Source: an uncultured Solirubrobacterales bacterium (GTDB lineage: Bacteria; Actinomycetota; Thermoleophilia; Solirubrobacterales; 70-9). Taken from it: a DNA stretch of 64,000 nucleotides. Below the pieces are notes generated by a model. That model saw only the letters and a list, made by a program, of their open reading frames with translations. It made no database searches and had not been told where the DNA came from. The stretch spans positions 82,710-146,709 of the forward strand of contig CAVSYR010000004.1 of assembly GCA_963732225.1 (NCBI GenBank), written 5' to 3'. The translations under genes were made by a program, and so were the position numbers. Within the stretch, counting starts at the first letter, position 1. Each line of letters starts with the position of its first letter. Shown in pieces: positions 1 to 64,000 of the stretch.

Positions 1-1740
1 GCGTTCTTCGGTGTCATGGAGGACGAGGTAGACGGCGAAAAGGGAGCCGAAGGGGTTGTCGCCCTGCGCGGCGAGGAACATCGAGCCCTCGGCGGCCTTC
101 GGCAAAAGCGGCGTGGAGAGGGTCACTTCGCCGATCCGCGAGGCATCCGGGCATTGCACGGGGTCATTGGTGCCGAGCCCGATCTGCTGGGAGCTGCAGC
201 TGCGCAGGCCGTCGGCGAAGGAGGGCGAGAAGCTCATCCCCTGGGGCAGGGTGACGTTGACGCGCTTGACCGGCGGGGTCGAGAGCGCGTCGGGATCTTC
301 GTTTTGGGCGACGCGGAGGTGGACGTCGAGGCCGGTGGGGGTGTTGGCCTGATGGCCGGTCGGTTCGACTTCGATGTCGGGTTCGAAGCGGGGGCGCTCG
401 CAGTCGGTCGTCTGCCCCGGAAGCGTGTAGGCGACATCGGGCCCGTAGAGCCCCGGGTGCTGCCATGAATCGTAGTTGCGGAAGCGGAGCTGGTGGTCAA
501 CACCGCACTGGGACGGGAGGGTGAGGAACGGCTTGCGGGCCGCGTCGGTCGCGCATTCTTCGTCGGTGAGGGCGTTTTCGCCGAAGGTGAAATAGTTGAA
601 TCGGAAGCAGCGCTCGGAGTCGTGTGAGTGCTCGGCCGGGACCCCCCAGATCGTCAACCTCTGATTGAAGACCGGGGCGGACTCGTTGATGTCGGAGACC
701 TTGGTGGTGATGCCGTAGTTGCTGGCTGGGTCGAGGAAGGCTTTGATGTGGACGGGGTTGCCGGCCAAGGCGAAGCCGAGGTCGGTGACCACCCCGCGGG
801 GGTGGCTGAGGTTGAAGACGCCGGTTGAAAAGCCCAGTTTGTTGCCTGCGGCGAGAGCAATATTGAGGTCGATGCGCCCGACCTGGGAGGAAGGGGGGCA
901 GAGGTTGAGCGTGAAGGCGGCCTGGCCGCACTCGCCGACCGCGGTCGGGGCGCCGATGAAGCCCTGGGGAAGATCGACCTGGAGATCGCGGATGTGCTCG
1001 ACGGGAGTCTCGGTGAGGACCGTGCCTGCTTGCGTCAGACTCTCAGTTCCCAACGGTTCGGAGGTGAGATCGAAGGGGACGGTGAGCAGGTCGGGGTGGG
1101 AGCCCGATTCGCGAACGGCGGTGACACCGTCTTCTTCAAAGAAATCGGGGACGAAGCTTTCGGGGAGGATGCCAAACACAGTGGGCGCGAGGCTGGTTTC
1201 GGTGGACTCAGTGGTGCAGGCTGCGGCCCCGGGGGCGCAGCCCTCTGAGGCAGGGGCTTCGCGGGCGCCGCCGCCGATCAGTTCGGCAGTGGTGGTGCGG
1301 ATCGCGAATTTCGGCGTCGCGGCTGCTTTGACGGTGAACTCGATGAGGCGATTGACGACGTGGCGTTTGAGCGGGTTGGTCGTCGTGCAGACGAGGATTG
1401 AGTCGCCCACCGAGCCGGGGCAGGACCATTTGACGTTATGTTCGTAATTGGTCATGTCGGCGTAAAATTCGACGCTTTCGCGGGTCAAGCCAGGCGGAAG
1501 GCTGATCTTCAGGGTGAGCGGAGCCGATGTGGGTTCGCCGCTGAGATTGGAGACGTCGAACCAGTACTGACCGAGACCGCCGGGCTGGATGGTGGTGGGG
1601 TGGTGATGAATGTCGACCGTGAGCAGGGGCGCGGCGCTGGCCGAGGCGACCCCGAGCCAGAGGAGGAGCGGGCAGGTGAAGAGGAGGGCGAGGCGCCTCA
1701 GGCTTCGAACGTTGGCGCAAGCGGGCGAAGTGGTTGACAT
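1..1740 (-). CDS. Secreted protein, third family of the surface cassette (copy 1). The 5' end is in the window and the 3' end runs off the left edge.
   Basis: Absent from the ORF track because it has no stop inside the window. Reading the minus strand from ATG at 1740 gives 580 sense codons down to position 1 (MSTTSPACANVRSLRRLALLFTCPLLLWLGVASASAAPLLTVDIHH...). The N-terminus looks like a signal peptide. It is a clear paralog of the gene at 13263-16104: ESGSHPDLLTVPF vs QAGSHPFGFATTV; RLTIWGVPAEHSHDSERC vs RITIWGNPSDPAHDAERGLC; FGSLFAVYLVLHD vs SLLALYVVIKN. It starts 48 nt after the stop of the giant gene. Confidence 0.75.
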   Translation of the reverse strand, partial: MSTTSPACANVRSLRRLALLFTCPLLLWLGVASASAAPLLTVDIHHHPTTIQPGGLGQYWFDVSNLSGEPTSAPLTLKISLPPGLTRESVEFYADMTNYEHNVKWSCPGSVGDSILVCTTTNPLKRHVVNRLIEFTVKAAATPKFAIRTTTAELIGGGAREAPASEGCAPGAAACTTESTETSLAPTVFGILPESFVPDFFEEDGVTAVRESGSHPDLLTVPFDLTSEPLGTESLTQAGTVLTETPVEHIRDLQVDLPQGFIGAPTAVGECGQAAFTLNLCPPSSQVGRIDLNIALAAGNKLGFSTGVFNLSHPRGVVTDLGFALAGNPVHIKAFLDPASNYGITTKVSDINESAPVFNQRLTIWGVPAEHSHDSERCFRFNYFTFGENALTDEECATDAARKPFLTLPSQCGVDHQLRFRNYDSWQHPGLYGPDVAYTLPGQTTDCERPRFEPDIEVEPTGHQANTPTGLDVHLRVAQNEDPDALSTPPVKRVNVTLPQGMSFSPSFADGLRSCSSQQIGLGTNDPVQCPDASRIGEVTLSTPLLPKAAEGSMFLAAQGDNPFGSLFAVYLVLHDTEER

Positions 1741-1787
1741 CTGAGCGGTCTCCAGATCTTTGGTCGGCGGTGCGGGGCGGGCGGCGT

Positions 1788-4700
1788 TCATCGATGCCCT
1801 GCCCGGTGATGGCCGCGCTTGCCGCAACGGCGGTGGTGCCTACCCCTGCGCTTGCATCTTTTCGGCGTGATGGCCGGCGGATTGCCCGGCCCGCGGAAGG
1901 TGGAGGTCCCCGGGGGCGCTTCCTCGGGGGTGCCGTTCGGGGTTCCCTGGCAGACCTCGAGCGGACACGGCTTGGGCTTGGGCGGGAAAGCGATGCCGCC
2001 GCCGATGCGCGCATCATAGAGGCGGGCGTAGGCGTCGGGGGCGTCTTCGGTGTACTGGGCGGGGGCGCTGAAGAAGAGGTCGCGGCCCGAGGGGCTGATG
2101 CCGGCGACCTCGGGGGCGCCAGCGCCATTGGAGAAGGCGGTCCATTGGGTGAGGCCGTCGGTGACGAGGAGCAACCGCCCATCACGCCACTCGTAGACAT
2201 CGGTGCCGGCGAGTGGGTCCTTGCCAGGCCCGGGCGTGTTCTGGTCGGCGGGAAGCAGCGGGGTAGGCGTCGTAAAGGCAACATCACCCTGATCGGTGAT
2301 TACAGTGATGTTGCGAGCGCCACGATTTGTGCTGCCGGGGAACGTGGCACGCGGCGTAGTGCCAGGCTCGGGGCAAGAGATGCAGACCAGGGAGCGATGG
2401 CGGTCGTCATAGCGGTAGGACTGTGTGGCGCCGCCGTTTACCTTGCCGCCCTGCGGATTGAGGAGCGGACTGGCGGAGCGGAAGGTGAGGACAGCGCCGT
2501 CGGGGGTCAGATCGGCGGGTTCACCCAGGCTCCCGATAGCGAAACCCGATCCGACGTAGGCGAGGGCGCTGGTGGCGACATCCACCCGGTAGATACCCCT
2601 GGTCGCTGCACCCGGGAGCAGCGGCTTGGCACTTTCGAAATAGACGCGGGAACCGTCATCTGAGACACGGATTTCGAGATTCGGTTCTTGGGTGACCACC
2701 ACGTCGACGTCGAATCCCGAAAGCACGCAGGTCACGCATTCGAGGGTTTGGTCGGAGGTGTCATAACGATAGACGTCTCCGTCGGGACCATTTCCGGTTC
2801 CCGAGCTGCAAGCAGCAGGATTTCGGTCGGCGGGATCGAGACGGGTCTGCGTCCAGAAAAAGGCGGCGCCGGGGGTTGACTTGATGAAGCCGGCGCTGCA
2901 CTGGGGCCCGGAGATCGGCGGCCCTGAGATGAGCTTCGATTCTTCGGCCTCGAGGTCACGCGCGTAGAGCCCGGTGGGCCCGGTGCAGTTGTTCGCGCGA
3001 CTGTTGAAGTAGAGAAACTTCCCGTCGGCCGACAGGGAGTGGGCCTGGGCCCTCTCAGCGAAGGCCTCGTAATCCCCTCCGCCGTGTCGAACCTTCACCC
3101 CGCAACTCGCCGGTTCGCCGCCGGGAAGGAGGCTGAGGAGATGGGGTGGTGAGGCGCTGATGTCATAGAGGTTTGGGAGGCTCGCGGCGGTGGGATAGGC
3201 AGGATCGACGACCCCGTTATCCTCGAATCCACCGATCACCGTTCGCGCGTCATCAGAGGCAAGCAGGGCGGGTTGGGAGGGGTCCAAGTTAAGTGCCGCG
3301 GCACTCCCCATAGGGAACTGCGCGAGCGGCGTAGGCGTGCGGCCGGGCCCAAGGCGCCAGATGGTCCCTTTCGTGTTGCCATCGAGTTGGTCGCCGTTAA
3401 AGGCGAGGACCGTCGAAAGCGAGGGATCCGAGAGGGGCGTCAGCCAGGTAAGCCCGGTCAACTGGTCACGCACCGGAGTGATGAGTTCGGTCTGCCAACC
3501 AGATTCGGGGTGCTCGCCGGGGGGCCGCTGGGCGAAGTAGAGGCCCCAGAAATTCCCGGCGTTGGAGAGGGGGGTGCCGCCGGAGACGCGATAGATGGCT
3601 CGGTCGCCGTCGTCGGAGAGGCCGAGGGTGCCGCCGACGAGGATGGGATTGCCGCCGGATTCGCCGAGGCTGACCTGCTCGTAGGCGCGGTCGGAGCCAG
3701 GCGGCCCCGAAAACCGCCCATGGCTGAGGGGGGCGTCGGAGGCTCGCGTCGTGAAGGTGACGTCGTTGCCGAGCGCGGCGCCGGCGACGTTGCCGTTGTC
3801 GGCGACGATGCGGTAGTGATAGGTGGTGCCAGGCGCCAGGCCGGTGAGCTTGCGGGCGACAAGAACAGTGTGGCTGAGGTCGCCGCCCTGCCTCTGGGTC
3901 GTCACTTTGAAGTTGGTCGGTAACCCCACATTATTTTTAGGTGGCGTCGCCCCGTCGCCAACGTCGAGCTGGGGCACGTCGGTACCGGCAAGGCTCCCCA
4001 CGAAGGTGACTTGGTAGGCACCCGGCTCGCCGCTGACCTGGACGTTTCCGGAGCCGATCGAAGGGAGGGCTTCGAGGGCCTGCGCCAGTTTTGCGGCGGA
4101 CTCGTCGAAGGACAGGTCGGGAGTGGTCTGGGCGCCAAAGGAGACCCTGAACTGGCCGCTGGCCGCATCGAAGGCGATCAACTGCAGCTCATTGGTGTCT
4201 ATCTGGGTGGGGGAAGTGGCGGTGGCGGTGGCAAAGCCGCTGGCTTCGTATGCGGCAACGGTGACGTATTCGAAGTGGTAGCTCGTCGGCTGGCCCTGAG
4301 GATCGACGCGACCGTTCAACCAGGCGGTGGTCGCGGTCCTTTCGGGGGCGCCGACGGTCTCGACTTCGGCCGGGCCGGTCGTCCTGATCGAGGCCTGGCG
4401 CGACACCGTGCCTTCGAGGTTCGCCGCGGTGAGCAAGTAGCGATAGGTCGTATTGGGAGTCAGGCCATTCAGAACGATGCTGACAGCATGCGGCGATTCG
4501 TCGGTGGGGATCTGGTCAAAGCTCGGATCGCAGGAGACGGTGCCGCCTGAGGACAAATCGGAAAACCCTGCAATCTGGAACGCCCGCTCGGTCACGTACT
4601 GAAGGTGACAGGCGGTAAGGGTCGAGCCTTTCGGATTGACGGACGCATGCACCGTCGCAGTGTCGTTGCCGACGGCGGTGGGCGGCGAGAGGGCTACCCT

Positions 4701-6035
4701 GGGCGGCGGCGGCGGGCCCCCGGCGAAGACCCTGACCTGCTTGGTTGTGTCATCGAGCACATAGATGTAGTGGTTCGTGGCGTCGACGGCGATGCCGAGG
4801 AATTTGGCTGTAGGGAATCCGGTGGCGAATTCGTCGACCAGTTCGCCGCTCAGTTCATATTCGCTGATCTTGCTCTGCCCGCTGCTCCCAGTAACTACGA
4901 ATGCGCGATCGGTGGAGGGGTCGATAGTCAGGCTTGCTCCGAAACCAGGCGCTGGATCCTGGGCGATCATCGAACCCGATTGGTATTCGCTGTCCTTGGT
5001 AAAAGACCACAGCTGGTTTGGCCCGCTGAGATAGAGATTGTCTTCGCTGTCGAATGCGATCTGATTCACCGGATTGGGAAACGGCGCCACGACGCCCTTG
5101 ATGATCGTTGCCGTGCCGGGATCGATCTCGATGAGGTCTGGGGAGCTTCCCGGCGTCAGCCGCGTCGCGAGCCACAGCATCCCCTGGGAGTCGACCGCCA
5201 TGGACCCAACGGAGAGTTCGGTCGCCACCGGGAACCCGGGAAGTTCGGCCCCTGTGGGCGCGAAGCCCCGAATGGAAGGTACAGAGTAGGTCGACTCGTA
5301 GACGTTGCCTGCAGTGCTTTGGCCCGTGCCATCGACAGCGAAGGCTTCGGCGAACAGATACGGAACACTGAGAGGATTGAAACCGGAAAGGACAGGAAAG
5401 GCCGGCGGCACCGCGATTTCGTTGCCGTACACGCCGCGGACACCGGAGTGCTCGGCCCTCCCTGCGACAAAGAGACGGCGCCGGCTCTGGTCGATTCCGA
5501 TCCCTCCATGGTCGCCGCCGGCGGTCAATTCCGGATACTGGCTGGCGGCAGTTCCGTCGGGCCCGAAAACAGCCACCGCTCCGTGGTAGGTGATGAAGCC
5601 CTGATCGGCGCCGAGGATCGTACCGCTGGAGGTGGTCTGGGCGACGAGGCGGAAGTGATATTCCTTGCCAGCGATGAGGCCGGTGAGATGGGCGCTGAGG
5701 TCGGCGGGAGAGGTGAAGGCGTTGCCCTCGGCGCAGGCGACTTCGCTGCCGTAGGCGAGGGTTTCGCCCCATTCGAATTTGCAGTTGACGATGCCGGGGT
5801 CGGCTTCGGGGTCGAGGTGGCCGTTGAGGGTGGCGCTGGAGCTGCGGACCTTGGTCGCCAGCTGGGTGGAAGCGGTGGAGGCAAGCGCGGCGCCGGGGAC
5901 AAGCGCCGCGCTTGCGAGGAGCAGCGCGAGGGCGGCGAGGGCGAGCGAGCGGGCAGGGGTGCTCATGCCCAAACGGCGGTGGGGGGCCGGTGACCCGTCG
6001 TGGATCGCTCTATCTGTCTGCGCCTCTCGCTTCAC
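1788..6035 (-). CDS. Giant secreted repeat protein (1415 aa) with Fn3-like modules, beta-propeller-like repeats and a Cys/basic C-terminal tail (cassette copy 1)
   Basis: Uninterrupted 4.2-kb ORF. GTG at 6035 is preceded by GAGGAGAA. Signal peptide LALAALALLLASAALVPGAALA. Repeated modules of the type TLNGxxDP...YxFEY/W...YG...L.P.T.YHxR. C-terminal PD40/TolB-like strings (SDDGSRVYFES, TPDGAVLTF, DVYEWRDG). Tail is CPLEVCQGTP...RCKRRGRHHRRCGKRGHHRAGHR. Confidence 0.85.
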   Translation of the reverse strand: MKREAQTDRAIHDGSPAPHRRLGMSTPARSLALAALALLLASAALVPGAALASTASTQLATKVRSSSATLNGHLDPEADPGIVNCKFEWGETLAYGSEVACAEGNAFTSPADLSAHLTGLIAGKEYHFRLVAQTTSSGTILGADQGFITYHGAVAVFGPDGTAASQYPELTAGGDHGGIGIDQSRRRLFVAGRAEHSGVRGVYGNEIAVPPAFPVLSGFNPLSVPYLFAEAFAVDGTGQSTAGNVYESTYSVPSIRGFAPTGAELPGFPVATELSVGSMAVDSQGMLWLATRLTPGSSPDLIEIDPGTATIIKGVVAPFPNPVNQIAFDSEDNLYLSGPNQLWSFTKDSEYQSGSMIAQDPAPGFGASLTIDPSTDRAFVVTGSSGQSKISEYELSGELVDEFATGFPTAKFLGIAVDATNHYIYVLDDTTKQVRVFAGGPPPPPRVALSPPTAVGNDTATVHASVNPKGSTLTACHLQYVTERAFQIAGFSDLSSGGTVSCDPSFDQIPTDESPHAVSIVLNGLTPNTTYRYLLTAANLEGTVSRQASIRTTGPAEVETVGAPERTATTAWLNGRVDPQGQPTSYHFEYVTVAAYEASGFATATATSPTQIDTNELQLIAFDAASGQFRVSFGAQTTPDLSFDESAAKLAQALEALPSIGSGNVQVSGEPGAYQVTFVGSLAGTDVPQLDVGDGATPPKNNVGLPTNFKVTTQRQGGDLSHTVLVARKLTGLAPGTTYHYRIVADNGNVAGAALGNDVTFTTRASDAPLSHGRFSGPPGSDRAYEQVSLGESGGNPILVGGTLGLSDDGDRAIYRVSGGTPLSNAGNFWGLYFAQRPPGEHPESGWQTELITPVRDQLTGLTWLTPLSDPSLSTVLAFNGDQLDGNTKGTIWRLGPGRTPTPLAQFPMGSAAALNLDPSQPALLASDDARTVIGGFEDNGVVDPAYPTAASLPNLYDISASPPHLLSLLPGGEPASCGVKVRHGGGDYEAFAERAQAHSLSADGKFLYFNSRANNCTGPTGLYARDLEAEESKLISGPPISGPQCSAGFIKSTPGAAFFWTQTRLDPADRNPAACSSGTGNGPDGDVYRYDTSDQTLECVTCVLSGFDVDVVVTQEPNLEIRVSDDGSRVYFESAKPLLPGAATRGIYRVDVATSALAYVGSGFAIGSLGEPADLTPDGAVLTFRSASPLLNPQGGKVNGGATQSYRYDDRHRSLVCISCPEPGTTPRATFPGSTNRGARNITVITDQGDVAFTTPTPLLPADQNTPGPGKDPLAGTDVYEWRDGRLLLVTDGLTQWTAFSNGAGAPEVAGISPSGRDLFFSAPAQYTEDAPDAYARLYDARIGGGIAFPPKPKPCPLEVCQGTPNGTPEEAPPGTSTFRGPGNPPAITPKRCKRRGRHHRRCGKRGHHRAGHR

Positions 6036-6075
6036 TTAGATTCTCCTCGCCTGACTTGTCTCTTCTGGTTGGTGG

Positions 6076-6120
6076 GGGGCCCGAGCGTCGAAATGCGACT
6101 GGACGCTGCGCTCGAGCCCC
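6076..6120 (-). terminator. Intercistronic stem-loop between the collagen-like gene and the giant gene (possible attenuator or partial terminator), copy 1
   Basis: GGGGCCCGAGCG (6076-6087) pairs with CGCTCGAGCCCC (6109-6120) at 11 of 12 positions. A differently sequenced hairpin occupies the equivalent position in copy 2 (20201-20229). There is no U-tract. Confidence 0.3.
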
Positions 6121-6133
6121 AATCAGAGTCGCG

Positions 6134-6918
6134 CTAGCCGGTCACCGCCCAGGTTCCGCTGCCGACATGGAAGCCCCCTTCGGCTTCTGAAACCAGGAGG
6201 ATGGCGCCGGAGACGCTCGCCCCGAGTCCGAAAGTGGCCGGGTCCTGGACCTGGACGAGGGTCGCGCCGGCAAGGGCCCCCGCGTAGACGCAGAGGTAGC
6301 CGGGATCGGCCTCGGGGTTGGCGGCACCCGCAGTCCCGGCGTGTTCTTCATTTTCGCAGTGTTCGTTGGTGGGGTCGTTGATGATCGTGTGACTTGCTTC
6401 GGTGATCGGAGCGGCAAGCGGGATGTCGAAGGAGAGCGGAAGACCCGCCGTCACCCCACCGTTGTAGCGCCAGACGCCGGTCTCGGTCGCCTTCGAGGGA
6501 AGGGTGCCTCCCGCGGTCCAAGGTTCGCCTTCGGGACCCGGGGTGCCAGCTTCACCGTTGCAGACGTATTTCTTGGTGGCCGGTTCGCCGGCGACTTCGA
6601 CGCTGGAGCCGCCTTCGCCACAGTTGGCGCCAGGTTCCTCGTTAGCCACCACCACCGACTTGCCGTTGGTGCCGGGGCTGCCGTTTGCACCGGGTGCCCC
6701 GTCTTTGCCGTTGGTGCCGTTAGTACCGGGTCACCAGCAGCCCCAGCCGGCCCAGTCCCCTGGAAGCTCTTCGCGATCGCCTTGACTTCCTTCTTCTGCT
6801 TGCCGTTGAGGCCGGAGGCCGCGATGGCGCTTCCCCCTACGGCGAGGACGATGGCAATAACTCCAAGCACCAAGCCTGCGGTGCCGAAACGGTCTTTAAA
6901 GCGGCGGTAGAGAGACAT
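6134..6918 (-). pseudogene. Membrane-anchored collagen-like (Gly-X-Y) protein with a globular C-terminal domain, cassette copy 1. One frame change lies inside the Gly-X-Y tract.
   Basis: ORF 6451-6918 gives the N-terminus (MSLYRRFKDRFGTAGLVLGVIAIVLAVGGSAIAASGLNGKQKKEVKAIAKSFQGTGPAGAAGDP...). ORF 6134-6655 gives the rest (...GKSVVVANEEPGANCGEGG...GSGTWAVTG*). Together they are collinear with the intact paralog at 20251-21048. One missing base near 6725-6729 (GACCCGGTACT, expected CCCGGGT) would restore GDPGTNGTNGKDGAPGANGSPGTNGKS. AGGAGG lies upstream of the ATG. Confidence 0.8.
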
Positions 6919-7491
6919 CAGTGCTTTTCCTCCTGTGTGTGGGTTACGTCTTCCCCTCCCACGGGGAGGAGAGCTGCGTGGCCCTCGCGCCGCGCGAGGC
7001 GGCTCGAGGGGGACGTGAGTCGAAGGTCTGCGGCGGCGGCGCTCACCCGGAGGAGGAGCACGGCGCCGGGGTCGAGGTCGGGATGCGGCGGGGCGAGCTC
7101 GGGGAGGCGAGAATCGCGAGCTGGCGGCTTGGGGAGGTGTGATGCGAATGCTTCAGAGCCGAGGACGTCGACGCGGCCGGCGAGTTCAGCTCCCCGCCGC
7201 TCGCTGCTCTCGATGACACGCGGGCCGACAAGCCGAACGGCGCCAGCGAACGCAGACGGGGCGAAGCCGGTGAGGCCTGTGCCTGCTGCGCTTTCACTGC
7301 GATCGGTCCTCCCTGGTCCGGTGCCGCTTCGCCGCTGTCCCGATTCGCATCTGCTGCGAATCCCCTGACCGCGGCGGGTTGGCCGTTTTCTTTCCTCCGT
7401 CCGGGGAGCCGATCCGCGTTGCCCTTCCGGGGCGCTGCGGTTGTCCTCCCTGGACGCTGGTAATGAGAACAGATGTCTACCAGAATGTCAA
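6919..7491 (-). promoter_or_regulatory. Long 5' leader plus promoter-like block of cassette copy 1 (candidate structured cis-regulatory RNA)
   Basis: Core 7291-7491 is about nine-tenths identical by eye to 22829-23030 upstream of copy 2. It includes TTGACA (7491-7486, minus strand) and hairpins with conserved stems and variable loops (GAUUCGCA-loop-UGCGAAUC; GCCC-CGGAA-GGGC). A conserved CCTCC-CCGTG-GGAGG hairpin sits just before the RBS. No convincing -10 hexamer could be placed. Confidence 0.5.
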
Positions 7492-7862
7492 GGATCAATT
7501 TGTTGGGGCGATTTGGCCTAGCCGGAGGAGTTGGCTTGTTTAGGCCTTTAGCGGCCTCAAATCCGTGTGCTGCACGGCTATCTATAAGAACGACAGCGAG
7601 CCATAACGGTGCCCATTGCCTTCGACCGCGGGACGGTGAGCGCTCGCCCAGAGCGGTTTGGAGGCTGCTGCGGCGTCCAGGCCACAGTTGCTGTGGATGT
7701 TCGCTATCCGAGAGGGTTTCGGGTCAAAGCACAACCCCGGCAGGCGCAGTTGCGCAGAGCCGCAAGCTCCTGGTCTAGCTCGTCACCTACGCAGACACTG
7801 CCCACCGATGCGGCGGCCGGATCGGGCAGGGTCGAAGCGATGATGCAATGGCGCCCGATCGG

Positions 7863-8159
7863 CTACTGGATCTGAGCGCTGAAAGCGAGAGTGCCGAGAG
7901 AATCGCCGGCGTGGAAAGACGTCTTTGCCTGCGGCGAAGGGCTGGTTGGAGTAAGTGGCGGTGCCGGTGGTCAAGGTCAGCGGCGCGGCGAGATCGCGAT
8001 CGTGCGGGCGAGCGGGTCGGAGGCCGAGCCGGCGGAGCTAAGGTCGAGGATCGGCACTTGGCCGAGCTTTTGGGCGGTGGATCGGGGTTCGATCAGCCAA
8101 TCCAGACCCCCTTTCGCGGCTGCAAGCACGGCACCTGGCGGCGTCCTCGGTCGCCCCAA
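7863..8159 (-). pseudogene. Orphan 3' fragment (distal copy) of the C-terminal domain of gene 8664-10001
   Basis: Pieces from ORFs 7977-8159 and 7783-7974 read KLGQVPILDLSSAGSASDPLARTIAIS..APLTLTTGTATYSNQPFAAGKDVF.AGDSLGTLAFSAQIQ* after at least two frame corrections. It has its own TAG at 7865-7863. It is collinear with the last ~90 aa of the 445-aa protein. Confidence 0.6.
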
Positions 8160-8271
8160 TAGCCGTTGCTATGGGGCTTCCTGCGTCGCGTTGCCAGGCT
8201 TGGCTTTCGCTCGCGAGAACCGGGCCTGTCTAACGGGCCGAACCCCTCCCCCCGCTTAAGCTTAGGATTGA

Positions 8272-8550
8272 TCACTGCGCCTGCGCAACAAAGGTCGCGG
8301 CACCGAAAATCTCGCCCGGATGAAAGGTGTCTTTACCGCCAGCAAAGGCCTGGTTGAAATAGGCAGCGGTGGCCTCAGTCAAGCTGAGGGGAGCCCCTGC
8401 AACGGCGATCGTGCGCGCCACCGGGTCACTGCTAACGGCTCCGGCGCCTAAGGCAAGGACTGGAACCTGTCCCAGCTTTCCAGGGAAGGTCGGTGCCGGC
8501 TCCTCATCAATTCCGCCCATCTGCTCTGCTCCCGCTCGGGCGGAATCATC
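8272..8550 (-). pseudogene. Orphan 3' fragment (proximal copy) of the C-terminal domain of gene 8664-10001; in frame, with a possible ATG at 8520
   Basis: The tail of ORF 8272-8667 reads MGGIDEEPAPTFPGKLGQVPVLALGAGAVSSDPVARTIAVAGAPLSLTEATAAYFNQAFAGGKDTFHPGEIFGAATFVAQAQ*. The intact gene ends VEPTPTFPGKLGQISIAGIDLAPATINSDPKARTVSVGGAALTLSPQTAETFNEAFAKPQGKADVFRAGESLGTISFTAQTQ*. Confidence 0.6.
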
Positions 8551-8663
8551 ACAACCAGAGATCTTCCGCCCGAGCTCCCGCGTCCGCGATGGGCGGGTTT
8601 GGTGGGACCTGCTCAGGTTCTGTGACTCAAGCGCTGGGGGCGGAAGTTGGCGGCGACATACGG

Positions 8664-10001
8664 TCATTGTGTTTGGGCCGTGAAGGAGATGGTCCCAAGT
8701 GATTCACCGGCACGAAACACGTCGGCTTTGCCTTGAGGTTTGGCAAAAGCTTCGTTGAAGGTTTCGGCCGTCTGTGGCGAGAGGGTAAGAGCGGCTCCGC
8801 CGACGCTTACTGTGCGCGCCTTCGGGTCCGAATTGATCGTCGCAGGGGCCAAGTCGATCCCAGCGATCGATATCTGGCCTAGTTTCCCCGGGAAGGTGGG
8901 AGTGGGCTCAACGTCGACTTCGACGAGAGTCGTTGTGGCGGCAGGTTCGAGCCATGGTTCATGCCAAAACACCTGTCCAGCGCCCAGTTGCAGGTATTCG
9001 ATGCCACCGCCCAACCGGATTTGGCCGCTGCGACCGTCGGGGGCGATTACGCCCGAGCCGACGAAGGGAAATGTGAAGAGAGGGCCCGGCTGCCGTTCGC
9101 CTGGAGATATTGGATTGAGAGAAACGAAGAGACTGTCGAGCTTGACGATGAAGGCGGGGTCGGGCGTCAGGGTGGCGCGACCGACGGGCAGGATCGCGAC
9201 GGTGGCGGGCTGGGCGGTGGAGCGCAGGGCGCCGAGCCGCTGGCCGGCTTCGAAGACGCCGTGCAGGCGCAGCTTCTTGGCGAGGCGGGTGGCGAGCTTC
9301 GCCGAGAGGCGTAGGTCGCTGGCGGTGAAGCTCGAGCCGAAGCCGGCCCGGGAAAAGCTGCGCTTCTTGGCGGCGGCCAGTTTGAGCTGACCGCCGCCGA
9401 CCTTGGCGATCAGCGGTTCCGGCTTTGTTTTGACGACGATCTCGCGCAGCGGGACGCGGTGGGCGCCGCGCTCGAAGACGAGGGCGCCTTCCTGGTCGAT
9501 CTCGCCCTTTTGCTCGGCGGGGTCGAGGGCGCCGCCGGAGACCGGCATCGTGTAGACGTGGCCGCTGCGCTTGGCGGGCGCCGTGGCCGTGAGCTCGACG
9601 CCGTGGGCGGCGAGCAGCCGGACGAAGCCCTTGTCGAGGGTCAGCTTCGTGATGCCACCACCTAGAGGGTCGTAGGTGGCGTTCGCTGAGGGGGCGAACG
9701 TGAGGAGCGCTGTGGCGAGAACGCCACCTAGGAGGGCGGCGAATCGGCCGTGGCGGCGATTCGACCGGACGATGATTGGGGACGGCGGACCTTGGGCGTG
9801 GTTGGCAGGGCCCTCTGGCAATCCCGGGGATGAGTCAGATTGCGACCCGGGATTGCCGGAGGGCTGGTTTTGAATAAATGCCGCATGTCCTCCGCTCCCG
9901 CTCGCTGACGCTCGCTCCCGCGTCCGGGCATGCGGCTGCCCGTCAACCCTGTGAGGTTCACGCTGTGCAACCCGGGTCAGGTTTGCGGCTGGCGGGTTCA
10001 T
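8664..10001 (-). CDS. Secreted or membrane-anchored protein (445 aa) built from two related halves
   Basis: The ATG overlaps the upstream stop (ATGA at 9998-10001). Hydrophobic segment RFAALLGGVLATALLTFAPSANA. The ~85 aa before that segment are low-complexity, so the true start is uncertain. There is a loose, unverified resemblance to HtaA-type domains (...LTL..TAE.FN.AF....F..GE.LG). Confidence 0.7.
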   Translation of the reverse strand: MNPPAANLTRVAQREPHRVDGQPHARTRERASASGSGGHAAFIQNQPSGNPGSQSDSSPGLPEGPANHAQGPPSPIIVRSNRRHGRFAALLGGVLATALLTFAPSANATYDPLGGGITKLTLDKGFVRLLAAHGVELTATAPAKRSGHVYTMPVSGGALDPAEQKGEIDQEGALVFERGAHRVPLREIVVKTKPEPLIAKVGGGQLKLAAAKKRSFSRAGFGSSFTASDLRLSAKLATRLAKKLRLHGVFEAGQRLGALRSTAQPATVAILPVGRATLTPDPAFIVKLDSLFVSLNPISPGERQPGPLFTFPFVGSGVIAPDGRSGQIRLGGGIEYLQLGAGQVFWHEPWLEPAATTTLVEVDVEPTPTFPGKLGQISIAGIDLAPATINSDPKARTVSVGGAALTLSPQTAETFNEAFAKPQGKADVFRAGESLGTISFTAQTQ

Positions 10002-10852
10002 TCCTTGACCCCGCAGCTCTTGTCGACCTGGGCGCCGATGTTGCGGTTGGCGAAGGAGAAGGTCGCGTAGGCGAGGCGGACGGAAGTGCGGGAGGCGCCG
10101 GCGACGGCGGGACAGCCGGCGTTGAAGTAGCTCAGTTCGCGACCCTTGAAGCGGTATTTGCGCTTCAGGGTGAGCTTGATCCGATCAACGTAGCCCCAGC
10201 TGCCGAGCGCCTCGGGCAGCGAGGCGGAGAGCTCGGTGCCGTAGTAGCCGCTGTCGATGTGGCGGATCGAGAACGGGATCACGAAGCTGGTTGCGAAGGG
10301 GTGGGCGGTGAAGATATGGGCAAGGACGATCGGCTTGCCGTGGCGGCGGCCATTGAAGACGAGCAGGCGGCCCTGGGTCGGATAGGCGCCCTGGTCGGGC
10401 AAGACGATGTGGGCCCAGAACTGGCCCGAGCCGATCAGCGCGTCGCCGCAGTCATCGAGGGCGCGGGCGGTGGTCGCGGGCTGGATTTGGGCGATCCGGC
10501 AGGACGGCAGGCCCCGCGACTGCAGCAGCGCATGGCGGTTGACCCTGACCCGGAGCCCCTCGAGCTGGTCGGGAACGTCGCCGGATACCGGGGCGACATG
10601 GCCGGAGACGAGGATCGCGATCGGCGCTGTGCCGGTGCGGGGCAGCTTGTAGGGCTGAACCTGGGAGAGAAGGGTGATGCGGACGCTCCCCTGCTGCACC
10701 ACCGCCGCTGAGGCAAAGCTGATCGCTGCAATCGAGACGATCAGCGCGCCGAGGGCGATCCACGATCGCCTCAGCCGGAGGACGCCGGCGGATTTCCCCC
10801 ACCACGGGCGCCGGAGAGGCAATAGAGCCGCTGACGCTGCGGGCAATCTCAA
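9998..10852 (-). CDS. Signal-anchored hypothetical protein (284 aa)
   Basis: Intact ORF with ordinary amino-acid composition. N-terminal hydrophobic segment WIALGALIVSIAAISFASAAVV. Translationally coupled to the downstream gene. Confidence 0.65.
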   Translation of the reverse strand: MRLPAASAALLPLRRPWWGKSAGVLRLRRSWIALGALIVSIAAISFASAAVVQQGSVRITLLSQVQPYKLPRTGTAPIAILVSGHVAPVSGDVPDQLEGLRVRVNRHALLQSRGLPSCRIAQIQPATTARALDDCGDALIGSGQFWAHIVLPDQGAYPTQGRLLVFNGRRHGKPIVLAHIFTAHPFATSFVIPFSIRHIDSGYYGTELSASLPEALGSWGYVDRIKLTLKRKYRFKGRELSYFNAGCPAVAGASRTSVRLAYATFSFANRNIGAQVDKSCGVKE

Positions 10853-11378
10853 TGCGGGTCCCTACCTTCGTCGGATCGTTGTCGGAGTTTTGCCCAAACA
10901 AGGTGACCTCAGAGGAGCACCGGGCCGAACCCCCCGGACCATCCGCAGGACTCGTTTGCGAATGAGAACGGAAGCCTACCGCTAAGGGCAAGCTAGGCGT
11001 GGGGCCGGAGGGCAAAGGGCGGGTCTCTTTGGCTTGGTCGTCAGATGGCCAGGCAATGCAAATTAGTGTTAATTGGATCGCGAACGTACCGGCCGGGTTG
11101 GGATCTCTGACTCGGTGGACAGGCCTCTGTAGAGAGGATGGCTCACCAGTTGTCGACGAGTCTCGACGCCTGGGCGTCCACCGTGGCCACGACCTCTCGA
11201 TCACTCGTGGCTGCAGCAGCGTGTGGTGGCTAATCTTGACCTCGGGCGCCTCCAGCTGATCAGCCACACGCCGGCGAGGGAGGTCGGGAAAGGCCGGATC
11301 GCGGATCTGAGCCGGCCCGCAGGAGATCGGAGGACGAAACCAGGTGGCAACACTCCCACCCGCCCTCAAGAGCCCGCC

Positions 11379-11411
11379 GCCCCCCACCGCGACCTATTCG
11401 CGGTGGGGGGC
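11379..11411 (-). terminator. Perfect 13-bp GC-rich stem-loop 32 nt downstream of gene 11443-12477
   Basis: GCCCCCCACCGCG (11379-11391), a 7-nt loop, then CGCGGTGGGGGGC (11399-11411). No U-tract, as is common for high-G+C terminators. Confidence 0.6.
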
Positions 11412-11442
11412 GACGGAGCTGGAATGGAACCGGTGCTTGGGG

Positions 11443-12477
11443 CTAGATTTTTTCCCCGTTGATGAACATCCCCACCTGTTTCAAGGAGCCGTCGAACGCG
11501 CGCAGGGACAGATTCGCGACGTATTCGCCGTCGGTGTAGGTTTTCGTACCGACTTCTTTCGTGCAGACCAGTTTATTGTTGCTGGTCATCGTGTATTCGA
11601 TGCCGGCCAGCCCGATCTGGGCCTGCGCCGCGCGCAGAGCGCCTACGCCGGTAGTCTGCAGCGCAACGCTCTGCAGTGCCTGCTGGGCACCGATTTTGAT
11701 GACGCAAAGCGATGAGGAGACAGTGAGTTCGATGGCTTCGCCCGTTTTGTTGCAGGCAATGTCGAGCTTGCCGGTGTAGGCAGGGTCGGTGTTGTTTGCA
11801 TTCAGCACATAGTGACATCCGTTCATCTGCACACTGGTGGCAAGCGTCCCCCCGGCCTTGCAGGTACCGGCATATCCAGCTGCCAGTGAAAGCGATGCCG
11901 TCGGCGCCGCCAATACCCCAGCGAAGGTCGCTTTGGTGCATTCGACATTGCGGCTGAGGGCCGGAATTTTGAAGTATTCCTGAGCGCCGCCGATCGTCTG
12001 TTCGGTGTTCGCCAGCACCGAGGATGGGTATGTTTCCGCTCCGAACTGGGGGACGTGTGCCGACGAGGTGGTGAAGGTTCTGTCTCCACCGTAGAAGACG
12101 CCCGTCGCCGTGATGAACGCGCCAATCCGGAAATGGTAGGTCGTGCTTGGTTTGAGATTGTCGACGTCTATGCTGACCGGGACGGGGGCTTTCGCTCCGG
12201 GGGGGATCGTGTAGCTTTCGGTTTCCGATCCGTAGGCTTCCGTCGTCCCATACTGGAACACATAGAAGGTTTCGTGGCCTCCGGTGTCGATCACTCCGTT
12301 GAGCGTTGCTCTCTTAGCGGTAGTCGCGCCGACGTTGGTCGCCGGTTCGGTGGTCGCCGGCGATTCGACGGCCTGGCTGAGAGTTGGAGTAAGCGCGAGC
12401 AGAAGCGCTACAGCCAAGACCAGCATTGTGGCCGCCAGATAGGCTGGAAGCTTGCTCCTCGTTTGAGTTCTCGACAT
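11443..12477 (-). CDS. Secreted protein with one Fn3-like module shared with the giant proteins
   Basis: ATG at 12477 is preceded by GGAAGGGG. Signal peptide LPAYLAATMLVLAVALLLALTPTLSQA. Module ATLNGVIDTGGHETFYVFQYGTTEAYGSE...LKPSTTYHFRIGA. The track ORF starts earlier, at 12546. Confidence 0.75.
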   Translation of the reverse strand: MSRTQTRSKLPAYLAATMLVLAVALLLALTPTLSQAVESPATTEPATNVGATTAKRATLNGVIDTGGHETFYVFQYGTTEAYGSETESYTIPPGAKAPVPVSIDVDNLKPSTTYHFRIGAFITATGVFYGGDRTFTTSSAHVPQFGAETYPSSVLANTEQTIGGAQEYFKIPALSRNVECTKATFAGVLAAPTASLSLAAGYAGTCKAGGTLATSVQMNGCHYVLNANNTDPAYTGKLDIACNKTGEAIELTVSSSLCVIKIGAQQALQSVALQTTGVGALRAAQAQIGLAGIEYTMTSNNKLVCTKEVGTKTYTDGEYVANLSLRAFDGSLKQVGMFINGEKI

Positions 12478-13262
12478 CAATTTCCCCTTCCTCGACGGTA
12501 TGCCCGCCCAAGGGTAAAACTGCATGGACTGCACTAGGCTGACCAACTCTTAGGTCCGGCGCGGTGGCAATCTGTCTACTACTCTGGGCAGGACGTGCCA
12601 ATATGCGCAAAGTGGCCTACGAATAGATGCGAAGTCGGGAAAATCGGGCGATTTGTGTTCCAAGTCACCCGTCGAAGTAGTGCGGACTGACACCGAAGGA
12701 AGGTACGCGGCCGGGAGGTGATTGCAGTTGTTGTCAGATAGGTCAGTCGCGTCTGCACAGCGCCAGGTGGGACGGGTGGCCTGCGGTGCGTGAATCGTCC
12801 GGGTTGGACCGGAGCAGCGGCGCCCTCTGCTTGTCGAGATCCCCCGTATGGATACCTGCAGTAGGTGAGGTGAAGTGTGGAGAGAGTTGCGGAGCTGATG
12901 GTGGGAATCGGCCACGCCGGCCGAGCGAACCGGAGGTCTTGCGATTCCCACTCGCTCTGGCCGCGTTTGAACGCCGATGCGGCGTGCCCGCCGCATTCTT
13001 CCGCATCAGGTCGAGTACGTTGAGACGCTAAGTCGCCTCGGAGTCGAAGGGGCTGCGGCGGTGTGGTTCGCTGGCGCCGGACAGGGTGCTGGGTGAGGTG
13101 CGCCGGGCGCCGCCGTGACGATGCGGTCCTCCGAAGAGGCTGAAACTCGTATGGGGCGAGTGGGTCAGTCGCCGAGCGCGCATGGAGCGGCGCGATCAGC
13201 GCGGTGGGCAGAGTTGGGGCGCTGGGATAGGAGGCGAGCCCCGCTGTCGCGTGCTCTGTGTT

Positions 13263-16104
13263 TCAGGGTCGTGCCGTACGGTCCTGGCGGCGCTTGTGCT
13301 TGCAGCCCGTCGGCTTCAGTGGCGCCCGATAGTTCGAGACCTTGCCGTTGTGGCCTTTGAGCTTGACCGTGGCGAGGTGCTTGCCCTTGCAGATGTTGGT
13401 GCGAGTTTTCGAGCAGGCCCTTCGCGGCTCCGTCGAAGACGAAATCGGCGGAGGTGACCGGGGCGTCGGGGACGACTTCGAAGGTGTTGCGGATGCCGCC
13501 GCCCTTGACCGAGTCGACGCGGCCGACGAGGGCGACGTTGATCTCTTGGTGGTGGAGGGCGGCGACCAGGTCGGGGAGCTTGTGTTCGGAGGAGCGCAGG
13601 TAGATCGGGCCTTCGAGCGGCCCTTCGAGGATCGGCGTGGTGGCCGAGACGTGGCCGTAGACCGAGGCGGCCGGGCACTTTTCGCCGGGGACCGCGCCTT
13701 CGCGGAACTGCACCCGGGTGCAGACGGTGCCGATGTGGGCGTTGTCGAGGAACTCGGAGCGAGGGCAGGGCGACCTGGGCGAAGGCGACGCCGGCTTCGC
13801 CGAAGCCATTCATCGCCAGATGGGCGCTGAGGCTCGGGTTGCCGCCGCGCTTGGTCGAGCCCTTGAGGCGTCAAGGTGAGCTTGGGCTTGAAGGGCAGGG
13901 CGGCGCAGTCGGCGGCCTGGAAGCGGGTCGAGACGACGAGCGGGTTGTCGTCGGCGCCGAGACGAAGTCAAGGCCCGAGCCGAGCACCGTGGAGGCGGTC
14001 GAGGTCGGTTCGCAGCTGGTCGGGTTGAAGGTGAATTCGGGGCGGTCGGTGTAGGCGCGGATGTCGCGCAGGTGGATCGGGATGCCCTTGATGATGTGGG
14101 GGATCGGGTCCGAGCCGGTCGAGTCGAGGAAGACTTCGCCGGTTTCGGGGTTGACGTCGATCGCCAAGCGGACGACGACGGTGCCGATGTCGAAGGGGCC
14201 GACCACGCCGGCGGTGATCGCGACGAGGCGAGACCGGGTGACCGTGGTAGGGGCCGGCGAGGTAGATCTTGCCGGGGGCGTAGGCGAGCGATGGCCCGAC
14301 GCCGGCGCCGACGAGGGTGCGGCCGACCTGGGAGGCCGCCGGGCAGCTGGGGCTGTCGAGCTCTTCCTGGCCGCCGTGCGGTCCGGTCCTCGCCGTTGGC
14401 CGGCGGCGATCGCCGCATCGGAGCAGAAGGGGATGCCGGCGAGCTTGCCGAGCAGGCCCGGGGGCAGCTTGATCGAGAAGTGGGTGATCTCCTGTTCGGA
14501 GTCGGTGCGGGTGAGGCGGACGTTGAAGGGGCGAGAAGCGCCCGGCGGCGTTTGTTGAGGGTGCCGGCGTCGAGGTGCGGGTGGAAGGGCGGCAGGCCGC
14601 CGCTCGGGCAGGGGCCGGCGTCGGGGCCGGAGATGATCTGGAAGGCGGAGGTGGTGGTGATCGGCGGGCCGCCCGACCACGGGGTGAGCTCGGCGCTGGC
14701 GGTGTAGGTGCCGCAGCCGGGCGGGCTGCCAGCGGTGATCGGGCGCCCTCGCGGAAGTGGAGGCGGAAGTGGCAGAAGGGGAGCTGCGGCAGGTCGTCGG
14801 CGATGGTGGTGAGCTGGCCGGTCACCGGGTCGGGTTCGACCTTGAGCGCCTGCTTGATGACGATGCCCAGGGTCGGGTTCTTGATCACGACGTAGAGGGC
14901 GAGGAGGCTGTCCGAGTTGGTTTTCGTAGGGCTTGGCGATGAAGAGCGAGCCGTCGACGTTTTCTTCGAGCAGCGGGGTTTCGACTTCGACGGTGCCGAT
15001 CTTGGAGGCGTCGGGGCAGCCGGCGCCGGGGGCCGAGAAGGCGCTCTCGCGGGCGAGGTCGGCTTCGCTGCAGACCTCGAGGCCTTCGGCCAGGGAGGGG
15101 TTGGTGGAGAAGCCCTCGGGCAGGGTGACGACGGCCTTCTTGATGTCGGAGTCGGCGATCCCGGTGGGGTTGGTGAGGCCCTCGTCGTCGACGTCGAGGG
15201 AGAAGTCGAGGCCGGTGGGGCTGTTGGCGGCCTTGGTGGTGGGTTGGGCGGAGATCGTCGGCCCGAAGCCGAGTTTGGCGCAACCGCTGAAGCCGAGCGG
15301 GGTGACGGCGACCCCGGACGCTTCGGCGCCGGTGTTCCAGGCGCGGGCGGCAAATTCGCTGGTCAGGGCGCCGGTGCAGCTGCGGGGCGCGGTGAGGAAC
15401 GGCTGTTTGAGCTGCTGCACGGGGCAGGTTGAGCCGTGCAGTTCCGCGCAGAGGCCGCGCTCGGCGTCGTGGGCGGGGTCGGAGGGATTGCCCCAAATCG
15501 TGATTCGGGAGCCGAAGAACTGGGTGATCTGAGAGGTGGCGTCGACGCTGGCGAGGAGCCGATATGGCGGATCGGGGCTGACGCGTACGTCGATGATGAC
15601 CGGGACGGCGACGACGAAGAAGCCGAGTCGGGCGGCGACCCCGGGAGGCGGGGGGAGGTTGTAGACGGCGGAGGTGTTGGCGTATCCCAGCGTGGGAGGC
15701 TCGGGTACGAAGTTGAGGTCGACGGCGGCGATGCCAACCGCGGTGGGGTCGGGGCAAGACCTTTCTCTTTCCTGGGATACCGTGGCGATGAAGGTAGCGG
15801 TAGGGCAGCGCGGAACCGCCGTCGGATCGCCGACCAAGCCCGGTGGCGAGGTTGCGGTGAGGTCCCTGAGTTCGCCTTCGGGAAGGAAATTGCCCGGTTT
15901 GGCTTCGAAGGTATTGAAGTTCACCGTGGTGGCGAAGCCGAAGGGATGGGAGCCGGCTTGCATGAGGGGATTGCCGTCGGGGCCCGGGAAGCTGACTTCG
16001 AGGCTCTTGAAGCCGAAGCTGGCCTGCGCCGCGCCCGAAAAACAGGTGGCGCCGGCCAGCGCGAGGAGAATTATCATGGTCAAAGCTGAGATGAATCGCC
16101 TCAT
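13263..16104 (-). pseudogene. Third-family secreted protein, cassette copy 2. Intact for its first ~1.2 kb, then broken by about ten frame changes.
   Basis: ATG at 16104 overlaps the giant-gene stop (ATGA 16101-16104). It begins MRRFISALTMIILLALAGATCFSGAAQASFGFKSLEVSF... and stays in one frame to about 14925 (...LFIAKPYENQ). After that, recognisable segments alternate among all three frames: SLLALYVVIKNPTLGIVIKQALKVEPDPVTGQL; ITAGSPPGCGTYTASAELTPWSGGPPITTTSAFQI; FNVRLTRTDSEQEITHFSIKLPPGLLGKLAGIPFC; EELDSPSCPAASQVGRTLVGAGVGPSLAYAPGKIYLAGPY; LVAITAGVVGPFDIGTVVVRLAIDVNPETGEVFLDS...; ...NICKGKHLATVKLKGHNGKVSNYRAPLKPTGCKHKRRQDRTARP*. Confidence 0.75.
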
Positions 16105-19100
16105 CGGGCGGCCCTCCGCTTGTCGTTTGCTCGCCGATGGCGATTGTGGGCGGCTCGCCGGTGCCGCTTGGCGACGCAGCGGCTCTTGCGGCGGACCTTG
16201 CCTTTGGGGCAGCTGGTCCTGGGGCCTTCGAGGACGTTGCCGGCCCCTTCGAAGCTGGCCGAGGCCGGGGTGGGGTCGTTGGGTGGGGCGGGGACGCCCT
16301 GGCAGGCTTCGCCTTCGCAGGCCGCGGGCGGGCTGGGTTCGGGTGGGAAGCCGCCGTCGATGCGGGCGTCGTAGATGTCGATCAGGCCGTCGTCTTGGGG
16401 CAGGAGGCTCGACTGGGTCTTGAAGAAGACGTCTGAGCCGTCGGTGGAGGCGTCGACGAAGGTGGAGTCGGCGGGGCTGCGGCCGGAGGAGATCAGGCTG
16501 AGGCAGCCGGCGGCGGCAGGGCTGTAGAGGTCCGCGCCCTTTTCGTGGCACTGCGCGGCGCCCGCGGCGCGCTGCCACTCGTAAACGTCGAGGGCGCCGT
16601 TGGTGTCGCGGAGGATCAGCGGGTCGGCGCTTTCGAAGAAGAGGCGGCGACCGTCGGTCGAGAGGACACTGGTGGGGTGGGTGCCGTTGAGCCAGCCGGG
16701 GATGGTGGCGGCGGTCCAATCAGTGACACTGCACGCTTTAGATGAGCAGAAGTTCTGCCCCATCGGGCGGGCGCCGTTGGGGTTACATGAAAGGCAGCGC
16801 AGCTTCGCTTCGCCGGCGTCATAGAGGTAGAGCTCGGTGTCGGGTTGGCCGCTGGCGGCGTCGTGGTTATCGTATTCGGTGAGCTGGGCGCGGGAGGCGA
16901 AGGCGAGGTCGGCGCCGCCGGGGCTGACGCGAGCGGAGAGGTGGCTCGGCGACTGATAGTTGATCAGGTCGTCGGGGGCCGTGGTGGCGATGAAGGCAAG
17001 GCCGCCACCCGGGCCGGCCTGGTGGAGGTAGAGGTTGGGCCGGCCGGCGACCGGAGAGCGGTGTTCGGCATTTTCGCCGGTGAGAGCTTCCGTGGAGAGG
17101 AAGTAGACGCGGGTGGTGTCCTCGGAGGCGCCGAGCAGGTTGAGCGCCTTGGGGGCGATCAGGGTGCTGGCGCCGGCTTCGCCGGCGAGGGCTCTGGCGA
17201 GGTCGAATTCGTAGAGGGCTTCCGTTCCGGCGCCTTCGGAGGCGGTGTAGATCGCGGTCGAGCCGTCGGGGGCGGCGGTGCGGAAGTGGGCGGCTGCCGA
17301 TACCGCGAGGGTGCAGGCGCGGGCCGCTTCGGTGCATTTGCCGGCGAGGACTTTGCTCTGCCCCTGGCCGGCGTTGACGCGAACGTAGAGGATGCCGGAG
17401 CCGGAGCCGTTGGCCCCTTCGGTCGGCCCTTCGGTCCAGTAGACGCGGGAGCCATCGGTGGAGAGGGCGTGGTAGACGGTATCTGCGCGTTGAGAGGCGG
17501 ATTGCGTGCCCTGGGTGACACCCTCCCAGCATTTACTGACGCTCGGGGTGCCGTCGGGGAGGATGCAGAGGAGGCGGAGTTTGCCGCCGTTGGAGAGGTA
17601 GAGCTGTCTGGTGCAGCCTTCCTGCCCCTGTTCCACTTTGGTGCAGGGCACCGCGTCGGGGGTGAGGGCGCCGTTGGCGTAGAAGACGGCGTGGGTGCCA
17701 TCGGGGGTGAGGTCCTGGGGGATCGGGAAGAACCATTCGGGATCGACTTTTTTGGGGACGGCGGTGGTGATCGCTTCATAGCTGCCCGCATCGGGGCCGC
17801 AGTTGTCGCGCCGGTAGATGTTGGGGTAGCCGGGAAGCGCTTTGGGGGCGAGCAGCGGTTCGGTCTCGGTCAGGACCAGGGCCGAGCAGAGGTCGCTGGA
17901 GAAGCGCCTGTACTGATCTTCGACCGCATAGTGGACGTTGTAGAAGGTGGGGCCTTCGCGGGGGGTGGAGATCGATTCGCTCTGCCAGCCCGCCGCGGCG
18001 CGGTGGGCGAGGTACTGGGCGGTGAAGGGAGCCGATTCGGGATCGGCGAAGGCGCGGTAGGAGGAGTAGGTGAGGCTCTGCCCGTCGGCAGCCGCCTGCT
18101 CGAGGCCGGTGCTGTCGGACAGGACGGAGATGATGTCGCCGCCGCCCTTCTGGACCGGGGAGACCATCTCGTAGGCACGGCAGTCGGGCAGGGCGGCGGA
18201 GGCGGCGGTGCGGAGGGCCTGGTTGGGGCAGGCGGTGAAGGCTTCGGCGGGGGGCGAGTAGGTGGAGATCGTGTGCTCGGAGCTGAATTTCGTGACGAAA
18301 GGGTCGGAGGCGAGGAGGCGGTAGTGGTAGGTGGTGCCCGGGGATAGGGAGCTGAGCTGGGCGGCGGCGGCGCTGGGGGCTTCGCCGGAGCCGAAGTCGA
18401 TCGGTTCCGCAGGGGCGGGAATGTCGCCGGCGTGGTCGAAGCCATGGCCGGGGCCGGAGGCCTGCAGGTCTGCCTGGTAGGTCGCGTCGTCGACGTATTG
18501 GAAGTAGCCGGTGGCGGGGATCGTCAGCGGGTTCACTTCGGCGTGGAGAGTGGCGCTGTCGGTGTTGACCGCGGTGGCGAAGGTTGCGTCGATTTCAAGC
18601 GGCGCCTTGGTCGTGAAGGGAGCTCCCTCGGGGCCGGTGGAGATATGGCCTTCGGAGTCTTCGGCGATGGCGCGGTAGTGGTAGGCGGTTTCGGGTGCGA
18701 GGCATTCGTTGCCCGGTTCTTTCAGTTCGGTGGCGGGGAGGGGGCAGCCGATCAGGTTGCTGAGAGCGTGGGTTTCGAAGTCCGAGCCCGCCGCGGCGCC
18801 GGTGGTTTCGCGGGTCGCGGGGCTGGAGAAGCCCTCGCCGTTGTGTTCGAAGTCGGCCGCGTCGACGTACTGAAAGCGGTAGACGGTGGCCTTGCCCTCT
18901 GGGTTGACCTGGGTGTTGACGGTGGCCTTGGTGTTGCCGAGCGCGGTGGCCTTGGTGATGCCGGGATAGCCGAGGACAAGGGGGCCTGGCGGGGGGATCG
19001 GGATATGGAGGATGGAGCCGAGCTTGCTTCCGTCGGTGCTCTCGTAGCTTTCAAGCGCAAAGACGTCGCCGCCGGGATCGGAGTAGGGGGCGAGGGAGCG

Positions 19101-20132
19101 GCGGAGATCGCGGGGGGAGGCGGGGTAGAAGACGCGCAGCTCGGTGCCGCTGGAGTCGTACTCGGCGATTCCCCGGAAGCCACCGAAGAAGTCGACGACG
19201 AAGAGGTGGTCGGCAGAATCGGTGGCGATCGCCGCGAGGTTCGAAGAGGGGTTGAGGGTGTTGAGCAGGGTGCCGCTCGGGCCATACTTGCGGATGGCGC
19301 CGGTCGAGTCGTCGGTGGCGACGTAGGTGTCGCCGAGGGAGTCGACGGCGATCCCGCTTGGCGAGCCACGGTTGCCGAGGCTCTCTTCGAACTGGCCAAT
19401 CAGAGCGCCGGCGGGGGTGAACTTCTGGACCCGGTTTTCGGTGATCTCGGACGTGTCGTAGCCGACGAGGTGGCTGTCGGCCACGTAGACGACACCGGCG
19501 GGACCGATCGCGAGTCGCGAGTGTTCGTCGAACTGCCCGGCGGCGAAGCCTCGGCTGCCCGCCCGGCAAACGTCGCTGGGCGGCCCGGTACCGGTGCAGA
19601 CGTTCGGGTTGCCCGAGGTCCCGGTGTTGACTCCCTTGCCGAAGGCGAGCAGGAAGGCGCCGGCGGGGGTGAACTTCTGCACCCGGCTATTGGCTTCTTC
19701 GAGGATGTAGACATCGTGGAAGGAGGGGCTGGCGGGGTCGTTGTCGACGGCGACATCCTGGGGTTCCTTCAGCTGGCCGGCGCCGGCGCCCGGAAGGCCC
19801 TGGAAGCAGGTCGCGGTGCAGGTCTGCAGGGCGGCGGTGGTGCCGTCAGCGACGCCCCAGCCGAAGGCGCGCAGGAAGGTGCCGTCGGCGGCGAAGACGT
19901 CGACCCTGTTATTGGCGGTGTCGGCGACGTAGAGGCTGCCGTCGGAGCGATCGACGGCGATCGCGTGGGGTTCATGGGTCTGGCCAGCGCCGGCGCCGGG
20001 GGTGGTGGGAAAGAGGAGGTCGGCGTGGGCGCGCGGCGCAGTGGCGAGCAGGGCGAGCGCGGCGAGCGCGAGGAGGACCCAGCGGGAGCGGGCGTGACCG
20101 GCGCGCGTGGGTACGTCCATCCTCTGTGTCAC
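16101..20132 (-). CDS. Giant secreted NHL-repeat / Fn3-like / beta-propeller protein (1343 aa) with a Cys/basic C-terminal tail (cassette copy 2)
   Basis: Uninterrupted 4-kb ORF. GTG start is preceded by GAGGAGAG. Signal peptide RWVLLALAALALLATAPRAHA. NHL-type repeats (SLYVADTANNRVDVFAADGTFLRAFG; VYILEEANSRVQKFTPAGAFLLAFG; ENRVQKFTPAGALIGQF). Fn3-like modules (NPEGKATVYRFQYV...; TTYHYRL). PD40-like strings (STDGSRVYW, STDGRRLFFES, DVYEW). Tail is CEGEACQGVP...SCPKGKVRRKSRCVAKRHRRAAHNRHRRANDKRRAAR. Confidence 0.9.
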   Translation of the reverse strand: MTQRMDVPTRAGHARSRWVLLALAALALLATAPRAHADLLFPTTPGAGAGQTHEPHAIAVDRSDGSLYVADTANNRVDVFAADGTFLRAFGWGVADGTTAALQTCTATCFQGLPGAGAGQLKEPQDVAVDNDPASPSFHDVYILEEANSRVQKFTPAGAFLLAFGKGVNTGTSGNPNVCTGTGPPSDVCRAGSRGFAAGQFDEHSRLAIGPAGVVYVADSHLVGYDTSEITENRVQKFTPAGALIGQFEESLGNRGSPSGIAVDSLGDTYVATDDSTGAIRKYGPSGTLLNTLNPSSNLAAIATDSADHLFVVDFFGGFRGIAEYDSSGTELRVFYPASPRDLRRSLAPYSDPGGDVFALESYESTDGSKLGSILHIPIPPPGPLVLGYPGITKATALGNTKATVNTQVNPEGKATVYRFQYVDAADFEHNGEGFSSPATRETTGAAAGSDFETHALSNLIGCPLPATELKEPGNECLAPETAYHYRAIAEDSEGHISTGPEGAPFTTKAPLEIDATFATAVNTDSATLHAEVNPLTIPATGYFQYVDDATYQADLQASGPGHGFDHAGDIPAPAEPIDFGSGEAPSAAAAQLSSLSPGTTYHYRLLASDPFVTKFSSEHTISTYSPPAEAFTACPNQALRTAASAALPDCRAYEMVSPVQKGGGDIISVLSDSTGLEQAAADGQSLTYSSYRAFADPESAPFTAQYLAHRAAAGWQSESISTPREGPTFYNVHYAVEDQYRRFSSDLCSALVLTETEPLLAPKALPGYPNIYRRDNCGPDAGSYEAITTAVPKKVDPEWFFPIPQDLTPDGTHAVFYANGALTPDAVPCTKVEQGQEGCTRQLYLSNGGKLRLLCILPDGTPSVSKCWEGVTQGTQSASQRADTVYHALSTDGSRVYWTEGPTEGANGSGSGILYVRVNAGQGQSKVLAGKCTEAARACTLAVSAAAHFRTAAPDGSTAIYTASEGAGTEALYEFDLARALAGEAGASTLIAPKALNLLGASEDTTRVYFLSTEALTGENAEHRSPVAGRPNLYLHQAGPGGGLAFIATTAPDDLINYQSPSHLSARVSPGGADLAFASRAQLTEYDNHDAASGQPDTELYLYDAGEAKLRCLSCNPNGARPMGQNFCSSKACSVTDWTAATIPGWLNGTHPTSVLSTDGRRLFFESADPLILRDTNGALDVYEWQRAAGAAQCHEKGADLYSPAAAGCLSLISSGRSPADSTFVDASTDGSDVFFKTQSSLLPQDDGLIDIYDARIDGGFPPEPSPPAACEGEACQGVPAPPNDPTPASASFEGAGNVLEGPRTSCPKGKVRRKSRCVAKRHRRAAHNRHRRANDKRRAAR

Positions 20133-20200
20133 TCGATCGCTCTCCTCGGTTCGATGCAGATGTGGAACGGCTAGTGGGATCGTCTGCTCGGCAGCCGGTT

Positions 20201-20229
20201 GAACCTGGGCGCCATTGCCGCCCAGGTTC
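20201..20229 (-). terminator. Intercistronic stem-loop between the collagen-like gene and the giant gene (possible attenuator), copy 2
   Basis: GAACCTGGGCG (20201-20211), loop CCATTGC, then CGCCCAGGTTC (20219-20229): a perfect 11-bp stem inside the 118-nt spacer. No U-tract. Confidence 0.4.
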
Positions 20230-20250
20230 AGTCCGGTCCGGCGGTGAGGT

Positions 20251-21048
20251 CTAACCGGTCACCGCCCAGGTGCCCTTGAGAGTCGCTTCCGGGAGGGCGA
20301 GGATGTAGAGGACCGCGCCGGCGGTGGAGGCACCGGCGTCATTGGCGGCCGTTCCGGCCTTGAAAACACTGTTGACTTCGCCCCCTGCTCCCCCCCCGCT
20401 GATCGCGGCGGCATAGATGCAGAGGTGGCCGGATTTGGCTTTCGGATTCGTCGACTTGCCGGGACAGTCGGATCCCGCAGCGCCTTCGTAGTCGACCGGG
20501 TTGACGTGGACATTGGCCGCGGGAATGTCCGCCGCCAGCGCAATCGGGAAGGAGATCGGCAGGTAGAATTCAAAAGCGGGTGCTTCCACGGCCGGTCCGA
20601 GCGCCCAGGCCCCGGTCTCGGTCGAACCCGAGGGAAGGGTGCCCCCGGCGGCCCAAGGCGAGCCGGCTTCGCCGTTGCAGACTTCGACGCCGGAGCCGGC
20701 GTCTTCGACCTTGACTTCGGCGCCGCCACGCTGTTCGCATTCGGGTTCGCCGGTTTCGATTTCTTCCACCGCGACCGATTTGCCGTCGGCGCCGTCGTCA
20801 CCCTTTTGACCGGGCAGGCCCTGGGCTCCGTCCTTGCCGTTGGTACCGTTCGTGCCGTTGGTGCCAGCGGCGCCGGGCGCACCGGGCTTGCCGGCAAAGC
20901 TCTTGGCGATCGCCTTGACTTCCTTCTTCTGGGTGCCGTTGAGCTTCGCACCGGCAGCAAAGGCAGTCCCTCCCAGCGCTGCAATCAGTGCGATCACCCC
21001 CAGGACGACACCTGCGGTACCAAAGCGCTCGTGGAATCGTTTGTACAT
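20251..21048 (-). CDS. Membrane-anchored collagen-like (Gly-X-Y) protein with a globular C-terminal domain (cassette copy 2, intact)
   Basis: GAGGAG lies 8 nt upstream of the ATG. N-terminal anchor FGTAGVVLGVIALIAALGGTAFAAG. Gly-X-Y run GKPGAPGAAGTNGTNGTNGKDGAQGLPGQKGDDGADG. The ~170-aa non-collagen C-terminal domain ends GTWAVTG*. The overall layout resembles BclA-type collagen-like surface proteins (architecture only). Confidence 0.9.
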   Translation of the reverse strand: MYKRFHERFGTAGVVLGVIALIAALGGTAFAAGAKLNGTQKKEVKAIAKSFAGKPGAPGAAGTNGTNGTNGKDGAQGLPGQKGDDGADGKSVAVEEIETGEPECEQRGGAEVKVEDAGSGVEVCNGEAGSPWAAGGTLPSGSTETGAWALGPAVEAPAFEFYLPISFPIALAADIPAANVHVNPVDYEGAAGSDCPGKSTNPKAKSGHLCIYAAAISGGGAGGEVNSVFKAGTAANDAGASTAGAVLYILALPEATLKGTWAVTG

Positions 21049-23030
21049 CAGTAGCTCACTCCTCGTGGGTTGAGTTGCGTTTTCCCCTCTCCCACGGGGA
21101 GAGGTGTTCCTGCGATACCAATCCGCTCGCCTTGCCCCGCTCGCAAGGAGAAGGGGTCGAGCGCCTGGGTGAGACGAAGGTCTGAACTACTGGGCAAATG
21201 GGGCCCTAGCGGGGACGAAAGCGGCGGGGCGGGGGGACACGGGGAGAGCGCCACCAGCACGGCAGCCGGTGGACCGAGATGATTCGGATCGGTGGGCGCC
21301 CGAGGTCCCGTTGCCATAGGCTCGGGGTCGGTCTCGATTCTGATCTGATTGGCCGAGCGGTCGGCCGCGCTGCGGTGCCTCACTTGTGACTCCTGTCGAT
21401 GGTGGACGGTGCTTGGCGCTCGTGGTCTCCGCCGTTGCGGAGAAGTGACGTCCGAGGCGCCCCTGCAACCCTTCTCCAACCCTGGTCGCGTCAGAAGTTC
21501 GGCGAGGCCGTGGCCAGTTGTGATCATGTGCTGGGTACCGGCTCTCTGCCGGCATCGTGGGTCTAGTCGATGGCTTTGGCTTTCCTCGTGTGTAGTTGTG
21601 CGTCTTCCCCCTCTCGCCCGGCGATGGCGTCACGTGGGGCGGTCGGCCGAAGATCTGAAGTCGGAAGCGGGGGGCGAGAATGGGGCGCTGGATTCTTAGG
21701 TGCGTTGGCTGCCGTTGTTGCCGTGGATGCCGGTGTTGCCTTTGGCACCATTGCCTCTCCAGGAGAGGGTGCTGCTTGTAGTTGCGTCTTCCCCTTCTCA
21801 GCGCGCGATGCGCTCGAGAAGGCCGTAGGTCGAAGGTCTGAGGGCGACTGAGCGGCGCCCAGCGGGGGCAACCCCGACGTCAAGTTGACGGTCCTGCCCG
21901 CCGGCATGGACGCCGACGACGCGAAGCGCCTGGCGGCCTTGCCGTCGAGCGGGGCAAGTGGATGGGTGAGGTCCTCGCGAACTGGTCCGCAACGCTGAGG
22001 GTGCCCGCTATCCTCTCCCCCGCGCACCGCTGGCGGCGGCGGGCACACTGCGCGCCACGGCGTCCTCGGTCGACCGTGTAGCGCTGCTACTACGGTCTCC
22101 CTGCGTCCTTGCGGCGCTTGGCCCGGCGCTCGCCAGCGGCACACGCGGGCTCGGGTCGAGGGCACTAACTGCAACTGCAAGATTTGGATTAGGGTGCAGC
22201 GACGGGGTGTGGACGGTGGCCCCCGGGGCGGTGTCGGAGCTCGGGGCGCCAGCTGCCACTGCGGCGGTTAGGTAGACCGACCCGGGGGGGCGAGAATCGC
22301 TCGCCGAACCCTTAGACGTGTTGGCTGCCGGTGATGCCGTGAATGTCGTGGTTGCCGTTGGGCCCAACTCCTGCCTTCTCGTCCTGAGAAGCGGTCGGCG
22401 TCGATTCGAAGGTCTGAGGCCAGGGCCGCGGAGCGAGCGACAGAGAGCGCTGCAGCCCCTAGCCGCAGCAGGCCCTCGCGATGGGCTGAGGGGTCTTGGG
22501 CGACCTGCTCTTGGCCGGATTGCCCGATCTGGTCGAGGCGAAGCTGGCTGCCGCCGGCGCCTACCCGCAGCAGCAGCGCGGCGCTCGGGTCGAGGTCGGG
22601 ATCAGCGGCGAACTCGGCGGGGGGCGAGAATCGTCAGCTGCGCCCTTGGACAGTTGTGATGAGAAGGCTTCAACACCAACACCCTCGAGGGCGCCGGCGA
22701 GTTCAGCTCCCCCCCACTCCGCCGCGCCAAAGACAGCGGCGGGCCCGGGAAGTCGAAGGGAGCCAACGGCGGGTGTCCGATCGGCACGCCAAGGCGAAGC
22801 GAAGCCGGTGCGGCTTTGGCCTGCTGCCCTTTCACTGCGATCGGTCCTCCCTGGTCCTGGCCGCTTCGCCGCTGTCCCGATTCGCACCAGTTGCGAATCC
22901 CCTGACCGCGGCGGGTTGGCCGTTTTCATCTCCTCAGTCCGGGGAGCCGATCCGCGTTGCCCTTCCGGGGCGCTGCGGTTGTCCTCCCTGGACCGGATTT
23001 AATGAGAACAGATACCTACCAGAATGTCAA
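21049..23030 (-). promoter_or_regulatory. Expanded ~2-kb leader of cassette copy 2: shared upstream block plus tandem degenerate leader units
   Basis: Core 22829-23030 matches 7291-7491, including TTGACA at 23030-23025. The minus-strand motif CAGACCTTCG recurs at 21175-21184, 21831-21840 and 22407-22416, and at 7021-7030 in copy 1. GATTCTCGCCCCCC-type motifs recur at about 21675-21690, 22280-22295 and 22620-22635. Track ORFs in this region are Pro/Arg/Ala-rich and unconvincing. Confidence 0.45.
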
Positions 23031-23196
23031 GAGCAAGTTGCGAGGACGGCTGGGCGATGGCGGGAATATTCGGCTTACAGACGGGGTTTGCGGATTGAAT
23101 GGATCTTGGTCAAGAAAGGTCTGGCACGTACCGCAGAGGGCCTGACCGCATACGAAGGGCAACGCACCCGGCTGCCGGGGCACCGGGTTTGACGAT

Positions 23197-23268
23197 GTCG
23201 GCGAGAGACGCAAGGGACGCACCGCAGTCACCCGCCAGGGCCGCTGCAGGCCGAGGCCGAGCGCAGCG
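23197..23268. repeat. Direct repeat R1 flanking the vapBC module
   Basis: About 67 of 73 positions match R2 at 24152-24225 (GTCGGCGAGAGACGCAA.GG..CGC.CCGCAGTCACCCGCCAGGGC.GC.GCAGGCCGAGGCCGAGCGCAGCG). The 15-mer GTCGGCGAGAGACGC occurs a third time at 24331-24345. Confidence 0.8.
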
Positions 23269-23444
23269 CAGGCCCCGAGGCAGGCGACCCTTAGCTTGCG
23301 CTCTCCACTTTCCCCACCGCAATGGCGCTGCGCGCGAGGCGCCTCCGGCGGCGGGGGCGAGGATCGGCCGCCCGGGTAATTGGAGAGGGAGTGATCCGAC
23401 TCCGACTCGACTCTCGCGCCACGAATGGCGCCGGCGCCCTTCGG

Positions 23445-23837
23445 TTAGATCGCAAAAACCTCGAGGCCCGGCACCCGTTCGAACTCGGCAGCGTTGGCGG
23501 TGGCGAGCGCCAATCCCGTCGCCAGCGCGGTGGCCGCGATCCAGAGGTCGTGGGCGCCGATCACCCTGCCTTCGACCTCGAGGGCGGCCCAGATGCGAGC
23601 GTGGGTGCGGGCGACGGCGGCGGTTATCGGCAGCGCCTCAATCGCGCCGAGCAGGTGCTCGACGAAGGCCTGGCGACGGATGCGGACCGACTCCGGCGCC
23701 GCGCGGTGGACACCGTGCAGGAGCTCGGAGACTGTGATCGCGCTGATCGCCCGCTGCTGCTCGCCGATCAGGCGCTCGAGCCCCGGCCCGCGGCGCTCGG
23801 CGTTGACCAGGACCGAGGTATCGATCAGGACGGCCAC
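23445..23837 (-). CDS. vapC: PIN-domain ribonuclease toxin VapC
   Basis: GTG at 23837. The protein reads VAVLIDTSVLVNAERRG...ISAITVSELLHGV...HLLGAIEALPITAAVARTHARIWAALEVEGRVIGAHDLWIAATALATGLALATANAAEFERVPGLEV. This shows the typical PIN acidic residues and VapC layout. It overlaps the upstream antitoxin by 13 nt. Confidence 0.85.
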   Translation of the reverse strand: MAVLIDTSVLVNAERRGPGLERLIGEQQRAISAITVSELLHGVHRAAPESVRIRRQAFVEHLLGAIEALPITAAVARTHARIWAALEVEGRVIGAHDLWIAATALATGLALATANAAEFERVPGLEVFAI

Positions 23838-24085
23838 GCGCCGTCCGGGGCCGGGATCCCGCGGCGAGCGCTTTCCAGCTCGCGCTCGAAGTCCTCGTCG
23901 ACCGCCGGCGCGCTCGCCATCAACTCCCCCCAACGCGAAGCGCTGAGCAGGGCGCCGGGGCGAGCGGGCCGCAGCTCGGCGACCGCCACCCCGTTGCGGA
24001 CCACCTCCACCTCCTCGCCGCGGCCGACCCTGTTGAGCACGGCGGAGAAGCTGCGCGAGACCTCGGTGGCGGAGAGGCGGACCAT
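23825..24085 (-). CDS. vapB: Type II antitoxin (Phd/YefM-like) paired with VapC
   Basis: MVRLSATEVSRSFSAVLNRVGRGEEVEVVRNGVAVAELRPA... is a typical prevent-host-death-type N-terminus. It sits immediately upstream of, and overlapping, the PIN gene. ATG at 24085 is preferred over the track's TTG at 24091. Confidence 0.75.
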   Translation of the reverse strand: MVRLSATEVSRSFSAVLNRVGRGEEVEVVRNGVAVAELRPARPGALLSASRWGELMASAPAVDEDFERELESARRGIPAPDGAWPS

Positions 24086-24096
24086 GCGCAAAGGAT

Positions 24097-24112
24097 ATCA
24101 GATAAATCTGAT
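24097..24112. promoter_or_regulatory. AT-rich palindrome just upstream of vapB (candidate antitoxin operator)
   Basis: ATCAGAT-AA-ATCTGAT is a 7-bp inverted repeat in an otherwise GC-rich context, 12 nt upstream of the vapB ATG. Confidence 0.4.
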
Positions 24113-24151
24113 TTCGCCGAGGGTGAGCAGGGCACCCCCGTCCCTCGCAAC

Positions 24152-24225
24152 GTCGGCGAGAGACGCAATGGGGCCGCGCCGCAGTCACCCGCCAGGGCGG
24201 CCGCAGGCCGAGGCCGAGCGCAGCG
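24152..24225. repeat. Direct repeat R2 flanking the vapBC module
   Basis: See R1 (23197-23268). Confidence 0.8.
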
Positions 24226-24943
24226 AGCGCCTTGACGGCGGCGCGGCCGAGAATGTCGGGCGGTCCGCAGTGGCGGGCGCAGCCCGGCCTGCGGACCTAC
24301 CCGCAGCCATAGGCGACGGCGCTGCGCGGCGTCGGCGAGAGACGCTGCGGCCGGCCTGGCGGCGCCAGGGCGCTTCGGAGCCCTCCGAGCGCTCAGCTGA
24401 AGAGGGCAGCGCAGATCAGCCAGGCCGAGCGCGGCGCAGGCCGCGACGCAGCCGAGCCCGATCGCCGCGCCGATCAGGCTGAGGCGCCGGCGCTCGGAGC
24501 GGCTCATCGAGCTCTCGGCGACGCGGCAGCGCCGCGCGGTCGTAGGTCGGGCACCACAGATGCCCTGATGCTGTGCTCGGTCTCGCCCATCGGTACCCCT
24601 CCTCCCCACCGGCCTCCCAGTCGGTGGTCTTGGAAACCTGCTTGTTCCTTTGGAACCCCGGCGCGTCCCTAGATCGGGAAAGGCGTTCCCAGGGCTGGCG
24701 ACTATCAGAACCGCAACGCTCCCTAAAGTCAAGGGCAGTCTGGGAAGCGCCGGCGATGCGGCCCGCTTGCCAAAGGCTCTAACATGCCCAGTGGGGCGCC
24801 TCTACCAAGGAGGCCACAGGGATGAATAAAGGAAACGGGACGGATCGTAGGGATTCGGCTCTGCAATGGGGCTGAAAGCACAATGCGTACCGGGTTATGG
24901 TGGTCGCGCATGGGCGGGCGAAGCGGCGGCGCGAAGAACGGCA

Positions 24944-24961
24944 AGGGTGTGCGCACACCCT
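24944..24961. promoter_or_regulatory. Perfect 18-bp palindrome upstream of the TetR gene (candidate operator)
   Basis: AGGGTGTGC/GCACACCCT lies 27 nt upstream of the ATG at 24988. Confidence 0.5.
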
Positions 24962-24987
24962 GGGGAAACGCGGCCGAGTTGCGCTCG

Positions 24988-26246
24988 ATGAAAATGTCGC
25001 CGGGGCGCGGCAACGCGCCCGAGGAGTCCGATCGCAGCCAGCGCGAGCGGCTCTTCGGGGCGATCGTCGCGCTCAGCGCCGAGCAGGGCTATGAGGCGAC
25101 CAAGATCGCCGACCTGGTCGCGCTGGCGGGCGTTTCGCGGGCCGCCTTCTACGAGCACTTCCGCGACAAGCAGGAGTGCCTGCTGGCCGCCGTCGACGCC
25201 CTGGTCGAGCCGACGATCGCGCTGATCGAAGCGCGCCGAGGACGCGCCGAGCGGCGAGGCGCGGGTGCGCCAGGCGGTCGAAGCCTTCCTCGGCCTGGTC
25301 GCCCGCCAGCCGGCGGCCTCGAAAGTGGTCTTCGTCGAGGTCTACGCGGCCGGGCGCGAGGGCGAGGCCGAGGTCGAGCGCATCCTCGACACCTTCGAGC
25401 GCTTCGGGGTCGCCCAGCTCAACGAGATCAAGGGCCGCAAGGGCACGCCGCCGCAGATGGTGCGGGCGATGCTCGGCGGCTTTCAGAAGGTGATCCAGAA
25501 GCGCCTCTACTCGCGACGAAGCCGAGCAGCTGCCGCGCCTGGCCGAGGACATCGCCACCTGGGGGCTCTCCTACCCGGCGCCGCCCGGCCCGCTCGAGGC
25601 GCCCAAGCGGCGCGGGCGCAAGGCGAAGTCCTTCGCCGAGCGCCAGGCCGTCGCCCACCCGCCCGAGCGGGTGCTGCGGGCGCTGGCGGCGATCGTCGCC
25701 GAGAAGGGCTACGCGGCGACCACGGGTGGCCGAGGTGGTCGAGCGCGCCGGAACCTCGCAGCGGGTCTTCTACGGGCACTTCGAGAACAAGGAAGACGCC
25801 TTCCTCGCCGCCCTCGACTCGGGCTCAGCGCAGATGCTCGGCACCGTCCTGCCCGCCTTCCGGCGCGCCAAGAGCTGGCAGGAGTCGGTGCGCGCCGCCT
25901 ACGAGGCGATGTTCAGCTTCGGCATCGAAGAGCCCGAGTACACGACGCTCGGCGCGGTCGAGATGTACACGGTCGGCCGCCGGGCGCTGGCGACCCGCGA
26001 CAGCGTCATGGAAGGCCTCGAGGCGCTCCTGGTGCCCGGCTACGAGCTGAAACCCGACACGCCGCCGATCGCCGCCGAGGCGATCGGCGGCGCGATCTAC
26101 GCGCTGATCCACGACCAGGTCAAGACGCAAGGGCCCGAGAGTCGATGCCGGAGCTCGCGCCGATGGCGACCTACATGACCCTGGCGCCGTTCGTCGGCGC
26201 CGAGGAGGCCTACGAGCGGGCGATCGAGGAGAGCGACAAATGGTGA
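24988..26246 (+). pseudogene. Double-HTH (tandem) TetR/AcrR-family regulator needing about four frame corrections
   Basis: It carries two TetR N-terminal HTH regions: RERLFGAIVALSAEQGYEATKIADLVALAGVSRAAFYEHFRDKQECLLAAVDAL and ERVLRALAAIVAEKGYAATTVAEVVERAGTSQRVFYGHFENKEDAFLAALDSG. Sensible sequence switches frame near 25228, 25515, 25724 and 26140 across ORFs 24883-26178, 25265-26050 and 25671-26246. Confidence 0.8.
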
Positions 26247-26267
26247 CACCAAATGGTGTCACCATTT
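26238..26267 (+). terminator. Perfect 13-bp inverted repeat overlapping the TetR stop codon (terminator or protein-binding palindrome)
   Basis: AAATGGTGACACC, loop AAAT, then GGTGTCACCATTT, followed by AAATAG. It lies exactly where G+C drops. Confidence 0.5.
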
Positions 26268-26517
26268 AAATAGTAACACCTAGGGTGCGAGATTTTCTTC
26301 TTAGCAGGGAGGATTCTTACAGTGGGGTTTGGAGTTTCATACAGCGGCTGGGGGTCGCGAAGGCGCCTGAGCTGAGCGGCTCTGCCGGGGGCGGCGCCCC
26401 GGCAGAGCCGGCGCATTCCTGCCATAGCCACAAGCGCTCAAGCTTTTGAGCCGTCATGCGGATCTTGCGCTGATCGTCTCCGCACCAACAAAGATCACCG
26501 TAGATCTCGGCCATCGC

Positions 26518-27030
26518 TCAGCAGTGGAGCGGCCAGAGCGCCTTCCGGAGATCCGCGCCCTCAGTAAAGATCAGACCGGCAGGCGAGAACATGCGCCCCT
26601 GCGACTGGAAAGAGGCGATCCTCCACTTCCCGCCGACCTTGACGAAGGATGCCTTGCCGCTCTTCTTCGAACTTTTGCTCGACGCTCGAATGACGAGTGA
26701 GCCCGCATTGCCCTTGACCTTCACCTTCGTAACCAGTTCAGCAGAGTCTCGCCAACTTGACTGATTGCCAGGAGAGGCAGGGCAATACAGGATTTCGTTA
26801 TAGGTCGGTAGCTGGTCGCAAGGGACTCCACCCACATTTTCTTCCACTTGCAGTCGGCAAGCCTTCGGGGCGTTGCCATTATTTGTGAAGAGAGCCCAGG
26901 ACACTCCGACACGCTTAAGCGCGGCTACTCGGCCATTCGCCGGAGTGGCGGAAGTCGCCCCCGCCCCGGTAGCACCCGCCAGGGAGAGCAATAGCAGCGC
27001 TCCGAATGTCGAAAGTGTCCTGAGTCTCAT
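26518..27030 (-). CDS. Secreted hypothetical protein (170 aa)
   Basis: Intact ORF. Signal peptide LSTFGALLLLSLAGATGAGA. Codon usage is lower in G+C than the flanks. Confidence 0.7.
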   Translation of the reverse strand: MRLRTLSTFGALLLLSLAGATGAGATSATPANGRVAALKRVGVSWALFTNNGNAPKACRLQVEENVGGVPCDQLPTYNEILYCPASPGNQSSWRDSAELVTKVKVKGNAGSLVIRASSKSSKKSGKASFVKVGGKWRIASFQSQGRMFSPAGLIFTEGADLRKALWPLHC

Positions 27031-27041
27031 CGTTTAGCCTC

Positions 27042-28205
27042 CTATTGGCAGTGGTCGTACCACATGTCGTAATTCTGGTATAGAGACAGACCGCTCGGTT
27101 CAGCTAGAAGCAAACCACCAAGCGTCCCATTATTGGTCATCTTTATATCTGCGTGCCAGGTATAGAAACTGGCTTCCCCTATGTTGCGAACTTCGTTGTA
27201 GCTGTTCTGCCACTTGATGTTCCAAAACGTCTCGTGATTGAAGTTCAACAACGGGTAGTACCCAAATTCTGGTTCTTTTTTGCCGTTTCCGGGCCGCTCC
27301 GTGATCGACTCGGCTGACGAGCCGTCATAGTATTTAGGAGCTAGACCGGTGGCAATCGGCCACGTCACGCCGGTTGATTCGTTCGACAGGTAGAAATACG
27401 CTTTGTATTCGGCAAGGTTGTATCCGGTGTAGAACCCCATGTAGCTATTGGCTTCAAACGGAACTTTTTCCATGAAGTACTGCGGTTCTAGGCCTCCGCG
27501 TTTTCCGTTGCCTTCTTCCCAATACCCCTGCCACCAAATCGTATGTTGATTGTTGGTTGCCGTCCCTGTACCCGATTGAAGAAGCTTGCCGGAACCATTC
27601 CAACCGCCAAGCCCGAGCCAGTTCGATACAAGCGCTGTTGATTTACATGAGGCATAGGCGTTGCCGGAGGGCTCATAGAAATGCCCAAAGGTTGCAACCG
27701 ACCGCTCCCCTTCATTACTGTGGACCATGTGCCCTGCCCAATGTTGGTTGTAGAGGGGGGAGTTCTGGACCGGTTCGCTATTGGTCGAGCCAGGATCAAC
27801 CGGACCTTCACAGGTAATCGGCGGTCCGGCTTCCTTAAATCCTGATACCAGGCCTTCCCAGTCGGAAAGGCTTTGCTGAGTGACATCCTTACCTTCTGCG
27901 TCCCCAGGACGCGGCGGAAAGCTGTACCGAGCAACTTCCTCGTCACTAGCCTTCAACGGATCGAAGCCCTGCGGCGGCTGCCCAATTGTCTCGGTATTGC
28001 CTTCATCGCCATAGCTGAACGTGTAGGTGCTTCCGCCGTCCGGGTAGCGGGTGACCTTAGCCATGTCGCTGCTGTAGTCGGTCCGACCGACTTCGCACTT
28101 TTCGACATGCCCTGGTTCGTCTTGGCTGATATCAGCTGCCTGCGCTGAGGCTGCCGTGACAAGTACGCAGAGGACAAATAGGGCTAGAGCCCCTACCTTC
28201 TTCAC
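27042..28205 (-). CDS. Secreted G1-family (eqolisin / peptidase A4-like) glutamic peptidase homolog
   Basis: Signal peptide ALALFVLCVLVTAASAQA. AAGGGAG lies upstream of the GTG start. Motifs recalled for the family: HWAGH (family NW[AS]G), SNWLGLGGW...LLQSGT (family WVG[IL][DG]G...[IL]Q[AS]G, catalytic Gln) and SAESITERP (family AEWI.E, catalytic Glu). The assignment is from memory of the family motifs and needs HMM confirmation. Confidence 0.6.
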   Translation of the reverse strand: MKKVGALALFVLCVLVTAASAQAADISQDEPGHVEKCEVGRTDYSSDMAKVTRYPDGGSTYTFSYGDEGNTETIGQPPQGFDPLKASDEEVARYSFPPRPGDAEGKDVTQQSLSDWEGLVSGFKEAGPPITCEGPVDPGSTNSEPVQNSPLYNQHWAGHMVHSNEGERSVATFGHFYEPSGNAYASCKSTALVSNWLGLGGWNGSGKLLQSGTGTATNNQHTIWWQGYWEEGNGKRGGLEPQYFMEKVPFEANSYMGFYTGYNLAEYKAYFYLSNESTGVTWPIATGLAPKYYDGSSAESITERPGNGKKEPEFGYYPLLNFNHETFWNIKWQNSYNEVRNIGEASFYTWHADIKMTNNGTLGGLLLAEPSGLSLYQNYDMWYDHCQ

Positions 28206-28434
28206 TTGGCGTCTCCCTTGCAGTGTGGCTGGGCCTGATCACCCAACCCGGCGCGACGCTATCAGTTGCGGTCAGGGGTACAGCTTTTTATTGTGCTTAC
28301 TTGTTATCCCAACTATTCACACATACTTGTCATGCCAATACTCTCAAAACAGTGTGTGTGTACCTGTCGTACGGGCGCTATGCGCACTGTGAGCCCGAGT
28401 CTGGCGCAGATTCGCCGCTATACCCGCTTCGGGA

Positions 28435-28905
28435 TCAGAGATGTATTGCCCTCAGCCCGGGGCAGTGTTCGGCGAGGTGCTCGCAGACCAGGCGGCGGTG
28501 GCAGTGCTCGGCGCTCGCCTCGCTGCAGAGCAGCGCCGTCGGGGTCGCGAAGTCGGCGGGGTCGAGGGCGGACTCGATCCGGCGCTCGGCGAGCAGGGCC
28601 TCGAAGTCGCGCACGTATGCGGCCCACTCGCCGCCCTGCTTTTTGTAGGCGTCGAGGATCTCCTGGGTCGGGGCGAGCAGCGGCTCGTGCTCGTAGCGGG
28701 CGCCGAGCAGCTCGCGCAGGAAGTAGGGCAGGTCGCGGGCCTTGGCGAAGCCGGCCAGCTGCGAGCTGTTGTTGAGGCGGACATCGAGCAGGCGTCCGAC
28801 GCCCACCTGCTTCAGGCGGCCGAAGAAATCCTCGGCCGTTGACTGCGTGAAACCGATTGTGTAGATCTCGAGCGGTCCTGCGGCTCGCGCGCTGATCGTC
28901 TCCAT
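28435..28905 (-). CDS. DUF488 family protein
   Basis: From ATG at 28905 the protein reads METISARAAGPLEIYTIGFTQSTAEDFFGRLKQVGVGRLLDVRLNNSSQLAGFAKARDLPYFLRELLGARYEHEPLLAPT...CSEASAEHCHRRLV. This matches the usual DUF488 pattern (IYTIGHS..FF..L.....LVDVR..P.S; C.E....CHR). Confidence 0.8.
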   Translation of the reverse strand: METISARAAGPLEIYTIGFTQSTAEDFFGRLKQVGVGRLLDVRLNNSSQLAGFAKARDLPYFLRELLGARYEHEPLLAPTQEILDAYKKQGGEWAAYVRDFEALLAERRIESALDPADFATPTALLCSEASAEHCHRRLVCEHLAEHCPGLRAIHL

Positions 28906-28931
28906 CGATGGACCAGCACCTGCAGCGGTGC

Positions 28932-29420
28932 TCACCCGAACCTCGAGAACTTGAAGCTGCAGTAGTCGAAGCCGAAGGCGAGGGTGACGTTGTTGGCGAG
29001 ATTGCCGTTGTGGATGAAATGCGAGAGCGAGCGTTGCGCCTCGATGTTCTTGCCGGCGTGCAGCTGCAGCGCGATCTGCCTCAGGTAGTCCTCCTGGCGG
29101 TTCAGGTAGCCGAACCACTTGGCGAGCTTGGCCGCATCGGCGGGCGGGCGGGGAACCCTGGCGATCCGTTCGATCGTGCCCGCGAAGATCTTCGCGGCGC
29201 CTTCGAACTTGTCAGCCGCGAGCGCATTGCGGCCCTTGCGCACGTCGCGGCGGGCGCCGTTCATCGTCTGTTCGGTGGCCTGCTCGCGGGGCTTGCAGGT
29301 CCTCTCCAGCTCTTCGACGTATTCGGCGCGGGTCGGGCTCGCGGCCGAGAGCGCGCCCGGCGCCAGGCACAAGAGCGTCGAGATGACGATGAGGATCGCG
29401 GCGATGCTCCACCTGCCCAT
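28932..29420 (-). CDS. Secreted hypothetical protein (162 aa)
   Basis: Intact ORF. N-terminal signal IAAILIVISTLLCLAPGALSAAS. The mature part is helical and charged. Confidence 0.7.
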   Translation of the reverse strand: MGRWSIAAILIVISTLLCLAPGALSAASPTRAEYVEELERTCKPREQATEQTMNGARRDVRKGRNALAADKFEGAAKIFAGTIERIARVPRPPADAAKLAKWFGYLNRQEDYLRQIALQLHAGKNIEAQRSLSHFIHNGNLANNVTLAFGFDYCSFKFSRFG

Positions 29421-29575
29421 TTACTCGACCTGCTCCCTCTCCCTGGCCGCTCCCGCGCCACCGACTGCTCGGTCGGCGCCCGACTTACGGCGCATCATAG
29501 TTCCATTTCGCTCTGTCGGTGAAAGCCGCCGTCGACCACAGTCGTTAAGCGCCAAGCAGCGAATCGACCAGCTGT

Positions 29576-30170
29576 TCAACCACTCGCGGCTCGAGTCGCA
29601 TAAGCGCACGGCATGTCGCGGATGACGACATTGGTCCAGCGCTGCTGCTCCTGCAGTCGCTCCATCGAGACGCGCGTTGGTCGTTGTGCAGAAGATGACA
29701 ACGGCGTCATAGGCGTCGTTTTGAAGATCGATACGCGGCGCGAGGGTCCGGCGTTGCGTGCCGCGAGCCGGACGTTGAAGGCGTAGCACCTCCCTCGAAT
29801 CTGACCTCGGCACCGGGCGACTTGCGGTTCGCCGTACTGTCGAGCCAAGAGCCGACGGGAAATCCAGTCGAGCCTCGGGTGTCCGGGCGGCTACGTAGAG
29901 GCGAAGCTCATTCAGAGCATGCCACCGCTTTATCGCACCACCAGGCGCCCGGAAAAGGCACAGGGAGGTCCGGCGAGTCGGTTGCCGACCATGGTGAGAT
30001 TATCCATTCGGTTCCCCGACCAGACAAGGCTGACGCGCGACGTAGTTGGCATCGATCAGCTCCGCGATGATCTGCTCGGTCCTCTCCGGGGAAGCGCCTA
30101 GGAATCGGCCGAGCTGGTCTATGCGGATTGCCCCTTGTTCGGAGATCAGCCGCAAGATCGGCAGCTCCTC
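29576..30170 (-). pseudogene. Replication-relaxation-family gene, tandem copy B, heavily frame-disrupted
   Basis: Segments in different frames: LPILRLISEQGAIRIDQLGRFLGASPERTEQIIAELIDANYVARQPCLVGEP; ..NELRLYVAA..; DAYDAVVIFCTTTNAR; QQRWTNVVIRDMP. These are collinear with copy A. Confidence 0.5.
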
Positions 30171-31011
30171 AGCAGTGGGCTGACGCTTCGCCTCGCGCCT
30201 CGGCCGCGCCTCGGGCTCGGAGAATGATCCCGGCGGTAGGTCGCGGACGATGAGGTTCGGCCAGGTCCCCTCCGCCTTGAGGCGACGGAGGAGGCGGCCG
30301 TCGCGGGCGCGCAGAAGTAGACGACGGCGTCATAGCGGTCGCAGTTGTCGGTGAGGAGCCGTCGGTAGTGGCGCTTGCTCTTGGCGCTGAGCTCGACCTC
30401 GATTGCGTGGCGCTCGCCATTCACCTCGAAGAGACCGTCCGGTATCTGCGCGCCGAGGGCTTGCTCCCCGAGCTGGGTCTCGCTGAGCCAGCGTCCCTGT
30501 GGTTCGCGCTCTTCGAGGTGAAGGCGGACCTGGTTGACGGCGCGTCGGTGTTTGAGAGTCATGTGGAAGGGCCCCCGGGCCTGGTGGCTGAGACCAGTAC
30601 CGGCGACGGAGGCGCCCTCGCGGGTCAACCAAACCCAGGGCGCAGTCGTTGACGTAGAAGGCCCGGGCTTTGGCAAGCCGATCTTCTTCAACTGCTCGAC
30701 GAGTTCTCGGCTTCGGATAGATCGGAACTCAAAAAGCGAGCCAGCTGGTCGAGCGGGAGCGCGCTCTGCTCAGAGATAGCCCGAAGCGCCGTGCGGCGCT
30801 GCGGCCTGCGGTGCGATCGGTTGTCGACGTCTGGGTCTGCATGCCCGAGCCAGGGCACGCTTCGCGTGCGAGGCTGCGAGTGGCTGCAGGCCAAGACGGT
30901 GTGAGCCAACGATGGGAGATCGAGGCGCGGCCGGTGCAGCCAATTCCTGGAGGTAGATGGGCCTGCTTGTCGGACGGTAGACCAGCAGGTCTGGCTCAAT
31001 GGGAGTCTCAT
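30146..31011 (-). pseudogene. Replication-relaxation-family gene (plasmid/ICE type), tandem copy A, frame-disrupted
   Basis: RRTALRAISEQSALPLDQLARF(F)EFRSIRSRELVEQLKKIGL... (frame change in a T5 run), then VWLTREGASVAG...HMTLKHRRAVNQVRLHLEE...IPDGLFEVNGERHAIEVELSAKSKRHYRRLLTDNCDRYDAVVYFCAP. After another shift it reads DGRLLRRLKAEGTWPNLIVRDLP. The pattern fits the Replic_Relax family as recalled. Confidence 0.6.
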
Positions 31012-31031
31012 CCAGTGGGTCGAGACCGGCC

Positions 31032-31587
31032 TCAGTGCTGCACGCCGTCCTCGGCGGAGTGGAAGTCACCGCCGCAGCGACCCCAGGCGCCGCGGCCGGC
31101 GCGACGGGCTGAGCGCTGCGCGGCTTCGAAGCGCGGCAGGCCGTCGAAGCGCTGATCGTCGTAGCGGTAGACGTAGGCGAGGCCGCGACGCAGCTGGGCG
31201 ATTTCGAGCTGGCGGCCGGCGATGAAGGCGTGGGCGAGGAGGCGGCCGTAGCGGTCTTCGGGGTCGGCGACCGAGTCGGGACGCAGGGTGACCGTCGGCG
31301 CCTTCGGGCGCGAGGCGTTCCATCGAGGCGGCGGCGGCCTGCGCGCCGCACTCGGTCGGGTAGCCGGGCCGGACGTCCTCGGGGGTGTCGATGCCGACCA
31401 GGCGCACGTAGGCGAGCTCGCCGGAGCGGCAGCGGACCCGCAGGGTGTCGCCGTCGACGGCGTAGGCGACCTTCGCTCGGATTGCGACGCGGGCGGCGTC
31501 AGGCGCCATCTCAGGCGCCGCGGCCGCCGTGCAGCCCATCGCACCCGCGGCGATGACAGCAGCAACGATGGCAGAGAGGGCCTTCAT
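31032..31587 (-). pseudogene. Thermonuclease (staphylococcal-nuclease-like) lipoprotein with one frame change
   Basis: MKALSAIVAAVIAAGAMGC (lipobox-like), then AKVAYAVDGDTLRVRCRSGELAYVRLVGIDTPE...ECG. After a shift near 31290 it reads VTLRPDSVADPEDRYGRLLAHAFIAGRQLEIAQLRRGLAYVYRYDDQRF... Confidence 0.75.
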
Positions 31588-31629
31588 TGCTGAAGCAAAT
31601 CGATCGTGATCAGTGTCATTTGCTACGCA

Positions 31630-32098
31630 TCATTCCGCACGGTCTGAGAGGCCTCGCCTGACATGAGCAAGCAGCTCATCCGCCGAGCAGGGGCCGGAGA
31701 GCGACTCGAACCATCCCTGCCCCTCTGTGTCGGGGTAGACACCAACAAGGAACGGACCACCCTGCGCGCCTTCTGAGTCCGTGACCCACACCGTTCGGCC
31801 AGGAATCGTCGGCGAGGTCACCTCGGCGACCCAGATTCCGCCGCCGGTGTGGTGCAAACGCGCATCCATCCCGTTGGCTCTGAGGAGGCGGATCGCTCGC
31901 GCTTCAGCGGTTTCCAAGGTCAGCTCGATGTCGATTCCAGACCACCTCGGGATGAAATTGCGCCAACCACTCGATCGAGGGCGGCTGATTCTCGAACAAT
32001 GCAGCCACCGCAGCCCTGACGCTGCCACCCTCCGCCTCGACGATCACGTCTCCCCTGGTGGAGTCCTCCAGGACTGCGCGAAGCTGAGCACGGATCAT
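31630..32098 (-). pseudogene. Hypothetical protein; two ORFs joined by one frame change
   Basis: MIRAQLRAVLEDSTRGDVIVEAEGGSVRAAVAALFENQPPSIEWLAQFHPEVVW joins to IDIELTLETAEARAIRLLRANGMDARLHHTGGGIWVAEV... near 31925. No recognisable family. Confidence 0.35.
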
Positions 32099-32185
32099 CA
32101 GAGGTCCTCCTCTTCCAGTTCGACCGGTGAGCCGTCATCGAGCGAGGCACGGGCTCGATCGGATTGGAAAGCTCGACCTCTTCGG

Positions 32186-33222
32186 TCACCTTTCTGCGAT
32201 GCGCTGTGCCTGGGCACCGTCAGTCGCCTTGACGACCACGAAGGCGTGAAACTCGTAGATCGGGGTCACCTCTGGGCCCCCTTCCAGCCCCGACGGCAGC
32301 GCCGCTTCAAGGCGCCTGCGACGCGGTCGACAACGGCCGCGTATCGCACGGCGACAGCGCTCTCGACTGACCACTCGGCAGGGACTGCGATCGGCTCGCT
32401 GTTCCCGTGGAGCCGGCGAAGGCGCAAACGCAGGAGGCGACCGACCGCGCTACGACCTCGCTTCTCGCCATCGCAGAACTTGAGGCCGCGCCGACGCGGA
32501 TCTTCGTCGATCAGAAGGTTGGCCAGCTCGTAGATCAGCCTGTCCGCGCGAGCGGCGGGGGGGAAATCGGGAGACGCATCGATCACGATCTCCCCCGTGC
32601 CCGGCTCGTGATAGCCGCGCACCGCTGCCGGCGATCGGTTCGAAGTTCACGGGAGAGCCGATTTCCGAGGCGAACTTGATCAGTTGGCCCGAGCACGCAG
32701 ATCAACTTGTGGGCCTCGCTCGGCTCGGGTGCGCGGCTCTTCCTCAGCGGGCTCTGGAAGCTCGGGCAACGGACGCACTTGGTGCTGATCGAAGACCGGG
32801 ACCAAGACGCAGCTCGCCTTCTGGCTTCTCCTCAGGCGGCGAGCCGGCCTCTTCCCAATCACCGACCGCGGACTTCGCAGCGGGAACGTGCGCCCATACG
32901 CGAATCGGCGTCTCATCGCTTCGCACCTCGTAGCCGAGCGTCAGCCATCCCCGGGCGCCGGCGACGCTCGCGGGCGCCCGGTCGCTGGTTGGCCACGAGC
33001 AGCGTGTTGTAGAGATTCAGGCCCGTGCTGCCCAGATGGCAGCGAACCTCGAGCCAGCGCTGCCAGCCCTCAGGAGTTCGAATCGCTTCCATTGCTTCCT
33101 GGGTCAGGCCGTCGGCAGCGGCTCTCTCGAGGAGCGCTCGCTGGTGCTTCGAGCGTTTCTCTTCGCTGCGCGAGGTCTCCGCAGTCGGGCCGCGCCGTCT
33201 GAACAGACTCGACGGCGCTCAT
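32186..33222 (-). pseudogene. ArdC-like protein (N-terminal ssDNA-binding antirestriction-type domain plus a degenerate metalloprotease-like domain), frame-disrupted
   Basis: ATG at 33222 overlaps the upstream stop (ATGA). Segments: TPEGWQRWLEVRCHLGSTGLNLYNTLLVANQRPGA; GYEVRSDETPIRVWAHVP; GYHEPGTGEIVIDASPDFPPAARADRLIYELANLL (YELAN where HExxH is expected). The assignment is from remembered ArdC motifs. Confidence 0.45.
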
Positions 33223-33440
33223 GGGGAAGCCTCGGAGTCGTCGGTGTCCCTGAGCGGCAACTGAGTGAAATCCTGGAGCGGCAGCTCTCGCGCCTCGATA
33301 AGTGACTCGACGAAGTCGGTGACGTCGTCTGGGTCGGCGATTTCGTTTGGCACCCAGATCCGGCAGAAGGTGAAGCTGGTGTGGTCGGCTGGGTCAGCGC
33401 ATGTGTGTTGCACGTGCCATGAGCTGCTCGTCCGAGCCAC
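33219..33440 (-). CDS. Small acidic hypothetical protein (73 aa)
   Basis: ORF with ordinary composition (..FTFCRIWVPNEIADPDDVTDFVESLIEARELPLQDF..). Its stop is coupled to the next gene. Confidence 0.4.
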   Translation of the reverse strand: MARTSSSWHVQHTCADPADHTSFTFCRIWVPNEIADPDDVTDFVESLIEARELPLQDFTQLPLRDTDDSEASP

Positions 33441-34602
33441 TTCATCGCGTTCGGTTCCGTCTCGGTATCCAATCGAAGCCCCCGACTCCTGACGCGCTGC
33501 CGTTGCCTGGAAAGAAGCTCAGCACCACTACCGGCCTAGCGTCGTATCGCTCCATGAGTGGACCACTTACGTTCAGCATCCTGCCCCCACGCTTCAGAGC
33601 GACACGCTCAGTCTCGATACCGATCCCGCGGTCGAACTTCAGCACGGACGATCCGATACCTGCACCTCGAAGAAGCCTTCGCCGCTCATGGAGTGACCTC
33701 GAAGCCGCGCGGCTGCTAGGACCGCCGGCACAGCGTAGAGGCGGCTGAAGGTCTCGAACAGCTCTGTCGGTGCATCGCCGGTGCTGAGTCCGCCGGTCAG
33801 GTAGACGGTTGCGCCGCGCAGCTCAACCAGGCGAGTCGCGGCTCTGTTGCAACTCCGCCTCCAGCTCGCCGAGCGAATCTCGCAACTCACCGCGGATTGC
33901 ATCTAGACCAGCGTAGGTGTCGGTCGTGCTCCAGAACTCGTCGGGAATCTCGACATGGCCAGATTCACCGAGTCGATTTCCTTGCGGGCGGCGTCGAAGT
34001 CGGTGTTCTCCCGGACTCGATGACCAAGGCGGTGATGAGGAGGTCAGCGCCACTACCGATCGCCTCCCTTCGCTTCGTGGTGAATGATGCTGCGCAGTTG
34101 GCGAGGATCTGAAGGGGGTCTGCACAACCGAGGTGGTCGAGCCCGTGGAGGACGTTCGGTGACGGTGTCGATCGCAGCCCTGAGATCGCCGTCATCGGCG
34201 TCATCGTTTTGACCGCGGTCAGGCGTACCCGCATCGATGGCCGAAAGCCCGAGGATGGCCCAGCGCCTCCGCTCGGCGGAGCTGGACCCCTGCCGAGCGC
34301 GAACCGAGTTCTCTGCCGTTGTCTATGTGGCGATTACGGCTCATATCCGCACCTCCAGCTGCGAGGAGCGAAGCAAAAGCCGATCCTCGGAAAGGCCGTG
34401 GGCGTTCGCGTAGCCTCGACGGTTTGGATAGCCGGGCTGGCGGTAGGACAGGGCACGTCCAAGGGACCCGGATCGAGCAGGGCGGGCGCGTAGCGCCAGA
34501 GCAAGGCGCGACAGCACTCCCGACAGCAGCACTCGGGAATCGAGACTCCGGTCTGCTCGCAGAGGCAGGGATTGCTCATCGACCGCAAGACGGGCCGGGA
34601 GC

Positions 34603-35521
34603 TCATATCGACCCGCCCCCATCGCCACCTCGCAGAGGCGCTCGATACCGAAGCGCCACCGGCGGGTGCTGGCGCTTGCTGAAGATCCCGGCACCCGGCA
34701 GGTCCAACGCCTGCTCCTGGTCGCGCAGGTAGGAGGCGAGGTCCTCTGCCTGACCCAGAGACGCAGCGTAGGAATCGGCTGCATACTCACGCGCGCGCCA
34801 GTACGCGGCCCACGCCGGCGCCAGCAACCGCAGGGCGATGGTTCCTCCACTCAATCGAGCGATCAAGCGCATCAATGCCCACGGAATTGCGCCGTGCGGA
34901 TCGGGGTTCCGCTCCACCTCGCTTCGCCGAGCGCTCTCGGTAGGTGAGAGCGCAAGGGGGTCATCCCACATTGAAAGCCGATTCAGCGCCTCGGTGATTC
35001 GGCCATCGAGGGTATTCGCGTGGCCGAGCTCATGGCCCATGACAGCGGCAAGCCCGTCGCATTCGACCATCGCCCGGCTGAAGATCACCACCCGGCCTCT
35101 GACCGCAGCAAAGGGCACCGGGTCGTCGAGCACCCGGTAGTCGGGTGCGCTCGGCAGCTGCGCTCGAGTGGCCCGCAGGAGGTCGAATGCGTCACCGAGT
35201 GCGGCGGCCTCTCGGCACTGGGGCGCCTGATGCCAAGGCGCCGCCCCCACACCCACCCTCGACCCGGAGGAAAAAGCCGAGGATCGACCACAGCACGGGT
35301 GCGAGGGCGGCGGCCCAGGCCCATCCCTCGGGGCTCAGCCCGAGAGGAAGCACGCTCCCCACGATCGCGGCTCCGAGATAGGTAAGGAGCCAGCGAGTGC
35401 TCACTCCAAGCAGCACCTCGACGACCAGCGTCAGCAGGTAGAGAACAAGGCCGCCGGCGGCGCTGGGAAAGGTGGCGCGGCTGCGGCGGTGTACCTGGGT
35501 GCTGTCCGTCTGGGTGTGCAT
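34603..35521 (-). pseudogene. M48-family (HtpX-like) zinc metalloprotease with one or two frame changes
   Basis: The N-terminal TM part starts at ATG 35521 (MHTQTDSTQVHRRSRATFPSAAGGLVLYLLTLVVEVLLGV...LWSILGFFL). It joins near 35250 to ...VVIFSRAMVECDGLAAVMGHELGHANTLDGRI (HExxH)...REYAADSYAASLG...HPPVALR. The C-terminal end is uncertain. Confidence 0.7.
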
Positions 35522-35789
35522 GGGCGACCCAATGCACGCTCGCGTGCCACAAATGGGAGTCCTGTGCGCCCAGACGAGGGCTAGGTCCAGGGAATCGTGA
35601 TGGCACGGCGGGCCGTGAGGTGGTTCTTCAACTCGGCCTCGTTTCTGTGGGCGTTGCCTTCCCCCGTCGATGCCGAGGGCTACGCACCCCGCCGGCAAGA
35701 CCTGGCCACATAGAAAGCATTCGTCGAGGACGCTGACCGGCCCGGCCAGATTGCGAGCATCGGCTGGCCGAGATGGGAGACTTGGCGGC

Positions 35790-35999
35790 GTGAACGATCA
35801 GAAGGCAATCGAAGCGATGCTGGACCGTGCCGGCATCGTCTGGACCTTCGTCGAGGAGGTCGAGAGGGCTGAGGAGGCTGCGGTGGTGCTGGAGGTCGAA
35901 GCGAAGACCGGGCCGAAGAACCTTGGCTATGGCCGTTTCGTGTCCCGCCTGGGCTTTGACGAGGACGGCTGCCTTGTGAATTGGGGTTGCTGGGAGTAA
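35790..35999 (+). CDS. Small hypothetical protein (~69 aa)
   Basis: GTG at 35790 is preceded by GGGAGA. The protein reads VNDQKAIEAMLDRAGIVWTFVEEVERAEEAAVVLEVEAKTGPKNLGYGRFVSRLGFDEDGCLVNWGCWE. Confidence 0.4.
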   Translation: MNDQKAIEAMLDRAGIVWTFVEEVERAEEAAVVLEVEAKTGPKNLGYGRFVSRLGFDEDGCLVNWGCWE

Positions 36000-36083
36000 G
36001 TCTTAGCGTGCTCGTCTTCGGCGGGACTCGGTCCACCTGAATTTGTTTTCCGCTTGTTCAAGCGGTTAGGCGCCGTTCACGGA

Positions 36084-36113
36084 GATCGCGCCAAACAAAT
36101 GAAGCCAGACCAA
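36084..36113. repeat. Direct repeat DR-A (27/30 match to 49956-49985)
   Basis: GATCGCGCCAAACAAATGAAGCCAGACCAA vs GATCCCGCCAAACAAGTGGAGCCAGACCAA. Confidence 0.6.
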
Positions 36114-36282
36114 TCAATCGCCATCGTGCGGATCTCCGCGAAATGGCTTGCCTATGCGATGTCTGAGCTCTGCAAGACCGGTTCGATCGAAGTAGGCTTA
36201 GCTTCACGAAACTCGCCTAATTAGGCATAAAGAAAAACTTATAAGTTAGGCTGGGTGGACTGGGTTGATACACTAGATATGC

Positions 36283-36990
36283 ATGGAGACACCCTCCAAG
36301 AACCCGACGCCCAAAGCCCTCCAGGCTGCCGAGAAGGCCTCCCGTGAACTGGAGCAGGTAAGCCGTACCGTCAGGCAGGTCGAAGGGCGGGTTACCGAGA
36401 ATCTGGTGGCCGACGCCCTGAAGAGCGTCCGGTTCTGGAGTCAAAAGGTCGAACAGCCCGATTGGGTCAAGGTCGAGCAGTCCTACCTGAGGGAAGTCGA
36501 GCAGGCAGCCGACGCCCTGAAGAGGAGCCAGCGGCGCTGGTTCGCGAACGCCATCGACGATTGGAAGTCGCCCAAGTTCGAGATCGCTTGGCAGCCGAAG
36601 CCCGCGAACCTGAGCAAAGACTGGGCGGCCTCCTTCGAGAAGTTCAGCGCATGCAACCGCAGCTTTGAGGCAGTTGACCTCGGCCAGCACCTCGTCGCGC
36701 TTCATACGGCGGAGCTGAACGGCGCCAGGCGCAGCAAGCGCGTCCGTGAGAACGGGATGTCCGGGTGGTTTGAAGAGTTCCTCCGCACGCCATCAATTAC
36801 TTCGTCTTCGTCGACCGCGACGCCGATGCCGAGAAGGCTGCGCAGGCCCTGCGCGTCGCCACCCTCCGTGGTGGCAAGCGGCACTCGAGGCCTCGCTCGC
36901 TGGTCTCGGTTTGTGTCGAAGAGCTCGGTCGCATGGTCGAGCGCCTCGCCGATATCGCCTTCCCGAACGCCCCCACCGGTGCCCGCCTGA
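36283..36990 (+). CDS. Hypothetical protein; the first ~170 aa are convincing and the C-terminus may be out of frame
   Basis: An AT-rich promoter-like stretch at 36180-36280 precedes the ATG. The protein begins METPSKNPTPKALQAAEKASRELEQVSRTVRQVEGRVTENLVADALKSVRFWSQKVEQPDW... The last ~60 aa are Ser/Pro/Arg-rich. Confidence 0.4.
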   Translation: METPSKNPTPKALQAAEKASRELEQVSRTVRQVEGRVTENLVADALKSVRFWSQKVEQPDWVKVEQSYLREVEQAADALKRSQRRWFANAIDDWKSPKFEIAWQPKPANLSKDWAASFEKFSACNRSFEAVDLGQHLVALHTAELNGARRSKRVRENGMSGWFEEFLRTPSITSSSSTATPMPRRLRRPCASPPSVVASGTRGLARWSRFVSKSSVAWSSASPISPSRTPPPVPA

Positions 36991-37076
36991 CATTGCGTTC
37001 TGCATCTCAAGGTGGGCAACCGGCCTTCAGTTTCTGAAAACCCAAGCCCGCCGTAGCCGAAAGGTAGGTGGGCTTC

Positions 37077-37460
37077 ATGAAAGTCCTCTTTGAATGTTCC
37101 AACATCGAGTACATCGCGATCACCGACCAGGTCGTCGAATTCTGCGCCGACCTCTCCGACGAGGAATGGCTGAACCTGGACGTCCAGGCGAAGGTCCTCG
37201 CCTGGGCGATCGAATCGGATGCGCCCCTTGTCGTCAGCGTCTCCAAGGTCCCCGGCTCAGCCCGGCTCTCCGAAATGGAGATCACGCCGCCCGACGTGGA
37301 CGGTCCGAAGGCGATCCTGCTCGTCGTCGTCGAGGAGCACCGGGTGCTCGTCGTCCACGGGGTCACGGTTTCCAATCCGCCGGTACCCCCGGCCGAGATC
37401 GAATTCGCCGAGACCGCCCTGACCGAGTTCGAAAGGGAGTCGGGAGGTGAGCCCCACTAA
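37077..37460 (+). CDS. Putative toxin partner of the XRE antitoxin (weak RelE/HigB-like resemblance)
   Basis: ATG at 37077 is preceded by AAGGTAGGTGGG and overlaps the downstream HTH gene by 14 nt. The segment GSARLSEMEITPPDVDGPKAILLVVVEEHRVLVVHGVT loosely recalls RelE/ParE-fold toxins. Confidence 0.4.
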   Translation: MKVLFECSNIEYIAITDQVVEFCADLSDEEWLNLDVQAKVLAWAIESDAPLVVSVSKVPGSARLSEMEITPPDVDGPKAILLVVVEEHRVLVVHGVTVSNPPVPPAEIEFAETALTEFERESGGEPH

Positions 37461-37845
37461 GCAGGCAGATCCGCGGGTCACTTACGAGCAGCGGCTGCTC
37501 TCGAAGCAAGTCGCACAGCTGATCGGCGGCTTGCTCGAGTCGAACGACATCAAGCGCAGCGAGTTGGCAGAGCGCCTGGGGGTGCCGGACTCTCGCGTGG
37601 CCCACGTCCTGCGCGGGACCGAGAACTTGACCTTGGAGACAGTCGCCTCCTTGGCCCACGCTGTCGGCATCCGCTTCGCCCTGGTGCCCGTCCCGCTCGC
37701 CGACCGCGACACGACCCCTGCGGCGGACGACCCCGCCCCTCCGCGCTGGATCGCCGGCGAGCGCCGCCGGGTGGCGAACATGACCGAGGCCGAGGGGCCG
37801 GCGACGCGACCGCTGGGCGCGGAAATGAGCGGGTCCGATGAGTGA
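37447..37845 (+). CDS. XRE-family helix-turn-helix protein (antitoxin-like)
   Basis: LSKQVAQLIGGLLESNDIKRSELAERLGVPDSRVAHVLRGTENLTLETVASLAHAVG is a canonical XRE HTH. Confidence 0.75.
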   Translation: MSPTKQADPRVTYEQRLLSKQVAQLIGGLLESNDIKRSELAERLGVPDSRVAHVLRGTENLTLETVASLAHAVGIRFALVPVPLADRDTTPAADDPAPPRWIAGERRRVANMTEAEGPATRPLGAEMSGSDE

Positions 37846-38506
37846 TGACGTGTGATCGTCGTCCTCGACACCAACTGCTTTCACAGCGAACTCGAGTTTC
37901 GGGGCCCAAATAGCTGCGGTCGCCACCTAGTTCCGATCGCCGACTAGGACGGGCCGGAAAGGCTTCTCGTAGGACAAGAACCAAGAGCAGCTCGTCATCG
38001 GAGTTCCTGCGCGAGCGATAGCCGTACACAGCGCCGCCGACCTTGCGGCCTTTGGCCCGCCGTCGCGCCATCCCGGCCTTTATCGCGGCACCCTTGCGGC
38101 GCGAGTCCTCCATGTTGCGCTCGCCCATGACGGTCGCGAGGATCAGGTTCTCGAAAGTCGAGGGGTCCTGGATGCAGTGGATCCGAACATCGGTGCGCCT
38201 CGCCCAGAGCGCGACCTCGACCAGGTGACGAGCCTGCAGGCCGTCCCCGCGGGCGAGGCGATCTGAATGCTGGGCGATAAGGATGCCGCCGATCCGCTCG
38301 ACGTGCTCCAGAGCGGCGGCGAGTTCGGGGCCGCGGTTGCCCTTATAGGCGCTGACGTCGGCCTCGCTGTACTCGGCGACGACCTCGAGTCCTGCACTCT
38401 CGGCGAAGCGTCGGCCGTCCTCGAGCTGGCCAGGGATCGAGCCCCGAATGTCCTCGGTCGACTTGGCGGCGTAGAGGACCGCCTGTATTGTTTCCCGTTC
38501 TTCCAT
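37550..38506 (-). pseudogene. Serine recombinase (resolvase-type catalytic domain), probably truncated after ~190 aa
   Basis: MEERETIQAVLYAAKSTEDIRGSIPGQLEDGRRFAESAGLEVVAEYSEADVSAYKGNRGPEL...LIAQHSDRLARG...RRAKGRKVGGAVYGYR is the expected catalytic domain with a Ser nucleophile context. Beyond about 37930 the open frame turns Arg/Ser/Pro-rich and runs antisense to the XRE gene, so it is unlikely to be coding. Confidence 0.7.
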
Positions 38507-38626
38507 GCGGCTCAGCGAGCCCTTCCCGTTCCCCTATCCCAAGATCTTCGCGGCGCATTCTCGCCCCCAAGACACCGGGCAGAACACCCTGCATGTTCTT
38601 CGGCGGGGAGATAATCCGCCCTAAGG

Positions 38627-39589
38627 GTGGCGAACGAGTGGCGCGACATACGGGCGATGCGAGCCGAACCACCGGGTCTCGCGCTCAGAGACCCGCGGCG
38701 CCGCAGGGTCTTCACCGCCGCCCTCCAACAGGCCGAGGAGCTCCACCAGGCCGCGGAGGCGACCGGTTATGCGAGCCGCCCGCTGCCGCTCTTCTACGCC
38801 CTCAGCCAGGGCGGCCGGGCGATCGCCGCGGCTCGGGCCAGCGGTGCCTGGAAGATCAGGGGCCACGGGATGCGCTGCGAGTCGCGGCGGCGCTCGGTCC
38901 TCGACACGCGGCTGAGTGTGACCGCTTCGGGAGCCATCCCGATGGTGACTCGCGCCACCGGCTCTCCTTCCTACGAGACGCCGGTCAAGCTCGGGGCGCT
39001 GCTCGCCTCCCTCCCGGAGGTCTCCGCCCGGGCGAACTCGCTGGTCAAGGGCCCAGCGACGATCGCCCTGTACCCCGATGAGACGGCCGCACGCGATGAG
39101 CGCCACCGGCAGCTTTCTCCGCCGCTCGGCTTTTCGGGCGTCTACTTCGGGCCCGAGGGCTCGCTGCCACCCGCCGAGCAGCAGGAGGGCCTGCGCCGGG
39201 CGCTCCGCCCCTATCCCCGCGCCCAGGGCTGGCAGAGTCACAGCGCCTGGATCACCAGGGATGGGGTTCGCGGCATCGGGCTGAGCTGGCCGATCGCCGA
39301 GCAGGGAGTCCGGGGCTACCGGGCGCTGGAGGTGGTCGCGACCCGGGTCGGCGACCTCTATTACCTACGGCCCGGGCTCGGCAAGGACGGTGGCGAGATC
39401 AGCGTCCTGATGAGCTGGTGGGCGGTCCTGCTCGGCCTTTCGAGTCTGGCGCGATACGAGCCGGCCAGCTGGCGCGCCGGGCTCGACAGCGATTCCTCGC
39501 CGATCTCCTCGCTGCTCGAGGAAACCCTCGACCACGCCCAGGAGCGGGTCCCCCAGCTGATCCGCTGGGCCCTGGCGGAGGCCGCGTGA
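38627..39589 (+). CDS. Hypothetical protein (320 aa), possibly YaaC-like
   Basis: Intact ORF with ordinary composition. RPLPLFYALSQGGRAIAAA and the C-terminal ...SVLMSWWAVLLGLSSLARYEP..W recall the YaaC family only loosely. It sits directly upstream of the STAND gene. Confidence 0.55.
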   Translation: MANEWRDIRAMRAEPPGLALRDPRRRRVFTAALQQAEELHQAAEATGYASRPLPLFYALSQGGRAIAAARASGAWKIRGHGMRCESRRRSVLDTRLSVTASGAIPMVTRATGSPSYETPVKLGALLASLPEVSARANSLVKGPATIALYPDETAARDERHRQLSPPLGFSGVYFGPEGSLPPAEQQEGLRRALRPYPRAQGWQSHSAWITRDGVRGIGLSWPIAEQGVRGYRALEVVATRVGDLYYLRPGLGKDGGEISVLMSWWAVLLGLSSLARYEPASWRAGLDSDSSPISSLLEETLDHAQERVPQLIRWALAEAA

Positions 39590-39637
39590 GCGAGCGGCAT
39601 AGACGGTTGCGCACGGGCACCGAGCGCGGGGGTACCG

Positions 39638-42600
39638 ATGCCCACCGGCCTGAGCGGCTCCGGAAGCCTCAAGCAGATCCGCAGCTGGGACGGCTCCCAG
39701 ACGCGAGCCTTCGAGGAGCTCTGCTTCCAGCTGCGCGACCCGACGCCGCCGGGCGCCGAGCTGCGAAAGACCGGCGACCCCGACGCCGGGGTCGAGTGGT
39801 ACTGGCTGCTCAACGACGGCGCCGAAGTCGCCTGGCAGGCCAAGTTCGTCTTCGACACCAGCGGACTGTTGAGCCAGATGCGGAAGTCCTTGAAAGCGAC
39901 CGCCGGGAAGCGACCCGAGCCTGCAGCAAGATGAACTTCTGCATCCCCTACGACCTCGCCGATGACCCGAGCAGGGCCCGGGGCAAACAGGCCCGCGAGC
40001 GCTTCGAGGAGGCCAAGCAGGACTGGCTCGAGTTCGCGCCTGGGGTCGAGGTCGGGCTGCTCAGCGGCGGCGAATTGCTCGAGCGCCTCGCCCTCGAGCG
40101 TCACCGTGGCCGCGAGCACTTCTTCTTCGGTGAGCGCCTGCTCGGGAGCGAGTGGTGCGAGCACGAGCTGAAGGCGACGATCGAGGACGCTGGCGATCGC
40201 TACACACCCGAGCAAGACGTCGCGCTTCCAATCGACGAGATCCTTGAATCGGTCGCTCAGCCTCCATGGCTCGAGGCAGAGCTCCGCAAAAAGGTCGACG
40301 CGGCGCTACTCGCCGCCAAGGAGGTCCTGAGGCGCGGCGACCCGGAGCGTCCCTGGGCTGGCCTTCCTTGCGGAGATCCGAGACTCCCTCGGTCGGATCG
40401 AGGAGGCCGAGCCGATTGCCGAGCTGCCGCCGGCGCTCGAATCGAAGCTACTGCTCGAGGCGACCGGCGAAGCGCTTGAGGCGCTCGATCGCCTCTACGG
40501 CGAGATCTATCCCCGGATCCGCACCGCGGAAGAACGCCGGCCGGCCAGCGGGGAGGTGGACGAGGCAAAGAAGATCGCGCTGGCAAGCGAAAAGCGGCTT
40601 GCAGAAGCTGCCTCGTCGCTGGCGCCGAGGGCGCGCCATCTCGGCCAGACCCTGCGCGAGCTCGAAGACTTCCTGCGGGGTCCCGCCTGCCAAGGAGCCG
40701 AGCGTCGGGCACTGTTCGTCCACGGACCGGCTGGGCGGGGCAAGACTCATCTCTTCTGCGACGTCGGCGAGCGGCTCCTCGCCGAGGGCCACCCCGTGCT
40801 CGTCCTGCTCGGAGAACGCTTCCGCGAGGGCTCGGTCTGGCGCACCCTGGCCGCGGCCCTCGGCGAGCCTGGCCTGAGCGCCGACGAGGTTGCAGGCGTG
40901 CTCGCCGCCTCGGGCGAGGCGAGCGGCCGGCGGGCGGTGCTGCTGATCGACGCGATCAACGAGACCAAGCCCGACCCCGGAGTCTGGTCGGCCGAGCTCT
41001 CCGACGTCCGGCGCCGGCTCACCGAGAGCGGCTGGGTCGGCCTGGCGGTCAGCTGCCGCGACACCTACCTGGATTGGTCAGAGCCGGCCGGAGGACCCGA
41101 CCAAGAGTTCGCGCGGGTAGAGCACCTCGGCTACCGCGGCCGCGAGCACGAGGCGGTCGAGCGGATCTTCGCGGTCCACGGCCTCGAGAGTCCCGCAGGT
41201 GCCACTCCTGCTTCCCGAGTTCAGCGACCCGCTCTTCCTAAAGCTCTACTGCGAGGGCCTCAAGGACAGCGGCCGGCCCGCGACCGGAAGTGAGCACCTC
41301 TCCGAGGTGTTCGAGAACTTCGTCCAGGCGCGCGGCGAGTCGGGTCGAAAGCACGCTGCGCCTCGATCGCAACCTCGGGCTCGGTGCGCCAGGCGATCAA
41401 CGCCCTCGCCTCGAAGTTCGTCGAGTCGCGGCGGCGAGCGGATCCCCTACCCCGAGGCCGCCAAATTGATCAACGCCCTGGCACCCAACCTGAGCAGCTC
41501 ACCGGAGACTCTGATCGAGCAGCTGATCAGCGAGGGCCTCGTCGCTCTCGACCGCGCCTGGCTTGGCGAGGAGCCGGGCTGGTCGAGGCCGTCGGCTTCC
41601 CCTATCAGCGCTTCTCCGATCACATGATCGTCGGCGCCTACCTCGACGCGCAACCTGGCCGGAGCCTCGCCGGAGGCGCTGACCGCCGCCTTCGGAGCCG
41701 GCGGACACTTGGAGCAGTGGCTCGGCGAAGCCCCGCTCGGGCAGGTCGAGGCTCTGGCCGTGACGCTTCCCGAGCGCTGGGGAGTCGAGCTTCCCGACCT
41801 CTACCCCGACGATGGCGAGGGCGCCGCCTGGATCGACGCCACTTCGCGCTCTCCTCGTTCCTCGCCAGCTTGTGATCCGCGATCGCGACGCCTTCGGGGC
41901 ACGGGCGGCGCCGCTCCTGAACGAGTCGCTCGACCTGATGCCGGAGGACTCGCTCGATGCCCTCGTCAGCGTCAGCGCCGATCCCGCGCCATCCCTACAA
42001 CGGCTCGCGGCTACACGCCTTTATCGAGGCGATGCCGATGGCAGATCGCGACGCCTACTGGGGGATCGCGACCTACGACTCCTTCGCCAACCCCGGTACA
42101 GCGCTCGACCGCCTGGTGCGCTGGGCTGCCCGGGGCCCCTACCGCACCTACACAGACGAGGTCGTCGAGCTCGCCACGCTACCGCTGGTCTGGCTGCTCG
42201 CGAGTCCCAACCGCTTCGCCCGCGACTACACCACCAAGGCCCTGGCCAGCGTCCTGATCGGTCGGCCGGAGCTCGCCGGCGCGCTGGTCGAGCGCTTTGC
42301 GGGCGTCGACGACCCCTACGTGGTCGAGCGGCTGGCGGCCGCGGTGGCTGGCTCGGTGATGCGCGCCGAGCGCAGCGATGCGACGGCGGTGCGGGGGCTG
42401 CTCGAGAAGCTTGTCACCAACTTGATCGAGGGTCGCGAGAAATCTCCTGATCTCCTGACCAGAGACCACATCGCCTCGCTCGCCCGCCTCCTGCGCGCGC
42501 CGCGGGCAGATCCCGCCCCGCTGGCATAAGCGGGCGTTGCCCCCTTATGAGAGTAAGCCCCCGAAGCGTCCGCGCAGCGCCAAGTACCTCGAGGAGACCT

Positions 42601-44219
42601 ACCCGGCGGCAGAGGACGGAGCGGGTTTCGAGGAGCTGCAGCGATCGGCGCTCGCGGACTGGAGCGACTGGTCACGCTACGAGGTAAGTGGCCGGATCGA
42701 CAACTTCCTGGCCACCAGGCTCGGTGAGCCCGTTCCGGAGCCCGAGCCGCCTGAACCTCTTGAAGATCTGAGGATCAGCAAACGTGGCTGGAAGGCGTTC
42801 GTGGCGTCTCTCGATGAGAGCCAGGGCGAGCTGATCGCCGGAGGGGAATTTTCGGCGGAGGAGCTCGTCGACTCCTTCAGCGACGAGCAGGCCCTCCTGC
42901 TGACCCGCGCCTACGTGCATAAACGGAGGAAGAAGGTCCCGCAGGCAGCGCGCCAGGCGATCCCCTTGGAGCGCGCCAGGCGACTGATCTTTCAGCGCTG
43001 CATCGAGCTCGGCTGGACCCCCGAGCGCTTTGGCCACTTCGACTTCAGGGTCGGGCGTCGCGGAGGGCTGCGGGAGTCCCACAAGGGCGAGCGCTTCGGC
43101 AAGAAGTACCAGTGGATAGCCCTCCACGAGCTGCTGGCGAGGCTGGCCGACAACTTCACCTTCAAGGAATGGGAGGAGGTCGAGCCCTACGAAGGCGCCT
43201 GGCAGATCTCGACCCGAGACATCGATCCGAGCCTCCCCCCGGAGCCGATCACGATTGGTGAGGACCAGGAACACCGCCGTGGCCCCGCCTTCTCCGTGGA
43301 CCCCGTCGTGAGCTGGTGGACCACCGGTGCTCCAGACTTCGAGGCAGGCGAGCCCGGCGGCGAGCTCGAGTGGACCGAGGACGCCGAGGCGATGCCCGCC
43401 CCCGAGAAGCTGCTGCGGGCGAGGGACGACTCCGATCGGGCCTGGGTCGTGGCCGACGGCTTCTTCGGCTGGAGCCACGACTTCGACGACGTCCCGAGCG
43501 TCAGCCGCGAGCCGGAGGCACGCAGGGACCTCACGATCAGGGCGCTGGGGACTGTGATCCGCCACGAGTCACTCGCGAAGCTTCGGCGCTGGCTCGCCGA
43601 GGAGCCGGATCTGCTGCGGGCGATGCCCGACTGGCAATACCAGGCGATTCACAACGCCTTCTGGGTGGAGCTACCCGAGGAGGCAAGCACACGTGGCCGC
43701 CCCGCGGGATGGCGTCCGGCCCGCGGGGAGGGACGCCTGCCGATCCGGTCGGCTGCCGTGGCGCTCAGCTACTCGGCCGAAGCGAGCGGCGCCGACTGCT
43801 CTCTCAGCAGCGGACTCAACGTCGACCTCCCCTCGATGTTCATGGCGAAGCTGGGTGGCGCCCGCTGGAGCGAGGTCGCGCGGATGTGGGTGGACCGCGA
43901 CGACAGGCCCTTCGCCCAGTTTCGCCAGACCGACGAGGGTTTTCGCCGCGATCACGCCCTCCTCCTCGCCGAGGATGCACTCGCGGAATTGCTGGCGAAA
44001 GAAGAGCTCGTGCTGGTGATCGGGCTCTTCAGCGAGCGCCGTGCCTTCGAGCACTCCGAGTACCGCGGCCGGTCAGAGATGATCGGTTGGACCGACTACG
44101 CCGGTCACCTGATCTTTGACGGTGAGAGTTGGAAATCGGGTCCGATGACCCCGGTTGAGCGTCACCACCGTAGGGTGTCCGCGGACGGCGATCGTCTCGA
44201 CAATGGGGCCGCGGAATGA
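39638..44219 (+). pseudogene. Large (~1520 aa) nuclease-STAND NTPase, Avs-like candidate antiphage protein; about 9-10 frame changes in the first 2.9 kb
   Basis: Concatenable segments: PD-(D/E)xK-like N-terminus (FEELCFQLRD...GDPDAGVEWYWLLNDGAEVAWQAKFVF); KMNFCIPYDLAD...; Walker A ALFVHGPAGRGKTHLFCD; Walker B-like AVLLIDAINE; LFLKLYCEGLKDSG; FPYQRFSDHMIVGAYL; then long helical regions including the intact ORF 42537-44219, which is open upstream into ...RGQIPPRWHKRALPPYES. Confidence 0.7.
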
Positions 44220-44283
44220 CGTCGGTGAAAGCGACCTGAGTCAGTTCCGCGGCACCGCGACAGCGCGTGGGGAGCGGCGGGGC

Positions 44284-46921
44284 TCAGTCCCGCTTGAAGA
44301 CCAGGGCGCTGGAGGTGAAGACCTCGGCGTACTCGGTTTCGCCGACCATCTCTAGCCCATCCCGCTCGGCGATCTCGAGCAGTCGATCGACGTCGAGGCC
44401 CCAGCCGGCGGCGATCGAGGAGAGGATCAGGTCACCGAGGTCGATCGCGACGTCGTTGGGGATCTCGACCAGTTCCCCAAGAACACCTCCGCTGCCGACC
44501 CTCGAGCCGACGATGGTGTCCTCGGCGGGGACGAACGTTGACTCGCCGCCCGCGTGAATTAGGTCTTCCTCCTCGACCTCGGGCCAGTAGACGATCCTGT
44601 CCTGCTCGGAGGACCACACCCTCAGCTGCTCTCGGTTTAGGGCATTGTCGAAGCCCCGGCAGATCGGCAGGCCAGAGACGTCAGCCCCGAATCCCGCCAG
44701 CATCGCCGCCATCGAAATCCCCTCGTCACCGTCGAGTCCCGAGTCGACCCAGAGCGCGGCCTGCTCGCCCGCCCACTCGGTCAACCGCTCGGGAGGTAGC
44801 AGCGCCCGGCCGGAGGCCCGGGCGAGGTTGGGGGTGTCGGCGAGCAGGACGCCGAGCATGCGTGATCCGGAACGTGCCGCCAGCCCTCCGATCGTGACCA
44901 GGGCAGGGGCGTGATCGCCATAGAAGAAGCCCGAGCTGATCGCCGCCGCGCGCCCCACCAACTCGCCCCCGGCGCCCCGCAGAGGGCGGATCCGATCGGT
45001 CTGAGCCCGGTTGGCACCGGCTCCGATCCGCGCGACTAGCTCCTCCGCGGGCAGCTCCCGCCAATCGTCCGCGTCGACCACGGGGATCTGCTGCTCGCCC
45101 AGCTCCAGGACTAGGTCGACGCCGATTGTCGGGCAGAGGCGACCGAGTACCACCGTCGGCTCGGATCGCAGCTGCCCCGCTTCTCTGTGGCCAGGACTCA
45201 CCGGGACCTCGAAGCTGACCTCCGTGCCCGCTTCGGCGAGGCGCTCGGCGGCCTCGGCGCGGCGCAGGGTCGCCCTGCGGGAGAGTCCCTGGGGGAACTC
45301 CAGCACGTAGGTGTCGGCCGTGGCGCTGGTCGTGGAACCGCGAACGCACCCGCACCGGCCGGTCGAACATGAAGACTGAGAAGAACCCGATTCCGAAGCG
45401 GCCGATCGGTTCGAATTGCGTCGCGGCGAGGCCCGGGATCAGCTCGGGGAGCGAGGGATCGCGCCACAGCGAGCGGCCGAAGTCGAGCAGAGGGCCCGCG
45501 AGCATCTCGCGACCCATGCCGACCCCGTTGTCGGTGACCGTGAAGCTGAGCATCTCGCCATCGCCCTCCTCGATGCGCACCCGGATCTGACCGTGCCCCC
45601 ACTCCGGCAGGAGGTCGCGACGGGCGTTGACGGCATCGATCGCATTCTGGATCGTCTCCCGTAGCGGGACCAGGGGCCTGTCGCCATAGAGGTGGGCGCC
45701 TCCCATCCGCCGCACCAGCGAGGTGACGTCGGAGATTCGCAACTGGGCATCGACCGGCTCCCAGCCCTCGACCCGAATCGACCCCCGGAGGGCGGCCGCG
45801 TCGTGGGCCTCCGCGACGCCCTTTATCGCGAAGGTCGGGCGCCGGAGATCCTGCAGGAGGGAGTCGACCGCACGCAGCTCGTCATCGGCGACTCCGAGCA
45901 TGTCGTAGCCGAGCCACCAGGCACCGGCCTCGGCGCGCTCGAACGGACGGGTGGTCTGGTAGCGAAGCCGCGAGCCTGCCGTCGCCGGGCGGGCCAATCG
46001 CTCCTGCAGTTCCCAGTGGGTCATTCCCTCCCCGCGGGGTTCTTGGGCGAGGCGCAGGAGAGGAGGCGCTCGCCGAGCATCGAGGTGACAGACATCGGCA
46101 AGCCTCAGCAGCGCAGCGATCTTCAACGCGTCCACCGGCCACTCGGGGGGCATCTCGCCGACGATCAACTCGAGCGTCTCGAAGCGGCGCAGCTGGCCGA
46201 CGCTCAACCAGTGGCTCGCCGCCAGCCGGCCCGAGAGGTCCCCGAAGGCACCGCGAAGCTCCTCCTCGTCGACGAGGTAGCGGCAACCCTGATCGGAGTT
46301 GAGCGCGACCCGCGCGATCGTCACTGCCTGCTCGGCATGTCGTTTGCGCAGGACGATGCGGTCGGCCTTAACCCGTTGCTCCTCGGTCGCCGCGTGCAGG
46401 TCGTTCTCTGTCGGCGCGCGCCCGTCCTCCTGGCGAAGCACGACCCCCAAGGAGTCGGACCACTCGGGAGTCTCGCGCAGCTCCTCGCGGCCTCCGGGGT
46501 AGGCGGCGACGGCGAGGCCGAGATCGTGAAGCAAGACGGCGACCCCGAAGACGAACCCCTCGGCGGGGTTGAAGGTGATCTCCTCCCCACCGATCTGCTC
46601 GGCTAGGGACCAGAGGGCGTCGAGGTGGGTCGCGTCGTGGACGGTGAAGTCGGGCAGGTCCTCGCTGATCTGCCCGGCGATCTCGGAGGCCAGCTCGCGG
46701 GAGCGCTCGAGCTGCGCCCGCAGGCGCCTGCGGGCGCCCAGGTCGACGCACTCCAGCTCGGGGCCCAGGCTTTCCTGCCAGAGTCTGGTGCGCTGGTACT
46801 CGGGTATGGCCTCTCCAGCCTCCACGGAGAGCAATCTAGATCGAATCCGCCTCACTTGACTGGACCGCTGAGCGCGGACCAGGGCGCCGGGCACCCGCGT
46901 AGCGTTGAGCCAATGCAGCAT
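44284..46921 (-). pseudogene. HD-domain plus GHKL (HATPase_c-type) ATPase fusion protein (~879 aa) with one frame change
   Basis: HD region: FTVHDATHLDALWSLAEQ...VAVLLHDLGLA. Bergerat-fold motifs: ETIQNAIDAVNA, TVTDNGVGM, GRFGIGFFSVFM. ORF 44726-46921 joins ORF 44284-45306 (TYVLEFPQGLSRRATL...) near 45310-45345. Confidence 0.8.
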
Positions 46922-48037
46922 GGCGCGTCAAGGACGGAGGTGGTCTATGCGTGGCCGCGGCTCTCGAAGCCGCAGCCGCGGGTCCCGATCGCCTACCTGG
47001 ACCTGAACCACTGGATCGGTCTCGCGAAAGCCGCCGTCGACCATCCAGACGGGCGCAAGAGCGCGCCCGCGCTAGAGGCCCTCCGAGAGCTGCGGGCCGC
47101 TGGGGAGGTCTGCCTGCCTCTCAGCTCGACCCACTACATGGAGATGACGCGGATCGGCAGCTCGCGCCAGCGCTTCGACGTCGGCGCGGTGATGGAGGAG
47201 CTCTCCGACTTCGCCTGCTTGATGAACCGCACGATCCTGATCCGCCTCGAATTGGACGCCGCGATCCGCGCCGTTCTCGGCAGTGAGGAATGGCTCTATG
47301 CCGGGCTCCCGCTAATCGGCAGGGGTGGCATGCAGGCGATGGGGATGCGAGGGGATCTGGTGGTCCGCGACGGAGACGGCAACGACGTCACCGCCCAGGC
47401 CAGGAGGGAGTTTCGCGATGGCCCGGCCGCCTTCGACCGCTGGCGCAGGGACGCCGAAGACCGGCTGAGCCGCTCCTTCCTTCGCGGCCCGAGCAACGAG
47501 GAAGAGCCGGCGTTGCGGGCGGAGGGCTGGGACCCCGAAAAGGCCACCGCGCTCGGACACAAGCGCGCCGAACAGGAGAACGAACATGCCGCAAGGCTCG
47601 CCGCCGACCCCCGCTGGCGGCGGGGAAGGCTGCGGGATGTGGTCGCGGGCCGCTACCTGGCGCTCGAGGTCTTCGACGACCTCAACGACTGCCTGGGCCG
47701 GTGGGGCGTCGATCTCTCGGAAATCTGCTCTGACCCAGAGTCGGCGAGGCGGTTCTCGGACTCGATGCCGGGAGCGGATGTCTGGATCACGATGCTGACG
47801 GCGATGCATCGCAACCCCCAGACCAGATGGAGTGCCAACGACATCTACGACGTGGACGCGCTCTGCGCCGCGGTCCCCTACTGCGACTTGGTGGCCACCG
47901 AGCGCCACGCCGCGCATCTGCTCCACGTCGCCGGTCTGCCCGAGCGCATCGGCACGACCGTGGTCGCGAGCTTGGACGAGGCTGTGGAGGAGATGGTCTC
48001 CCTGGTGCGTTTGAGATCCACCTCCGCAGCGGCCTAG
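46913..48037 (+). CDS. Hypothetical protein (374 aa) divergent from the HD-GHKL gene
   Basis: Sensible sequence starts at MQHGASRTEVVYAWPRLSKPQPRVPIAYLDLNHWIGLAKAAVDHPDG... ATG at 46913 and the divergent ATG at 46921 share the palindrome ATGCAGCAT. A GTG near 46940 is an alternative start. Confidence 0.65.
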   Translation: MQHGASRTEVVYAWPRLSKPQPRVPIAYLDLNHWIGLAKAAVDHPDGRKSAPALEALRELRAAGEVCLPLSSTHYMEMTRIGSSRQRFDVGAVMEELSDFACLMNRTILIRLELDAAIRAVLGSEEWLYAGLPLIGRGGMQAMGMRGDLVVRDGDGNDVTAQARREFRDGPAAFDRWRRDAEDRLSRSFLRGPSNEEEPALRAEGWDPEKATALGHKRAEQENEHAARLAADPRWRRGRLRDVVAGRYLALEVFDDLNDCLGRWGVDLSEICSDPESARRFSDSMPGADVWITMLTAMHRNPQTRWSANDIYDVDALCAAVPYCDLVATERHAAHLLHVAGLPERIGTTVVASLDEAVEEMVSLVRLRSTSAAA

Positions 48038-48548
48038 GATCGATCCATGACCGATGGCGGCTCGCTTGATCAACACCGAGCGCTCGACGATCGGGGAGAG
48101 CAGCTGCCTGACGAAGGCGAGCGAGAGATCGGCTTCGGCTCCCAAAGCATGTAACTGGTCGTGCGCGAGTATTACCTGCCGGAATTGGCTCGGTAGAAGG
48201 GAATCGAGCCGGTTCTCGATCGCCTCAGTCCCGACGGGGATAGAGCATCGACCGCATCATGCCGCGGTCCTCAGCTTCCTCCGAGCTAGTGATCCACCGC
48301 CTGCGGGGCTCATCCATGCTGATGCCGCCGAACAAGTCCGCCCAGACCAAGCATTCGCCATTGTCCGGGTGGAGACGAGCGCAGCCGTTCTGGACCGGTT
48401 ATGGCGTGAGGACTGAGCTAGCCCGCCGAGAAATGGGTGACCTAAACGATCTGCTGGGGCCGACACCGAGGCCGCCCTGCGATCGCCTTCAACTCGAAGG
48501 TGCCTCTAGCGACAAGAACTGAGCCGGGGAAGATGAAAGGCTTGGGCG

Positions 48549-48776
48549 ATGGCAACTTTCACCAATTGGTACGTGACCGTGGTTCTCGAAGTGGCTGGAA
48601 AGCAGCAGACAATCCGGGGTCCCTCGCGTAGCAGCGAGGAGGACACCAAGGCCGATCTGAAAGAGCTCCAGGAGTTGCTTGGCAGCGGAGAGTGGATCAA
48701 CCTCGACTGGATCTCAGCCAACCCCAAACACGTCGTCGCCGCCCACCTGGACAGCACCAGCATCGGAGTCTTCTAG
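48549..48776 (+). CDS. Small protein (75 aa) coupled to the TIR-like gene
   Basis: MATFTNWYVTVVLEVAGKQQTIRGPSRSSEEDTKADLKELQELLGSGEWINLDWISANPKHVVAAHLDSTSIGVF. Its TAG overlaps the GTG of the next ORF by 1 nt. Confidence 0.5.
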   Translation: MATFTNWYVTVVLEVAGKQQTIRGPSRSSEEDTKADLKELQELLGSGEWINLDWISANPKHVVAAHLDSTSIGVF

Positions 48777-49876
48777 TGCTGCTCCACGTGATGATCCGCC
48801 GCCTGGGCGAGGACGGCGGACGCACTTTTTCTTTCAACCGCAGCGCCGAGTGGGTCGGCGAGCGAATCGTCGAACCCTGGGAGCGTGGAAATGAGCTGGT
48901 CATAAATGGCGAGCACTGGGAGCCGCGCCGGATCCGGGTCGCCGTGCGGGAAACTGCAAACGAAGTCGTCGTCGGCGAGTCGGAGCTCTCAAGCTGGGCA
49001 GAGCTCGAGCCGAACTCGACCGAGCGCACCGATGAGTTGCTGGCACGTCCCGCGGGGTCGGCCGGCGAGGCCGACGAGATTCATCTCGCCGCCGACCGGC
49101 GCAAGGTGATGGTTGTCATGGGCCGCAACTCGGAGATCGGCGCGGCGATGTTCGAGTTCTTGCGCGCGATCGATTTACGCCCGCTGGAGTGGACGGCGCT
49201 CGTTGGTGCGGCCAATACCGGAGCCCCTTATATCGGTCAAGTGCTCGACGAGGCCTTCGCCCAGGCTCAGGCCGTAGTGGTTCTCTCGACCCCCGACGAC
49301 ATTGCTCACTTGCGCCCCGAATTGGTGCCCGAGGGTGACCCAGAGGGCGAGGCTGCGCCACGAGGCCAGGCGCGCCCGAATGTCTTCTATGAGGCGGGAT
49401 TGGCGATTGGACGGTTTCCGAATAGGACGATCTTCGTGGAGGTCGGAACGATGCGTCCCGCGAGCGACCTCGGCGGGATTCACACGGTGCGGATGAACGA
49501 AGGTCCCGAGTGTCGCCGCGACCTCGCCCAACGGCTGGAGCGTGCACGCTGCGAAGTCGACATGGATGGCACCGACTGGCTTAGCGCGGGGACCTTCAGT
49601 GCACCCGGCGAGCCCCAGGCAACGCCGGCGGAGGAGAGCGGCGACGCTGCTCCGGACAGCGCGCTTGTGCGCCGCATCGATGCGTTCCTGGCGAGTCTCA
49701 CCGGTAACGGTCAAGCGTCGACGATCCAGGCCCAGACTTTCAACCAACTGCTGGACGAATCAGGGATTGCAGGCATTCCCCGTGCTGTGTCGAGCATTTT
49801 TAGTGGCCGCTCGGAAATGACCCACGAGGACATGCGAATGCTCCTCAACCAGATGAGAGCGGGACTCTCGAGCTAG
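48776..49876 (+). CDS. TIR-like nucleotide-binding domain protein (PF10137 / Cap12-like class) with extra N- and C-terminal domains
   Basis: KVMVVMGRNSEIGAAMFEFLRAIDLRPLEW...AQAVVVLSTPDD...RGQARPNVFYEAGLAIGRFPNRTIFVEVGTMRPASDLGGIHTVRM. This follows the recalled family pattern VFIVHG...LTPDD...RARQNVIFELGYF...PSDL.GI. ATG at 48791 is an alternative start. Confidence 0.75.
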   Translation: MLLHVMIRRLGEDGGRTFSFNRSAEWVGERIVEPWERGNELVINGEHWEPRRIRVAVRETANEVVVGESELSSWAELEPNSTERTDELLARPAGSAGEADEIHLAADRRKVMVVMGRNSEIGAAMFEFLRAIDLRPLEWTALVGAANTGAPYIGQVLDEAFAQAQAVVVLSTPDDIAHLRPELVPEGDPEGEAAPRGQARPNVFYEAGLAIGRFPNRTIFVEVGTMRPASDLGGIHTVRMNEGPECRRDLAQRLERARCEVDMDGTDWLSAGTFSAPGEPQATPAEESGDAAPDSALVRRIDAFLASLTGNGQASTIQAQTFNQLLDESGIAGIPRAVSSIFSGRSEMTHEDMRMLLNQMRAGLSS

Positions 49877-49955
49877 CGGCTGGGGATTCGGCGCCCCGGC
49901 TCCGCCGAAGCAACGGCGGCGTCTAGGTGGATGCGGCTTGACCAAGCCGAATATC

Positions 49956-49985
49956 GATCCCGCCAAACAAGTGGAGCCAGACCAA
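49956..49985. repeat. Direct repeat DR-B (partner of 36084-36113), 180 nt from the tRNA 3' end
   Basis: See DR-A. On the minus strand both copies read LVWLHLFG(G/A)I near a stop codon. Confidence 0.6.
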
Positions 49986-50164
49986 AGTGTCGATGTGACC
50001 AATAAGAGCCGCATCGAAAACCCGCACGATGTAGCCGTTATGTAGCCACGAGCAGCTGGCGAGGGTCGGAACCGCGCGGAGCGGCGCGGACCGGGTGTCC
50101 GAGGTTCGGTGGAGGATTCGGCTTTCCTGAGCCAAAAACCGGAATACTCCGGAATGAAGCGGAG

Positions 50165-50238
50165 CGCGCCCGACAGGATTCGAACCTGTGACCTTCGGTT
50201 TCGTAGACCGACGCTCTATCCAACTGAGCTACGGGCGC
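50165..50238 (-). tRNA. tRNA-Arg (anticodon ACG)
   Basis: Cloverleaf read by eye: acceptor GCGCCCG/CGGGCGC, D arm GCTC-AGTTGGATA-GAGC, anticodon arm TCGGT-CTACGAA-ACCGA, T arm ACAGG-TTCGAAT-CCTGT. It is 74 nt and CCA is not encoded. Confidence 0.9.
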
Positions 50239-50376
50239 TTGTCCTGCAAATGAGGGGTTTTTAAGTTTCGCCCCTTAAGCAGATTTCTCTCGATCCTAGT
50301 GATCCGTGCCTGACGGGGGAAGGAAACCGACGCCAAAGGACAGCAAGAAGGCCGAGCACATCGTTCCATGTTGAGC

Positions 50377-50742
50377 TCAGCCCAGTTGGCCTTTGACGTG
50401 ATCGATCAGCTCGTTGAGGCCGGTGGTCGGCGAGAACTCCACGTACTCGGAGTCCTCGAGCGCCATCGGCGCATGCCCCGGCGACCAGTAGAACGCCTGA
50501 CCCGCCGCGTAGACCTCCTCGCCAGCCTCCGTCCTCAACCCGATCCGCCCACTTAACACGTATCCCCAGTGCGGACATTGGCAGAGGTCATCGGGCAGTC
50601 CCACCAGTAACGGGCCCAGATCCCATCCGGCCGGCACTCGAATGAACGCCACCGTCATCTCACCGCCGATCTCATGGGTTCTGAGCTCGACTCCCCCACC
50701 CTCTAACTGGATCTGTGCCTCGTCGCGGGCTATCGCCTTCAA
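50377..50742 (-). CDS. Cupin-domain protein
   Basis: IRVPAGWDLGPLL...CPHWGYVLSGRIGLRTEAGEEVYAAGQAFYWSPGHAP is the typical small cupin layout. Confidence 0.75.
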   Translation of the reverse strand: MKAIARDEAQIQLEGGGVELRTHEIGGEMTVAFIRVPAGWDLGPLLVGLPDDLCQCPHWGYVLSGRIGLRTEAGEEVYAAGQAFYWSPGHAPMALEDSEYVEFSPTTGLNELIDHVKGQLG

Positions 50743-50817
50743 TCGATCCTCCTTTCGGCTAGTCGATTCGACCTACAGGAGAGACTCTTCCACACGCTGC
50801 CGTGGGAGACCGGGTGA

Positions 50818-51522
50818 TTGACTGCTTGCGTGGAGATCTTCCTCCTCGCCCTCACCGCGGCCCTGAATCCATCGCTCCTTGCTGCGACCACAGTGATGCT
50901 GCTGCTGCCAACGCCGCGGAACCTGATGCTCGGCTATCTGCTCGGGGCGTTGCTCACCAGCATCTCGGTGGGGCTCCTGATCGTTTTCTACCTGCAGGAT
51001 TCAGGCACGGTCACTGCCGCAAAACACACGCTGAGCCCGGCGACAGACTTCGTCCTCGGCTTCATCGCGCTGGCTGTCGCTCGGGCCCTAAACGCCGAAC
51101 GGGACGTGCTCCTAAAGGAACGCCGGGAGCGCCACAAGGCGGCGAAGGGAAAGCCGGAGAAGGAGAAGGAGCCGCCGCGGTGGCAGCGGGCGATCAGCAG
51201 GGGCGGCGCGCGGACCACCTTCGTCGTGGGAGTGGTGCTCTCCCTTCCAGGCACTTCCTACCTCCTCGCCCTGGTCAGCGTGGCAAAGGATGATCTGGCC
51301 ACCCTGCCGACCATCCTGATCGTCCTCGGTTTCAACCTGGTCATGTTGATGTTGCTCGAGATCCCGCTGCTCGCCTACTCGCTGGCACCGGAGACGACGC
51401 CCGAAAAGGTGGAGGGCTTCAAGGCCTGGCTTCGCCGCGACGGCCGGCTGATGGGGATCAGGGTCGCGACTGTCTTCGGAGTGCTGATGATCGTTCATGG
51501 GGTGCTGACAGCGATCCCCTGA
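50818..51522 (+). CDS. GAP-family (DUF2910-like) integral membrane protein
   Basis: Multi-TM ORF with a central charged loop (KERRERHKAAKGKPEKEKEPPRWQR). Paralog of 53562-54179. Confidence 0.65.
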   Translation: MTACVEIFLLALTAALNPSLLAATTVMLLLPTPRNLMLGYLLGALLTSISVGLLIVFYLQDSGTVTAAKHTLSPATDFVLGFIALAVARALNAERDVLLKERRERHKAAKGKPEKEKEPPRWQRAISRGGARTTFVVGVVLSLPGTSYLLALVSVAKDDLATLPTILIVLGFNLVMLMLLEIPLLAYSLAPETTPEKVEGFKAWLRRDGRLMGIRVATVFGVLMIVHGVLTAIP

Positions 51523-51723
51523 TCGAGGCTCATTTGCCTGACGGATCGGGCAGCACTTCGCCTCGACCCATCAAAAAACCCCCACTGAGGCGAAAGCGCA
51601 CTAGGCTGGGACGGTGAGCGTGGGAGCTCCGCAACGGGATCACGCGACATCTGGAATTACCCGCTGCTGTTTGGGTGTCCGTAGCGGGCCATTTTTCCAA
51701 CGGGCACCGAGCGGACAGAAACG

Positions 51724-53565
51724 ATGATCGATCCGCTCGCAGCACTCCCGGTGGGGGCGCTCAGCGAGTCGCGGACGCTCTTCGAGCTCGGGCTGGTGGC
51801 GGTTCTGGCGGCGGCGGCGCCCCTGATCGCCCAGGTGCTGCGGCTCCCATCGATCCTGTTGCTGCTCGCGCTCGGGTTCGGCGCGGGCGCCAGCGGCGCT
51901 CTCGATCCCAACGCGCTGCTGGGCGAGAACCTGATCTCCACCGTGGTCTCGATCGCCGTCGGGATCATCCTCTTCGAGGCCGGGCTCGGCCTGAACTTCA
52001 ACAAGCTGAGCGGCAGCGTCGCTCGCGTCTACCGCCGGCTGGTGAGCCTCGGGATTCTCATCACCTGGGCGATCGGGACGCTCGCGGCCTATCTGCTCTT
52101 CGATCTCTCCTGGGAGGTCGCGCTTGTGCTCGGGGCGGTCCTGGTCGTCTCCGGCCCGACGGTGGTCGGGCCGCTGCTCGACTTCATCCGCCCCTCCAAG
52201 ACGGTCAACTCGGTCCTCAAGTGGGAGGGCACATTCGCCGACCCGATCGGCGCGACGCTCGGCGTCGTCGTGTTCAACGCGGTGATCGCCGGGCACGCGA
52301 AGGCCGGCGAGGAGATCGCCCAGTTCCTCCTCGCGATCGGGATCGGGGCCGGCTTCGGCCTCCTCGGAGGGGTCTTGGTCCTGGGCTGGCTGCAATGGTT
52401 TAAGCCGACCCAGTCCCAGGCGGTGACCGGGACCCTGATGTTCGTCGTCGCGATGGTCGTCTGCGCCGACCTGCTCCGCGATGACACAGGCCTGATCACC
52501 GGCCTCTGCATTGGCGCGATCCTCGTCAACAAACCACCCCGAAGAATCGAGCCCGCCGGCCTCGCGATACAGACGGCAAAGCTGACCCGTGCCTGGCGTG
52601 AACGGATCGCCACCCTCTCGACCTTTTTGATCGGGATCCTGTTCATCATCCTCTCGGCCCGGGTCTCCCCGCACCAGATCGGCGAAGTCGGCTGGGTGAG
52701 CCTCGCCTTCATCGCCGTGCTCGTGCTCATCGGCCGGCCGCTCGCGGTGTTGCTCTCTACCCTGGGCTCGACGCTTCCGGTGCGCGAGCGGGCCTTTATC
52801 GCCTGGATGGCGCCGCGCGGGATCGTCGCGGCTGCGACCTCCTCCACCTTCGCCCTCGGCCTCACCCAGGCCGGGATCGGCGGTGGCGCGCAGAACCTGA
52901 TTCCGATCACCTTCATCGTGATCGTCGCCACCGGACTGATCTATGGCCTCAGCGGAGGTCCCGTGGCTCGCGCTCTCGGAGTCGCGAGCACGGGCCCGGG
53001 CGGCGTGCTGCTGATCGGCGCCACCCCGGTCGGGCGCGCCGTCGGGCGTGCCCTGGATGACCGCGGGCTGAACGTGCTCGTCTGGACCGGCAGCCAGGAA
53101 TTGGCACAGGCGGCCGAGGCGGACGGGCTCAGCGTCTACCAGGGAAATCCCATCGAAGACGCCAGCGGGGATGCCCCGTCTGACCTCGACCAGCTCGACT
53201 ACGCGCTCGTGGTCGGCGCCGATGAAGCCCTGAACGCGATGGTCGCCACCGACCTCTCCGAGTACTTCGGCCGCGACCGGGTCTTCCAGCTCCCCCCCAC
53301 GGACGAACGGGCCGCAGCCTTCTACACTAGGGCGCGGGTGCTATTCGACGAGTCAGCCAGCCATGAGGAGCTCTTGTCCCGAATCAAAGCCGGCGCCGAG
53401 ATCACCGTCACCGAAGCGCCCGGTGCCGACCGGACGGCTGAGCTGCCGATGTTCGTACACACGCCCGGGAAAGACCTGCGCGTCCTCACCGCTGGTGAGC
53501 GGCCCGATCTCCAGGCCGGGCAGGAGCTGATCGCGATGGTCGAGGGCGGAAAGCAGGAATCATGA
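51724..53565 (+). CDS. Cation:proton antiporter (CPA1-type Na+/H+ exchanger) with a C-terminal RCK/TrkA-N-like domain
   Basis: About 12 TM segments with typical exchanger strings (VVSGPTVVGPLL, AWMAPRGIVAAATS), followed by GVLLIGATPVGRAVGRALDDRGLNVLVW, a Rossmann-like motif. Confidence 0.85.
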   Translation: MIDPLAALPVGALSESRTLFELGLVAVLAAAAPLIAQVLRLPSILLLLALGFGAGASGALDPNALLGENLISTVVSIAVGIILFEAGLGLNFNKLSGSVARVYRRLVSLGILITWAIGTLAAYLLFDLSWEVALVLGAVLVVSGPTVVGPLLDFIRPSKTVNSVLKWEGTFADPIGATLGVVVFNAVIAGHAKAGEEIAQFLLAIGIGAGFGLLGGVLVLGWLQWFKPTQSQAVTGTLMFVVAMVVCADLLRDDTGLITGLCIGAILVNKPPRRIEPAGLAIQTAKLTRAWRERIATLSTFLIGILFIILSARVSPHQIGEVGWVSLAFIAVLVLIGRPLAVLLSTLGSTLPVRERAFIAWMAPRGIVAAATSSTFALGLTQAGIGGGAQNLIPITFIVIVATGLIYGLSGGPVARALGVASTGPGGVLLIGATPVGRAVGRALDDRGLNVLVWTGSQELAQAAEADGLSVYQGNPIEDASGDAPSDLDQLDYALVVGADEALNAMVATDLSEYFGRDRVFQLPPTDERAAAFYTRARVLFDESASHEELLSRIKAGAEITVTEAPGADRTAELPMFVHTPGKDLRVLTAGERPDLQAGQELIAMVEGGKQES

Positions 53566-54179
53566 TCGCCGCCACCCTGCCGCTGGCGATCGCGATGGTC
53601 GCCGGTCCACAGATCATCAGCGCGTTCTTCTTCGCCACCTCGCCCAAGTGGAAATCCGATTCGGCCGCGTTCATCCTCGGGGCCGCAGCCGCGCTCTTTC
53701 TCGTCGTCACCGTCGCTTACCTAATCGCTCACCACATCGCGGGAGGCGGCTCCGAAGGCGGCACGAAGTCCCGGGGGCTCGAGATCGCGATCCTCGCCCT
53801 TCTCGTCTTCGCGATGGCCTACGTCTTCCATCGCCGCAAGCGGACCGACCCGCCTAAGTGGATGGGCAAGCTGCAGACGGCGACTCCCAAATTCACGTTA
53901 ACGCTGGGGTTCATGCTTTTGGCCTTCTTCCCGACCGACATCGTCACCTCGGTAAGCGTCGCCGCCCACCTGGCAAACCACGGTCACCCGTGGTCGCATG
54001 CCCTTCCCTTCATCTTCTTCACACTTCTCCTGCTGGCGCTCCCGGCCCTGGCCATACTTGTCCTGGGCGAGCGCGCGAAGAAGGAGCTGCCGAAGATCCG
54101 CAACTGGATGGACACAAACTCGTGGATCGTGAGCGAGGTGGTGCTGGCCTTCTTCGTCCTCATCGTCCTGACCGGCTAG
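53562..54179 (+). CDS. GAP-family integral membrane protein
   Basis: ATGA overlap with the antiporter stop. The layout is similar to 50818-51522 (KRTDPPKWMGKLQ loop). Confidence 0.65.
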   Translation: MIAATLPLAIAMVAGPQIISAFFFATSPKWKSDSAAFILGAAAALFLVVTVAYLIAHHIAGGGSEGGTKSRGLEIAILALLVFAMAYVFHRRKRTDPPKWMGKLQTATPKFTLTLGFMLLAFFPTDIVTSVSVAAHLANHGHPWSHALPFIFFTLLLLALPALAILVLGERAKKELPKIRNWMDTNSWIVSEVVLAFFVLIVLTG

Positions 54180-54190
54180 GCGAGCCCTGA

Positions 54191-55645
54191 ATGGAGTGGT
54201 CGCTGGCGATCATCGCGCTCGCGGTCTTGGCGGTCGCGTCGGTCTCGGGTCGAATCGCCGGCACGCCCCTGACCCCGGCGATCCTCTTCGTCCTGATCGG
54301 CGTGCTCGTCGGCCCGAAGGTCCTCGACGAGGTCGACTTCTCGAGCTCCGGCTCGACGGTGCGAGCTCTGGCCGAGGCCACCCTGGCGCTGGTGCTGTTC
54401 ACCGACGCGTCGCGGATCAACCTGAGGGGGCTGCGCCGCAACGCGAGCGTTCCCGTGCGGCTGCTCGGGATAGGACTGCCGCTGACGATCGCCCTCGGCG
54501 CCCTGGCGGCGGCTGCCGTCTTCGGTGAGCTCAGCATCGAGGAGGCCGTGATCATCGGTGTGGTGCTGGCGCCGACCGATGCCGCGCTCGGCCAGGCGGT
54601 CGTCACGAACCCGCGAGTGCCCGCGCCGATCCGCCAGGGCTTAAACGTGGAGAGCGGGCTCAACGACGGGATCTGCGTGCCGCTTCTTTTCATCGCGGTC
54701 GCGGCAGCCGACGTTCACTCCGAGCTGGCGGGCGGGCGCAGCGCGGCCACTCTCGTCTTCGACGAGATCGGCTACGGGATCCTCGGCGGCCTGGCCGCCG
54801 GCGCCCTGATCGCCGCGATCATCCGCTTCGCCGAGCCGCGAAGGCTGATCGCCAGCGCATGGCTGCCGGTGATCCCTGCCGCTGGGGCCGTACTCGCATA
54901 CGGGATCGCGGCCGGGCTGGACGGATCTGGCTTCATCGCGGCTTTCGTCGCCGGAGGGGTCTTCGGCGGGATGCTCGGCCGCGACCCCGCCGAGGTGAAT
55001 CGCCTGGTCGAGGAGGTGGGAGGCGTCCTGAACGGGGTCACCTTCCTGCTCTTCGGCGCCATCCTGCTGGGCCCGGCGCTCGCGCATGTGAGCTGGAGCC
55101 TCGCCCTCTACGCGGCCCTCAGCCTCACCGTCGTGCGGATGCTCCCGGTGGCGATCGCGATGCTCGGAAGCCGGGCTCGCCTGGCGACTCTCGCCTTCAT
55201 GGGCTGGTTCGGACCTCGCGGCCTCGCCTCGATCGTCTTCGCCGTGATCGTGGTCGAGGAGTCCCAGCTCCCGCACCAGCAGACGATCCTGCTGGCGATC
55301 TACCTCACGGTCGGCCTCTCGATCCTCCTGCACGGGCTCACCGCGGCGCCGCTGGCCGACCGCTACGGGCGCTGGTATGAGGCCCACCCTCGAGAGGCCC
55401 GGCCCCCGATGGAGGGAGCGCCGGCGACGGTGACCCGGCGCGATAAGGATCAGCGCAGCCCGAGGCCAACCACCGCATCGCTCGCTTCGGCTATCCCGGC
55501 GACTGCGTCTTGGGCGGATCTTCCTTGTGGTGCCCGGCGTGGCTGGTCTTCTTTCTCTCCTCGCGCTCCTTCACGTAGCCGACGCCGATCTCACGCACCA
55601 ACTCGACCAGGATCCCAATGCCGGTCAGCACGTAGAAGGCGGTGA
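54191..55645 (+). CDS. Cation:proton antiporter (CPA1 family); the annotated 3' end is probably too long
   Basis: The TM core contains LAPTDAALGQAVV, ESGLNDG and GWFGPRGLASIVF. The last ~65 codons (from about 55440) are Arg/Ser/Pro-rich and antisense to the channel gene, so the real stop is likely earlier or a frame change is hidden there. Confidence 0.85.
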   Translation: MEWSLAIIALAVLAVASVSGRIAGTPLTPAILFVLIGVLVGPKVLDEVDFSSSGSTVRALAEATLALVLFTDASRINLRGLRRNASVPVRLLGIGLPLTIALGALAAAAVFGELSIEEAVIIGVVLAPTDAALGQAVVTNPRVPAPIRQGLNVESGLNDGICVPLLFIAVAAADVHSELAGGRSAATLVFDEIGYGILGGLAAGALIAAIIRFAEPRRLIASAWLPVIPAAGAVLAYGIAAGLDGSGFIAAFVAGGVFGGMLGRDPAEVNRLVEEVGGVLNGVTFLLFGAILLGPALAHVSWSLALYAALSLTVVRMLPVAIAMLGSRARLATLAFMGWFGPRGLASIVFAVIVVEESQLPHQQTILLAIYLTVGLSILLHGLTAAPLADRYGRWYEAHPREARPPMEGAPATVTRRDKDQRSPRPTTASLASAIPATASWADLPCGARRGWSSFSPRAPSRSRRRSHAPTRPGSQCRSARRRR

Positions 55646-55928
55646 AGACCTTCAACGAGTCATGCGTAAGCGTGAGGTTCGGGTCGGAGACGCTCGTCGT
55701 GGTCAGCGTGGAGACGGCGAAGTAGAACCCATCGACGACGCTCCAGCCCTCGCCAAGCGAGTAGACGGTGGTCCCGAGAACAATGAGGAAGACCGCGTCG
55801 AGGACGGCGGCGAAATTCTCTTCTTCCCTTGCGTACTTCATCGCCCGGAGCATGCGCCGGAACATGCCGGGGAGGGACACCGCGAGGAGCAGGTGCCGGA
55901 GCTTGTGAGGGGCCTTCTCCTGCGACAT
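55491..55928 (-). CDS. Two-TM potassium-channel-family protein with a non-canonical filter
   Basis: TM1, pore helix, filter and TM2 layout: VDGFYFAVSTLTTTSVSDPN, where canonical channels have T(V/I)GYGD. Confidence 0.7.
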   Translation of the reverse strand: MSQEKAPHKLRHLLLAVSLPGMFRRMLRAMKYAREEENFAAVLDAVFLIVLGTTVYSLGEGWSVVDGFYFAVSTLTTTSVSDPNLTLTHDSLKVFTAFYVLTGIGILVELVREIGVGYVKEREERKKTSHAGHHKEDPPKTQSPG

Positions 55929-55956
55929 CGCCTCGCAGCTCCGGCCGACTGAGTGC

Positions 55957-56880
55957 TCAGTCTTGGCGATCGGGAGCGATGCTCGAGGGCTCGACCTCTC
56001 CTCGCTCGATTCTGCGGGACAGACGTTGGCGTGCGCTGAGGCTGCCGGGGTCGAGCAGTCCCGACCCCGCGGCTCGCGAGATCGAGGTGCCGCCGCGCCC
56101 GCGCAGCACCATGGCGCAGCCGACTGCGATCAGCGCTCCGGCGAGCGGGCCGACCAGATAGACCCAATAGCTGGTGAAGTCGCCGCTGACCAGCGCCGGA
56201 CCGAAGGAACGTGCCGGGTTCATCGAGACGCCGCTGACCGGCGCCGCCCAGAGGCCCGCCAGGGCTATGTAGCCGCCGACGCCGAGCGCCGCGATCGCGC
56301 CCACGTTCTGCGCCGCCGAGGCGGTGCCGAGGATCACGCTGACCAGGCCGACCGTCAGCACCGTCTCCATCAGCAGGGCCTGCCAGTCGTGGTACCCCGC
56401 ACCCGGCAGGGTCGCTCCGAGGTGCTCGACGTTGCCGAAGACCGCGAGCAGGAAGAGGCAGGCGAGCGTCGCCCCGATCAGCTGGACGATGATGTAGCCG
56501 GGCAGGCGTTTCCACGGGAAGTCGCCCCGCAGGGCGAAGGCGAGGGAGACGGCGGGATTCAGATGTGCGCCGGACACGGCGCCCATGAAGAGGATGATCG
56601 CCATGACCATCAGCCCGGGCGCGACGACGGCCGCCGCCAGGCTGATCTGGCCTTTGGCGTGGAGCAGCCCACCGCCGGCGGCGACCAAGACCAGGAAGAA
56701 CGTCCCCAGCAGCTCGGAGAACAGCCGCCGCCACTCGAGCCTCGGGTCGTCGAAGTCCCTGCGATCCCCGAACTCGAGCGCCAGCAGGTGGCGGGTGCGG
56801 GGCCCGAGCGGTATGCCTGCGAGCTCGGACTCGGTCCCCTCGATCTCGCGCTTGTCCTCCGTGTGGTCGCTATCGGCCAT
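55957..56880 (-). CDS. MIP-family channel (aquaporin/glycerol facilitator type)
   Basis: It carries two NPA boxes (SGAHLNPAVSLA and SGVSMNPARSFG). ATG at 56880 (MADSDHTEDK) is preferred over the track start at 56922. Confidence 0.9.
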   Translation of the reverse strand: MADSDHTEDKREIEGTESELAGIPLGPRTRHLLALEFGDRRDFDDPRLEWRRLFSELLGTFFLVLVAAGGGLLHAKGQISLAAAVVAPGLMVMAIILFMGAVSGAHLNPAVSLAFALRGDFPWKRLPGYIIVQLIGATLACLFLLAVFGNVEHLGATLPGAGYHDWQALLMETVLTVGLVSVILGTASAAQNVGAIAALGVGGYIALAGLWAAPVSGVSMNPARSFGPALVSGDFTSYWVYLVGPLAGALIAVGCAMVLRGRGGTSISRAAGSGLLDPGSLSARQRLSRRIERGEVEPSSIAPDRQD

Positions 56881-57595
56881 CCGACCCCCCGCGGACGTCG
56901 GCCTGCAGCCGCTCCAGCTCAAGGCGCAGCTCGGGCAGGAAGGCCGAGCCGGGCCTTACCGATTCGATCATCTCCACCGACTCGCCGTAGTGGGCGCTCA
57001 TGCTCGCGACGCTGGTGCCGATGCGCTCCTCGAGCCCCTCGCCGGCCGTCTCGATACCCCGGCGCAGCCCGAGGATGTCGGAGAGCTTGTCGGCGGCATA
57101 GACCGTCACCGCCCATCCTCCCGCTGCCGCGACCTGGTCTCGCAAAGCTGCCTTTCGCTGATCGAAGGACTCGATTCCGGGGTCCTCGCTGAGGATGAGC
57201 ACGAGCGAGCTGATGCTCTCTCCCATCTCATCTCGCAGCTCCTCCTCGCTGAGCGTCCCCCGCTCGACGGCGTCGTGCAACAGGCCGACCGCCACGAGTT
57301 CGTCCGCGAATCCCGCCCGATGAAGAGTCCGCGCGACCTCGAGGACGTGATCGAGGAAGTAGCGCCCATCGCTGGGCCGCCGGGTCGAGCCGTGGGCGAG
57401 TCCGAGCGAGCGAGTAGGCCTTTGCCAGGAGAGGGGAGTCGGCAACCCACTCCGGCGGATCGGATCCCGAGCGGCCCGCAATGGAAGTCGTGCTAGTGCG
57501 TTCACTACTAGCCACCCCTCGAGTATCCACGATTTCCCTGCTTTCGTCAGGTTTATCTTCGCGGTTCGGGGACGGCGCTGAGCAGCGGACGACAT
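56870..57595 (-). CDS. HD-domain protein (SpoT/RelA-hydrolase-like HD_4 type); the N-terminus may need a frame correction
   Basis: HGSTRRPSDGRYFLDHVLEVARTLHRAGFADELVAVGLLHDAVERGTLSEEELRDEMG. The expected upstream helix (SPLLAKAYSLA) lies in another frame (ORF 57228-57692). Confidence 0.65.
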   Translation of the reverse strand: MSSAAQRRPRTAKINLTKAGKSWILEGWLVVNALARLPLRAARDPIRRSGLPTPLSWQRPTRSLGLAHGSTRRPSDGRYFLDHVLEVARTLHRAGFADELVAVGLLHDAVERGTLSEEELRDEMGESISSLVLILSEDPGIESFDQRKAALRDQVAAAGGWAVTVYAADKLSDILGLRRGIETAGEGLEERIGTSVASMSAHYGESVEMIESVRPGSAFLPELRLELERLQADVRGGSDGR

Positions 57596-57713
57596 TTGGC
57601 CTCGACTTTGAACCCATGAGGTGGCAAGATCGACGGACGGGGAGAATCAACTCCTCGCGACGGAAAGTGGTCATGCCTCCAGCGCAAACCACGATCCAAA
57701 TCCCCTGATACCG

Positions 57714-59138
57714 ATGCAGCGGCCGTCGAGAGCGCGGCCGCCGGCAAGGCGGCGCGGGAGAAGGCGCCTCGCTCCAGCCACGGAGAGTGGGAGCCGGCGA
57801 AGGGCCGGAAAGACCCGGTCAAAGTGCTCGAGAGCCAGGCCGAGAGCCGCGTGCCCGAGCTCGTGCCGATCCGCTACGGGCGGATGCTGGCCTCGCCCTT
57901 CACCTTCTTTCGCGGCGCCGCGGCGATCATGGCGATGGACCTCGCGAAGACCCCCGAATCGGGGTTCCGGGTCCAGGCCTGCGGCGATGCCCACCTTTCC
58001 AACTTCGGCGTCTTCGCTGCCCCCGACCGGCAGCCTGGTCGTGGACGTCAACGACTTCGACGAGACCCTTCCCGGGCCCTGGGAGTGGGATCTGAAGCGC
58101 CTCGCGGCGAGCTTCGAGATCGCCGGGCGCGATCGCGAATTCACCGCCAAGCAGACCCGCGCCGCCGTCCTCAGCACCGTTCGGGAATACCGCGAGGCGA
58201 TGCGGGAGTTCGCGGCGATGGGGAACCTCGACGTCTGGTACGCGCGACTCGACGTCGAGGCGGTGCTCGCGGAGTTGGCCAAGGTCGCCGACCGCAAGCA
58301 GATGAAGGCGGCGAAAAAGAACGTCGCGAAGGCCCACAAGAAGAACAGCCTCAGGGCCTTCGATCGGCTCGTCCACGAGGTTGACGGCGAGCCGCGGATC
58401 ATCAGCGATCCGCCCCTGCTCGTCCCGGCCCGCGAGCTCGTCGCCGACGATCAACGCCACGAACTCGAAGGGCGGCTCCAGGAGATGCTCGGCCGCTACC
58501 GCGAGAGCCTCAAGGGGGACCGCCGCCACCTCTTCGACAGCTACCGGTTCGTCGACATGGCCCGCAAGGTGGTCGGGGTCGGCAGCGTCGGCACCCGCGC
58601 CTGGGTGGTCTTGATGATGGGCCGCGACGGACAGGACCCGCTCTTCCTGCAGGCCAAGGAAGCCGAGGCCTCGGTGCTCGAGCCCTACGCCGGAGCGAGC
58701 GAGTTCGGCAACCACGGCGAGCGGGTGGTCGAGGGCCAGTGGCTGATGCAGGCCGCCAGCGACATCCTCCTCGGCTGGCTTCCCGCCTTCGGCATGGACG
58801 ACAAGGAACGGGACTTCTACGTGCGCCAGCTCTGGGACGGCAAGCGATCGGTCGAAATCGAGACCCTGCCGCCGAAGGGGCTGGAGGTCTACGGGCGGGT
58901 GTGCGGCTGGACGCTGGCCCGAGCCCATGCCCGCTCCGGCGATCGGATCGCGATCGCCGCCTACCTCGGCAAGGGCGAGAGCTTCGATCAGGCGATCGCC
59001 GACTTCTCCGAGCGCTACGCCGATCAGAACGAGCTCGACTACGCGGCGCTCGCCGACGCGGCCAAGTCCGGGCGGCATCGAAGTCGAGACGGACCTCGAC
59101 TGACCGCCGGTCGGGTGGCAGTAGTCGAAGGCTCCTAG
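57714..59138 (+). pseudogene. DUF2252-family protein needing about three frame corrections
   Basis: ATG at 57714, then AAVESAAAGKAAREKAPRSSHGEWEPAKGRKDPVKVLESQAESRVPELVPIRYGRMLASPFTFFRGAAAIMAMDLAKTPESGFRVQACGDAHLSNFGVF in the frame of ORF 57824-58384. Then LVVDVNDFDETLPGPWEWDLKRLAASFEIAGR... in the 57621 frame. A corrected C-terminus would read ...AAKSGRIEVETDLD* and stop at 59103. Confidence 0.8.
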
Positions 59139-59686
59139 GCGGCTTGCCGCCTGACGCTGTGCATCCCAAAGCCGAGGATCGCCATGACGATGCCGTTGAA
59201 GATGAACCCGAGCCCGACCAGGAGGGCCAGGGTGCCGAAACCGATGTCCGGATTGGCGACGATCACGATGCCGGCGATCACCTCCACGACCCCCGCCAGA
59301 GCGTGCCATCCGCGGTTCTCGTATTCCTCGAACGCGGTCGCGAACCGAATCACGCCGATGGCGATCAGCCAGATCCCGATCAGCAGGGCCACGGCGGCAA
59401 CTCCCCCGATCGGGTGACGGATCAGGAGGACCCCGACTATCGCGCTCAGGACTCCGATCAGGGCGACCAGGCCGCGGTTGGGGGTGCTCCGCATGAACGA
59501 GTCGGCCAGCTCGAGGATGCCGTCCAGCAAGAAGAAGATGCCGGCGATGACGGCAAGGGTCGCGAGGCTGTCGCTCGGCTTGAGCAGAATGATCACTCCC
59601 GCCACGACGCTGAGCACGCCGACCAGAAGCACCAACCACCATCCCCAGGTGACTTCCCGAGCACGACTGTCAATCGAGTCCGCCAT
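59135..59686 (-). CDS. HdeD/DUF308-family membrane protein
   Basis: Six-TM repeat pattern (WWLVLLVGVLSVVAGVIILLKP...; IGIWLIAIGVIRF..; GLGFIFNGIVMAILGF). Confidence 0.8.
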   Translation of the reverse strand: MADSIDSRAREVTWGWWLVLLVGVLSVVAGVIILLKPSDSLATLAVIAGIFFLLDGILELADSFMRSTPNRGLVALIGVLSAIVGVLLIRHPIGGVAAVALLIGIWLIAIGVIRFATAFEEYENRGWHALAGVVEVIAGIVIVANPDIGFGTLALLVGLGFIFNGIVMAILGFGMHSVRRQAA

Positions 59687-59884
59687 TCAGCCATCTCCTT
59701 GTGTTGGTTGAGGCTATGCAACCACATAGGGCCAGATCGCACAGGATTTTGTCGGCCTGGCTGTCCCGTCCAGGAAGGGTCTTTACTAGTCCCAAACAGC
59801 CGACTAGAGTCTTCTTGGCGAGCAGCTCCAAGCTGCCGGCTCAGAATGGGATGGAGCCGCACCGCCTTCCAAAAGGAGATTCAA

Positions 59885-60295
59885 ATGGAGGCTGGTCAGA
59901 GTTCACGGCCGCCCGCCGGGGGCCAAAATTCAACGTGGATCGGGTTCGCGGGGATAGTGATGGTGATCCTCGGCTGCCTCGATGCGTTCTGGGGGCTGGC
60001 GGCGATCCTCAACAACGAAGTGGTCGTGGTCGGCGGTCACGGCGCGCTGATCTTCGACCTCACGACCTGGGGCTGGGTCCAGCTGATCCTCGGCGCCCTC
60101 GTCGGACTTACGGGCGTCGGCCTGCTCGTCGGCAATGAGGTGGCTCGCGTCCTGGGAATTTCCCTCCTGGCGATCAACGCGATCCTGCAGGTCGTCTGGT
60201 TCTCGGCAGCGCCGCTGTGGGCGTTCCTGATGATCATCCTCGACGTCGTGATCATCTACCAGCTGATCGTCAACTGGACTGAGCAGGAGGCATGA
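59885..60295 (+). CDS. Small four-TM membrane protein
   Basis: AAGGAG lies 6 nt upstream of ATG 59885. The protein begins MEAGQSSRPPAGGQNSTWIGFAGIVMVILGCLDAFWGLAAILNNE... The remainder of track ORF 58739-60295 is antisense noise. Confidence 0.7.
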   Translation: MEAGQSSRPPAGGQNSTWIGFAGIVMVILGCLDAFWGLAAILNNEVVVVGGHGALIFDLTTWGWVQLILGALVGLTGVGLLVGNEVARVLGISLLAINAILQVVWFSAAPLWAFLMIILDVVIIYQLIVNWTEQEA

Positions 60296-60690
60296 CCGTG
60301 CCGCTCGCGGACTTCAGCTTCGGCGAGGGCCTGCTCTTCATCTTCGAGTTCTTCCTGCTCTTCGCCTGGATCTGGATTCTGATCTCGATCATCGGCGACC
60401 TGTTCCGCGATCACGAGCTCTCGGGGGTGGCGAAGGCCGTTTGGGTCTTCTTCCTGATCTTCCTGCCGTTCCTCGGGGTGCTGCTCTATCTGATCGTTCG
60501 CGGCAATGGGATGCGCGACCGCACGATCAAAGCCCAGGCCGACACGAAAAAGGAGCTCGACAGCTACGTGCGCGAACAGGCGCAGGCAGCCAGCCCCGCC
60601 GAGGAACTGCACAAACTGAACGACCTGAAGGAAAAAGGAGCGCTCAGCTCCGAGGAGTTCGACCAGGCGAAGGCCAAACTGCTGGCCTAG
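60292..60690 (+). CDS. PLD-nuclease-N-terminal (PLDc_N) membrane domain plus SHOCT domain protein
   Basis: ATGA overlap with the upstream gene. The sequence reads WIWILISIIGDLFRDHELSGVAKAVWVFFLIFLPFLGVLLYLIVRG, followed by ELHKLNDLKEKGALSSEEFDQAKAKLL (SHOCT). Confidence 0.8.
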   Translation: MTVPLADFSFGEGLLFIFEFFLLFAWIWILISIIGDLFRDHELSGVAKAVWVFFLIFLPFLGVLLYLIVRGNGMRDRTIKAQADTKKELDSYVREQAQAASPAEELHKLNDLKEKGALSSEEFDQAKAKLLA

Positions 60691-60710
60691 CCGGCGCTGA
60701 AGCGGCGAGC

Positions 60711-61456
60711 GTGCCCGCGAAGCTCACCTTTGTCGGGCACGCGACCGTCGCGGTGGACCTCGACGGCACCAGGCTCGTCACCGACCCCTTCCTGCGGACC
60801 CGGCTCGGGCCGCTTCGCCGGCATGGCGCGCCGGTGGCACGCGCGGCCGTCCAGGACCTCGACGCGGTGCTGATCTCGCACCTGCACCGCGACCACGCCG
60901 ACCTCGCCCTCTCTGCGCCGGCTGGGGGATGTGCCGTTGCTCGTCCCTCCGGGCGCCGCCGGCTTCTTCGAGCGTCGAGGTTTTCGGTCCGTATCCGAGC
61001 TGGCGGTCGGCCAGTCCGCTCAGGTCGGAGCGGTGACGGTCACGGCGGTCCAGGCCGTGCACGACGACGGTGGGACGGGCTCCCGCAACGCGCAGGCGAT
61101 CGGCTTCCTCCTCTCCGGCCGACAGCGGATCTACTTCGCCGGAGACACCGATCTCTTCGACGGCATGGGCTCACTGCAGGACGTCGACCTGGCGCTGCTG
61201 CCGATCTGGGGCTGGGGCCCGAACGCTCGGGCCGGGTCACATGGATCCCGAGAAGGCGGCTCGCGCGGCGGCACTGATCGAACCGGGGATCGTCGTGCCG
61301 ATCCACTGGGGGACGCTCTACCCGAGGTTCCTGCATCGCCTGCGTCCGAGCCCGCTGAGCACTCCGCCGCTCGAGCTCGCGAGGTGGATGAAGGAGCTGG
61401 CGCCTCAGTCGGAGCTGCGGGTGCTCGCCCCGGGTGAGTCGACCTCGGTCGAATAG
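60711..61456 (+). pseudogene. MBL-fold metallo-hydrolase with two frame changes
   Basis: VPAKLTFVGHATVAVDLDGTRLVTDPFL...AVLISHLHRDHAD, then LLVPPGAAGFFERRGFRSVSELAVGQS...IGFLLSGRQRIYFAGDTDLFDGM..LALLPIWGWGP, then GHMDPEKAARAAALIEPGIVVPIHWGT. Shifts lie near 60915 and 61215. Confidence 0.75.
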
Positions 61457-63465
61457 GCGGCATGTCCGAGCCGTCCCAGCCAACCGCGGAACACCCGGTG
61501 GACCCGTTCGGCGCCGACCACCTCCTCGTCCGGCCAGTCGAGATCGGCCGGGTGCAGGACGAAGGGAAACGACTGGGTCCCCCCCAGCCCGCCGTGTGAG
61601 CCGACCAGCTCCTCGAAGGCCGAGACCTCGCCGGCCTCCCCGTCGAAGGCGCTGTTGATCATCAGGTCCGCGCAGTGGGGGAAGGCGTCGGTTCTGCGCA
61701 CATGCTCGGCCGCGTTCGGTCCGAAGGGCGCGAGCGGGTCCTCGCCCTCGACGCGGTTGCCGTCCAGATGGTGGGTGCCGCGCGGTCCGAGCACGACGGC
61801 GCCCTCCTGCTCGGATCGCACGAGTACGAAACCGATGCCCGGATGGCGGCAGAGGGCCGGCAGCAGATCGGGATGGAGGGAGCGCAGTCGCTCCAGCGAG
61901 ACCCGCCCGGGCTCGCGCGGGAAGCTGACGAGGCCGAGACATCCCGAGGCCATCACCGACAGATCCGGGATACCTCCGGCGTCGCTGGGCTCCCGATCGT
62001 GCGGCTCCTCCTGCCCAAGCGCCACAGCGCCGTCGGATCGCTGCCGCCTGGTCGCCATTCGGACCGTGCGGCCTCCCGCCGTATCGTCGCGCGCCATCTC
62101 GGTAAGACCGGTGTTGAGGAAGGCCAGGGCGTCGCCCTCGTCGCTTTCGTCGGCGGTGACGCTGCCGGCGCCGCAGGCCTCCCTGACCACCTGCTCGAGG
62201 GTCTCGCCGTAGCGGTCGCGAAAGGTTTCGCCCTGCGATTGCCCGTGGTCGGAGAGCACCACGAGCCGATACGGACGCGGGGCGTCGGCGACGGCCCGGG
62301 CGATCCTCGCGATCTGGCGATCGAGGTCGCGGAGCACGGCGAGGCTGTCGGGACGCTCGATCCCCGAATGGTGCGCGACCTCGTCGTAGGCGAGAAAGGT
62401 CGTGTAGATCGTCGGCCGCCCGGCGAGGATGTCGCCGACCACGGCGGCGACCTGTAGGTCGCGCTGGACGACGGTCGCCCAGGCGCGGATCAGGGCATAG
62501 GCGCGGGTGCGCCTGATCCTCGGCCTGACGTCGTCGCGCACCTGCGCGCGCGCGGCGCGGCGCTCTCGGATCACGTCGAGGAGGACGAGGACGATCGTCT
62601 TGGAGACGGCAGAGGGGCGTGCGAAATAGGCCGCATAGTCCCGGCCGATCGGCCGGCGCCGGTGCAGCGCGGTGCTCATCGTCAGCATCGAGTACACGGC
62701 GTCGCCGGAGAGGATGTTGGCGCGGCTGGCACCGTCCGCGTGCAGGAGGCCGCGACCGTCGGAGCGCCGCCGCTCGAGCTCTTCGGCATCGCGCGGGTGG
62801 TTGGTGACGATCGCCGCGCCTCGCTCCTTCTCCCACCAGCGGAAGGCCGGCATGTCCTCGTTTGAGCCATGAAGCAGCCCGGCCTGGCAGGCGCCGGTCT
62901 GCGAGGACCAGTCGGTCTCCCAGCGTTGCAGGCGGTGCGATCCGTCTCGCACCCACGCCGCCAGGTGCGGAGCGCCGTCCTCGGCGAGCGCCCGCTCGAG
63001 CACGTCGTGCGCGAGGCCGTCGATCTCGAGAAACGCCACGCCGGGGACGTCGGTTTCGATCGGATCCTCCCGCCGGCGAAGCTGGCGCTTCACCACCTGC
63101 CGGTACCAGGCGTCGTCTTCGTCGATCGCCAGGAGCGAGAAGACGCCGCTGGTCACGGCCGTCATCACGATCGTGACCACGACCCCCTGCCCCACTCCAC
63201 CGATCTCCGCATTGGGAAGCAGGTCGATTGCGAAGGCGACGAGCAGGCCGTTCAGAACGAGCCCCGCCAGACCGAGCGTGAGCACCGTGAGCGGCAGCGC
63301 CAGGCGTGAGAGCGCCGGCCACACGAGGGCGTTGAAGAGCCCGATCATGATCGCGGCGGCGAGCGCGGATGCGGCTCCGTCCAAGACGAATCCGTCGATC
63401 AGAGCCGACAGCGCAAGCAGCGTCAGCGAGTCCAGAAGGAGGACGAGGGCGACTCGCCAGATCAC
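61405..63465 (-). CDS. Holin-family-like N-terminal TM module fused to an alkaline-phosphatase-superfamily (type I phosphodiesterase-like) domain
   Basis: Intact 686-aa ORF. N-terminal four-TM segment (MIWRVALVLLLDSLTLLALSALIDGF...). Catalytic-domain strings: FLEIDGLAHDVL, FLAYDEVAHHSG, VVLSDHGQSQGETF. Confidence 0.8.
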   Translation of the reverse strand: MIWRVALVLLLDSLTLLALSALIDGFVLDGAASALAAAIMIGLFNALVWPALSRLALPLTVLTLGLAGLVLNGLLVAFAIDLLPNAEIGGVGQGVVVTIVMTAVTSGVFSLLAIDEDDAWYRQVVKRQLRRREDPIETDVPGVAFLEIDGLAHDVLERALAEDGAPHLAAWVRDGSHRLQRWETDWSSQTGACQAGLLHGSNEDMPAFRWWEKERGAAIVTNHPRDAEELERRRSDGRGLLHADGASRANILSGDAVYSMLTMSTALHRRRPIGRDYAAYFARPSAVSKTIVLVLLDVIRERRAARAQVRDDVRPRIRRTRAYALIRAWATVVQRDLQVAAVVGDILAGRPTIYTTFLAYDEVAHHSGIERPDSLAVLRDLDRQIARIARAVADAPRPYRLVVLSDHGQSQGETFRDRYGETLEQVVREACGAGSVTADESDEGDALAFLNTGLTEMARDDTAGGRTVRMATRRQRSDGAVALGQEEPHDREPSDAGGIPDLSVMASGCLGLVSFPREPGRVSLERLRSLHPDLLPALCRHPGIGFVLVRSEQEGAVVLGPRGTHHLDGNRVEGEDPLAPFGPNAAEHVRRTDAFPHCADLMINSAFDGEAGEVSAFEELVGSHGGLGGTQSFPFVLHPADLDWPDEEVVGAERVHRVFRGWLGRLGHAAYSTEVDSPGASTRSSD

Positions 63466-63474
63466 CCTCAGGGC

Positions 63475-64000
63475 TCATGCCCGGGTGTTCTCCGATCGAG
63501 TCGCGGCAATGGCCGCCTCGATCGAGGGGTAGAAGTGATCTTTGTCGAGGGTGTCCATCAGCCCGTAGCGCAGGGTCAGCTGCTTGAGGCGATCGCGCAG
63601 CTCGACGAAGGCGAGGTGGATCCCCGCCGCGTTCAGCTCGCGATCGAGCTGCTCGAGCATCTCCGCCGCGGTCACGTCGACGTCGGTGATCGCCTCGCAC
63701 TGCAGGACGATCCAGTCGGGCTCGCGCTCGCGCGCGAGCCGCCTGATCTCGTCGCGGAACCTCCCCGAGTTGGCGAAGAACAGCGGCGCCTCCCAGCGGT
63801 AGACGACGACGCCCGGGAGCTCCTTGGCGTCGGGGTAGACGGTGACGTCGTGCCAACCCTCGATTCCCTCGGGGCGTCCCAGAACCGCGCCGTGCGGCCA
63901 CCAGTTGCGGCGAAAGAAGAGGATGATCGCCAGCAGGACCGCGACCACGATTCCCTGCAGGACGCCGAGCAGCACGACCCCGGCGGTGGCCACCAGGGAG
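63475..64000 (-). CDS. SulP-family anion transporter, C-terminal part with STAS domain; the 5' end is beyond the right edge
   Basis: The last TM (GVVLLGVLQGIVVAVLLAIILFF) is followed by a STAS pattern (VVVYRWEAPLFFANSGRFRDEI...WIVLQCEAITDVDVTAAEMLEQLDRELNAAGIHLAFVEL). The frame stays open to position 64000. Confidence 0.8.
   Translation of the reverse strand, partial: SLVATAGVVLLGVLQGIVVAVLLAIILFFRRNWWPHGAVLGRPEGIEGWHDVTVYPDAKELPGVVVYRWEAPLFFANSGRFRDEIRRLAREREPDWIVLQCEAITDVDVTAAEMLEQLDRELNAAGIHLAFVELRDRLKQLTLRYGLMDTLDKDHFYPSIEAAIAATRSENTRA

Follow-up and report, generated by a model that had tools for sequence, protein, structure and literature searches.

Several kinds of described RNA element come close to the leader reported here. 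Leaders repressed by CsrA/RsmA, among them the Bacillus subtilis hag 5′ UTR and that of Escherichia coli glgC, carry several GGA sites, some in predicted hairpin loops, as does the present leader. The AGGGA motif fits A(N)GGA/ARGGA, and one site overlaps the Shine-Dalgarno sequence (ACAAGGAG or CAGGGAGGA). The likeness extends to a Shine-Dalgarno sequence that is otherwise accessible and to controlled genes that encode an exported surface structure. The present leader differs in that its two-domain fold covaries and includes an internal loop of invariant sequence, and CsrA binding to it is putative. Typically, c-di-GMP riboswitches act on genes for surface proteins and adhesins. The c-di-GMP-I/II classes (RF01051, RF01786) resemble the leader in being structured 5′ elements with covarying helices and conserved unpaired purines, positioned 5′ of genes for adhesin-like or collagen-like surface proteins. 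The leader differs from them in being a simple rod with neither junction nor pseudoknot and with no Rfam match at permissive thresholds. Its Shine-Dalgarno sequence is also not sequestered in the predicted folds, and its relatives retain the motif without the fold.

Ribosomal-protein leaders and the PyrR site share with it an irregular hairpin whose conserved purine-rich internal loop lies beside the ribosome-binding site. The sequence GUCCAGGGAGGAC in the leader is superficially like the PyrR loop CCAGAGAGG. The gene context of the PyrR binding site is unrelated, however, the resemblance is lost in the homologues, and no Rfam PyrR match is obtained. The HK022 put and Bacillus EAR antitermination RNAs are likewise promoter-proximal, with two stem-loops heading a very long operon; the leader here has no sequence or covariance-model similarity to them and is joined directly to a Shine-Dalgarno sequence and start codon. 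Soils contain abundant Thermoleophilia (Solirubrobacterales), whose genetics is almost unstudied. To our knowledge, no cis-regulatory RNA specific to this group has been described, and we know of no Csr regulon described in deep-branching actinobacteria such as this host.

The DNA analyzed, referred to as the window, is a stretch of 64,000 nucleotides from an uncultured Solirubrobacterales bacterium. It contains two blocks of approximately 200 nt on the minus strand, denoted A and B. The best explanation for each block is a promoter-proximal leader at the 5′ end of a long operon in a Solirubrobacterales-type actinobacterium. We are highly confident that the block represents a real, conserved, cis-acting family of structured leaders. 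The family is undescribed; its members lie ahead of the initial gene in operons for cell-surface proteins of soil Solirubrobacterales, and their repeated GGA/AGGGA motifs probably serve to control translation.

Two leader blocks and their parts

Block A (7291-7491) and block B (22829-23030) were compared by global alignment, and 190 of the 205 columns are identical (92.7%); the preliminary description had judged them by eye to be about nine-tenths identical. The similarity starts sharply at cTTGACA, located at 7491-7486 in A and 23030-23025 in B, and the 200 nt upstream of the blocks are unrelated (53% identity). Identity is 71.8% over the next 280 nt downstream and approximately 65% across 537 nt of the main gene, and for the giant genes the BLASTN alignment is almost nil. 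The non-coding block is thus better conserved than the genes that it precedes, as had been proposed. The 5′ end of the block is DNA-level promoter sequence and its 3′ end consists of the Shine-Dalgarno sequence and a GTG that begins the downstream ORF (7297-7295 in A, 22835-22833 in B); the RNA proper is therefore taken as approximately 7461-7295 in A and 23000-22833 in B. Protein coding through the block was rejected because three single-nucleotide indels within it separate the two copies. The parts of the element are as follows.

7462..7493, minus strand: promoter-like element of copy A, with cTTGACA at 7491-7486, a 17-nt spacer with terminal TGT, and a −10-like TCTCAT at 7468-7463; sharp similarity boundary
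7399..7455, minus strand: 5′ domain (P1) of copy A, a long irregular hairpin GUCC.GGGAG ... CUCCC.GGAC around CCGC/GCGG and GCCC-CGGAA-GGGC in MFE folds
7453-7443, minus strand: first CCAGGGAGGAC of copy A
7385..7398, minus strand: purine-rich linker GGAGGAAAGAAAAC of copy A, predicted to be mostly single-stranded
7321..7384, minus strand: 3′ domain of copy A, with P2 (GGCC/GGC(A)C), P3 (CGCCGC/GCGGCG), P3b (GUC/GAC), and P4, from folds and covariation
7362-7342, minus strand: P4 hairpin GAUUCGCA-GCAGA-UGCGAAUC of copy A, from folds
7295..7320, minus strand: ribosome-binding region of copy A, with the second CCAGGGAGGAC (7316-7306) as the Shine-Dalgarno sequence in a weak AGGGA-loop hairpin, and GTG at 7297-7295
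6919..7297, minus strand: leader-proximal ORF region of copy A, homologous to small genes called in loci L120/L121 and to ORF2 of L038
23001..23032, minus strand: promoter-like element of copy B, with TTGACA at 23030-23025 and TCTCAT at 23007-23002
22937..22993, minus strand: 5′ domain (P1) of copy B, including the first CCAGGGAGGAC at 22991-22981
22859..22921, minus strand: 3′ domain (P2-P4) of copy B, with the P4 hairpin at 22899-22879 (loop ACUGG), from folds and a score of 93.7 bits against model R2 (see below)
22833..22858, minus strand: Shine-Dalgarno region of copy B, with the second CCAGGGAGGAC at 22854-22844 and GTG at 22835-22833

The sequence TTGACA-N17-TCTCAT is promoter-like and would serve as a promoter with a non-canonical −10 element. 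The same element, as TTGACA-N14-TGT-TC(T/C)(C/T/A)AT, heads all 11 of the homologous leaders described below. The element is not called by a sigma-70 scan because its −10 lacks an A at position 2, and the strict promoter pattern TTGACATT-N11-CTGTTCTCATTA gave 0 matches in the metagenome scan. Copies A and B are identical at 29 of the 32 positions of this element. The TTGACA noted in the preliminary description is present, but the 30-nt invariant stretch said to follow it is not: 9 identical positions are followed by 2 mismatches (AC/GT) and then by 14 identical positions. The two copies of CCAGGGAGGAC, which had been placed about 140 nt apart, are separated by 137 nt from start to start in each block. 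The bare 11-mer does not exceed chance (4 seen vs 2.5 expected with ≤1 mismatch); significance attaches to the whole block. A search of genome contigs for CCAGGGAGGAC-N(111-141)-CCAGGGAGGAC returned 33 matches in unrelated phyla; BLASTN shows no further similarity among them, and they were set aside as chance.

Folding recovered the GCCC-CGGAA-GGGC hairpin inside CCGC...GCGG, and also the 8-bp stem GAUUCGCA/UGCGAAUC with loops GCAGA and ACUGG in the two copies, both of which had been read from the letters beforehand. The internal loop in the 3′ domain of copy A has AGGG on one side and GG opposite. The first 13 nt of P1 in copy A (7455-7443) can alternatively form a small hairpin, GUCC-AGGGA-GGAC. 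The linker is conserved as a GGAGAGAAAA-like sequence in all members and is predicted to be unpaired. The 13 differing columns between A and B all fall outside the 76 paired columns, with a chance probability of ∼3e-4 if the differences are assumed to be independent.

Homologous leaders and the conserved fold

Homologous leaders were collected with nhmmer and a regular-expression search. Nine are clear, each on an independent soil metagenome contig (L035, L060, L071, L072, L080, L088, L095, L097, and L100), and two more are borderline. All are sense-oriented and lie 5′ of the same cassette type. A covariance model, R2, was built from 7 external leaders alone, with no window sequences, and it scores the window copies at 93.7 bits (copy B) and 90.9 bits, with matches confined to the minus strand. 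Model R1, derived from just the two window copies, found no members beyond those from nhmmer.

Alignment A9 comprises 13 related sequences, mostly aligned by the structure-fitted model, and on this basis 27 of the 32 modeled pairs have compensatory changes. In the same alignment 89.4% of cells are paired; shuffles give 64.8% and slid controls 27-51%, and the observed value is reached by 0 of 500 shuffles. Helices 1 and 2, in the 5′ domain (P1), are 87% and 96% paired with a compensatory change at every pair, and helices 3-5 of the 3′ domain covary. The external-only alignment A8 gives 88.3% paired cells vs 71.3%. An alignment made with MAFFT only, which is not structure-fitted, points in the same direction (74% paired vs 68%, slid controls 27-53%). 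RNAalifold applied to the first MAFFT alignment of the full leaders detected almost nothing, a result attributed to that alignment being structurally wrong. Single-sequence folds yield the same nested 3′ domain with AGGGRA unpaired in 10 of 11 cases. The sequence CAGGG is invariant across the 13-sequence alignment, and the internal loop reads CAGGG(G/A)A.

The strand is not fixed by wobble pairs (19 G-U vs 17 A-C cells), and the single-sequence folding energy is slightly better for the plus strand (z of −4.4 vs −2.7). The minus strand was assigned because the Shine-Dalgarno sequence, start codon, and promoter-like element lie on it and the model matches the sense strand only.

The preliminary description had named two findings that would speak against its proposal: an absence of homologous, covarying leaders elsewhere, or an identity that covers the flanking DNA uniformly. 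Homologues with covariation exist, and the identity is not that of a uniform gene-conversion tract. A recent duplication or local gene-conversion tract between the cassettes, which would make the similarity non-functional, is consistent with the recombination that occurs at this locus, as judged from the paralogous cassettes 15.5 kb apart and the module debris in cassette B. This explanation is largely refuted and hardly credible. The identity runs from 53% through 92.7%, 71.8%, and 65% to unalignable and so does not extend evenly into the flanks; the boundary falls exactly at the −35 element; the homologues that covary come from other organisms; and the differences between A and B all avoid paired positions.

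Searches against Rfam 15 gave tRNA only for the whole window at gathering thresholds. At E up to 10, the region 6800-7700 gave two chance-level matches, neither of which overlaps the structured RNA at 7461-7295, and at E up to 1 the leaders of eight homologous loci were without any match. The earlier statement that the block could not be placed in a known class agrees with this result. Resemblances to the PyrR site, the glycine riboswitch, the c-di-GMP-I riboswitch, and guanidine-III were considered, and none is backed by Rfam. A riboswitch-like leader, a protein-binding leader, and a small RNA had all been suggested at the outset. A cis-acting leader is favored, and a free-standing small RNA is unlikely because the RNA passes straight into a Shine-Dalgarno sequence and start codon, those of the main gene in four loci, and no terminator-like site was found on the sense (minus) strand.

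GGA motifs and a proposed control of translation

The density of GGGA is 12.8 per kb in the leaders of 75 family loci vs 4.4 per kb further upstream, and that of TCCC in the same leaders is 5.9 per kb. Hairpins with an AGGGA pentaloop on differing stems were found 10 times in 48.6 kb of sense leaders, compared with 2 in 146 kb of downstream sequence and 1 antisense. Loops bearing GGGA account for 5.2% of candidate hairpins in the leaders vs ∼1% in controls. Each leader has 4-5 GGGA/AGGA sites, one of which overlaps the Shine-Dalgarno sequence, an arrangement expected of a CsrA leader. The window copies have CCAGGGAGGA as the Shine-Dalgarno sequence and relatives have ACAAGGAG or (A)CAAGGAG; this region fits the CsrA core ACARGGA. 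The SELEX consensus for CsrA is RUACARGGAUGU, with GGA favored in hairpin loops and with overlap of the Shine-Dalgarno sequence (PMC4347634). The first motif of the window is in a loop only in the alternative fold, and the conserved CAGGGRA is in an internal, not apical, loop. The Shine-Dalgarno sequence is predicted to be 0.5-0.9 unpaired in 9 of 11 leaders (∼0.6 in copy A) and is therefore not self-sequestered.

Transcription would start a few bases after TTGACA-N17-TC(N)(N)AT. The resulting RNA of approximately 165 nt would have two irregular hairpin domains and a purine-rich single-stranded joint and would end where the first cistron begins, at its Shine-Dalgarno sequence and start codon. 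CA(R)GGA/AGGGA motifs would be displayed in the 5′ hairpin loop, in the internal loop CAGGG(G/A)A, in ACGGGAC before the ribosome-binding site, and in the Shine-Dalgarno sequence. A GGA-recognizing protein, putatively of the CsrA/Rsm type, would occupy these motifs and would shut out the ribosome by forming a bridge between a structured site and the one at the Shine-Dalgarno sequence. Translation of the first cistron, and of the next cistron via stop/start overlaps (TGATG, TAGATG), would be repressed until the protein is titrated away. Translational control through the leader by a CsrA-type GGA-binding protein is plausible, and we propose it tentatively as the leading explanation. The csrA gene is annotated in seven Solirubrobacter genomes (PMC10722151). 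A TBLASTN search of the 64-kb window and the fetched loci found no csrA, which counts against this proposal. Known CsrA targets, moreover, rarely keep a conserved, covarying fold with an invariant internal loop, features that are more typical of aptamers and specific protein-binding operators. The GGGA-rich motifs also partly resemble Shine-Dalgarno sequences and for that reason could serve as ribosome standby sites or in pairing with a C-rich small RNA.

Alternatively, the element might be a translational riboswitch: its aptamer would be the 3′ domain (P2-P3-P4 and the conserved internal loop), its ligand a metabolite or a second messenger such as a cyclic dinucleotide, and it would gate the adjacent Shine-Dalgarno sequence. 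Covarying stems around invariant unpaired purines are what an aptamer should have, the 3′ domain directly adjoins the Shine-Dalgarno sequence, and the surface-protein genes downstream also speak for such a switch. No expression platform is seen, however: there is no sense-strand terminator, the Shine-Dalgarno sequence is unsequestered in the predicted ground state, and a CUCC-type anti-Shine-Dalgarno, although present, is not conserved in position as judged by eye. The simple rod with one internal loop, the null results from Rfam, and the restriction of the element to one cassette type, not to metabolic or transport genes, also weigh against a riboswitch. Related cassettes retain AGGGA/GGGA motifs without the fold, which an aptamer would not tolerate. 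A riboswitch appears distinctly unlikely, and a protein-binding leader is favored over it. A composite device, in which the 3′ domain with its CAGGG(G/A)A...GG loop would be a sensor of a new class (a riboswitch, or the operator of an RNA-binding factor specific to the cassettes) serving a widespread family of variable, uncharacterized surface-protein cassettes of soil Solirubrobacterales and joined with a hypermutable upstream ORF whose frame decides coupling, would act as an RNA sensor and phase-variation switch; we consider it equally improbable.

The leader might also work with no dedicated effector. Its two stable hairpins would then protect a very long mRNA from RNase attack at its 5′ end, and the linker GGAGAGAAAA and the exposed Shine-Dalgarno sequence would be a standby site or enhancer for an abundant surface protein. 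The mostly unpaired Shine-Dalgarno sequence, the conserved, unpaired, and Shine-Dalgarno-like linker, the start of the 5′ hairpin near the putative transcription start, and the length of the operons (∼15 kb for cassette B) are all compatible with this constitutive role. A stabilizer needs neither an invariant CAGGG...GG loop nor AGGGA loops that recur on different stems in divergent leaders, however, and 93% identity between paralogues with all changes unpaired suggests a constraint tighter than stability alone; the constitutive role is accordingly judged unlikely. A further alternative is a target platform on which a C-rich sRNA, with UCCC or C-rich loops as in the 6C/RsaE type, would pair with the GGGA repeats and the Shine-Dalgarno sequence. 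C-rich-loop sRNAs are widespread in Actinobacteria and several G-rich motifs are exposed here, one at the Shine-Dalgarno sequence, but none of these sRNAs was found in the window, where Rfam at gathering thresholds gives tRNA only, and such pairing explains the conserved helices and invariant CAGGG loop no better than protein binding does. It is considered very unlikely. Slightly less probable again is a processive antitermination RNA of the put/EAR kind, which would modify RNA polymerase for read-through of a very long, partly untranslated operon. Two hairpin domains immediately 3′ of the promoter-like element, operons of 10-15 kb with giant genes, and ∼1.5 kb of poorly coding DNA ahead of the main gene in cassette B would suit such an RNA. 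Against it, spacing is constant in four loci between the 3′ domain and the adjoining Shine-Dalgarno sequence and start codon of the main gene, an arrangement that indicates a role in translation; in addition, the Rfam antitermination families are without a match, and a Pfam scan of flanking ORFs revealed no NusG paralogue.

Cassettes and the leader-proximal reading frame

The operon products are a collagen-like protein with a membrane anchor, a giant beta-propeller/fn3 protein, and other large proteins. Each cassette combines a collagen-like, possibly lectin-headed stalk protein with giant propeller proteins. These surface-protein cassettes form a large family that evolves rapidly, and the leader marks where their expression signals lie. 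Should the GGA/AGGGA motifs prove to be CsrA sites, the leader would indicate a Csr-type post-transcriptional regulon for surface architecture in a deep-branching actinobacterial lineage. If they are not, it would be a candidate new riboswitch or protein operator. With the covariance model and alignment, such operons can be annotated in metagenomes. A phage origin of the cassette was considered and rejected, as IMG/VR holds no relatives of the cassette protein.

The start codon of the leader is the ATG of the collagen-like main gene in L071, L072, L060, and L088. It opens the next ORF in L095 and a small upstream ORF in the remaining members. The leader-proximal ORF of copy A has a single frame shift in the window, and the frame ending in TGATG overlaps the main ATG at 6918. 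Its coding status is uncertain. Third-position substitutions, viewed by eye, favor sense-strand coding in the PDLDP..LLLRV stretch; the GC content by codon position is not gene-like in the window, and no Pfam matches were obtained for this ORF. A protein search with the collagen-like protein returned 1428 homologues. Repeat tracts are present in the upstream ORF, as (TC)19.5 in L035 and as G/C runs in the window.

The two copies and the cassettes that they head

The block at 7291-7491 (copy A) was aligned on the minus strand with that at 22829-23030 (copy B), and 190 of the 205 columns are identical (92.7%), in agreement with the nine-tenths estimated by eye in the preliminary description. The block is also better kept than the genes that it precedes, as had been proposed: the first large gene shows ~65% identity, and BLASTN finds hardly any alignment between the giant genes. 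The 5' edge of the similarity is sharp and falls at cTTGACA; before it, 200 nt are unrelated (53% identical), and the 280 nt directly downstream of the block are 71.8% identical. The host DNA is high in G+C (66.6%). The cassettes are listed below.

Genes headed by the two leaders (minus strand)
Copy A (from 7491): 6918..6134, then 6035..1788
Copy B (from 23030): operon of ~15 kb with 21048..20251, 20132..16101, 16719..13810 and further ORFs
Cassette gene 1: collagen-like protein, membrane-anchored at the N-terminus
Cassette gene 2: protein of 1300-1400 aa with NHL, propeller and fn3 domains
Cassette gene 3: protein of about 950 aa

This gene order recurs across independent contigs, and no cassette relative was found among the IMG/VR viral contigs. 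The 265-aa gene 3' of copy B (20251-21048, minus) gave 1428 homologue matches in a protein search, and every named one is from Solirubrobacterales or Actinomycetota. Its product carries a membrane helix at the N-terminus, then a collagen-like stalk, and at the C-terminus a beta-sandwich that is modelled confidently (pLDDT above 90). The sandwich weakly resembles the trimeric H-type lectins Helix pomatia agglutinin (TM 0.58) and discoidin II, with E above 0.1 for both matches. A lectin-headed fibre anchored in the membrane is a possible reading of this protein. Between the two cassettes, the giant secreted NHL/propeller/fn3 proteins (1788-6035 and 16101-20132, minus) hardly align as DNA. At the C-terminus of each stands a Cys-x-E-x-CQG motif with a strongly basic tail after it, possibly a sorting or anchoring signal that has gone unrecognised.

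The elements described earlier within the block were all recovered, one of them with a correction. The motif CCAGGGAGGAC occurs twice in each copy with starts 137 nt apart (~140 had been given), and the GCCC-CGGAA-GGGC hairpin nested in CCGC/GCGG is present, as is the 8-bp stem GAUUCGCA/UGCGAAUC whose loop is GCAGA or ACUGG, depending on the copy. TTGACA is also present, and the 30-nt run after it, described as invariant, contains 2-3 mismatches. A protein frame through the block is ruled out by three single-base indels inside it. None of the 13 columns that differ between A and B is among the 76 paired columns of the fold (P ~3e-4), and it is hardly probable at all that neutral duplication or gene conversion explains the similarity.

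Homologous leaders and their conserved fold

Related loci were fetched via a neighbouring protein, 3 from encoding contigs and 80 from metagenomes, and were searched using nhmmer seeded with A, B and locus L035, plus a promoter regular expression. Homologous leaders are clear in L035, L060, L071, L072, L080, L088, L095, L097 and L100, and all nine lie on the strand of the gene, 5' of the cassette. The shared parts are listed in order.

Shared parts of the leaders, 5' to 3'
1: cTTGACA, N14, TGT, TC(T/C)(C/T/A)AT
2: long irregular 5' hairpin
3: purine-rich linker (GGAGAGAAAA)
4, first half: GGCC, stem, GG(U/C)CAGGG(G/A)A, hairpin of variable sequence
4, second half: (U)CGGG(A/G)C, returning stem, GGCCAC
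5: GGGAC(C/A)AAGGAG, then the start codon

In L071, L072, L060 and L088, the collagen-like gene itself uses this start codon, an ATG; in L095 the codon opens the ORF next after that gene; and in the window, L035, L100, L080 and L097 it is a GTG that starts an upstream ORF. The module thus sits before whichever cistron is first and behaves as a 5' UTR. Of the options raised for the block, the cis-acting leader is retained and the free-standing small RNA is dropped. No terminator-like site was found on this strand.

The preliminary description could not assign the block to a known RNA class. Rfam 15 likewise gave nothing on it, whether the whole window was searched at gathering thresholds or the block and eight related loci at permissive E-values, and a pattern scan of representative genomes returned chance matches only. 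The sole Rfam match in the window is a tRNA gene (50165-50238, minus strand, 73.7 bits).

A covariance model from the two window copies (R1) was used to align seven external sequences. In this external-only alignment, 88.3% of cells pair, compared with 71.3% after shuffling and 28-52% with slid partners. A second model (R2), built from those seven sequences alone, picks up the two window copies with 93.7 and 90.9 bits and gives no antisense matches at E up to 5. In the alignment of 13 sequences (A9), 89.4% of cells are paired compared with 64.8% in shuffles, both sides change in 27 of 32 pairs, and 0 of 500 shuffles attain any observed measure; the helices thus covary. Further checks made no use of an alignment fitted to the structure. 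When the window helices were imposed on a pure MAFFT alignment of the 3' domain, 74% of cells paired compared with 68% shuffled (0 of 500) and 27-53% in slid controls. Folded singly, 10 of 11 sequences form the nested P2-P3-P3b-P4 hairpin of the 3' domain and leave AGGG(G/A)A unpaired, and full-length folds reproduce the two-domain layout. Pairing by itself leaves the strand undecided (19 G-U and 17 A-C cells), and the plus strand folds at least equally well on energy alone. The minus strand is assigned from the Shine-Dalgarno sequence, start codon, promoter-like element and sense-only model matches. The block is a structured cis-acting leader RNA of a new family, tied to an uncharacterised Solirubrobacterales surface-protein cassette.

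Promoter-like element and leader-proximal ORF

TTGACA, a 17-nt spacer and a TG-preceded TC(N)(N)AT look like an extended -10 promoter, which a consensus promoter scan misses because position 2 of the hexamer is not the canonical A. The element could equally be read as ECF-like, GAC-N16-GTTC. Both its promoter function and the start of transcription are putative. The spacer motif TGGTCCG is kept in 8 of 9 external members, which suggests an additional DNA-binding regulator, and it might be an operator for a TetR-type protein. At three independent loci, pairs of TetR-family genes adjoin the cassettes, and a PIN-domain ORF is found just 5' of leader B.

TetR-pair/PIN loci
Window: 24883-26178 (plus) and 23445-24188 (minus)
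L120: 290-1697
L037: 4445-6570

The ORF opened by the leader GTG, a putative coding sequence, stays in frame up to the main (collagen-like) start in L100, L080, L097 and, from its first, truncated leader, L095; its stop adjoins or overlaps that start codon (..KEEN*ATG or TGATG). In L120 and L121, a small gene of this kind is called by gene finders, and L038 has two coupled small ORFs. The homologous window region needs one frame shift in A and two in B, at G or C runs.

Frame breaks at homopolymers
Leader-proximal ORF: ~22712-22706 (G7), ~22627 (C6) and ~7200 (G4)
Main gene of cassette A (6918..6134), at a C run: ~6720 (GACCC^GGT)

The breaks reflect errors of the long-read assembly or else genuine hypermutable tracts. 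The main gene of cassette A has its break at a C run as well, so assembly errors compete seriously with phase variation as an explanation. In L035, a perfect (TC)19.5 repeat (9543-9581) lies inside the leader-GTG ORF, whose stop follows directly; one more TC unit would restore the frame, joining a 163-codon frame that ends TGATG at the main gene. The repeat is a candidate for a phase-variation switch that would set translational coupling by strand slippage.

Two further observations concern this region. The 1.5 kb between leader B and the main gene (22560-21049, minus) resembles debris of further cassette modules, with CAGACCTTCGA three times, the pre-gene module GGGGAAGACGCAAC...AGGAG three times, and the ends of two tiny collagen-like ORFs (..GSQHV*, ..GSQRT*) with ATTCTCGCCCCCC after each; the pattern suggests that cassettes have recombined with one another. 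At 7063-7103, a ~21-nt tandem duplication, ATCCCGA(G/C)CTCGACCCCGGCGC (minus), lies inside the leader-proximal ORF of cassette A, and the stretch is kept as DNA in cassette B, L035 and L038 even where reading frames differ.

Possible mode of action and the GGGA signature

The ribosome-binding site is predicted to be 0.5-0.9 unpaired in 9 of 11 leaders, so the leader alone does not hide it. CA(R)GGA/AGGGA sites recur in the leaders; some lie in loops, and one coincides with the Shine-Dalgarno sequence, which is ACAAGGAG in L080, L097, L096 and L121. This arrangement matches the reported preference of CsrA for RUACARGGAUGU, with GGA in hairpin loops and Shine-Dalgarno overlap (PMC4347634), and Solirubrobacter genomes carry annotated csrA (PMC10722151). 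On these grounds, a platform for CsrA-type translational repression is tentatively favoured, and the best guess for the effector is a GGA-binding protein. Against CsrA-type repression, no csrA was seen in the window and fetched loci, and so strongly conserved a fold is atypical of Csr targets.

A constitutive stability or standby leader is unlikely. A riboswitch, one of the options raised in the preliminary description, is less likely again: the fold is a simple rod without an expression platform, the element is associated with a single cassette type, and relatives retain the motif, not the fold. That the leader is the target of a C-rich sRNA is improbable, and processive antitermination ranks below even that.

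Of the 75 family loci that have 250 nt or more of sequence upstream, only ~10 carry this exact leader. Weak R2 matches (E 0.01-5) are mostly on the sense strand just 5' of the gene, and the other family leaders, by reading, share a GGGA-type vocabulary. In the 75 loci, GGGA density at -250 to -15 is 12.8 per kb compared with 4.4 per kb farther upstream, and the complement TCCC occurs at 5.9 per kb in those leaders. AGGGA pentaloop hairpins with a stem of at least 4 bp number 10 in 48.6 kb of sense leaders, compared with 2 in 146 kb downstream and 1 antisense. No two stems are alike: GUCC/GGAC (window), GUCGACC/GGUCGAC (L120), GACCGC/GCGGUC (L121) and UGCCC/GGGCA (L038). GGGA-containing loops are enriched ~fivefold among candidate hairpins. 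The two CCAGGGAGGAC copies are instances of the AGGGA motif; in predicted folds, the first is able to form GUCC-AGGGA-GGAC, and the second, which is the Shine-Dalgarno sequence, lies in a weaker AGGGA-loop hairpin.

A second conserved element precedes the main gene: a hairpin, GCCGGC-(N)GGGAA-GCCGGC, then CAAGGAGGAGAAC and a stop codon abutting or overlapping the main ATG. It again places a GGGA loop beside a GGA-containing Shine-Dalgarno sequence.

Positions of the GGGAA hairpin element
L080: ~1095-1140
L097: ~2930-2976
L100: ~2950-2998
L075, L083, L085 and L089: just 5' of the main start

Follow-up and report, generated by a model that had tools for sequence, protein, structure and literature searches.

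Why should a gene be followed, on its own strand, by diverged copies of nothing but its own 3' end? The question is raised by a locus of an uncultured Solirubrobacterales bacterium, analysed here within a window of 64,000 nucleotides (the whole stretch of DNA considered). Directly downstream of a gene designated W lie two orphan copies, c2 and c3, of its last ~80 codons. The gene and the three stop codons are placed as follows.

8664..10001, minus strand: gene W, longest open reading frame (ORF) 445 aa; the conserved protein of ~358 aa corresponds to 8664-9740 (ORF list, Pfam, AF2 model, Foldseek, homolog lengths)
8664-8666, minus strand: stop codon of W, TGA (sequence)
8272-8274, minus strand: stop codon of c2, TGA (sequence)
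7863-7865, minus strand: stop codon of c3, TAG (sequence)

A tblastn search of the entire 3.0-Mb genome with the last 94 residues of W retrieved c2 (E = 9e-19, 49% identity) and c3 (E = 1.7e-5, 37% identity in one frame, with two internal TGA codons); the only other matches were the tails of five full-length paralogs, located on another contig. The stop-to-stop distances are 392 nt from W to c2 and 409 nt from c2 to c3. The frame of c2 is open from an ATG at 8520-8518 (82 aa); it can also be read from 8667, where an ATG overlaps the W stop (131 aa). That of c3 is interrupted twice, by a -1 shift near 7990 and a +1 shift near 7913-7917, and the 5' end of c3 is degenerate. Identity among the three tails is ~53-56% at the amino-acid level and 55-60% at the nucleotide level. 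The geometry given in the original prediction is, thus, confirmed throughout: two downstream copies with a period of ~400 bp and stops at 8664, 8272 and 7863, a proximal copy in frame with a possible ATG at 8520, a distal copy needing at least two frame corrections, and strong divergence, at about half of the residues.

W is the final gene of a surface-protein operon, and its product combines a signal peptide with two tandem HtaA/CR-like domains. The Pfam HtaA profile (PF04213) matches aa 305-420 with 27.5 bits, for a cut-off of 24, and a precomputed match to the same profile is present in several homologs. The AF2 model (pLDDT 94.4) contains two tandem copies of the CR fold, and Foldseek aligned a W domain with 6jsa (TM 0.79, rmsd 3.3, probability 1.0); W, therefore, belongs to the HtaA/CR-domain family both by profile threshold and by fold. 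A profile search of PDB sequences gave no alignable match. The corynebacterial haem-binding surface proteins HtaA, HtaB, and ChtA (PDB 6jsa, 8smu, 9o0k) are comparable to W in the fold of each domain, in the tandem arrangement, in the secreted or surface location, and in the Pfam HtaA match above threshold. They differ from it in sequence (only 13-18% identity) and in context, as W occurs in operons of giant propeller/FN3 surface proteins. On the AF2 model, the orphans span residues ~275-358, which is half of domain 2.

The 445-aa ORF overstates the protein. In its paralogs and homologs, which measure ~355-365 aa (350-370 aa across the homologs), the protein begins with the signal peptide, and the first ~85 codons of the annotated ORF pass through a structured element:

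9810..9936, minus strand: non-coding composite element in the annotated N-terminal extension of W, consisting of a short element A' (~9880-9936) and a hairpin with 19-bp arms (9810-9864) (repeat and hairpin detection)

Its folding energies are -31.5 and -37.7 kcal/mol. A similarly composed sequence was noticed by eye in the printed, unaligned sequence downstream of the P0010 gene on the contig L046.

W itself is a mosaic, with a body of group-I ancestry and a C-terminal domain of type-II ancestry:

9081..9656, minus strand: body of W, group-I ancestry, ORF aa 116-307 (window identity, dS)
8667..9080, minus strand: C-terminal domain segment of W, type-II ancestry, the imported piece, ORF aa ~308-445 (window identity, dS, AU test)

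In 30-aa windows, the body shares 80-95% amino-acid identity with P0004, P0006, P0007, P0008, P0010, P0011, and P0012, and its dS to P0008 and P0010 (0.22-0.26, with the body taken as aa 116-295) equals that to the nearest relative of W, P0002. For the C-terminal domain, identity is ~50% to group I and 83-93% to P0003 and P0005, with dS values of 1.3-1.6 to group I and 0.5-1.0 to P0002, P0003, and P0005. Sliding windows locate the breakpoint at aa ~296-310. A tree uniting W and P0002 with group I was rejected by the AU test for the whole replaced segment of the C-terminal domain (p = 1.6e-18), while the AU test of the body gave p = 6e-6; restricted to the last 84 columns, the test is marginal (p = 0.041). 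The 5' leader with the signal peptide, the body, and the C-terminal domain of W each have different nearest relatives. The two-domain HtaA-like protein family of Solirubrobacterales, thus, evolves through modular recombination.

The orphans correspond to the tails of other allelic types of gene W, both from group I:

8272..8520, minus strand: orphan c2, an intact 82-codon frame that corresponds to the final ~78 codons of a group-I gene, P0010 subtype (tblastn, identity, tree, dS)
7863..8124, minus strand: orphan c3, a decayed group-I (P0008-subtype) tail (tblastn, identity, dS/omega, branch counts)

The 3' end of the P0010 gene, a full-length gene from another metagenome (L046), is 91% identical to c2 over 200 nt, which exceeds the 80.7% nucleotide identity between the bodies of W and P0010. 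The two tails share 87% of their amino acids, are separated by a dS of 0.41, and form a clade with a support of 95. When metagenomes were scanned for orthologs of c2, the only matches were two full-length genes with 63-65% identity, and c2 is known from this genome alone. For c3, nucleotide identity reaches 78.6-78.7%, both to the P0008 tail and to an orphan of the contig L045, named o45, an ortholog of c3 with an intact frame. The closest relative of the locus, L041, comes from a different metagenome and encodes an 84% identical protein. It displays the same order of main gene, element A (described below), and orphan. This orphan, o41, lies downstream of the main gene, belongs to the c3 lineage, begins with the group-I signature HELWFDPDTHQVLAEAD, and shares 84% of its amino acids with P0007 and P0008; its single internal indel is an in-frame deletion of 9 nt. 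L041 and L045, thus, each hold a single orphan of the c3 lineage. In the tree, o41 and o45 group with P0006-12, c2 with P0010, and W with P0002 and P0003. Tested for mosaicism with regard to c2 and c3, o41 showed a star-like pattern, without clear tracts.

The rates of change differ between the orphans. The dS between orphans and their full-length counterparts (0.38-0.41) is of the same order as that between W and P0002 (0.40-0.50). On its own branch, c3 has accumulated 21 non-synonymous and 9 synonymous changes, its omega is ~0.7-0.85 overall (0.71 against o41, at a dS of 0.44), and it is decaying under near-neutral evolution; its two frameshifts could, in part, be sequencing errors. The own-branch counts of synonymous and non-synonymous changes are 12 and 10 for c2, 9 and 11 for o41, and 8 and 9 for o45, giving an omega of roughly 0.3-0.45, a value to be read with the small counts, a branch that partly predates the displacement, and the downward bias of omega in GC3-rich relics in mind. 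These values are below the expectation for pure pseudogenes. Neutral evolution of the fragments, named in the original prediction as evidence against a cassette role, is approached by the frameshifted c3; the frame of c2 is still intact, probably because c2 is younger, or by chance.

The spacers between the three tails contain hairpin repeats, without any conserved ORF, and are mutually unrelated, each having its own element:

8508..8601, minus strand: element A, a structured palindromic repeat between the W stop and c2, the 3' arm of which holds the ATG at 8520 (genome copies, folding, covariation)
8122..8214, minus strand: element B, a slightly degenerate copy of a structured repeat, between c2 and c3 (genome copies, folding)

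Element A occurs in ~11 copies in the genome, folds with -54 kcal/mol (z = -5.1), and shows covariation at 13 of 21 pairs; the ATG at 8520 is paired in its outer stem. Element B has 16 exact-core copies elsewhere in the genome and folds with -47.8 kcal/mol (z = -4.0). Rfam searches of the region, of the whole window, and of a second element-B site gave nothing relevant, and element B had no match; these structured repeats are undescribed. A tRNA scan found no tRNA-derived attachment site near the locus, and a promoter and terminator scan of the locus gave nothing above chance.

The most satisfactory answer, which we regard as probable, is that c2 and c3 are the displaced original 3' ends of the resident gene, left behind when a foreign C-terminal domain was recombined into W. 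The ancestral gene at the locus would have been wholly of group I, and the incoming DNA would have come from a diverged relative carrying a type-II C-terminal domain. We infer a one-sided homologous event, in which the left crossover would have fallen within the well-conserved stretch at aa ~270-307, while the right end would have been joined illegitimately inside the resident gene. The inserted DNA would, thus, have brought in the new domain with its stop codon, followed by ~90 nt of 3' flank and a hairpin repeat, and ~80-100 codons at the end of the resident gene would have been shifted downstream, rather than replaced. This genome would keep two such tails, from two group-I subtypes (c2 P0010-like, c3 P0008-like). 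As promoterless half-domains, made of the last strands and a helix of domain 2, they would be unable to fold alone and are presumably without function. Either c2 or c3 may have arisen first, and c2 may have been gained here or lost in L041 and L045. P0003 and P0005 have a type-II C-terminal domain and no orphan, so a relic need not remain after every replacement. In favour of the displacement, each of the group-I relatives L046-L050 has a single gene, with no orphan behind it. A six-frame search with c2 through 162 genomes of the genus revealed no other array of main gene and orphan, the small matches being contig ends or frameshifted full-length genes. Together with ~10 fetched loci, these genomes place orphans adjoining a main gene in only one lineage.

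The closest parallel is found in Rhs and CDI systems. Orphan rhs-CT/rhsI and cdiA-CT/cdiI modules occur downstream of main rhs and cdiA genes, for example, in Salmonella Typhimurium LT2 (PMC3967940). The Rhs orphans are promoterless 3' fragments that look like displaced ends of earlier alleles; their types also constitute main-gene C-termini in other genomes, and their origin is attributed to the exchange of C-terminal modules between lineages (PMC3967940). They retain a conserved upstream stretch, and are reactivated by recombination with the main gene (PMC3967940). The W locus shares with them the 3' fragments lying in the same orientation directly downstream of the main gene, and the displaced-allele types that serve as C-termini of full-length genes elsewhere (c2 in P0010, o41 in P0007 and P0008). 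It differs in that its module is half of an HtaA/CR-like beta domain (the types being ~50% identical), instead of a toxin domain with its cognate immunity gene behind it; no immunity gene is present. Nor do the orphans hold an identical, conserved upstream stretch for recombining with W. The host is a Gram-positive-type actinobacterium (Solirubrobacterales), with no T6SS or CDI context seen. A relic of this kind is, thus, already known; the present case is instructive rather than surprising, and reveals no new mechanism.

Alternatively, the orphans could be an allele archive, that is, selected spare C-terminal half-domains that vary a surface-exposed domain, either fused by deletion or recombination, as for Rhs orphans, or swapped after DNA uptake. 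Such an archive would agree with the intact frames and branch omega below 1 of c2, o41, and o45, with the occurrence of the same tails as true C-termini of full-length genes elsewhere, as for Rhs orphans (PMC3967940), and with a family that is visibly modular and recombining, as the leader, body, and C-terminal domain of W illustrate. Nevertheless, we consider it unlikely, as the recombination substrate is absent. The longest exact matches between W and the orphans are 9-11 nt, the same as in shuffled controls, which leaves no homology for RecA-type recombination. The orphans start at aa ~343-362, although the divergence between the allelic types sets in as early as aa ~308, and a simple fusion would, therefore, give an unproven hybrid half-domain. 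In addition, c3 is broken, and orphans adjoin the main gene in a single lineage. The mosaic tracts that the original prediction proposed to look for did not appear either: at the sites where W and its ortholog differ, W matches c2 and c3 at 6 and 5 positions, and the ortholog at 14 and 12, without any conversion tract.

In silent-cassette antigenic variation (Neisseria pilE/pilS, Borrelia vlsE), conserved flanks, often with dedicated sequences, support frequent gene conversion from many intact cassettes. The W locus resembles these systems in having, near the expressed gene, promoterless partial copies that cover the variable part of a surface protein gene. It differs in having just two copies, of which one is broken, no usable homology (high-identity flanks are lacking), and no sign of conversion or of cassette-derived mosaic tracts in W. 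Part of the original suggestion, thus, survives. The orphans are modules, true C-termini in the full-length genes of other genomes, and W is a recombinant; an active cassette mechanism within the genome is not supported, in view of the short exact matches, the lack of tracts, and the frameshifted, near-neutral c3.

It is quite unlikely that c2 (and o41) is expressed as a small gene of its own, with element A providing the ATG for its translation. Gene callers did predict proteins of 82 aa and 98 aa (P0121, P0122), and in both genomes the ATG of the element A 3' arm is in frame with the orphan, with a GGGAG/GAGGA motif upstream. However, both this ATG and the purine motif belong to a repeat consensus that recurs at ~11 unrelated sites, and a very stable stem holds them paired. 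Translation would yield one half of a beta domain, lacking a signal peptide, 5.8 billion clusters contain only three such small proteins (the ORF of the window itself, o41, and o45), and the promoter scan found no promoter-like site.

Plain tandem duplication in situ, either of the 3' end or of whole genes that then underwent internal deletions, followed by decay, was the other reading originally offered. It is very unlikely, although the regular spacing of ~400 nt, the common orientation, and the visible decay of one copy would fit it. Each orphan is much closer to sequences of other genomes (91% for c2 and 78-79% for c3, at the nucleotide level) than to W or the other orphan (55-60%), and neither is, therefore, a duplicate made in situ. 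The tree sets them apart from W, and the copies do not coalesce first with each other, as each groups with genes of other genomes. The unrelated spacers, with element A in one and element B in the other, also oppose a duplication, and none of the relatives' loci compared has tandem full-length copies.

An assembly artefact, with variants from different strains of one metagenomic population joined in tandem, might be suspected in a metagenome-type assembly of 7 contigs, but is extremely unlikely, as the layout of main gene and orphan is found again in assemblies made independently from other samples (L041, L045), and distinct unique spacers, not repeated flanks, lie between the copies.

For the displaced tails, there is a slight chance of a broader role: in these soil actinobacteria, a polymorphic module might circulate that consists of the C-terminal half of a CR/HtaA-like surface domain, and its displaced tails might be kept intact by selection as a small heritable archive, reusable by deletion-fusion or after related DNA has been taken up. 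Such an archive would parallel the Rhs/CDI orphan arrays without involving a toxin, and the flanking elements A and B might act as its joining sites.

For annotation, the locus is a warning: what gene callers took for genes of 82 aa and 98 aa are probably relics, the 445-aa ORF annotated for W is too long, as it runs through a repeat element, and structured intergenic repeats in this Solirubrobacterales group can donate spurious start codons. Read as displaced tails, the orphans make the locus a clean and datable trace of how, in an uncultured soil lineage, one domain of a secreted protein was exchanged for another allelic type, and the retained old tail reveals the direction of the swap. The modular recombination hints at diversifying pressure on the HtaA-like C-terminal domain.

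Gene W (8664-10001, minus strand) encodes a secreted two-domain HtaA/CR-like protein, and two further copies of its final ~80 codons follow downstream on the same strand, each with its own stop. The stops of W and of the two orphan tails, c2 and c3, fall at 8664, 8272 and 7863, at intervals of 392 and 409 nt, consistent with the period of about 400 bp that had been anticipated. The orphans read as follows:

8272-8520, minus strand: c2, open frame from an ATG at 8520
7863-8124, minus strand: c3, requiring frame corrections of -1 near 7990 and +1 near 7915, with a degenerate 5' end

The original prediction of an in-frame proximal fragment with a possible ATG at 8520, a distal one needing at least two frame corrections, and divergence at roughly half of the residues thus holds, identity among the copies being 55-60% for DNA and about 53-56% for protein. 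Pairwise distances between c2, c3 and the W tail are about equal, and the paralogs on contig C2 of the same genome are just as far. In a tblastn search of the whole 3.0-Mb genome with the W tail, c2 (E = 9e-19) and c3 (E = 1.7e-5) were recovered, every other match falling in the tail of one of five full-length paralogs on a different contig.

The spacers contain two dispersed structured repeats, neither of which has an Rfam match: element A, between W and c2 (about 66-95 nt; GCCGCCCCCGGACGCGGGAGC, a variable hairpin, then GGGAGCAGAGGAGGCGGC), and element B, between c2 and c3 (about 100 nt; CAAGC and AAGGACGCAGGGAG, a hairpin, then CGACCGAGGACGCCG).

8508-8601 and about 9880-9936, minus strand: element A, window copies
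C5:909930-909995, 333235-333300, 205852-205917, 196087-196148, 433939-434005: element A, source genome (G000)
C2:920129-920194, 720480-720545, 885803-885868; C3:50997-51057: element A, source genome
8122-8214 and about 22010-22108, minus strand: element B, window copies (15 more in the source genome)
L046:533-602, L049:4928-4997, L041:6036-6105, L042:6114-6183: element B, contigs of relatives

Element A, with compensatory changes in 13 of 21 pairs, often begins directly past a TAG or TAA stop, and its 3' arm carries GGAGG paired with a 5' C-run. Covariation of the outer stem in the two window copies, to CCGCCCAT/ATGGGCGG and GCCGCATG/CATGCGGC, has produced spurious ATGs. A 131-codon ORF (8272-8667, minus strand), whose ATG overlaps the W stop (ATGA), crosses element A and continues into c2. 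It mimics translational coupling, but in such GC-rich DNA is probably open by chance. The outer stems of element B are variable and covarying. In relatives, it lies directly upstream of the W-like gene start, with GAGGA a few bases ahead of the start codon, and may serve as an intercistronic element that carries an RBS.

The W family (918 matches at E <= 1e-10) comprises secreted proteins of ~355-365 aa, with one match named Solirubrobacterales bacterium. The Pfam HtaA match in the second half of W is weak, yet over threshold. The AlphaFold model (49 homologs; pLDDT 94.4) shows one beta-rich domain in two tandem copies, and Foldseek relates these to the CR/HtaA haem-binding domains of corynebacteria (6jsa, TM 0.79, probability 1.0). 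In this model the orphans are equivalent to residues ~275-358, just the last strands and helix of domain 2, and therefore represent half a domain. The ORF as annotated (445 aa) is too long, as paralogs begin at the signal peptide; its first ~85 codons (9741-10001, minus strand) cross a hairpin-rich repeat (a short element A and, at 9810-9864, a hairpin with 19-bp arms) and are probably non-coding. In L046, a similarly built sequence was recognised by eye on the 3' side of the P0010 gene. The signal peptide has no ATG or GTG nearby and the closest in-frame start, TTG at 9821-9819, sits in the hairpin arm, so that the start position is tentative. The five C2 paralogs (8368-9405, 113696-114739, 252724-253770, 632309-633436 and 966665-967717), each ~55% identical to W, all have a homolog of the 284-aa upstream gene ahead of them. 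Between these paralogs, the 3' ends share 84-94% DNA identity, suggesting that whole surface-protein cassettes were recently amplified or have evolved in concert.

The closest homologs of W form two classes by their last 80 residues. P0002 and P0003 have the W-type tail (type II; 83-85% identity to W), whereas the tails of P0006, P0007, P0008, P0010, P0011 and P0012 (group I) are 55-59% identical to W, 72-87% to c2 and 77-84% to o41, the orphan on contig L041. Over aa 116-295 of the annotated ORF, the identity of W to group-I proteins in 30-aa windows is 80-95%, falling to ~50% from about aa 296-310 on; against P0003 and P0005, the body gives 60-80% and the part beyond aa 311 83-93%. The switch point in the alignment lies directly past a conserved GRATLTPDPAFIAKLDSLFVSLNPIAPAER stretch. 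For W versus P0010, P0008 and P0002, dS is 0.26, 0.22 and 0.24 in the body, and 1.44, 1.61 and 0.50 in the C-terminal domain. AU tests reject W and P0002 with group I over aa 300-445 (p = 1.6e-18), as well as W with its C-domain partners in the body (p = 6e-6); the groups were chosen post hoc, with the data already seen, and the effect is very large. W is therefore a mosaic, group I in its body and type II in its C-terminal domain. Its signal peptide is closest to that of P0009 and not to that of its nearest relative, making the 5' end a third mosaic segment.

The orphans are group-I tails. The P0010 gene shares 80.7% DNA identity with the W body, and its 3' 200 nt share 91% with c2; the P0008 gene gives 80.5% to the W body and 78.6% to c3. 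In a tree built from the final 84 columns, c2 groups with P0010 (support 95), and o41 and o45 (the orphan on contig L045) with P0006-12, while W stands apart with P0002 and P0003. Plain tandem duplication in situ, once an option, does not fit these placements, as the orphans side with the genes of other genomes and W lies in a separate clade. A mosaic W followed by group-I orphans is the pattern expected after replacement of the C-terminal domain, with the gene's own 3' end staying downstream.

The closest relative, L041 (P0002, 84% protein identity), comes from a different metagenome and is arranged likewise, the main gene being followed by ~90 nt of orthologous 3' flank, then element A and o41. 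Annotated as a 98-aa gene, o41 extends about 20 codons further 5' and starts with HELWFDPDTHQVLAEADIKPTPTFPG, a group-I signature. It is the counterpart of c3, not c2: dS between o41 and c3 is 0.44, matching that between W and P0002 (0.40), versus 1.3 between o41 and c2. A third, short contig, L045, holds a c3 ortholog (78.7% identity over 267 nt) with the same degenerate 5' end, an intact frame, and element A and a truncated element B preceding it. No orphan was found in the group-I relatives L046-L050 or the type-II relatives L042 and L044, nor did searching 162 genomes of the genus in six frames reveal any further main-gene-plus-orphan array; c2 was found in the source genome only. Downstream of o41 (L041:7733-8600) lies a cluster of more A- and B-like copies, some internally deleted, and such repeats seem to accumulate 3' of W-type genes.

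The most likely account of the array is that it holds relics left when the C-terminal domain was replaced, in an HtaA-like secreted family that is modular and recombining. To the observed mosaic and displaced tails we add an inferred type of join on each side: on the left, a fragment from a diverged lineage would have recombined homologously in the conserved region at aa ~270-307, and on the right, an illegitimate join would have occurred within the resident gene near aa ~343-362, inserting a new domain, stop and 3' flank and pushing the old tail downstream. The two tails, which are of different group-I subtypes, may reflect successive replacements in which c3 came first, c2 second and the type-II domain last, c2 having since been deleted in L041 and L045; on direct reading, a short motif, AATTRATKAGGAG, 5' of both c2 and o41 hints at such a deletion. 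Alternatively, c2 may have been inserted later in this genome.

Silent cassettes for recombinational variation, as first suggested, are not borne out: the longest exact matches of W to c2 and c3 (9 and 11 nt) are no longer than in shuffled orphans (mean 9, maximum 12-13), leaving no substrate for homologous recombination, and at the 33 positions in the segment that separate W from its ortholog, W matches c2/c3 less often than the ortholog does, with no sign of conversion. Near-neutral decay fits c3, which is frameshifted in the assembly; since c3 and o45 diverged, its branch has gained 21 non-synonymous versus 9 synonymous changes, and against o41 its omega is 0.71. Also against use of the orphans, the candidate c2 start lies inside the closing stem of a predicted -54 kcal/mol hairpin, and no promoter-like site was found. 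Against a relic reading, however, the frames of c2, o41 and o45 are intact, and their own-branch synonymous to non-synonymous counts (12:10, 9:11 and 8:9) give omega values of ~0.3-0.45, under the neutral expectation, although counts are few, the branches partly predate displacement and GC-rich third positions push the ratio down. This is best taken as an unexplained hint rather than as evidence of function.

When tested as pilS- or vls-like cassettes or as in-situ duplicates, the W array failed on both counts. The arrangement works like that of orphan rhs-CT/cdiA-CT modules, but lacks their defining features, namely a toxin, an immunity gene and retained homology for fusion with the main gene. 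The locus is a new example of an already known kind of relic, and of modest import.

Follow-up and report, generated by a model that had tools for sequence, protein, structure and literature searches.

The giant exported proteins of an uncultured Solirubrobacterales bacterium, and the T3 proteins encoded next to them, end in a short polybasic tail, which probably serves as an electrostatic tether that holds these very acidic proteins on anionic polymers of the envelope or matrix. From the features described below we infer the binding to a polyanion, the nature of that polyanion and the retention on the cell through this binding. The analysis started from a window of 64,000 nt of a genome of 3.0 Mb, 93.4% complete, where the module is found at the ends of two giants, P0001 and P0002 (Table 1).

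The C-terminal module of the giants

P0001 starts with a Sec signal peptide, which is followed by NHL repeats, Fn3-like domains, a PD40/TolB-like propeller and the tail module. In the AF2 model of its last 332 residues (mean pLDDT 83) the top Foldseek matches are the TolB and S9-peptidase propellers. In the giants the module follows the order YDAR-GG-(F/Y)P, CxGExCQG, the linker, a basic 10-residue two-Cys loop and the polybasic tail. The C-termini that an earlier note on this DNA had quoted are present exactly, in P0001, in P0002 and in the frame ending at 13263.

Table 1. Positions in the window of the cassette genes and of the parts of the P0001 module
Feature	Position	Strand	Basis
T3 gene of the first cassette, 5' part	1..1790	(-)	ATG overlaps P0002 stop (ATGA)
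Giant P0002, 1415 aa, divergent paralog of P0001	1788..6035	(-)	translation
T3 gene, broken frame	13263..16104	(-)	three-frame reading; tblastn with intact paralog P0123
Dual-coded AAG CGG AGG GCC GCC CGA TGA	16101..16121	(-)	direct DNA reading
Polybasic end VAKRHRRAAHNRHRRANDKRRAAR of P0001, disordered as modelled	16104..16175	(-)	charge, AF2
Basic two-Cys loop CPKGKVRRKSRC, consensus CxKGKVRRKGRC	16176..16211	(-)	homolog comparison, AF2
Linker PNDPTPASASFEGAGN, consensus PNDPTPASSxFxGAGN, predicted disordered	16236..16283	(-)	alignment A2, AF2
CEGEAC, first Cys pair of the P0001 module	16302..16319	(-)	after YDAR-x-GGFP propeller end
Giant P0001, 1343 aa	16101..20132	(-)	translation; Pfam NHL, PD40, Fn3-like matches
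First cassette gene: N-terminally membrane-anchored collagen-like protein with an acidic head	20251..21048	(-)	translation, Pfam Collagen match

The two cysteines of CEGEAC (C31 and C36 of alignment A1) are invariant, and AF2 places them in a short hairpin with pLDDT ~65. In alignment A2 the linker residues P, D, T, P, S, G, G and N show either no variation or conservation of 90% or more, and pLDDT falls below 50 at model residues 275-290. The linker is more conserved than a passive spacer requires, which counts against the tether, and its conservation hints at an additional function, which might be glycosylation, cleavage or a binding site. The CPKGKVRRKSRC loop is predicted to form a disulfide-stapled cationic β-hairpin, with strands at residues 301-304 and 307-310 (pLDDT 73-87 in the AF2 model of the P0001 C-terminus), and the last 15 residues of the protein have pLDDT below 50.

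The tail of P0002 contains CPLEVC (1950-1967) and the basic loop CKRRGRHHRRC (1824-1856), ends in HRAGHR and matches the profile of the module with an E-value of 8e-22. It is collinear with that of P0001 at 36% identity in alignment A1, a correspondence already proposed in the earlier note and much stronger than chance would give. Searches with a profile built on the last ~100 residues detect 13 giant paralogs in the genome (E 1e-19 to 8e-45) and match 34 of the 36 species of the genus, with 2-57 copies per genome, counts in which paralogs and close species are not independent of each other. The database relatives number more than 2100 giants and more than 4300 T3 proteins, and among those listed essentially all bear a tail.

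Among the 119 database homologs listed, 113 have two cysteines in the tail following GAGN, 5 have none and one has four, and the loop between the two cysteines is 10 residues long in 97 and 14 residues long in 14. Counts of 0, 2 or 4 account for all 119 giants listed and for all 29 members of a collagen family described below; such even counts fit with extracytoplasmic disulfides. The median net charge is +17 for the tail of the giants and -66 for their body, and the corresponding values for T3 are +8 and -16. Tails range from 25 to 60 residues, lysine and arginine interchange and the loop is optional; what is kept in the tail is its charge rather than its sequence.

T3 and other carriers of the tail

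The C-terminus of T3 consists of a Cys pair followed by a Lys/Arg tail of 10-18 residues. The copy downstream of P0001 has at least seven frame changes, with tblastn pieces of P0123 falling in frames -2, -3, -2, -1, -3, -2 and -3, and is a pseudogene or a badly assembled stretch; its cysteines lie at ~13389-13391 and 13302-13304, and its basic tail, KHKRRQDRTARP, at 13266-13301. The other T3 paralogs of the genome are single open frames in 16 cases of 16, and 15 of them end in NLC-x~28-C and a basic tail. In the first cassette the C-terminus of T3 lies outside the window at G000:C4:81129, where it ends ...NLCKAPARADVKFTSQSNRFLRLRPLMQTSCKGRAKSKVKSKRAPQGAP. The T3 model (pLDDT 88.8) shows a rod of several all-β domains, for which the C-terminal domains of LPXTG-anchored Antigen I/II and pilins are the best fold matches; the body of the protein, as modelled, appears to be adhesin-like.

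The earlier note had described one Cys pair and one tail common to all cassette proteins whose ends were visible. Giants and T3 do both possess a Cys pair, but the two pairs are not homologous: that of the giants encloses a 10-residue basic loop inside the tail, while the cysteines of T3 are ~28 residues apart and the stretch between them is part of the last folded domain. The basic tail itself is found on the giants and T3 but not on four other proteins of the cassette region, being absent from proteins of 367 aa (ending INGEKI) and 284 aa (CGVKE), from a 445-aa HtaA-like protein (TAQTQ) and from the collagen-like product of the first gene, which ends GTWAVTG. The cassette neighbours comprise this collagen-like protein, a ~260-aa family without assignment and an HtaA-like protein.

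A third, unrelated family of carriers combines a choice-of-anchor D domain (NF012200, 132 bits against a cut-off of 45) with collagen repeats; in 24 of 29 homologs the C-terminus reads ...KGKPGKSKKSSC-x10-12-C-basic. Its gene sits outside any collagen-like/giant/T3 cassette. Choice-of-anchor domains owe their name to their position in front of varied C-terminal anchors. The tail is portable across unrelated exported families. An enrichment check of the kind suggested in the earlier note found it to be commoner on signal-peptide-like open reading frames (20/616) than on the others (12/1889), with an odds ratio of ~5 and p ~5e-6 as obtained with a crude, home-made gene and signal-peptide caller. 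Homologs in related genera carry at the same place a different, strongly basic, Arg/Lys-rich and β-looking C-terminal stretch of ~100 residues; tblastn of this stretch (g16/g24) against the present genome gave Arg-rich off-frame noise alone, and Pfam gave nothing.

A profile of the tail alone (A4, 38 positions) has too little power against 1.84 billion representatives, where it gave five matches at E <= 0.001. Two are of Solirubrobacterales type: the already known giant P0067, and a fragment of 75 aa in which two loops follow one another. The other three contain two-Cys loops repeated in tandem, and of these proteins at least one is of viral type. No literature on these Solirubrobacterales proteins was found.

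Proposed retention at the surface and alternative roles of the tail

In the proposed mechanism the proteins would be exported via Sec, using ordinary N-terminal signal peptides, and their Cys pairs would oxidise outside the cell. In most giants this oxidation would staple a small cationic β-hairpin (CxKGKVRRKGRC), followed by a floppy Lys/Arg/His-rich string. The appendage, with a charge of +8 to +17 and carried by a flexible Pro/Thr/Ser linker where the very acidic body ends, would then bind polyanions in the envelope or matrix, for instance anionic lipids, extracellular DNA or glycopolymers linked to the wall, and so hold the proteins on the surface of cells that belong to a lineage mostly without sortase. 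Conservation, portability, the adhesin-like body, the kept charge, the basic C-termini of related genera, the paired cysteines, the scarcity of sortase and the existence of a precedent all count for the tether. Giants and T3 share what is expected of a polybasic retention tail, a disordered cationic C-terminus (pLDDT <50) together with a signal peptide. The guess of the earlier note that a polycationic tail binds anionic polymers is still the best reading. A cytoplasm-retained stop-transfer element was also considered and is ruled out by the lack of a hydrophobic segment and by the tail cysteines, which are always paired.

Sortase (PF04203) has no match in this genome; 6 of the 36 species of the genus possess it, as do 17 of 24 from other genera within the order. 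The species that possess it also carry tails, and the resulting lack of clean complementarity counts against the tether. The genome contains two LCP ligases, which indicates that wall glycopolymers are attached, and PMT-type glycosyltransferases, which are unspecific.

The tail might instead be the business end of these proteins, binding external polyanions (extracellular DNA, matrix polysaccharide, clay or humic surfaces) and thereby coating the matrix or sticking the cell to its substrate. The filaments of the streptococcal protein ScpH, scaffolded by eDNA, provide a precedent, a genome search found no classical, TagF-type teichoic acid polymerase (PF04464), a result that also weighs against the tether, and the membrane-anchored collagen-like protein could be the real cell anchor. 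However, the giants and T3 have no other recognisable way of staying on the cell, and this role is considered rather unlikely. The same chemistry serves binding to external polyanions and tethering alike, and sequence alone cannot separate the two.

A specific docking of the tail on an operon partner, for example on the acidic head of the collagen-like protein, would yield a membrane-anchored surface complex. The gene order collagen-like, giant, T3 is conserved, with giant and T3 translationally coupled, and in the first cassette the collagen-like counterpart is located at ~6134-6918, spread over two frames. Such docking is nevertheless improbable: the tail varies freely in sequence and length, as is hardly expected of a specific interface between proteins, and it is also present on the choice-of-anchor-D/collagen protein outside such cassettes and on T3 copies whose cassettes show no recognisable collagen-like gene.

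The module could also be a true sorting or processing signal, with an enzyme that would read the linker or the Cys loop, trim off the tail and then either attach the protein or release it. The conservation of the linker is striking for a stretch with predicted disorder, and the module occupies the position of tripartite sorting signals. In the giants, the linker, hairpin and tail would then constitute a helix-less signal of the mostly sortase-less Solirubrobacterales that some machinery would read, cut or couple to the wall, a new class beside LPXTG and PEP-CTERM, which is an improbable proposition. The motif L[PA]xT[GASN] occurs within the last 120 residues in 0 of 122 giants, 1 of 120 T3 and 0 of 29 collagen-family proteins, and the PEP motif was not found in the tails. 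No membrane-spanning segment is apparent either, as any stretch of 15 residues taken from the last 60 contains no more than 8-9 of the types V, L, I, F, M, W or A (median 6). Scans with the NCBIfam models (PEP-CTERM, GlyGly-CTERM, MYXO-CTERM and others) yielded no match at the C-terminus, either with the whole proteins or with the tail by itself. Pfam searches of the tails gave nothing even at E up to 1-10, and LysM, SLH, GW, CWB1/2, WxL and the T9SS C-terminal domain were not encountered; the Pfam matches of the giants (NHL, PD40 and Fn3-like) are confined to their bodies.

These scans agree with the earlier note, which had seen no hydrophobic segment, LPXTG or PEP-CTERM-like motif, and with its suggestion that the tail is an undescribed element outside the known sorting signals; the proteins that bear it are Sec-exported. 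Its further suggestion of a sorting signal read by an enzyme fared less well. A search for a co-occurring processing enzyme found no peptidase or sortase-like gene within the cassettes, and none of the three YkuD L,D-transpeptidases encoded in the genome neighbours a cassette of the window. The Lys- or Arg-rich tails vary freely, the linker occurs only in the giants and not in T3 or the collagen family, and there is no transmembrane helix to hold the substrate at the membrane. Nothing points to such an enzyme, and processing of this kind has little likelihood.

The single strongly conserved stretch common to giants and T3 is their ending, ...RRAxR. In P0001 it belongs to the dual-coded segment of Table 1, where GGAGG (16113-16117) is the Shine-Dalgarno site of the downstream T3 and the ATG of T3 (16102-16104) overlaps the stop codon as ATGA. 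The same layout is found in 11 of the 12 giants of this genome and also in another species (L001); P0002 ends in CGA TGA, with an ATGA overlap with the next T3, and the end of the T3 gene holds the ribosome-binding site of the following gene. The conservation of the (K)RRAxR end stems from dual coding, since the same nucleotides supply the next gene with its ribosome-binding site and start codon; it represents a constraint at the nucleotide level, not a peptide signal. That the entire tail lacks a role at the protein level and is a by-product of selection for a purine-rich, unstructured mRNA with a Shine-Dalgarno site before a coupled gene is very improbable and largely refuted, standing only for the terminal (K)RRAxR: the dual-coded last six codons of the giants, the ribosome-binding site in the T3 end and the ~40% A of Lys-rich tails (~20% in the gene body) speak for it, but it accounts for ~18 nucleotides and not for 75-180, Arg-rich tails are not A-rich, tails are kept on T3 copies and on the collagen-family gene without a coupled downstream gene, and the paired cysteines and the confidently predicted hairpin are properties of the protein.

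Such ends are shared by thousands of exported proteins, large and uncharacterised, in the abundant, uncultured soil Solirubrobacterales. If the tail is an anchor, it would account for the way in which these bacteria assemble a variable coat of proteins, allow their surface proteome to be predicted from the sequence by a simple rule and offer a compact tag of 25-45 residues for the display of proteins on polyanionic surfaces. The (K)RRAxR end also calls for caution in the search for motifs, as a conserved C-terminus in coupled operons can reflect a nucleotide constraint instead of a peptide signal.

Comparison with known systems

The tail resembles the tripartite signals (LPXTG/sortase, PEP-CTERM/exosortase, GlyGly-, MYXO- and PGF-CTERM) in its location at the extreme C-terminus, its portability and its basic cluster at the end. 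Unlike them, it has no signature motif, hydrophobic helix or partner enzyme and is not a member of this group. With LysM, SLH, GW/SH3_8, CWB2 and WxL it probably shares its task, non-covalent retention on envelope polymers; those, however, are folded repeat domains with defined ligands, whereas the tail comprises 25-60 residues of low complexity with at most one small hairpin and has no Pfam match.

The two-Cys loop displays a pattern, C-P-x-G-K-V-R...G-R-C-[VI], nearly identical to that of PF08793 (2C_adapt) from large DNA viruses. The tail-only profile A4 caught tandem CPEGKVRNPxTGRC repeats, and the profile-profile probability is 82% in what is a circular comparison. At E up to 10 the tails have no match to PF08793 itself, which remains below its cut-off even on the viral-type hit; its loops differ in length, and the viral loops are intracellular. 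The resemblance may be taken as a lead and not as a relationship.

The heparin-binding haemagglutinin (HBHA) of mycobacteria has a disordered, Lys/Ala/Pro-rich C-terminus through which it binds polymers that are sulfated or anionic. HBHA lacks a signal peptide, the lysine repeats of its tail are methylated and its ligands are host glycosaminoglycans. The likeness lies in an actinobacterial surface protein with a Lys-rich disordered C-terminus, but the Solirubrobacterales proteins are exported via Sec and their tail contains Cys pairs and much arginine and histidine.

In ScpH of Streptococcus sanguinis, the place of LPXTG is taken by an unfolded, Lys-rich tail at the C-terminus, which binds eDNA (bioRxiv 10.64898/2026.05.25.726231). 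Both systems place an unfolded polybasic tail at the C-terminus of a large, Sec-exported Gram-positive surface protein, in the position that a covalent anchor occupies in relatives. The two tails are unrelated in sequence; the ScpH tail works together with FIVAR domains, and the Solirubrobacterales tail is accompanied by an optional two-Cys basic hairpin and a conserved Pro/Thr/Ser linker. Polyanion binding, in the form of eDNA binding, is proven for ScpH, while for the Solirubrobacterales tail we infer it. Charge-based surface attachment is a recognised class (PMC12445088), and the tail described here is most likely a new form of this already known type of anchoring rather than a new sorting pathway.

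Architecture and charge of the tail-bearing proteins

The window corresponds to G000:C4:82710-146709 of a 3.0 Mb genome (67% G+C, 7 contigs), which its named relatives in the database assign to the actinobacterial order Solirubrobacterales. Its two giants, P0001 and P0002, are large exported proteins with an ordinary Sec-type signal peptide, followed by NHL repeats, Fn3-like domains and a PD40/TolB-like propeller. Their C-termini are collinear when aligned and match the window exactly as quoted in the earlier note. They run from the propeller end, YDAR-x-GG(F/Y)P, through ~8 Pro-rich residues, CxGExCQG, the linker PNDPTPASSxFxGAGN, 6-10 variable residues and the basic loop CxKGKVRRKGRC to a Lys/Arg/His-rich string ending in ...RANxxRRAGR. 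An AlphaFold2 run on the last 332 residues of a giant predicted the propeller confidently, a short hairpin for CEGEAC (pLDDT ~65), a disordered linker (pLDDT <50), a β-hairpin for the basic loop (pLDDT 73-87) and a disordered extreme end.

Location of the features discussed
Feature	Position	Strand	Remark
Giant P0001	16101-20132	minus	1343 aa
Giant P0002	1788-6035	minus	1415 aa
Coupled giant end/T3 start	16101-16121	minus	read in DNA
Second ATGA overlap	1788-1793	minus	
T3 of second cassette	13263-16104	minus	at least 7 frame changes
Collagen-like protein ends	20251-20262; 6134-6145	minus	
Choice-of-anchor D/collagen protein	G000:C2:1116081-1117748	minus	outside window
PASTA-like protein	G000:C5:667270-668286	minus	outside window; 338 aa

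The bodies of the giants are very acidic (median net charge -66, pI 4.5), while the tails carry +17. The two-Cys loop is optional, as several paralogs in the genome have pure Lys-rich tails; Lys and Arg exchange freely, and tail length varies. These features point to selection acting mainly on charge.

T3, encoded directly downstream of the giant, is a ~950-residue protein ending in ...GGKKGLxVNSxNLC-x~28-C and then 10-18 basic residues, with a median body charge of -16 and a tail of +8. AlphaFold2 predicts an all-β multidomain rod (pLDDT 88.8) whose last 13 residues are disordered, and the best fold matches are LPXTG-anchored Antigen I/II C-terminal domains, pilins and integrin legs. The T3 copy of the second cassette is frame-broken, each piece being 50-79% identical to intact paralogs, and a single open frame is present in 16/16 other paralogs checked; this copy reflects recent decay into a pseudogene or locally error-rich assembly. 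The earlier note assigned the tail to all cassette proteins with visible C-termini, which is too broad, since the collagen-like, 367-aa Fn3-like, ~284-aa and 445-aa HtaA-like proteins of the cassette region lack a basic tail. The collagen-like first-gene protein has an N-terminal membrane anchor, and both window copies end in GTWAVTG.

A third carrier, unrelated to the giants and T3, contains three choice-of-anchor D domains (NF012200, 132 bits) and a collagen triple-helix region, and ends in ...KKSGGKQHRACKASKKKRGAKARCAATKH. Its gene belongs to no giant/T3 cassette and is not followed by a coupled gene. Of the 29 homologs, 24 end in a basic C-x10-12-C loop tail. Choice-of-anchor domains are named for preceding various C-terminal anchors, so the tail stands where an anchor would. 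Tails have 0, 2 or 4 Cys residues in all 29 members of this family and in 119/119 giants; such even numbers are expected of disulfide pairs outside the cell, which argues that the tail in both families crosses the membrane.

Distribution of the tail

The tail is a real feature. A profile built on the C-terminal ~100 residues of the giants detected 13 giants in the genome (E 1e-19 to 8e-45) and matched 34 of 36 species of the genus, with 1-57 matches per genome. No match was found in 17 genomes from other genera of the family. Database relatives number >2100 for the giant and >4300 for T3, and among the matches listed the tail is found in essentially all of 120 relatives of each. Composition artefact was rejected as the source of the Lys-rich runs, the genome being G+C-rich.

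Two further genera of the order differ: the giants of g16 and the T3 homologs of g24 end in a β-looking stretch of ~100 residues, rich in Arg and Lys, that replaces the tail, and T3 of g16 retains the Cys and basic tail. The conserved requirement across genera thus seems to be a cationic C-terminus. Giant/T3 homologs with such an unannotated ~100-residue basic end are L003, L006 and L009 (genome G169) and L032, L036 and L039 (genome G179); alternating basic and hydrophobic residues give these ends a β-rich look with no floppy tail, and a Pfam scan of one of them gave no match.

Genome-wide, strongly basic ends occur in 20/616 signal-peptide-like ORFs versus 12/1889 others (odds ratio ~5, p ~5e-6), a crude count from home-made gene and signal-peptide calls. 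Among the others are ribosomal protein L2 and further ends that look nucleic-acid-binding, together with short ORFs that look off-frame and one giant with a missed start. The basic-stretch scan also surfaced an exported protein with, by eye, a Lys-rich PASTA-like C-terminal domain, distinct from the tail.

Proposed electrostatic tethering and dual-coded gene ends

The best-supported reading is that the tail is an electrostatic tether for acidic exported proteins. Once the protein has been exported by Sec and oxidised, its cationic hairpin and tail would dangle from the flexible linker and bind anionic polymers of the envelope or matrix; this binding would retain the acidic proteins on the surface. 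The genome encodes two LCP ligases, and no TagF-type polymerase was found there. No YkuD L,D-transpeptidase adjoins the window cassettes; the genome has three.

Alternatively, the target of the tail may be eDNA or external surfaces instead of the envelope of the cell itself, or the collagen-like partner, on whose acidic head it may dock. A real processing signal, with the linker at its centre, would fit the odd conservation of that segment, but the co-occurring enzyme that the earlier note proposed to look for has no candidate in the cassettes.

A pure mRNA by-product could account for the last six codons at most. In the giants, the strongly conserved terminal (K)RRA(G/A)R reads AAG CGG AGG GCN NNN CGA TGA, stop included. 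The Arg-Arg codons contain GGAGG, a Shine-Dalgarno site; 8 nt further downstream follows the T3 start codon, which overlaps the giant stop as ATGA. The overlap also explains why the giants end in Arg, Gly or Lys, residues that have codons with a final A. The layout occurs in 11/12 giants of the genome and in one giant of another species, and giant and T3 are translationally coupled. Likewise, the gene that follows T3 has its ribosome-binding site within the KRRAH or KRRAR end of T3 (aagcgcagggcccacTAAcccATG). With both ends dual-coded, the likeness of the two C-termini gives no evidence for a peptide signal; the ending that they share is a DNA-level feature. Dual coding does not account for the tail as a whole, however: T3 copies and the collagen-family gene that lack a coupled gene downstream also have tails, and Arg-rich tails are not A-rich.

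Comparison with known sorting and wall-binding systems

The tail module fails every defining feature tested of the sortase, exosortase-type and folded wall-binding families. As the earlier note had observed, the tails fit no known sorting signal. They have no hydrophobic stretch, no LPXTG, LAxTG or PEP motif, and no Pfam or NCBIfam match even at permissive thresholds. No sortase was found in the genome (93% complete), and sortase occurs in only 6/36 species of the genus versus 17/24 genomes from other genera of the order; it is thus missing in 30/36 sampled genus species and present in most other genera. A literature search found nothing describing these proteins.

The two-Cys loop of the giants resembles the viral 2-cysteine adaptor loops, C-P-x-G-K-V-R...G-R-C-V, but the corresponding Pfam model does not match it, so that the resemblance is a lead only. 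A search of the representative library with a tail-only profile also picked up P0364, P0366 and P0367, with tandem CPEGKVRNPxTGRC(I/V) repeats whose two-Cys pattern is nearly identical to that of the giants' loop; one is a protein kinase of large-DNA-virus type with a sub-threshold Pfam 2C_adapt score.

By composition, the module qualifies as a polybasic retention tail. Attachment by charge is a recognised class in monoderms (PMC12445088), and S. sanguinis ScpH, in which an unfolded Lys-rich tail takes the place of LPXTG and binds eDNA (bioRxiv 10.64898/2026.05.25.726231), is a published precedent of the same kind as the proposed tether.

Follow-up and report, generated by a model that had tools for sequence, protein, structure and literature searches.

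A rare two-gene module that pairs a conserved 75-amino acid protein with a CAP12/PycTIR-type TIR protein in Solirubrobacterales

Bacteria, plants and animals all rely on TIR-domain NADases as central immune effectors, and to our knowledge it is understood in only a few cases how these enzymes are kept silent and how they are activated without a second messenger. In the genome of an uncultured Solirubrobacterales bacterium a protein of 366 amino acids with a TIR-like domain is encoded directly behind an open reading frame of 75 codons. This arrangement raises the question whether the TIR protein is an orphan effector or one half of a compact two-gene system and, in the latter case, what its small partner does. 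We have analyzed the locus within a stretch of 64,000 nucleotides, which is called the window throughout. The compact two-gene system is favored over the orphan effector, as both genes are strictly paired and as no signal generator is found in the window and no CD-NTase in the genome.

The features of the locus are compiled in Table 1. In the initial annotation the stop codon of the small open reading frame was described as sharing its G with the GTG start codon of the large one, and the coordinates confirm this, the common nucleotide being G48776. The location at the edge of an island is also borne out, since 80 nt separate the end of the gene pair from the right copy of a 27/30 direct repeat; the island bounded by this repeat adjoins a tRNA-Arg and contains Avs2-like genes. 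The reading frame of the TIR protein is open further upstream to a GTG at position 48692, which would yield an alternative form of 394 amino acids. The shorter form is supported, as the homologues start with MP[IF]HVLIRRL aligned to residue 1 of the 366-amino acid form and as their start codons overlap or abut the stop codon of the small open reading frame. The GGAG located within the end of the small gene is a possible internal ribosome-binding site for the TIR gene. It overlaps with the codon for Gly73, a nearly invariant residue of the small protein, and GG-rich equivalents are present in the homologues. At the same spacing as the GAAAGG in front of the small gene, a related motif (tGcAAGGCT) is found in several homologous loci.

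Table 1. Features of the two-gene locus. Positions refer to the window; residue numbers are those of the 366-amino acid protein.
Feature	Position	Strand	Basis
Small partner gene, 75 aa	48549..48776	+	ATG at 48549, 75 codons, TAG at 48774-48776
Gene of the 366-aa three-domain TIR-like protein	48776..49876	+	GTG at 48776-48778, 366 codons, TAG end; intact compared with the homologue consensus
Stop/start overlap TAGTG	48774..48778	+	TAG of the small gene, GTG of the TIR gene; G48776 common to both
Shine-Dalgarno-like GAAAGG, 8 nt upstream of the ATG of the small gene	48535..48540	+	read from the sequence; putative function
GGAG, 7 nt upstream of the GTG of the TIR gene, within the end of the small gene	48765..48768	+	read from the sequence
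N-terminal alpha/beta domain, residues 1-100, no family	48776..49075	+	AF2 beta-beta-alpha-beta-beta-beta-alpha (residues 1-90), block-mean pLDDT 90-97
PF10137 CAP12/PycTIR-type TIR domain, residues 110-241	49103..49498	+	Pfam 83.2 bits, E 1.8e-23
Codon of Glu206 in the RPNVFYEAG motif, predicted catalytic glutamate	49391..49393	+	invariant in 35/35 homologues
Post-TIR helix with two conserved Cys and DWLSAG element, residues 243-273	49502..49594	+	C246 nearly invariant, C259 invariant
C-terminal alpha/beta domain, residues 293-366, no family	49652..49873	+	AF2 alpha-beta-alpha-beta-alpha, block-mean pLDDT 88-97

Judged by sequence comparison, the small open reading frame is a genuine gene and is under purifying selection. 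Its homologues form 26 clusters with 60–83% identity, are 75–79 amino acids long with the exception of one call of 88 amino acids, and share many invariant residues; for 73 pairs the dN/dS ratio has a median of 0.11 and a maximum of 0.31. The conservation as a protein, the purifying selection and the synteny in all loci checked go beyond what chance would produce. The encoded protein of ∼8 kDa is acidic (pI 4.9) and is predicted by AF2 (pLDDT 79) to adopt a β-hairpin/helix/β-strand fold. It matches no family in Pfam, NCBIfam, PHROG, or PADLOC, its profile gave nothing significant in a sequence search of the PDB, and its predicted fold has no match in PDB or BFVD at E<1e-3. Likewise, a recognizable DNA-binding fold or a known antitoxin fold was not found with Pfam, NCBIfam, PADLOC, and the PDB fold search at the same threshold. 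Repeat proteins among the weak matches had raised the idea that the β-hairpin–helix half is an AP2-like DNA-binding element. This idea was dropped, as Pfam detects neither AP2 nor another DNA-binding family in the small protein or in the weakly matching repeat proteins. We also rejected the possibility that the small protein is a paralogue or a mimic of one of the domains of the TIR protein (hhalign probability ≤1% against the profiles of the N-terminal, TIR, and C-terminal domains). A resemblance between its helix followed by DWISAN and the post-TIR helix followed by DWLSAG is not significant, as the real score is attained in 16 of 200 column shuffles. Distant free-standing relatives of ∼75 amino acids retain the motif pattern of the small protein. 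Viral contigs contained no relative of the small protein and one TIR-only relative, so that a phage origin of the module is not supported.

The pairing of both genes is strict. When the small gene is used to find related loci, the TIR gene lies directly downstream in 12 of 12 distinct loci. In the other direction the small gene is present in all six loci found with TIR homologues sharing 50% identity or more (L001, L084, L085, L086, L087, and L098), so that the conservation of the small gene next to the homologues, on which the initial annotation had made its proposal depend, could be confirmed. Among 14 distinct junctions ten are overlaps (TAGTG, TGATG, or TAATG), two are adjacent, and two have a spacer of 3 nt; five loci collected later add one overlap, one adjacent junction, one spacer of 3 nt, and one of 6 nt, L085 being without a junction call. 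This conserved −1/0/+3/+6 nt arrangement suggests that both genes are translationally coupled. A programmed −1 frameshift that would fuse the two reading frames was considered and rejected: the TIR frame is closed right at its start in L001, L069, L073, and L074, an overlap is not conserved, and the window sequence has no canonical slippery heptamer.

No further neighbor gene is conserved across the related loci compared, and thus two genes make up the entire module. In particular, the upstream gene of 360 amino acids (46955–48034) and the open reading frames in the region 48054–48522 lack counterparts in all of the related loci, and a cyclase, BrnTA-like genes and other neighbors seen elsewhere are lineage-specific. 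L068 and L070 have an intact small gene beside a TIR gene whose reading frame is broken. In L085 the small gene seems to be frame-broken beside an intact TIR gene, possibly owing to an assembly error. The mirror-tree correlations between the small protein and each domain of the TIR protein are r 0.72–0.78 and do not discriminate between the domains, since all correlate similarly.

The module is rare and horizontally spread. It is found in one of 401 genomes of the phylum, the genome of the window itself, and its occurrence is almost restricted to soil Solirubrobacterales-type Actinomycetota and metagenomes. Elsewhere the pair is accompanied by integrases, transposases, AbiEii/PDC-M21, toxin–antitoxin genes (HigB-like, PemK, and BrnT-like), and an AriA/GajA-like ATPase, and these contexts point to mobile or defense DNA. 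In L073, L075, and L086, however, the pair is located among housekeeping genes, and these settings do not favor a role in conflict.

The TIR protein has ∼45 full-length homologues with 47–68% identity. The assignment of its central domain to the TIR-like PF10137 pattern holds in the profile search, with a match well above the cut-off of 24.7 bits that covers the model positions 1–118 of 119 (85.8 bits in the genome-wide search). PADLOC models for PDC-S35 (all five, best E 1e-14) and PycTIR (E 2e-6) match as well. The PDC-S35 models stop near residue 264, and the PycTIR match (25 bits) covers the residues 55–256, mostly the TIR domain. In 35 homologues G116, TPDD172–175, R200-P-N202, E206, and SD230–231 are invariant. 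Glu206, which aligns with the glutamate of RARQNVLYELG in the PF10137 protein YuaY of the F plasmid, is predicted to be catalytic on the basis of published work on the CAP12/Pycsar TIR clade. As had been proposed, the TIR domain is flanked by two domains without family, here of ∼100 and ∼75 amino acids: neither matches a family in Pfam, NCBIfam, or PHROG, but both are folded in the AF2 model of the protein (pLDDT 88), and the linker ahead of the C-terminal domain (residues 275–292) is variable and of low confidence (blocks of 52 and 77). Sequence searches of the PDB with the profile of the full protein and with the TIR domain gave nothing significant. With Foldseek the best PDB match is TIR-STING (9lmq; probability 1.00, weak E of 3e-3), its TM score being only 0.26–0.29 because the whole three-domain model was used as query; DNPH1 (E 0.03), nucleoside 2′-deoxyribosyltransferases (E about 0.1), and, weakly, SpbK (9phb) are matched in addition. 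A word search restricted to the C-terminal region returned the query alone, thus this domain was not found in other architectures. The flanking domains evolve faster than the core, with a mean identity of 50% for the N-terminal and 45% for the C-terminal domain as compared to 74% for the TIR core and 69% for the small protein. The N-terminal domain is a candidate sensor or docking domain.

Relatives without the partner give a hint which part of the TIR protein is linked to the small protein. A three-domain subgroup with 47–49% identity to the TIR protein does not have the small gene, and the same is true for relatives of ∼300 amino acids which consist of the N-terminal domain and the TIR domain and do not have the C-terminal domain. 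When the partner-less subgroup is compared with a similarly diverged partnered subgroup, the two show identities of 0.29 and 0.41, respectively, to the core group in the N-terminal domain, while the value is 0.69 in both for the TIR domain and about 0.33 in both for the C-terminal domain. In addition, W74 is substituted only in the partner-less three-domain subgroup. Thus, divergence of the N-terminal domain tracks the loss of the small partner. As relatives of the same layout manage without the small gene, inhibition is not intrinsically required by this type of enzyme.

Two known groups of proteins come close to the module. PDC-S35 is a single-gene candidate for phage defense in PADLOC (Payne et al. 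2024, bioRxiv 10.1101/2024.01.29.577857). Its members share with our protein the PF10137-type TIR core, a variable N-terminal region ahead of it and the lack of an attached cyclase. However, our protein reaches 52.8 bits compared to 219 bits for the F-plasmid member, with the score coming mainly from the TIR domain, and it has an extra C-terminal domain of ∼75 amino acids and an obligate upstream partner. Because of this far weaker match, the extra domain, and the partner gene it is at best a peripheral relative of PDC-S35. The second case is yuaX–yuaY of the F plasmid (NC_002483), where a 96-amino acid gene overlaps the gene of a 299-amino acid PF10137 “nucleotide-binding protein” next to pifA/pifC. 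The organization is the same: the small gene comes first and overlaps a larger one, which encodes a variable N-terminal domain and a PF10137 TIR domain. The catalytic motifs align (QARPNVFYEAG in our protein). Nevertheless, the homology is confined to the TIR core (24% identity, E 2e-8), the N-terminal domains do not align, YuaY has no C-terminal domain, and the two small proteins show no relationship (hhalign probability 0.1%). The hosts differ as well, with plasmids of Enterobacterales on the one side and chromosomes of soil Actinomycetota on the other side.

We suggest that the two genes form a self-contained conflict module, a suicide switch either for abortive-infection defense against phages or similar to a toxin–antitoxin system, in which a TIR effector is gated by its small partner, likely in the manner of a safety catch; we see about even chances for this reading. 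TIRs of the CAP12/Pycsar clade are NADases which are activated by oligomerization and are toxic when unrestrained (10.64898/2026.04.30.722052). By analogy, the 366-amino acid protein with its PF10137 domain and intact catalytic signature would be the effector and would probably hydrolyze NAD+ upon oligomerization, and its faster evolving N- and C-terminal domains may have a controlling or sensing role. The small protein would be its obligate partner, translated from the same mRNA just ahead of the effector through the stop/start overlap. It may bind the effector, most likely via the N-terminal domain, and in this way gate the assembly. Inhibition would be the most likely direction of this regulation: the small protein would keep the putative NADase off until a trigger linked to infection removes or displaces it.

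Type II toxin–antitoxin systems with NAD+-targeting toxins, for example, RES-Xre/NatT-NatR and MbcT-MbcA, show a similar organization. There, too, the gene of an enzyme that consumes NAD+ and is potentially lethal (predicted in our case) is overlapped by a small gene upstream of it, both genes are inherited together, and the systems reside on mobile DNA with patchy distribution. In contrast, the toxin fold would be TIR and not RES/ART, and our small protein has no recognizable DNA-binding antitoxin fold. The decay of the TIR gene beside an intact small gene fits an antitoxin-like role. The reverse pattern in L085, if it is not an assembly error, is unexpected and counts against an essential antitoxin. 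The strong conservation of the small protein agrees neither especially well with a fast-evolving sensor nor with a typical antitoxin.

The small protein could also have been explained without any action on the effector, namely as a translated leader which regulates the downstream gene and whose peptide is functionless. The stop/start overlap would be in line with this, but the identity of 60–83% on the amino acid level with many invariant residues, the low dN/dS values, the confident predicted fold, and the distant free-standing relatives with the same motif pattern make it highly improbable. More weight has to be given to a positive role, in which the small protein senses the trigger or is an adaptor or co-activator that nucleates the oligomerization of the TIR domains, for example, after binding of a phage protein. 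Strict co-occurrence and coupling agree with an obligate subunit, be it positive or negative. The existence of partner-less relatives indicates that an inhibitor is no intrinsic necessity for the enzyme, and an intact TIR gene beside a possibly broken small gene, as in L085, would be tolerable if the small protein were an activator. There are also single-chain TIR proteins that sense phage proteins directly: SpbK of the Bacillus subtilis element ICEBs1 is reported to be a TIR NADase that acts as a single protein and responds to YonE of a phage as its trigger. With its stand-alone TIR NADase on an integrative element and a non-TIR domain that senses infection without second messenger it resembles what is predicted for our protein. 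However, SpbK is a member of another TIR subfamily, is encoded by a single gene without small partner, and has no detected sequence similarity to our protein. Furthermore, greater variability is expected from a direct sensor of fast-evolving phage proteins, but conservation is higher in the small protein than in the N- and C-terminal domains. The order of the genes, with the small one upstream and a stop/start overlap, corresponds to the classic antitoxin-first layout, and two loci retain the small gene while the TIR gene decays. On balance we regard a positive role as rather doubtful and prefer the safety catch.

Turning to the enzyme, the TIR protein might be a cyclic-nucleotide-activated effector of the Pycsar or CBASS type whose cyclase is encoded elsewhere or has been lost, with the small protein being an accessory. 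PF10137 is the effector TIR family of both Cap12 and PycTIR, as is also reflected in the PADLOC PycTIR match, and the expected mechanism, NAD+ depletion driven by oligomerization, would be the same by analogy. The genome of the window has six class III cyclase genes (PF00211), and in one lineage (L070–L072) the pair has a PycC-like cyclase upstream of it in divergent orientation (PADLOC PycC 1.9e-12, weak Pfam Guanylate_cyc). On the other hand, the initial annotation saw no obvious signal generator nearby, and we also find neither a cyclase nor a CD-NTase in the 64-kb window; for this reason the module is not assigned to CBASS or Pycsar. The six cyclase genes are on other contigs than the module (C2 and C5 instead of C4), and no match to SMODS/CD-NTase (PF18144) is present in the 3.0-Mb genome (93% complete). 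In the other lineages no cyclase adjoins the pair, and in L071 and L072 a BrnT/BrnA-like pair lies between cyclase and module. The NCBIfam model for Cap12 (NF050171) gives 13.9 bits compared to a cut-off of 450, and with Pfam no STING, SAVED, or cNMP-binding domain is found in the full protein or in its N- and C-terminal domains. This explanation appears distinctly unlikely to us. Thoeris differs as well, as the sole conserved partner is here a soluble protein of 75 amino acids without effector or sensor domain and as our TIR belongs to the effector-type PF10137 clade. It is also unlikely that the protein, within the TIR/NDT/DNPH1 fold class, is some other N-glycosidase or an enzyme that processes nucleotides, acting in defense or metabolism, for example, by cleavage of nucleotides or nucleosides. 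The Foldseek matches to DNPH1 and the nucleoside 2′-deoxyribosyltransferases agree with this possibility, and the substrate cannot be read from the sequence. But the profile membership is specifically that of PF10137, whose characterized members are reported to be NADases, the best fold match is TIR-STING, and the patchy distribution linked to mobile elements is unlike that of a housekeeping salvage enzyme.

A two-protein system of 8 and 40 kDa is compact, and the strictly co-inherited partner belongs to no known fold family. We tentatively put forward, as a possibility that goes beyond the safety catch, that the 75-amino acid proteins are a new family of dedicated regulators of TIR NADases. 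They would dock on the novel N-terminal domain as a trigger-sensitive lock, for example, as a guard or decoy attacked by phage factors, and together with the unrelated yuaX–yuaY they would represent a two-part architecture for second-messenger-independent TIR immunity that has been invented repeatedly. The scope is limited, as the module is rare. If it could be shown that the partner controls a TIR of the CAP12/Pycsar clade, this would be a new regulatory principle and would turn a catalogued class of candidates, the PDC-S35-like proteins, into a defined two-component system. Even if the module is a simple toxin–antitoxin-like pair of NADase and inhibitor, the small protein would still represent a new antitoxin family.

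The small ORF and the TIR gene directly downstream of it almost certainly form a genuine two-gene module. The TIR gene follows directly and on the same strand in all loci that were found via the small protein (L060–L076, 12 distinct sequences). A non-circular test of the pairing is provided by loci retrieved via the TIR protein and not via the small protein, namely L001, the only full-length relative among 185,579 species representatives, and L084, L085, L086, L087 and L098, which were retrieved via TIR homologues at 50–60% identity. The small ORF is present in all six of them; in L085 its frame seems to be broken, and the TIR gene there is intact. No further conserved gene was found when the neighbourhoods of the pair were compared across related loci, and thus the unit comprises exactly two genes. 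The initial annotation had allowed for a small ORF that is not conserved beside homologues; the six TIR-derived loci dispel this concern, and together with the 12 small-protein-derived ones they favour its option of a compact two-gene system over that of an orphan effector. Its overall interpretation holds, the finding being real as judged by the profile match of the TIR protein and the conserved small ORF.

On sequence grounds the small ORF is a real gene. Its homologues fall into 26 clusters with 60–83% identity, all of 75–79 aa except one 88-aa call, and dN/dS is low (median 0.11, maximum 0.31, 18 distinct DNA sequences). When 1.8 billion representatives were searched exhaustively with its profile, only 23 matches were returned, about 15 of which are free-standing proteins of 64–78 aa keeping the pattern hairpin ... 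G.+EI.SP.F.S.EEA ... G.W[IL][ED]L[DP]W[IL]S ... AAH. The protein is acidic (pI 4.9) and is modelled by AF2 with a pLDDT of 79; it has no match in Pfam, PADLOC, NCBIfam or PHROGs, and Foldseek searches of PDB and BFVD gave nothing at E<1e-3. As initially described, its TAG stop shares the G (G48776) with the GTG of the TIR gene. Such a 1-nt overlap (TAGTG, TGATG or TAATG) is found in 10 of 14 distinct junctions, with direct adjacency in two and a 3-nt spacing in two; in further loci the two genes overlap once, are adjacent once, and are spaced once by 3 nt and once by 6 nt. The TIR frame is also open upstream of this GTG, as far as an alternative start (394 aa if used). The supported start is that of the 366-aa form, since about 45 full-length homologues all begin with MP[IF]HVLIRRL aligning to residue 1, the TIR start codon overlaps or abuts the small-ORF stop in homologous loci, and in several of these the frame is closed just upstream.

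Coordinates of the gene pair, its surroundings and related loci (window numbering unless a locus is named; domains in residues)
Feature	Position	Strand	Remarks
Left direct repeat	36084-36113		27/30 identical to right repeat
Avs2-like ORFs	38627-44219	+	overlapping, different frames
Last Avs2-like ORF	42537-44219	+	560 aa
HD-CE/GHKL gene	44284-46921	-	731-aa frame plus 340-aa ORF
340-aa ORF	44284-45306		overlaps 731-aa frame
AAAGG	8 nt before small-ORF ATG	+	read from sequence
Small ORF	48549-48776	+	ATG 48549, 75 codons, TAG 48774-48776
Alternative TIR start	48692	+	GTG
GGAG	7 nt before TIR-gene GTG	+	read from sequence
TIR gene	48776-49876	+	GTG 48776, 366 codons
Right direct repeat	49956-49985		80 nt past TIR stop, about 180 nt from tRNA
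tRNA-Arg(ACG)	50164-50238	-	
Small protein	3-23, 30-46, 62-73		long β-hairpin, helix, C-terminal strand (AF2)
N-terminal domain	1-90		β-β-α-β-β-β-α (AF2)
TIR core	110-241		PF10137 match (Pfam); then conserved helix and DWLSAG element to about 273 (AF2)
C-terminal domain	293-366		α-β-α-β-α, after variable low-confidence linker (AF2)
PycC-like cyclase, L070	5679-6653	-	324 aa
PycC-like cyclase, L071	2700-3674	-	324 aa
PycC-like cyclase, L072	3660-4634	-	324 aa
132-aa and second 75-aa genes, L071	3775-4402	+	directly upstream of module
ATPase and 453-aa genes, L087	5385-8717	+	directly downstream of pair
Stand-alone PF10137 gene, L077	1426-2322	-	298 aa; contig C2, about 307.9 kb
yuaX-yuaY, L096 (NC_002483)	41216-42395	+	96-aa and 299-aa genes, 11-nt overlap
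pifA and pifC, F plasmid	42445-45760	-	
Downstream gene, L019	6824-7699	+	overlaps TIR gene's end
Downstream gene, L032	6888-7676	+	overlaps TIR gene's end

The central domain of the 366-aa protein had been described as TIR-like of the PF10137/Cap12 type, and the profile search agrees, as PF10137 (CAP12/Pycsar effector TIR domain) is matched with 83.2 bits at a cut-off of 24.7. PADLOC gives PDC-S35 (best E 1e-14), PycTIR (2e-6) and generic TIR effector models, and PHROGs a single unannotated family; the NCBIfam Cap12 model scores 13.9 bits, far under its cut-off of 450, and a sequence search of PDB chains had no match. The AF2 model (pLDDT 88) has three folded parts. In a fold search of the PDB its top hit is TIR-STING (9lmq; probability 1.00, E 3e-3), ranked ahead of further TIRs and of the related NDT/DNPH1 enzymes. 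The flanking N-terminal domain had been called unassigned; it and the C-terminal one are both folded in the model, and neither is matched by Pfam when searched separately. They are the fastest-evolving parts (mean identity 50% for the N and 45% for the C domain, 74% for the TIR core), and the small protein, at 69%, comes close to the TIR core in conservation. The residues G116, T172-P-D-D175, R200-P-N202, E206-A-G208 and S230-D231, invariant in 35 aligned homologues, are the signature of the family.

Two loci within the three-domain subgroup that diverges most (P0042, P0044; 47–49% identity) have no small ORF, nor is one present beside P0051 and P0054 (39–42%) or beside about ten relatives of ~300 aa that consist of N domain and TIR, some of which have other, non-homologous neighbours. 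The distant N-domain and TIR relatives of Labedaea and Lentzea (L019, L032) share a homologous downstream gene of 262–291 aa with the motif FRDFLYYD..., which suggests that the partner recruited is a different one in other subfamilies of this TIR family. When the partner-less subgroup is compared with a partnered one of similar divergence, identity to the core group is 0.69 in both for the TIR and 0.32 versus 0.34 for the C domain, but 0.29 versus 0.41 for the N domain. In addition, the three partner-less three-domain sequences are the only ones in which another residue stands at the nearly invariant position W74. These observations, from few lineages, hint weakly that the small protein may work with the N-terminal domain.

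No sensor or signal generator had been obvious from the sequence, and this still applies: the 64-kb window has no cyclase and the whole genome no SMODS/CD-NTase, and the six class III cyclases of the genome are all located on contigs C2 and C5, the window being on C4. The TIR protein has no recognisable nucleotide-sensor domain either. It is a PF10137 member and is neither Cap12 nor PycTIR, having no STING domain, no cNMP domain and no cyclase. A PycC-like cyclase (PADLOC PycC 1.9e-12, weak Pfam Guanylate_cyc) stands divergently upstream of the pair only in the lineage L070–L072, and it is not consistently followed by an effector gene of its own. The match to PDC-S35, one of the 145 candidates of Payne et al. 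2024 (10.1101/2024.01.29.577857), is peripheral, and that entry is a single-gene one by definition.

In its organisation the pair most resembles yuaX–yuaY of the F plasmid, which matches PDC-S35 at 2.3e-65. The TIR cores of both pairs align (24% identity, E 2e-8), and E206 lines up with the Glu in the RARQNVLYELG motif of YuaY; no alignment is obtained for the N-domains, there is no relationship between the small proteins, and a C-terminal domain is missing from YuaY. Immediately beside yuaX–yuaY lie pifA (a P-loop NTPase) and pifC, the classical locus of phage T7 exclusion. A literature search found no paper on yuaX–yuaY or the present pair. The window's own genome encodes a second, unrelated stand-alone PF10137 protein (L077) with the canonical ARARQNVIFELGYFIGKLG motif and a different N-terminal region; no ORF of at least 60 aa is an evident small partner for it.

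The pair, initially placed at an island edge, is indeed the last coding unit of a 13.9-kb block between direct repeats adjoining a tRNA gene, which is consistent with an integrated element. Within this block the pair is intact, and two other genes look frame-broken. The Avs2-like ORFs, the last of which corresponds to the C-terminal third of the Avs2 models in PADLOC (E 2.4e-77), look like a large Avs2-type STAND defence gene disrupted by frameshifts, which would stem either from decay or from errors in the long-read assembly. The HD-CE (PF24391, 4.5e-41) and GHKL ATPase frame turns into Arg/Pro-rich nonsense past about residue 540 and carries on in the overlapping ORF, probably as a single frameshifted gene of about 880 aa. 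In L070–L072 and L084 the pair lies beside tyrosine integrases and transposases, with a tyrosine integrase right after it; elsewhere AbiEii/PDC-M21, BrnT/BrnA-like, HigB-like/HTH and PemK modules and an AriA/GajA-like ATPase are nearby, and in L073, L075 and L086 it stands among housekeeping genes. The 132-aa and second, unrelated 75-aa proteins encoded upstream in L071 (also in L072, L065 and L066, the 75-aa gene also in L060, L062 and L063) resemble by eye a BrnT/BrnA-type toxin–antitoxin pair, which is absent from the window's genome. In the MAG locus L087 a 645-aa AriA/GajA/PtuA-like ABC ATPase (PADLOC AriA 2e-23) and an unassigned 453-aa protein are probably another defence system. The distribution is sporadic: in a sample of 401 genomes from across the phylum the window's own is the only one to carry the pair, and all six family-level relatives and the viral contigs searched lack it. 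The named relatives are Solirubrobacterales MAGs.

Members of this TIR clade have been described as NADases that use a catalytic glutamate, are activated by oligomerising into filaments and are toxic if unrestrained, some being restrained by an N-terminal element (10.64898/2026.04.30.722052). By analogy with this behaviour, the TIR protein is probably a TIR NADase-type conflict effector, which would deplete NAD+ without needing a second messenger; its N and C domains would control or sense, and the co-translated small protein would bind the effector and gate its assembly. The direction of this control may tentatively be read as inhibitory and antitoxin-like, as favoured by the antitoxin-first overlapping layout, by two loci in which the TIR gene has decayed and the small ORF is intact, and by the intrinsic toxicity of such TIRs. 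The occurrence of partner-less relatives and the possibly broken small ORF of L085, beside an intact TIR gene, leave room for an activator or sensor role, which we consider somewhat less likely. The pair thus described combines a putative PF10137 TIR effector, extended by a C-terminal domain, with a novel and obligate small partner.
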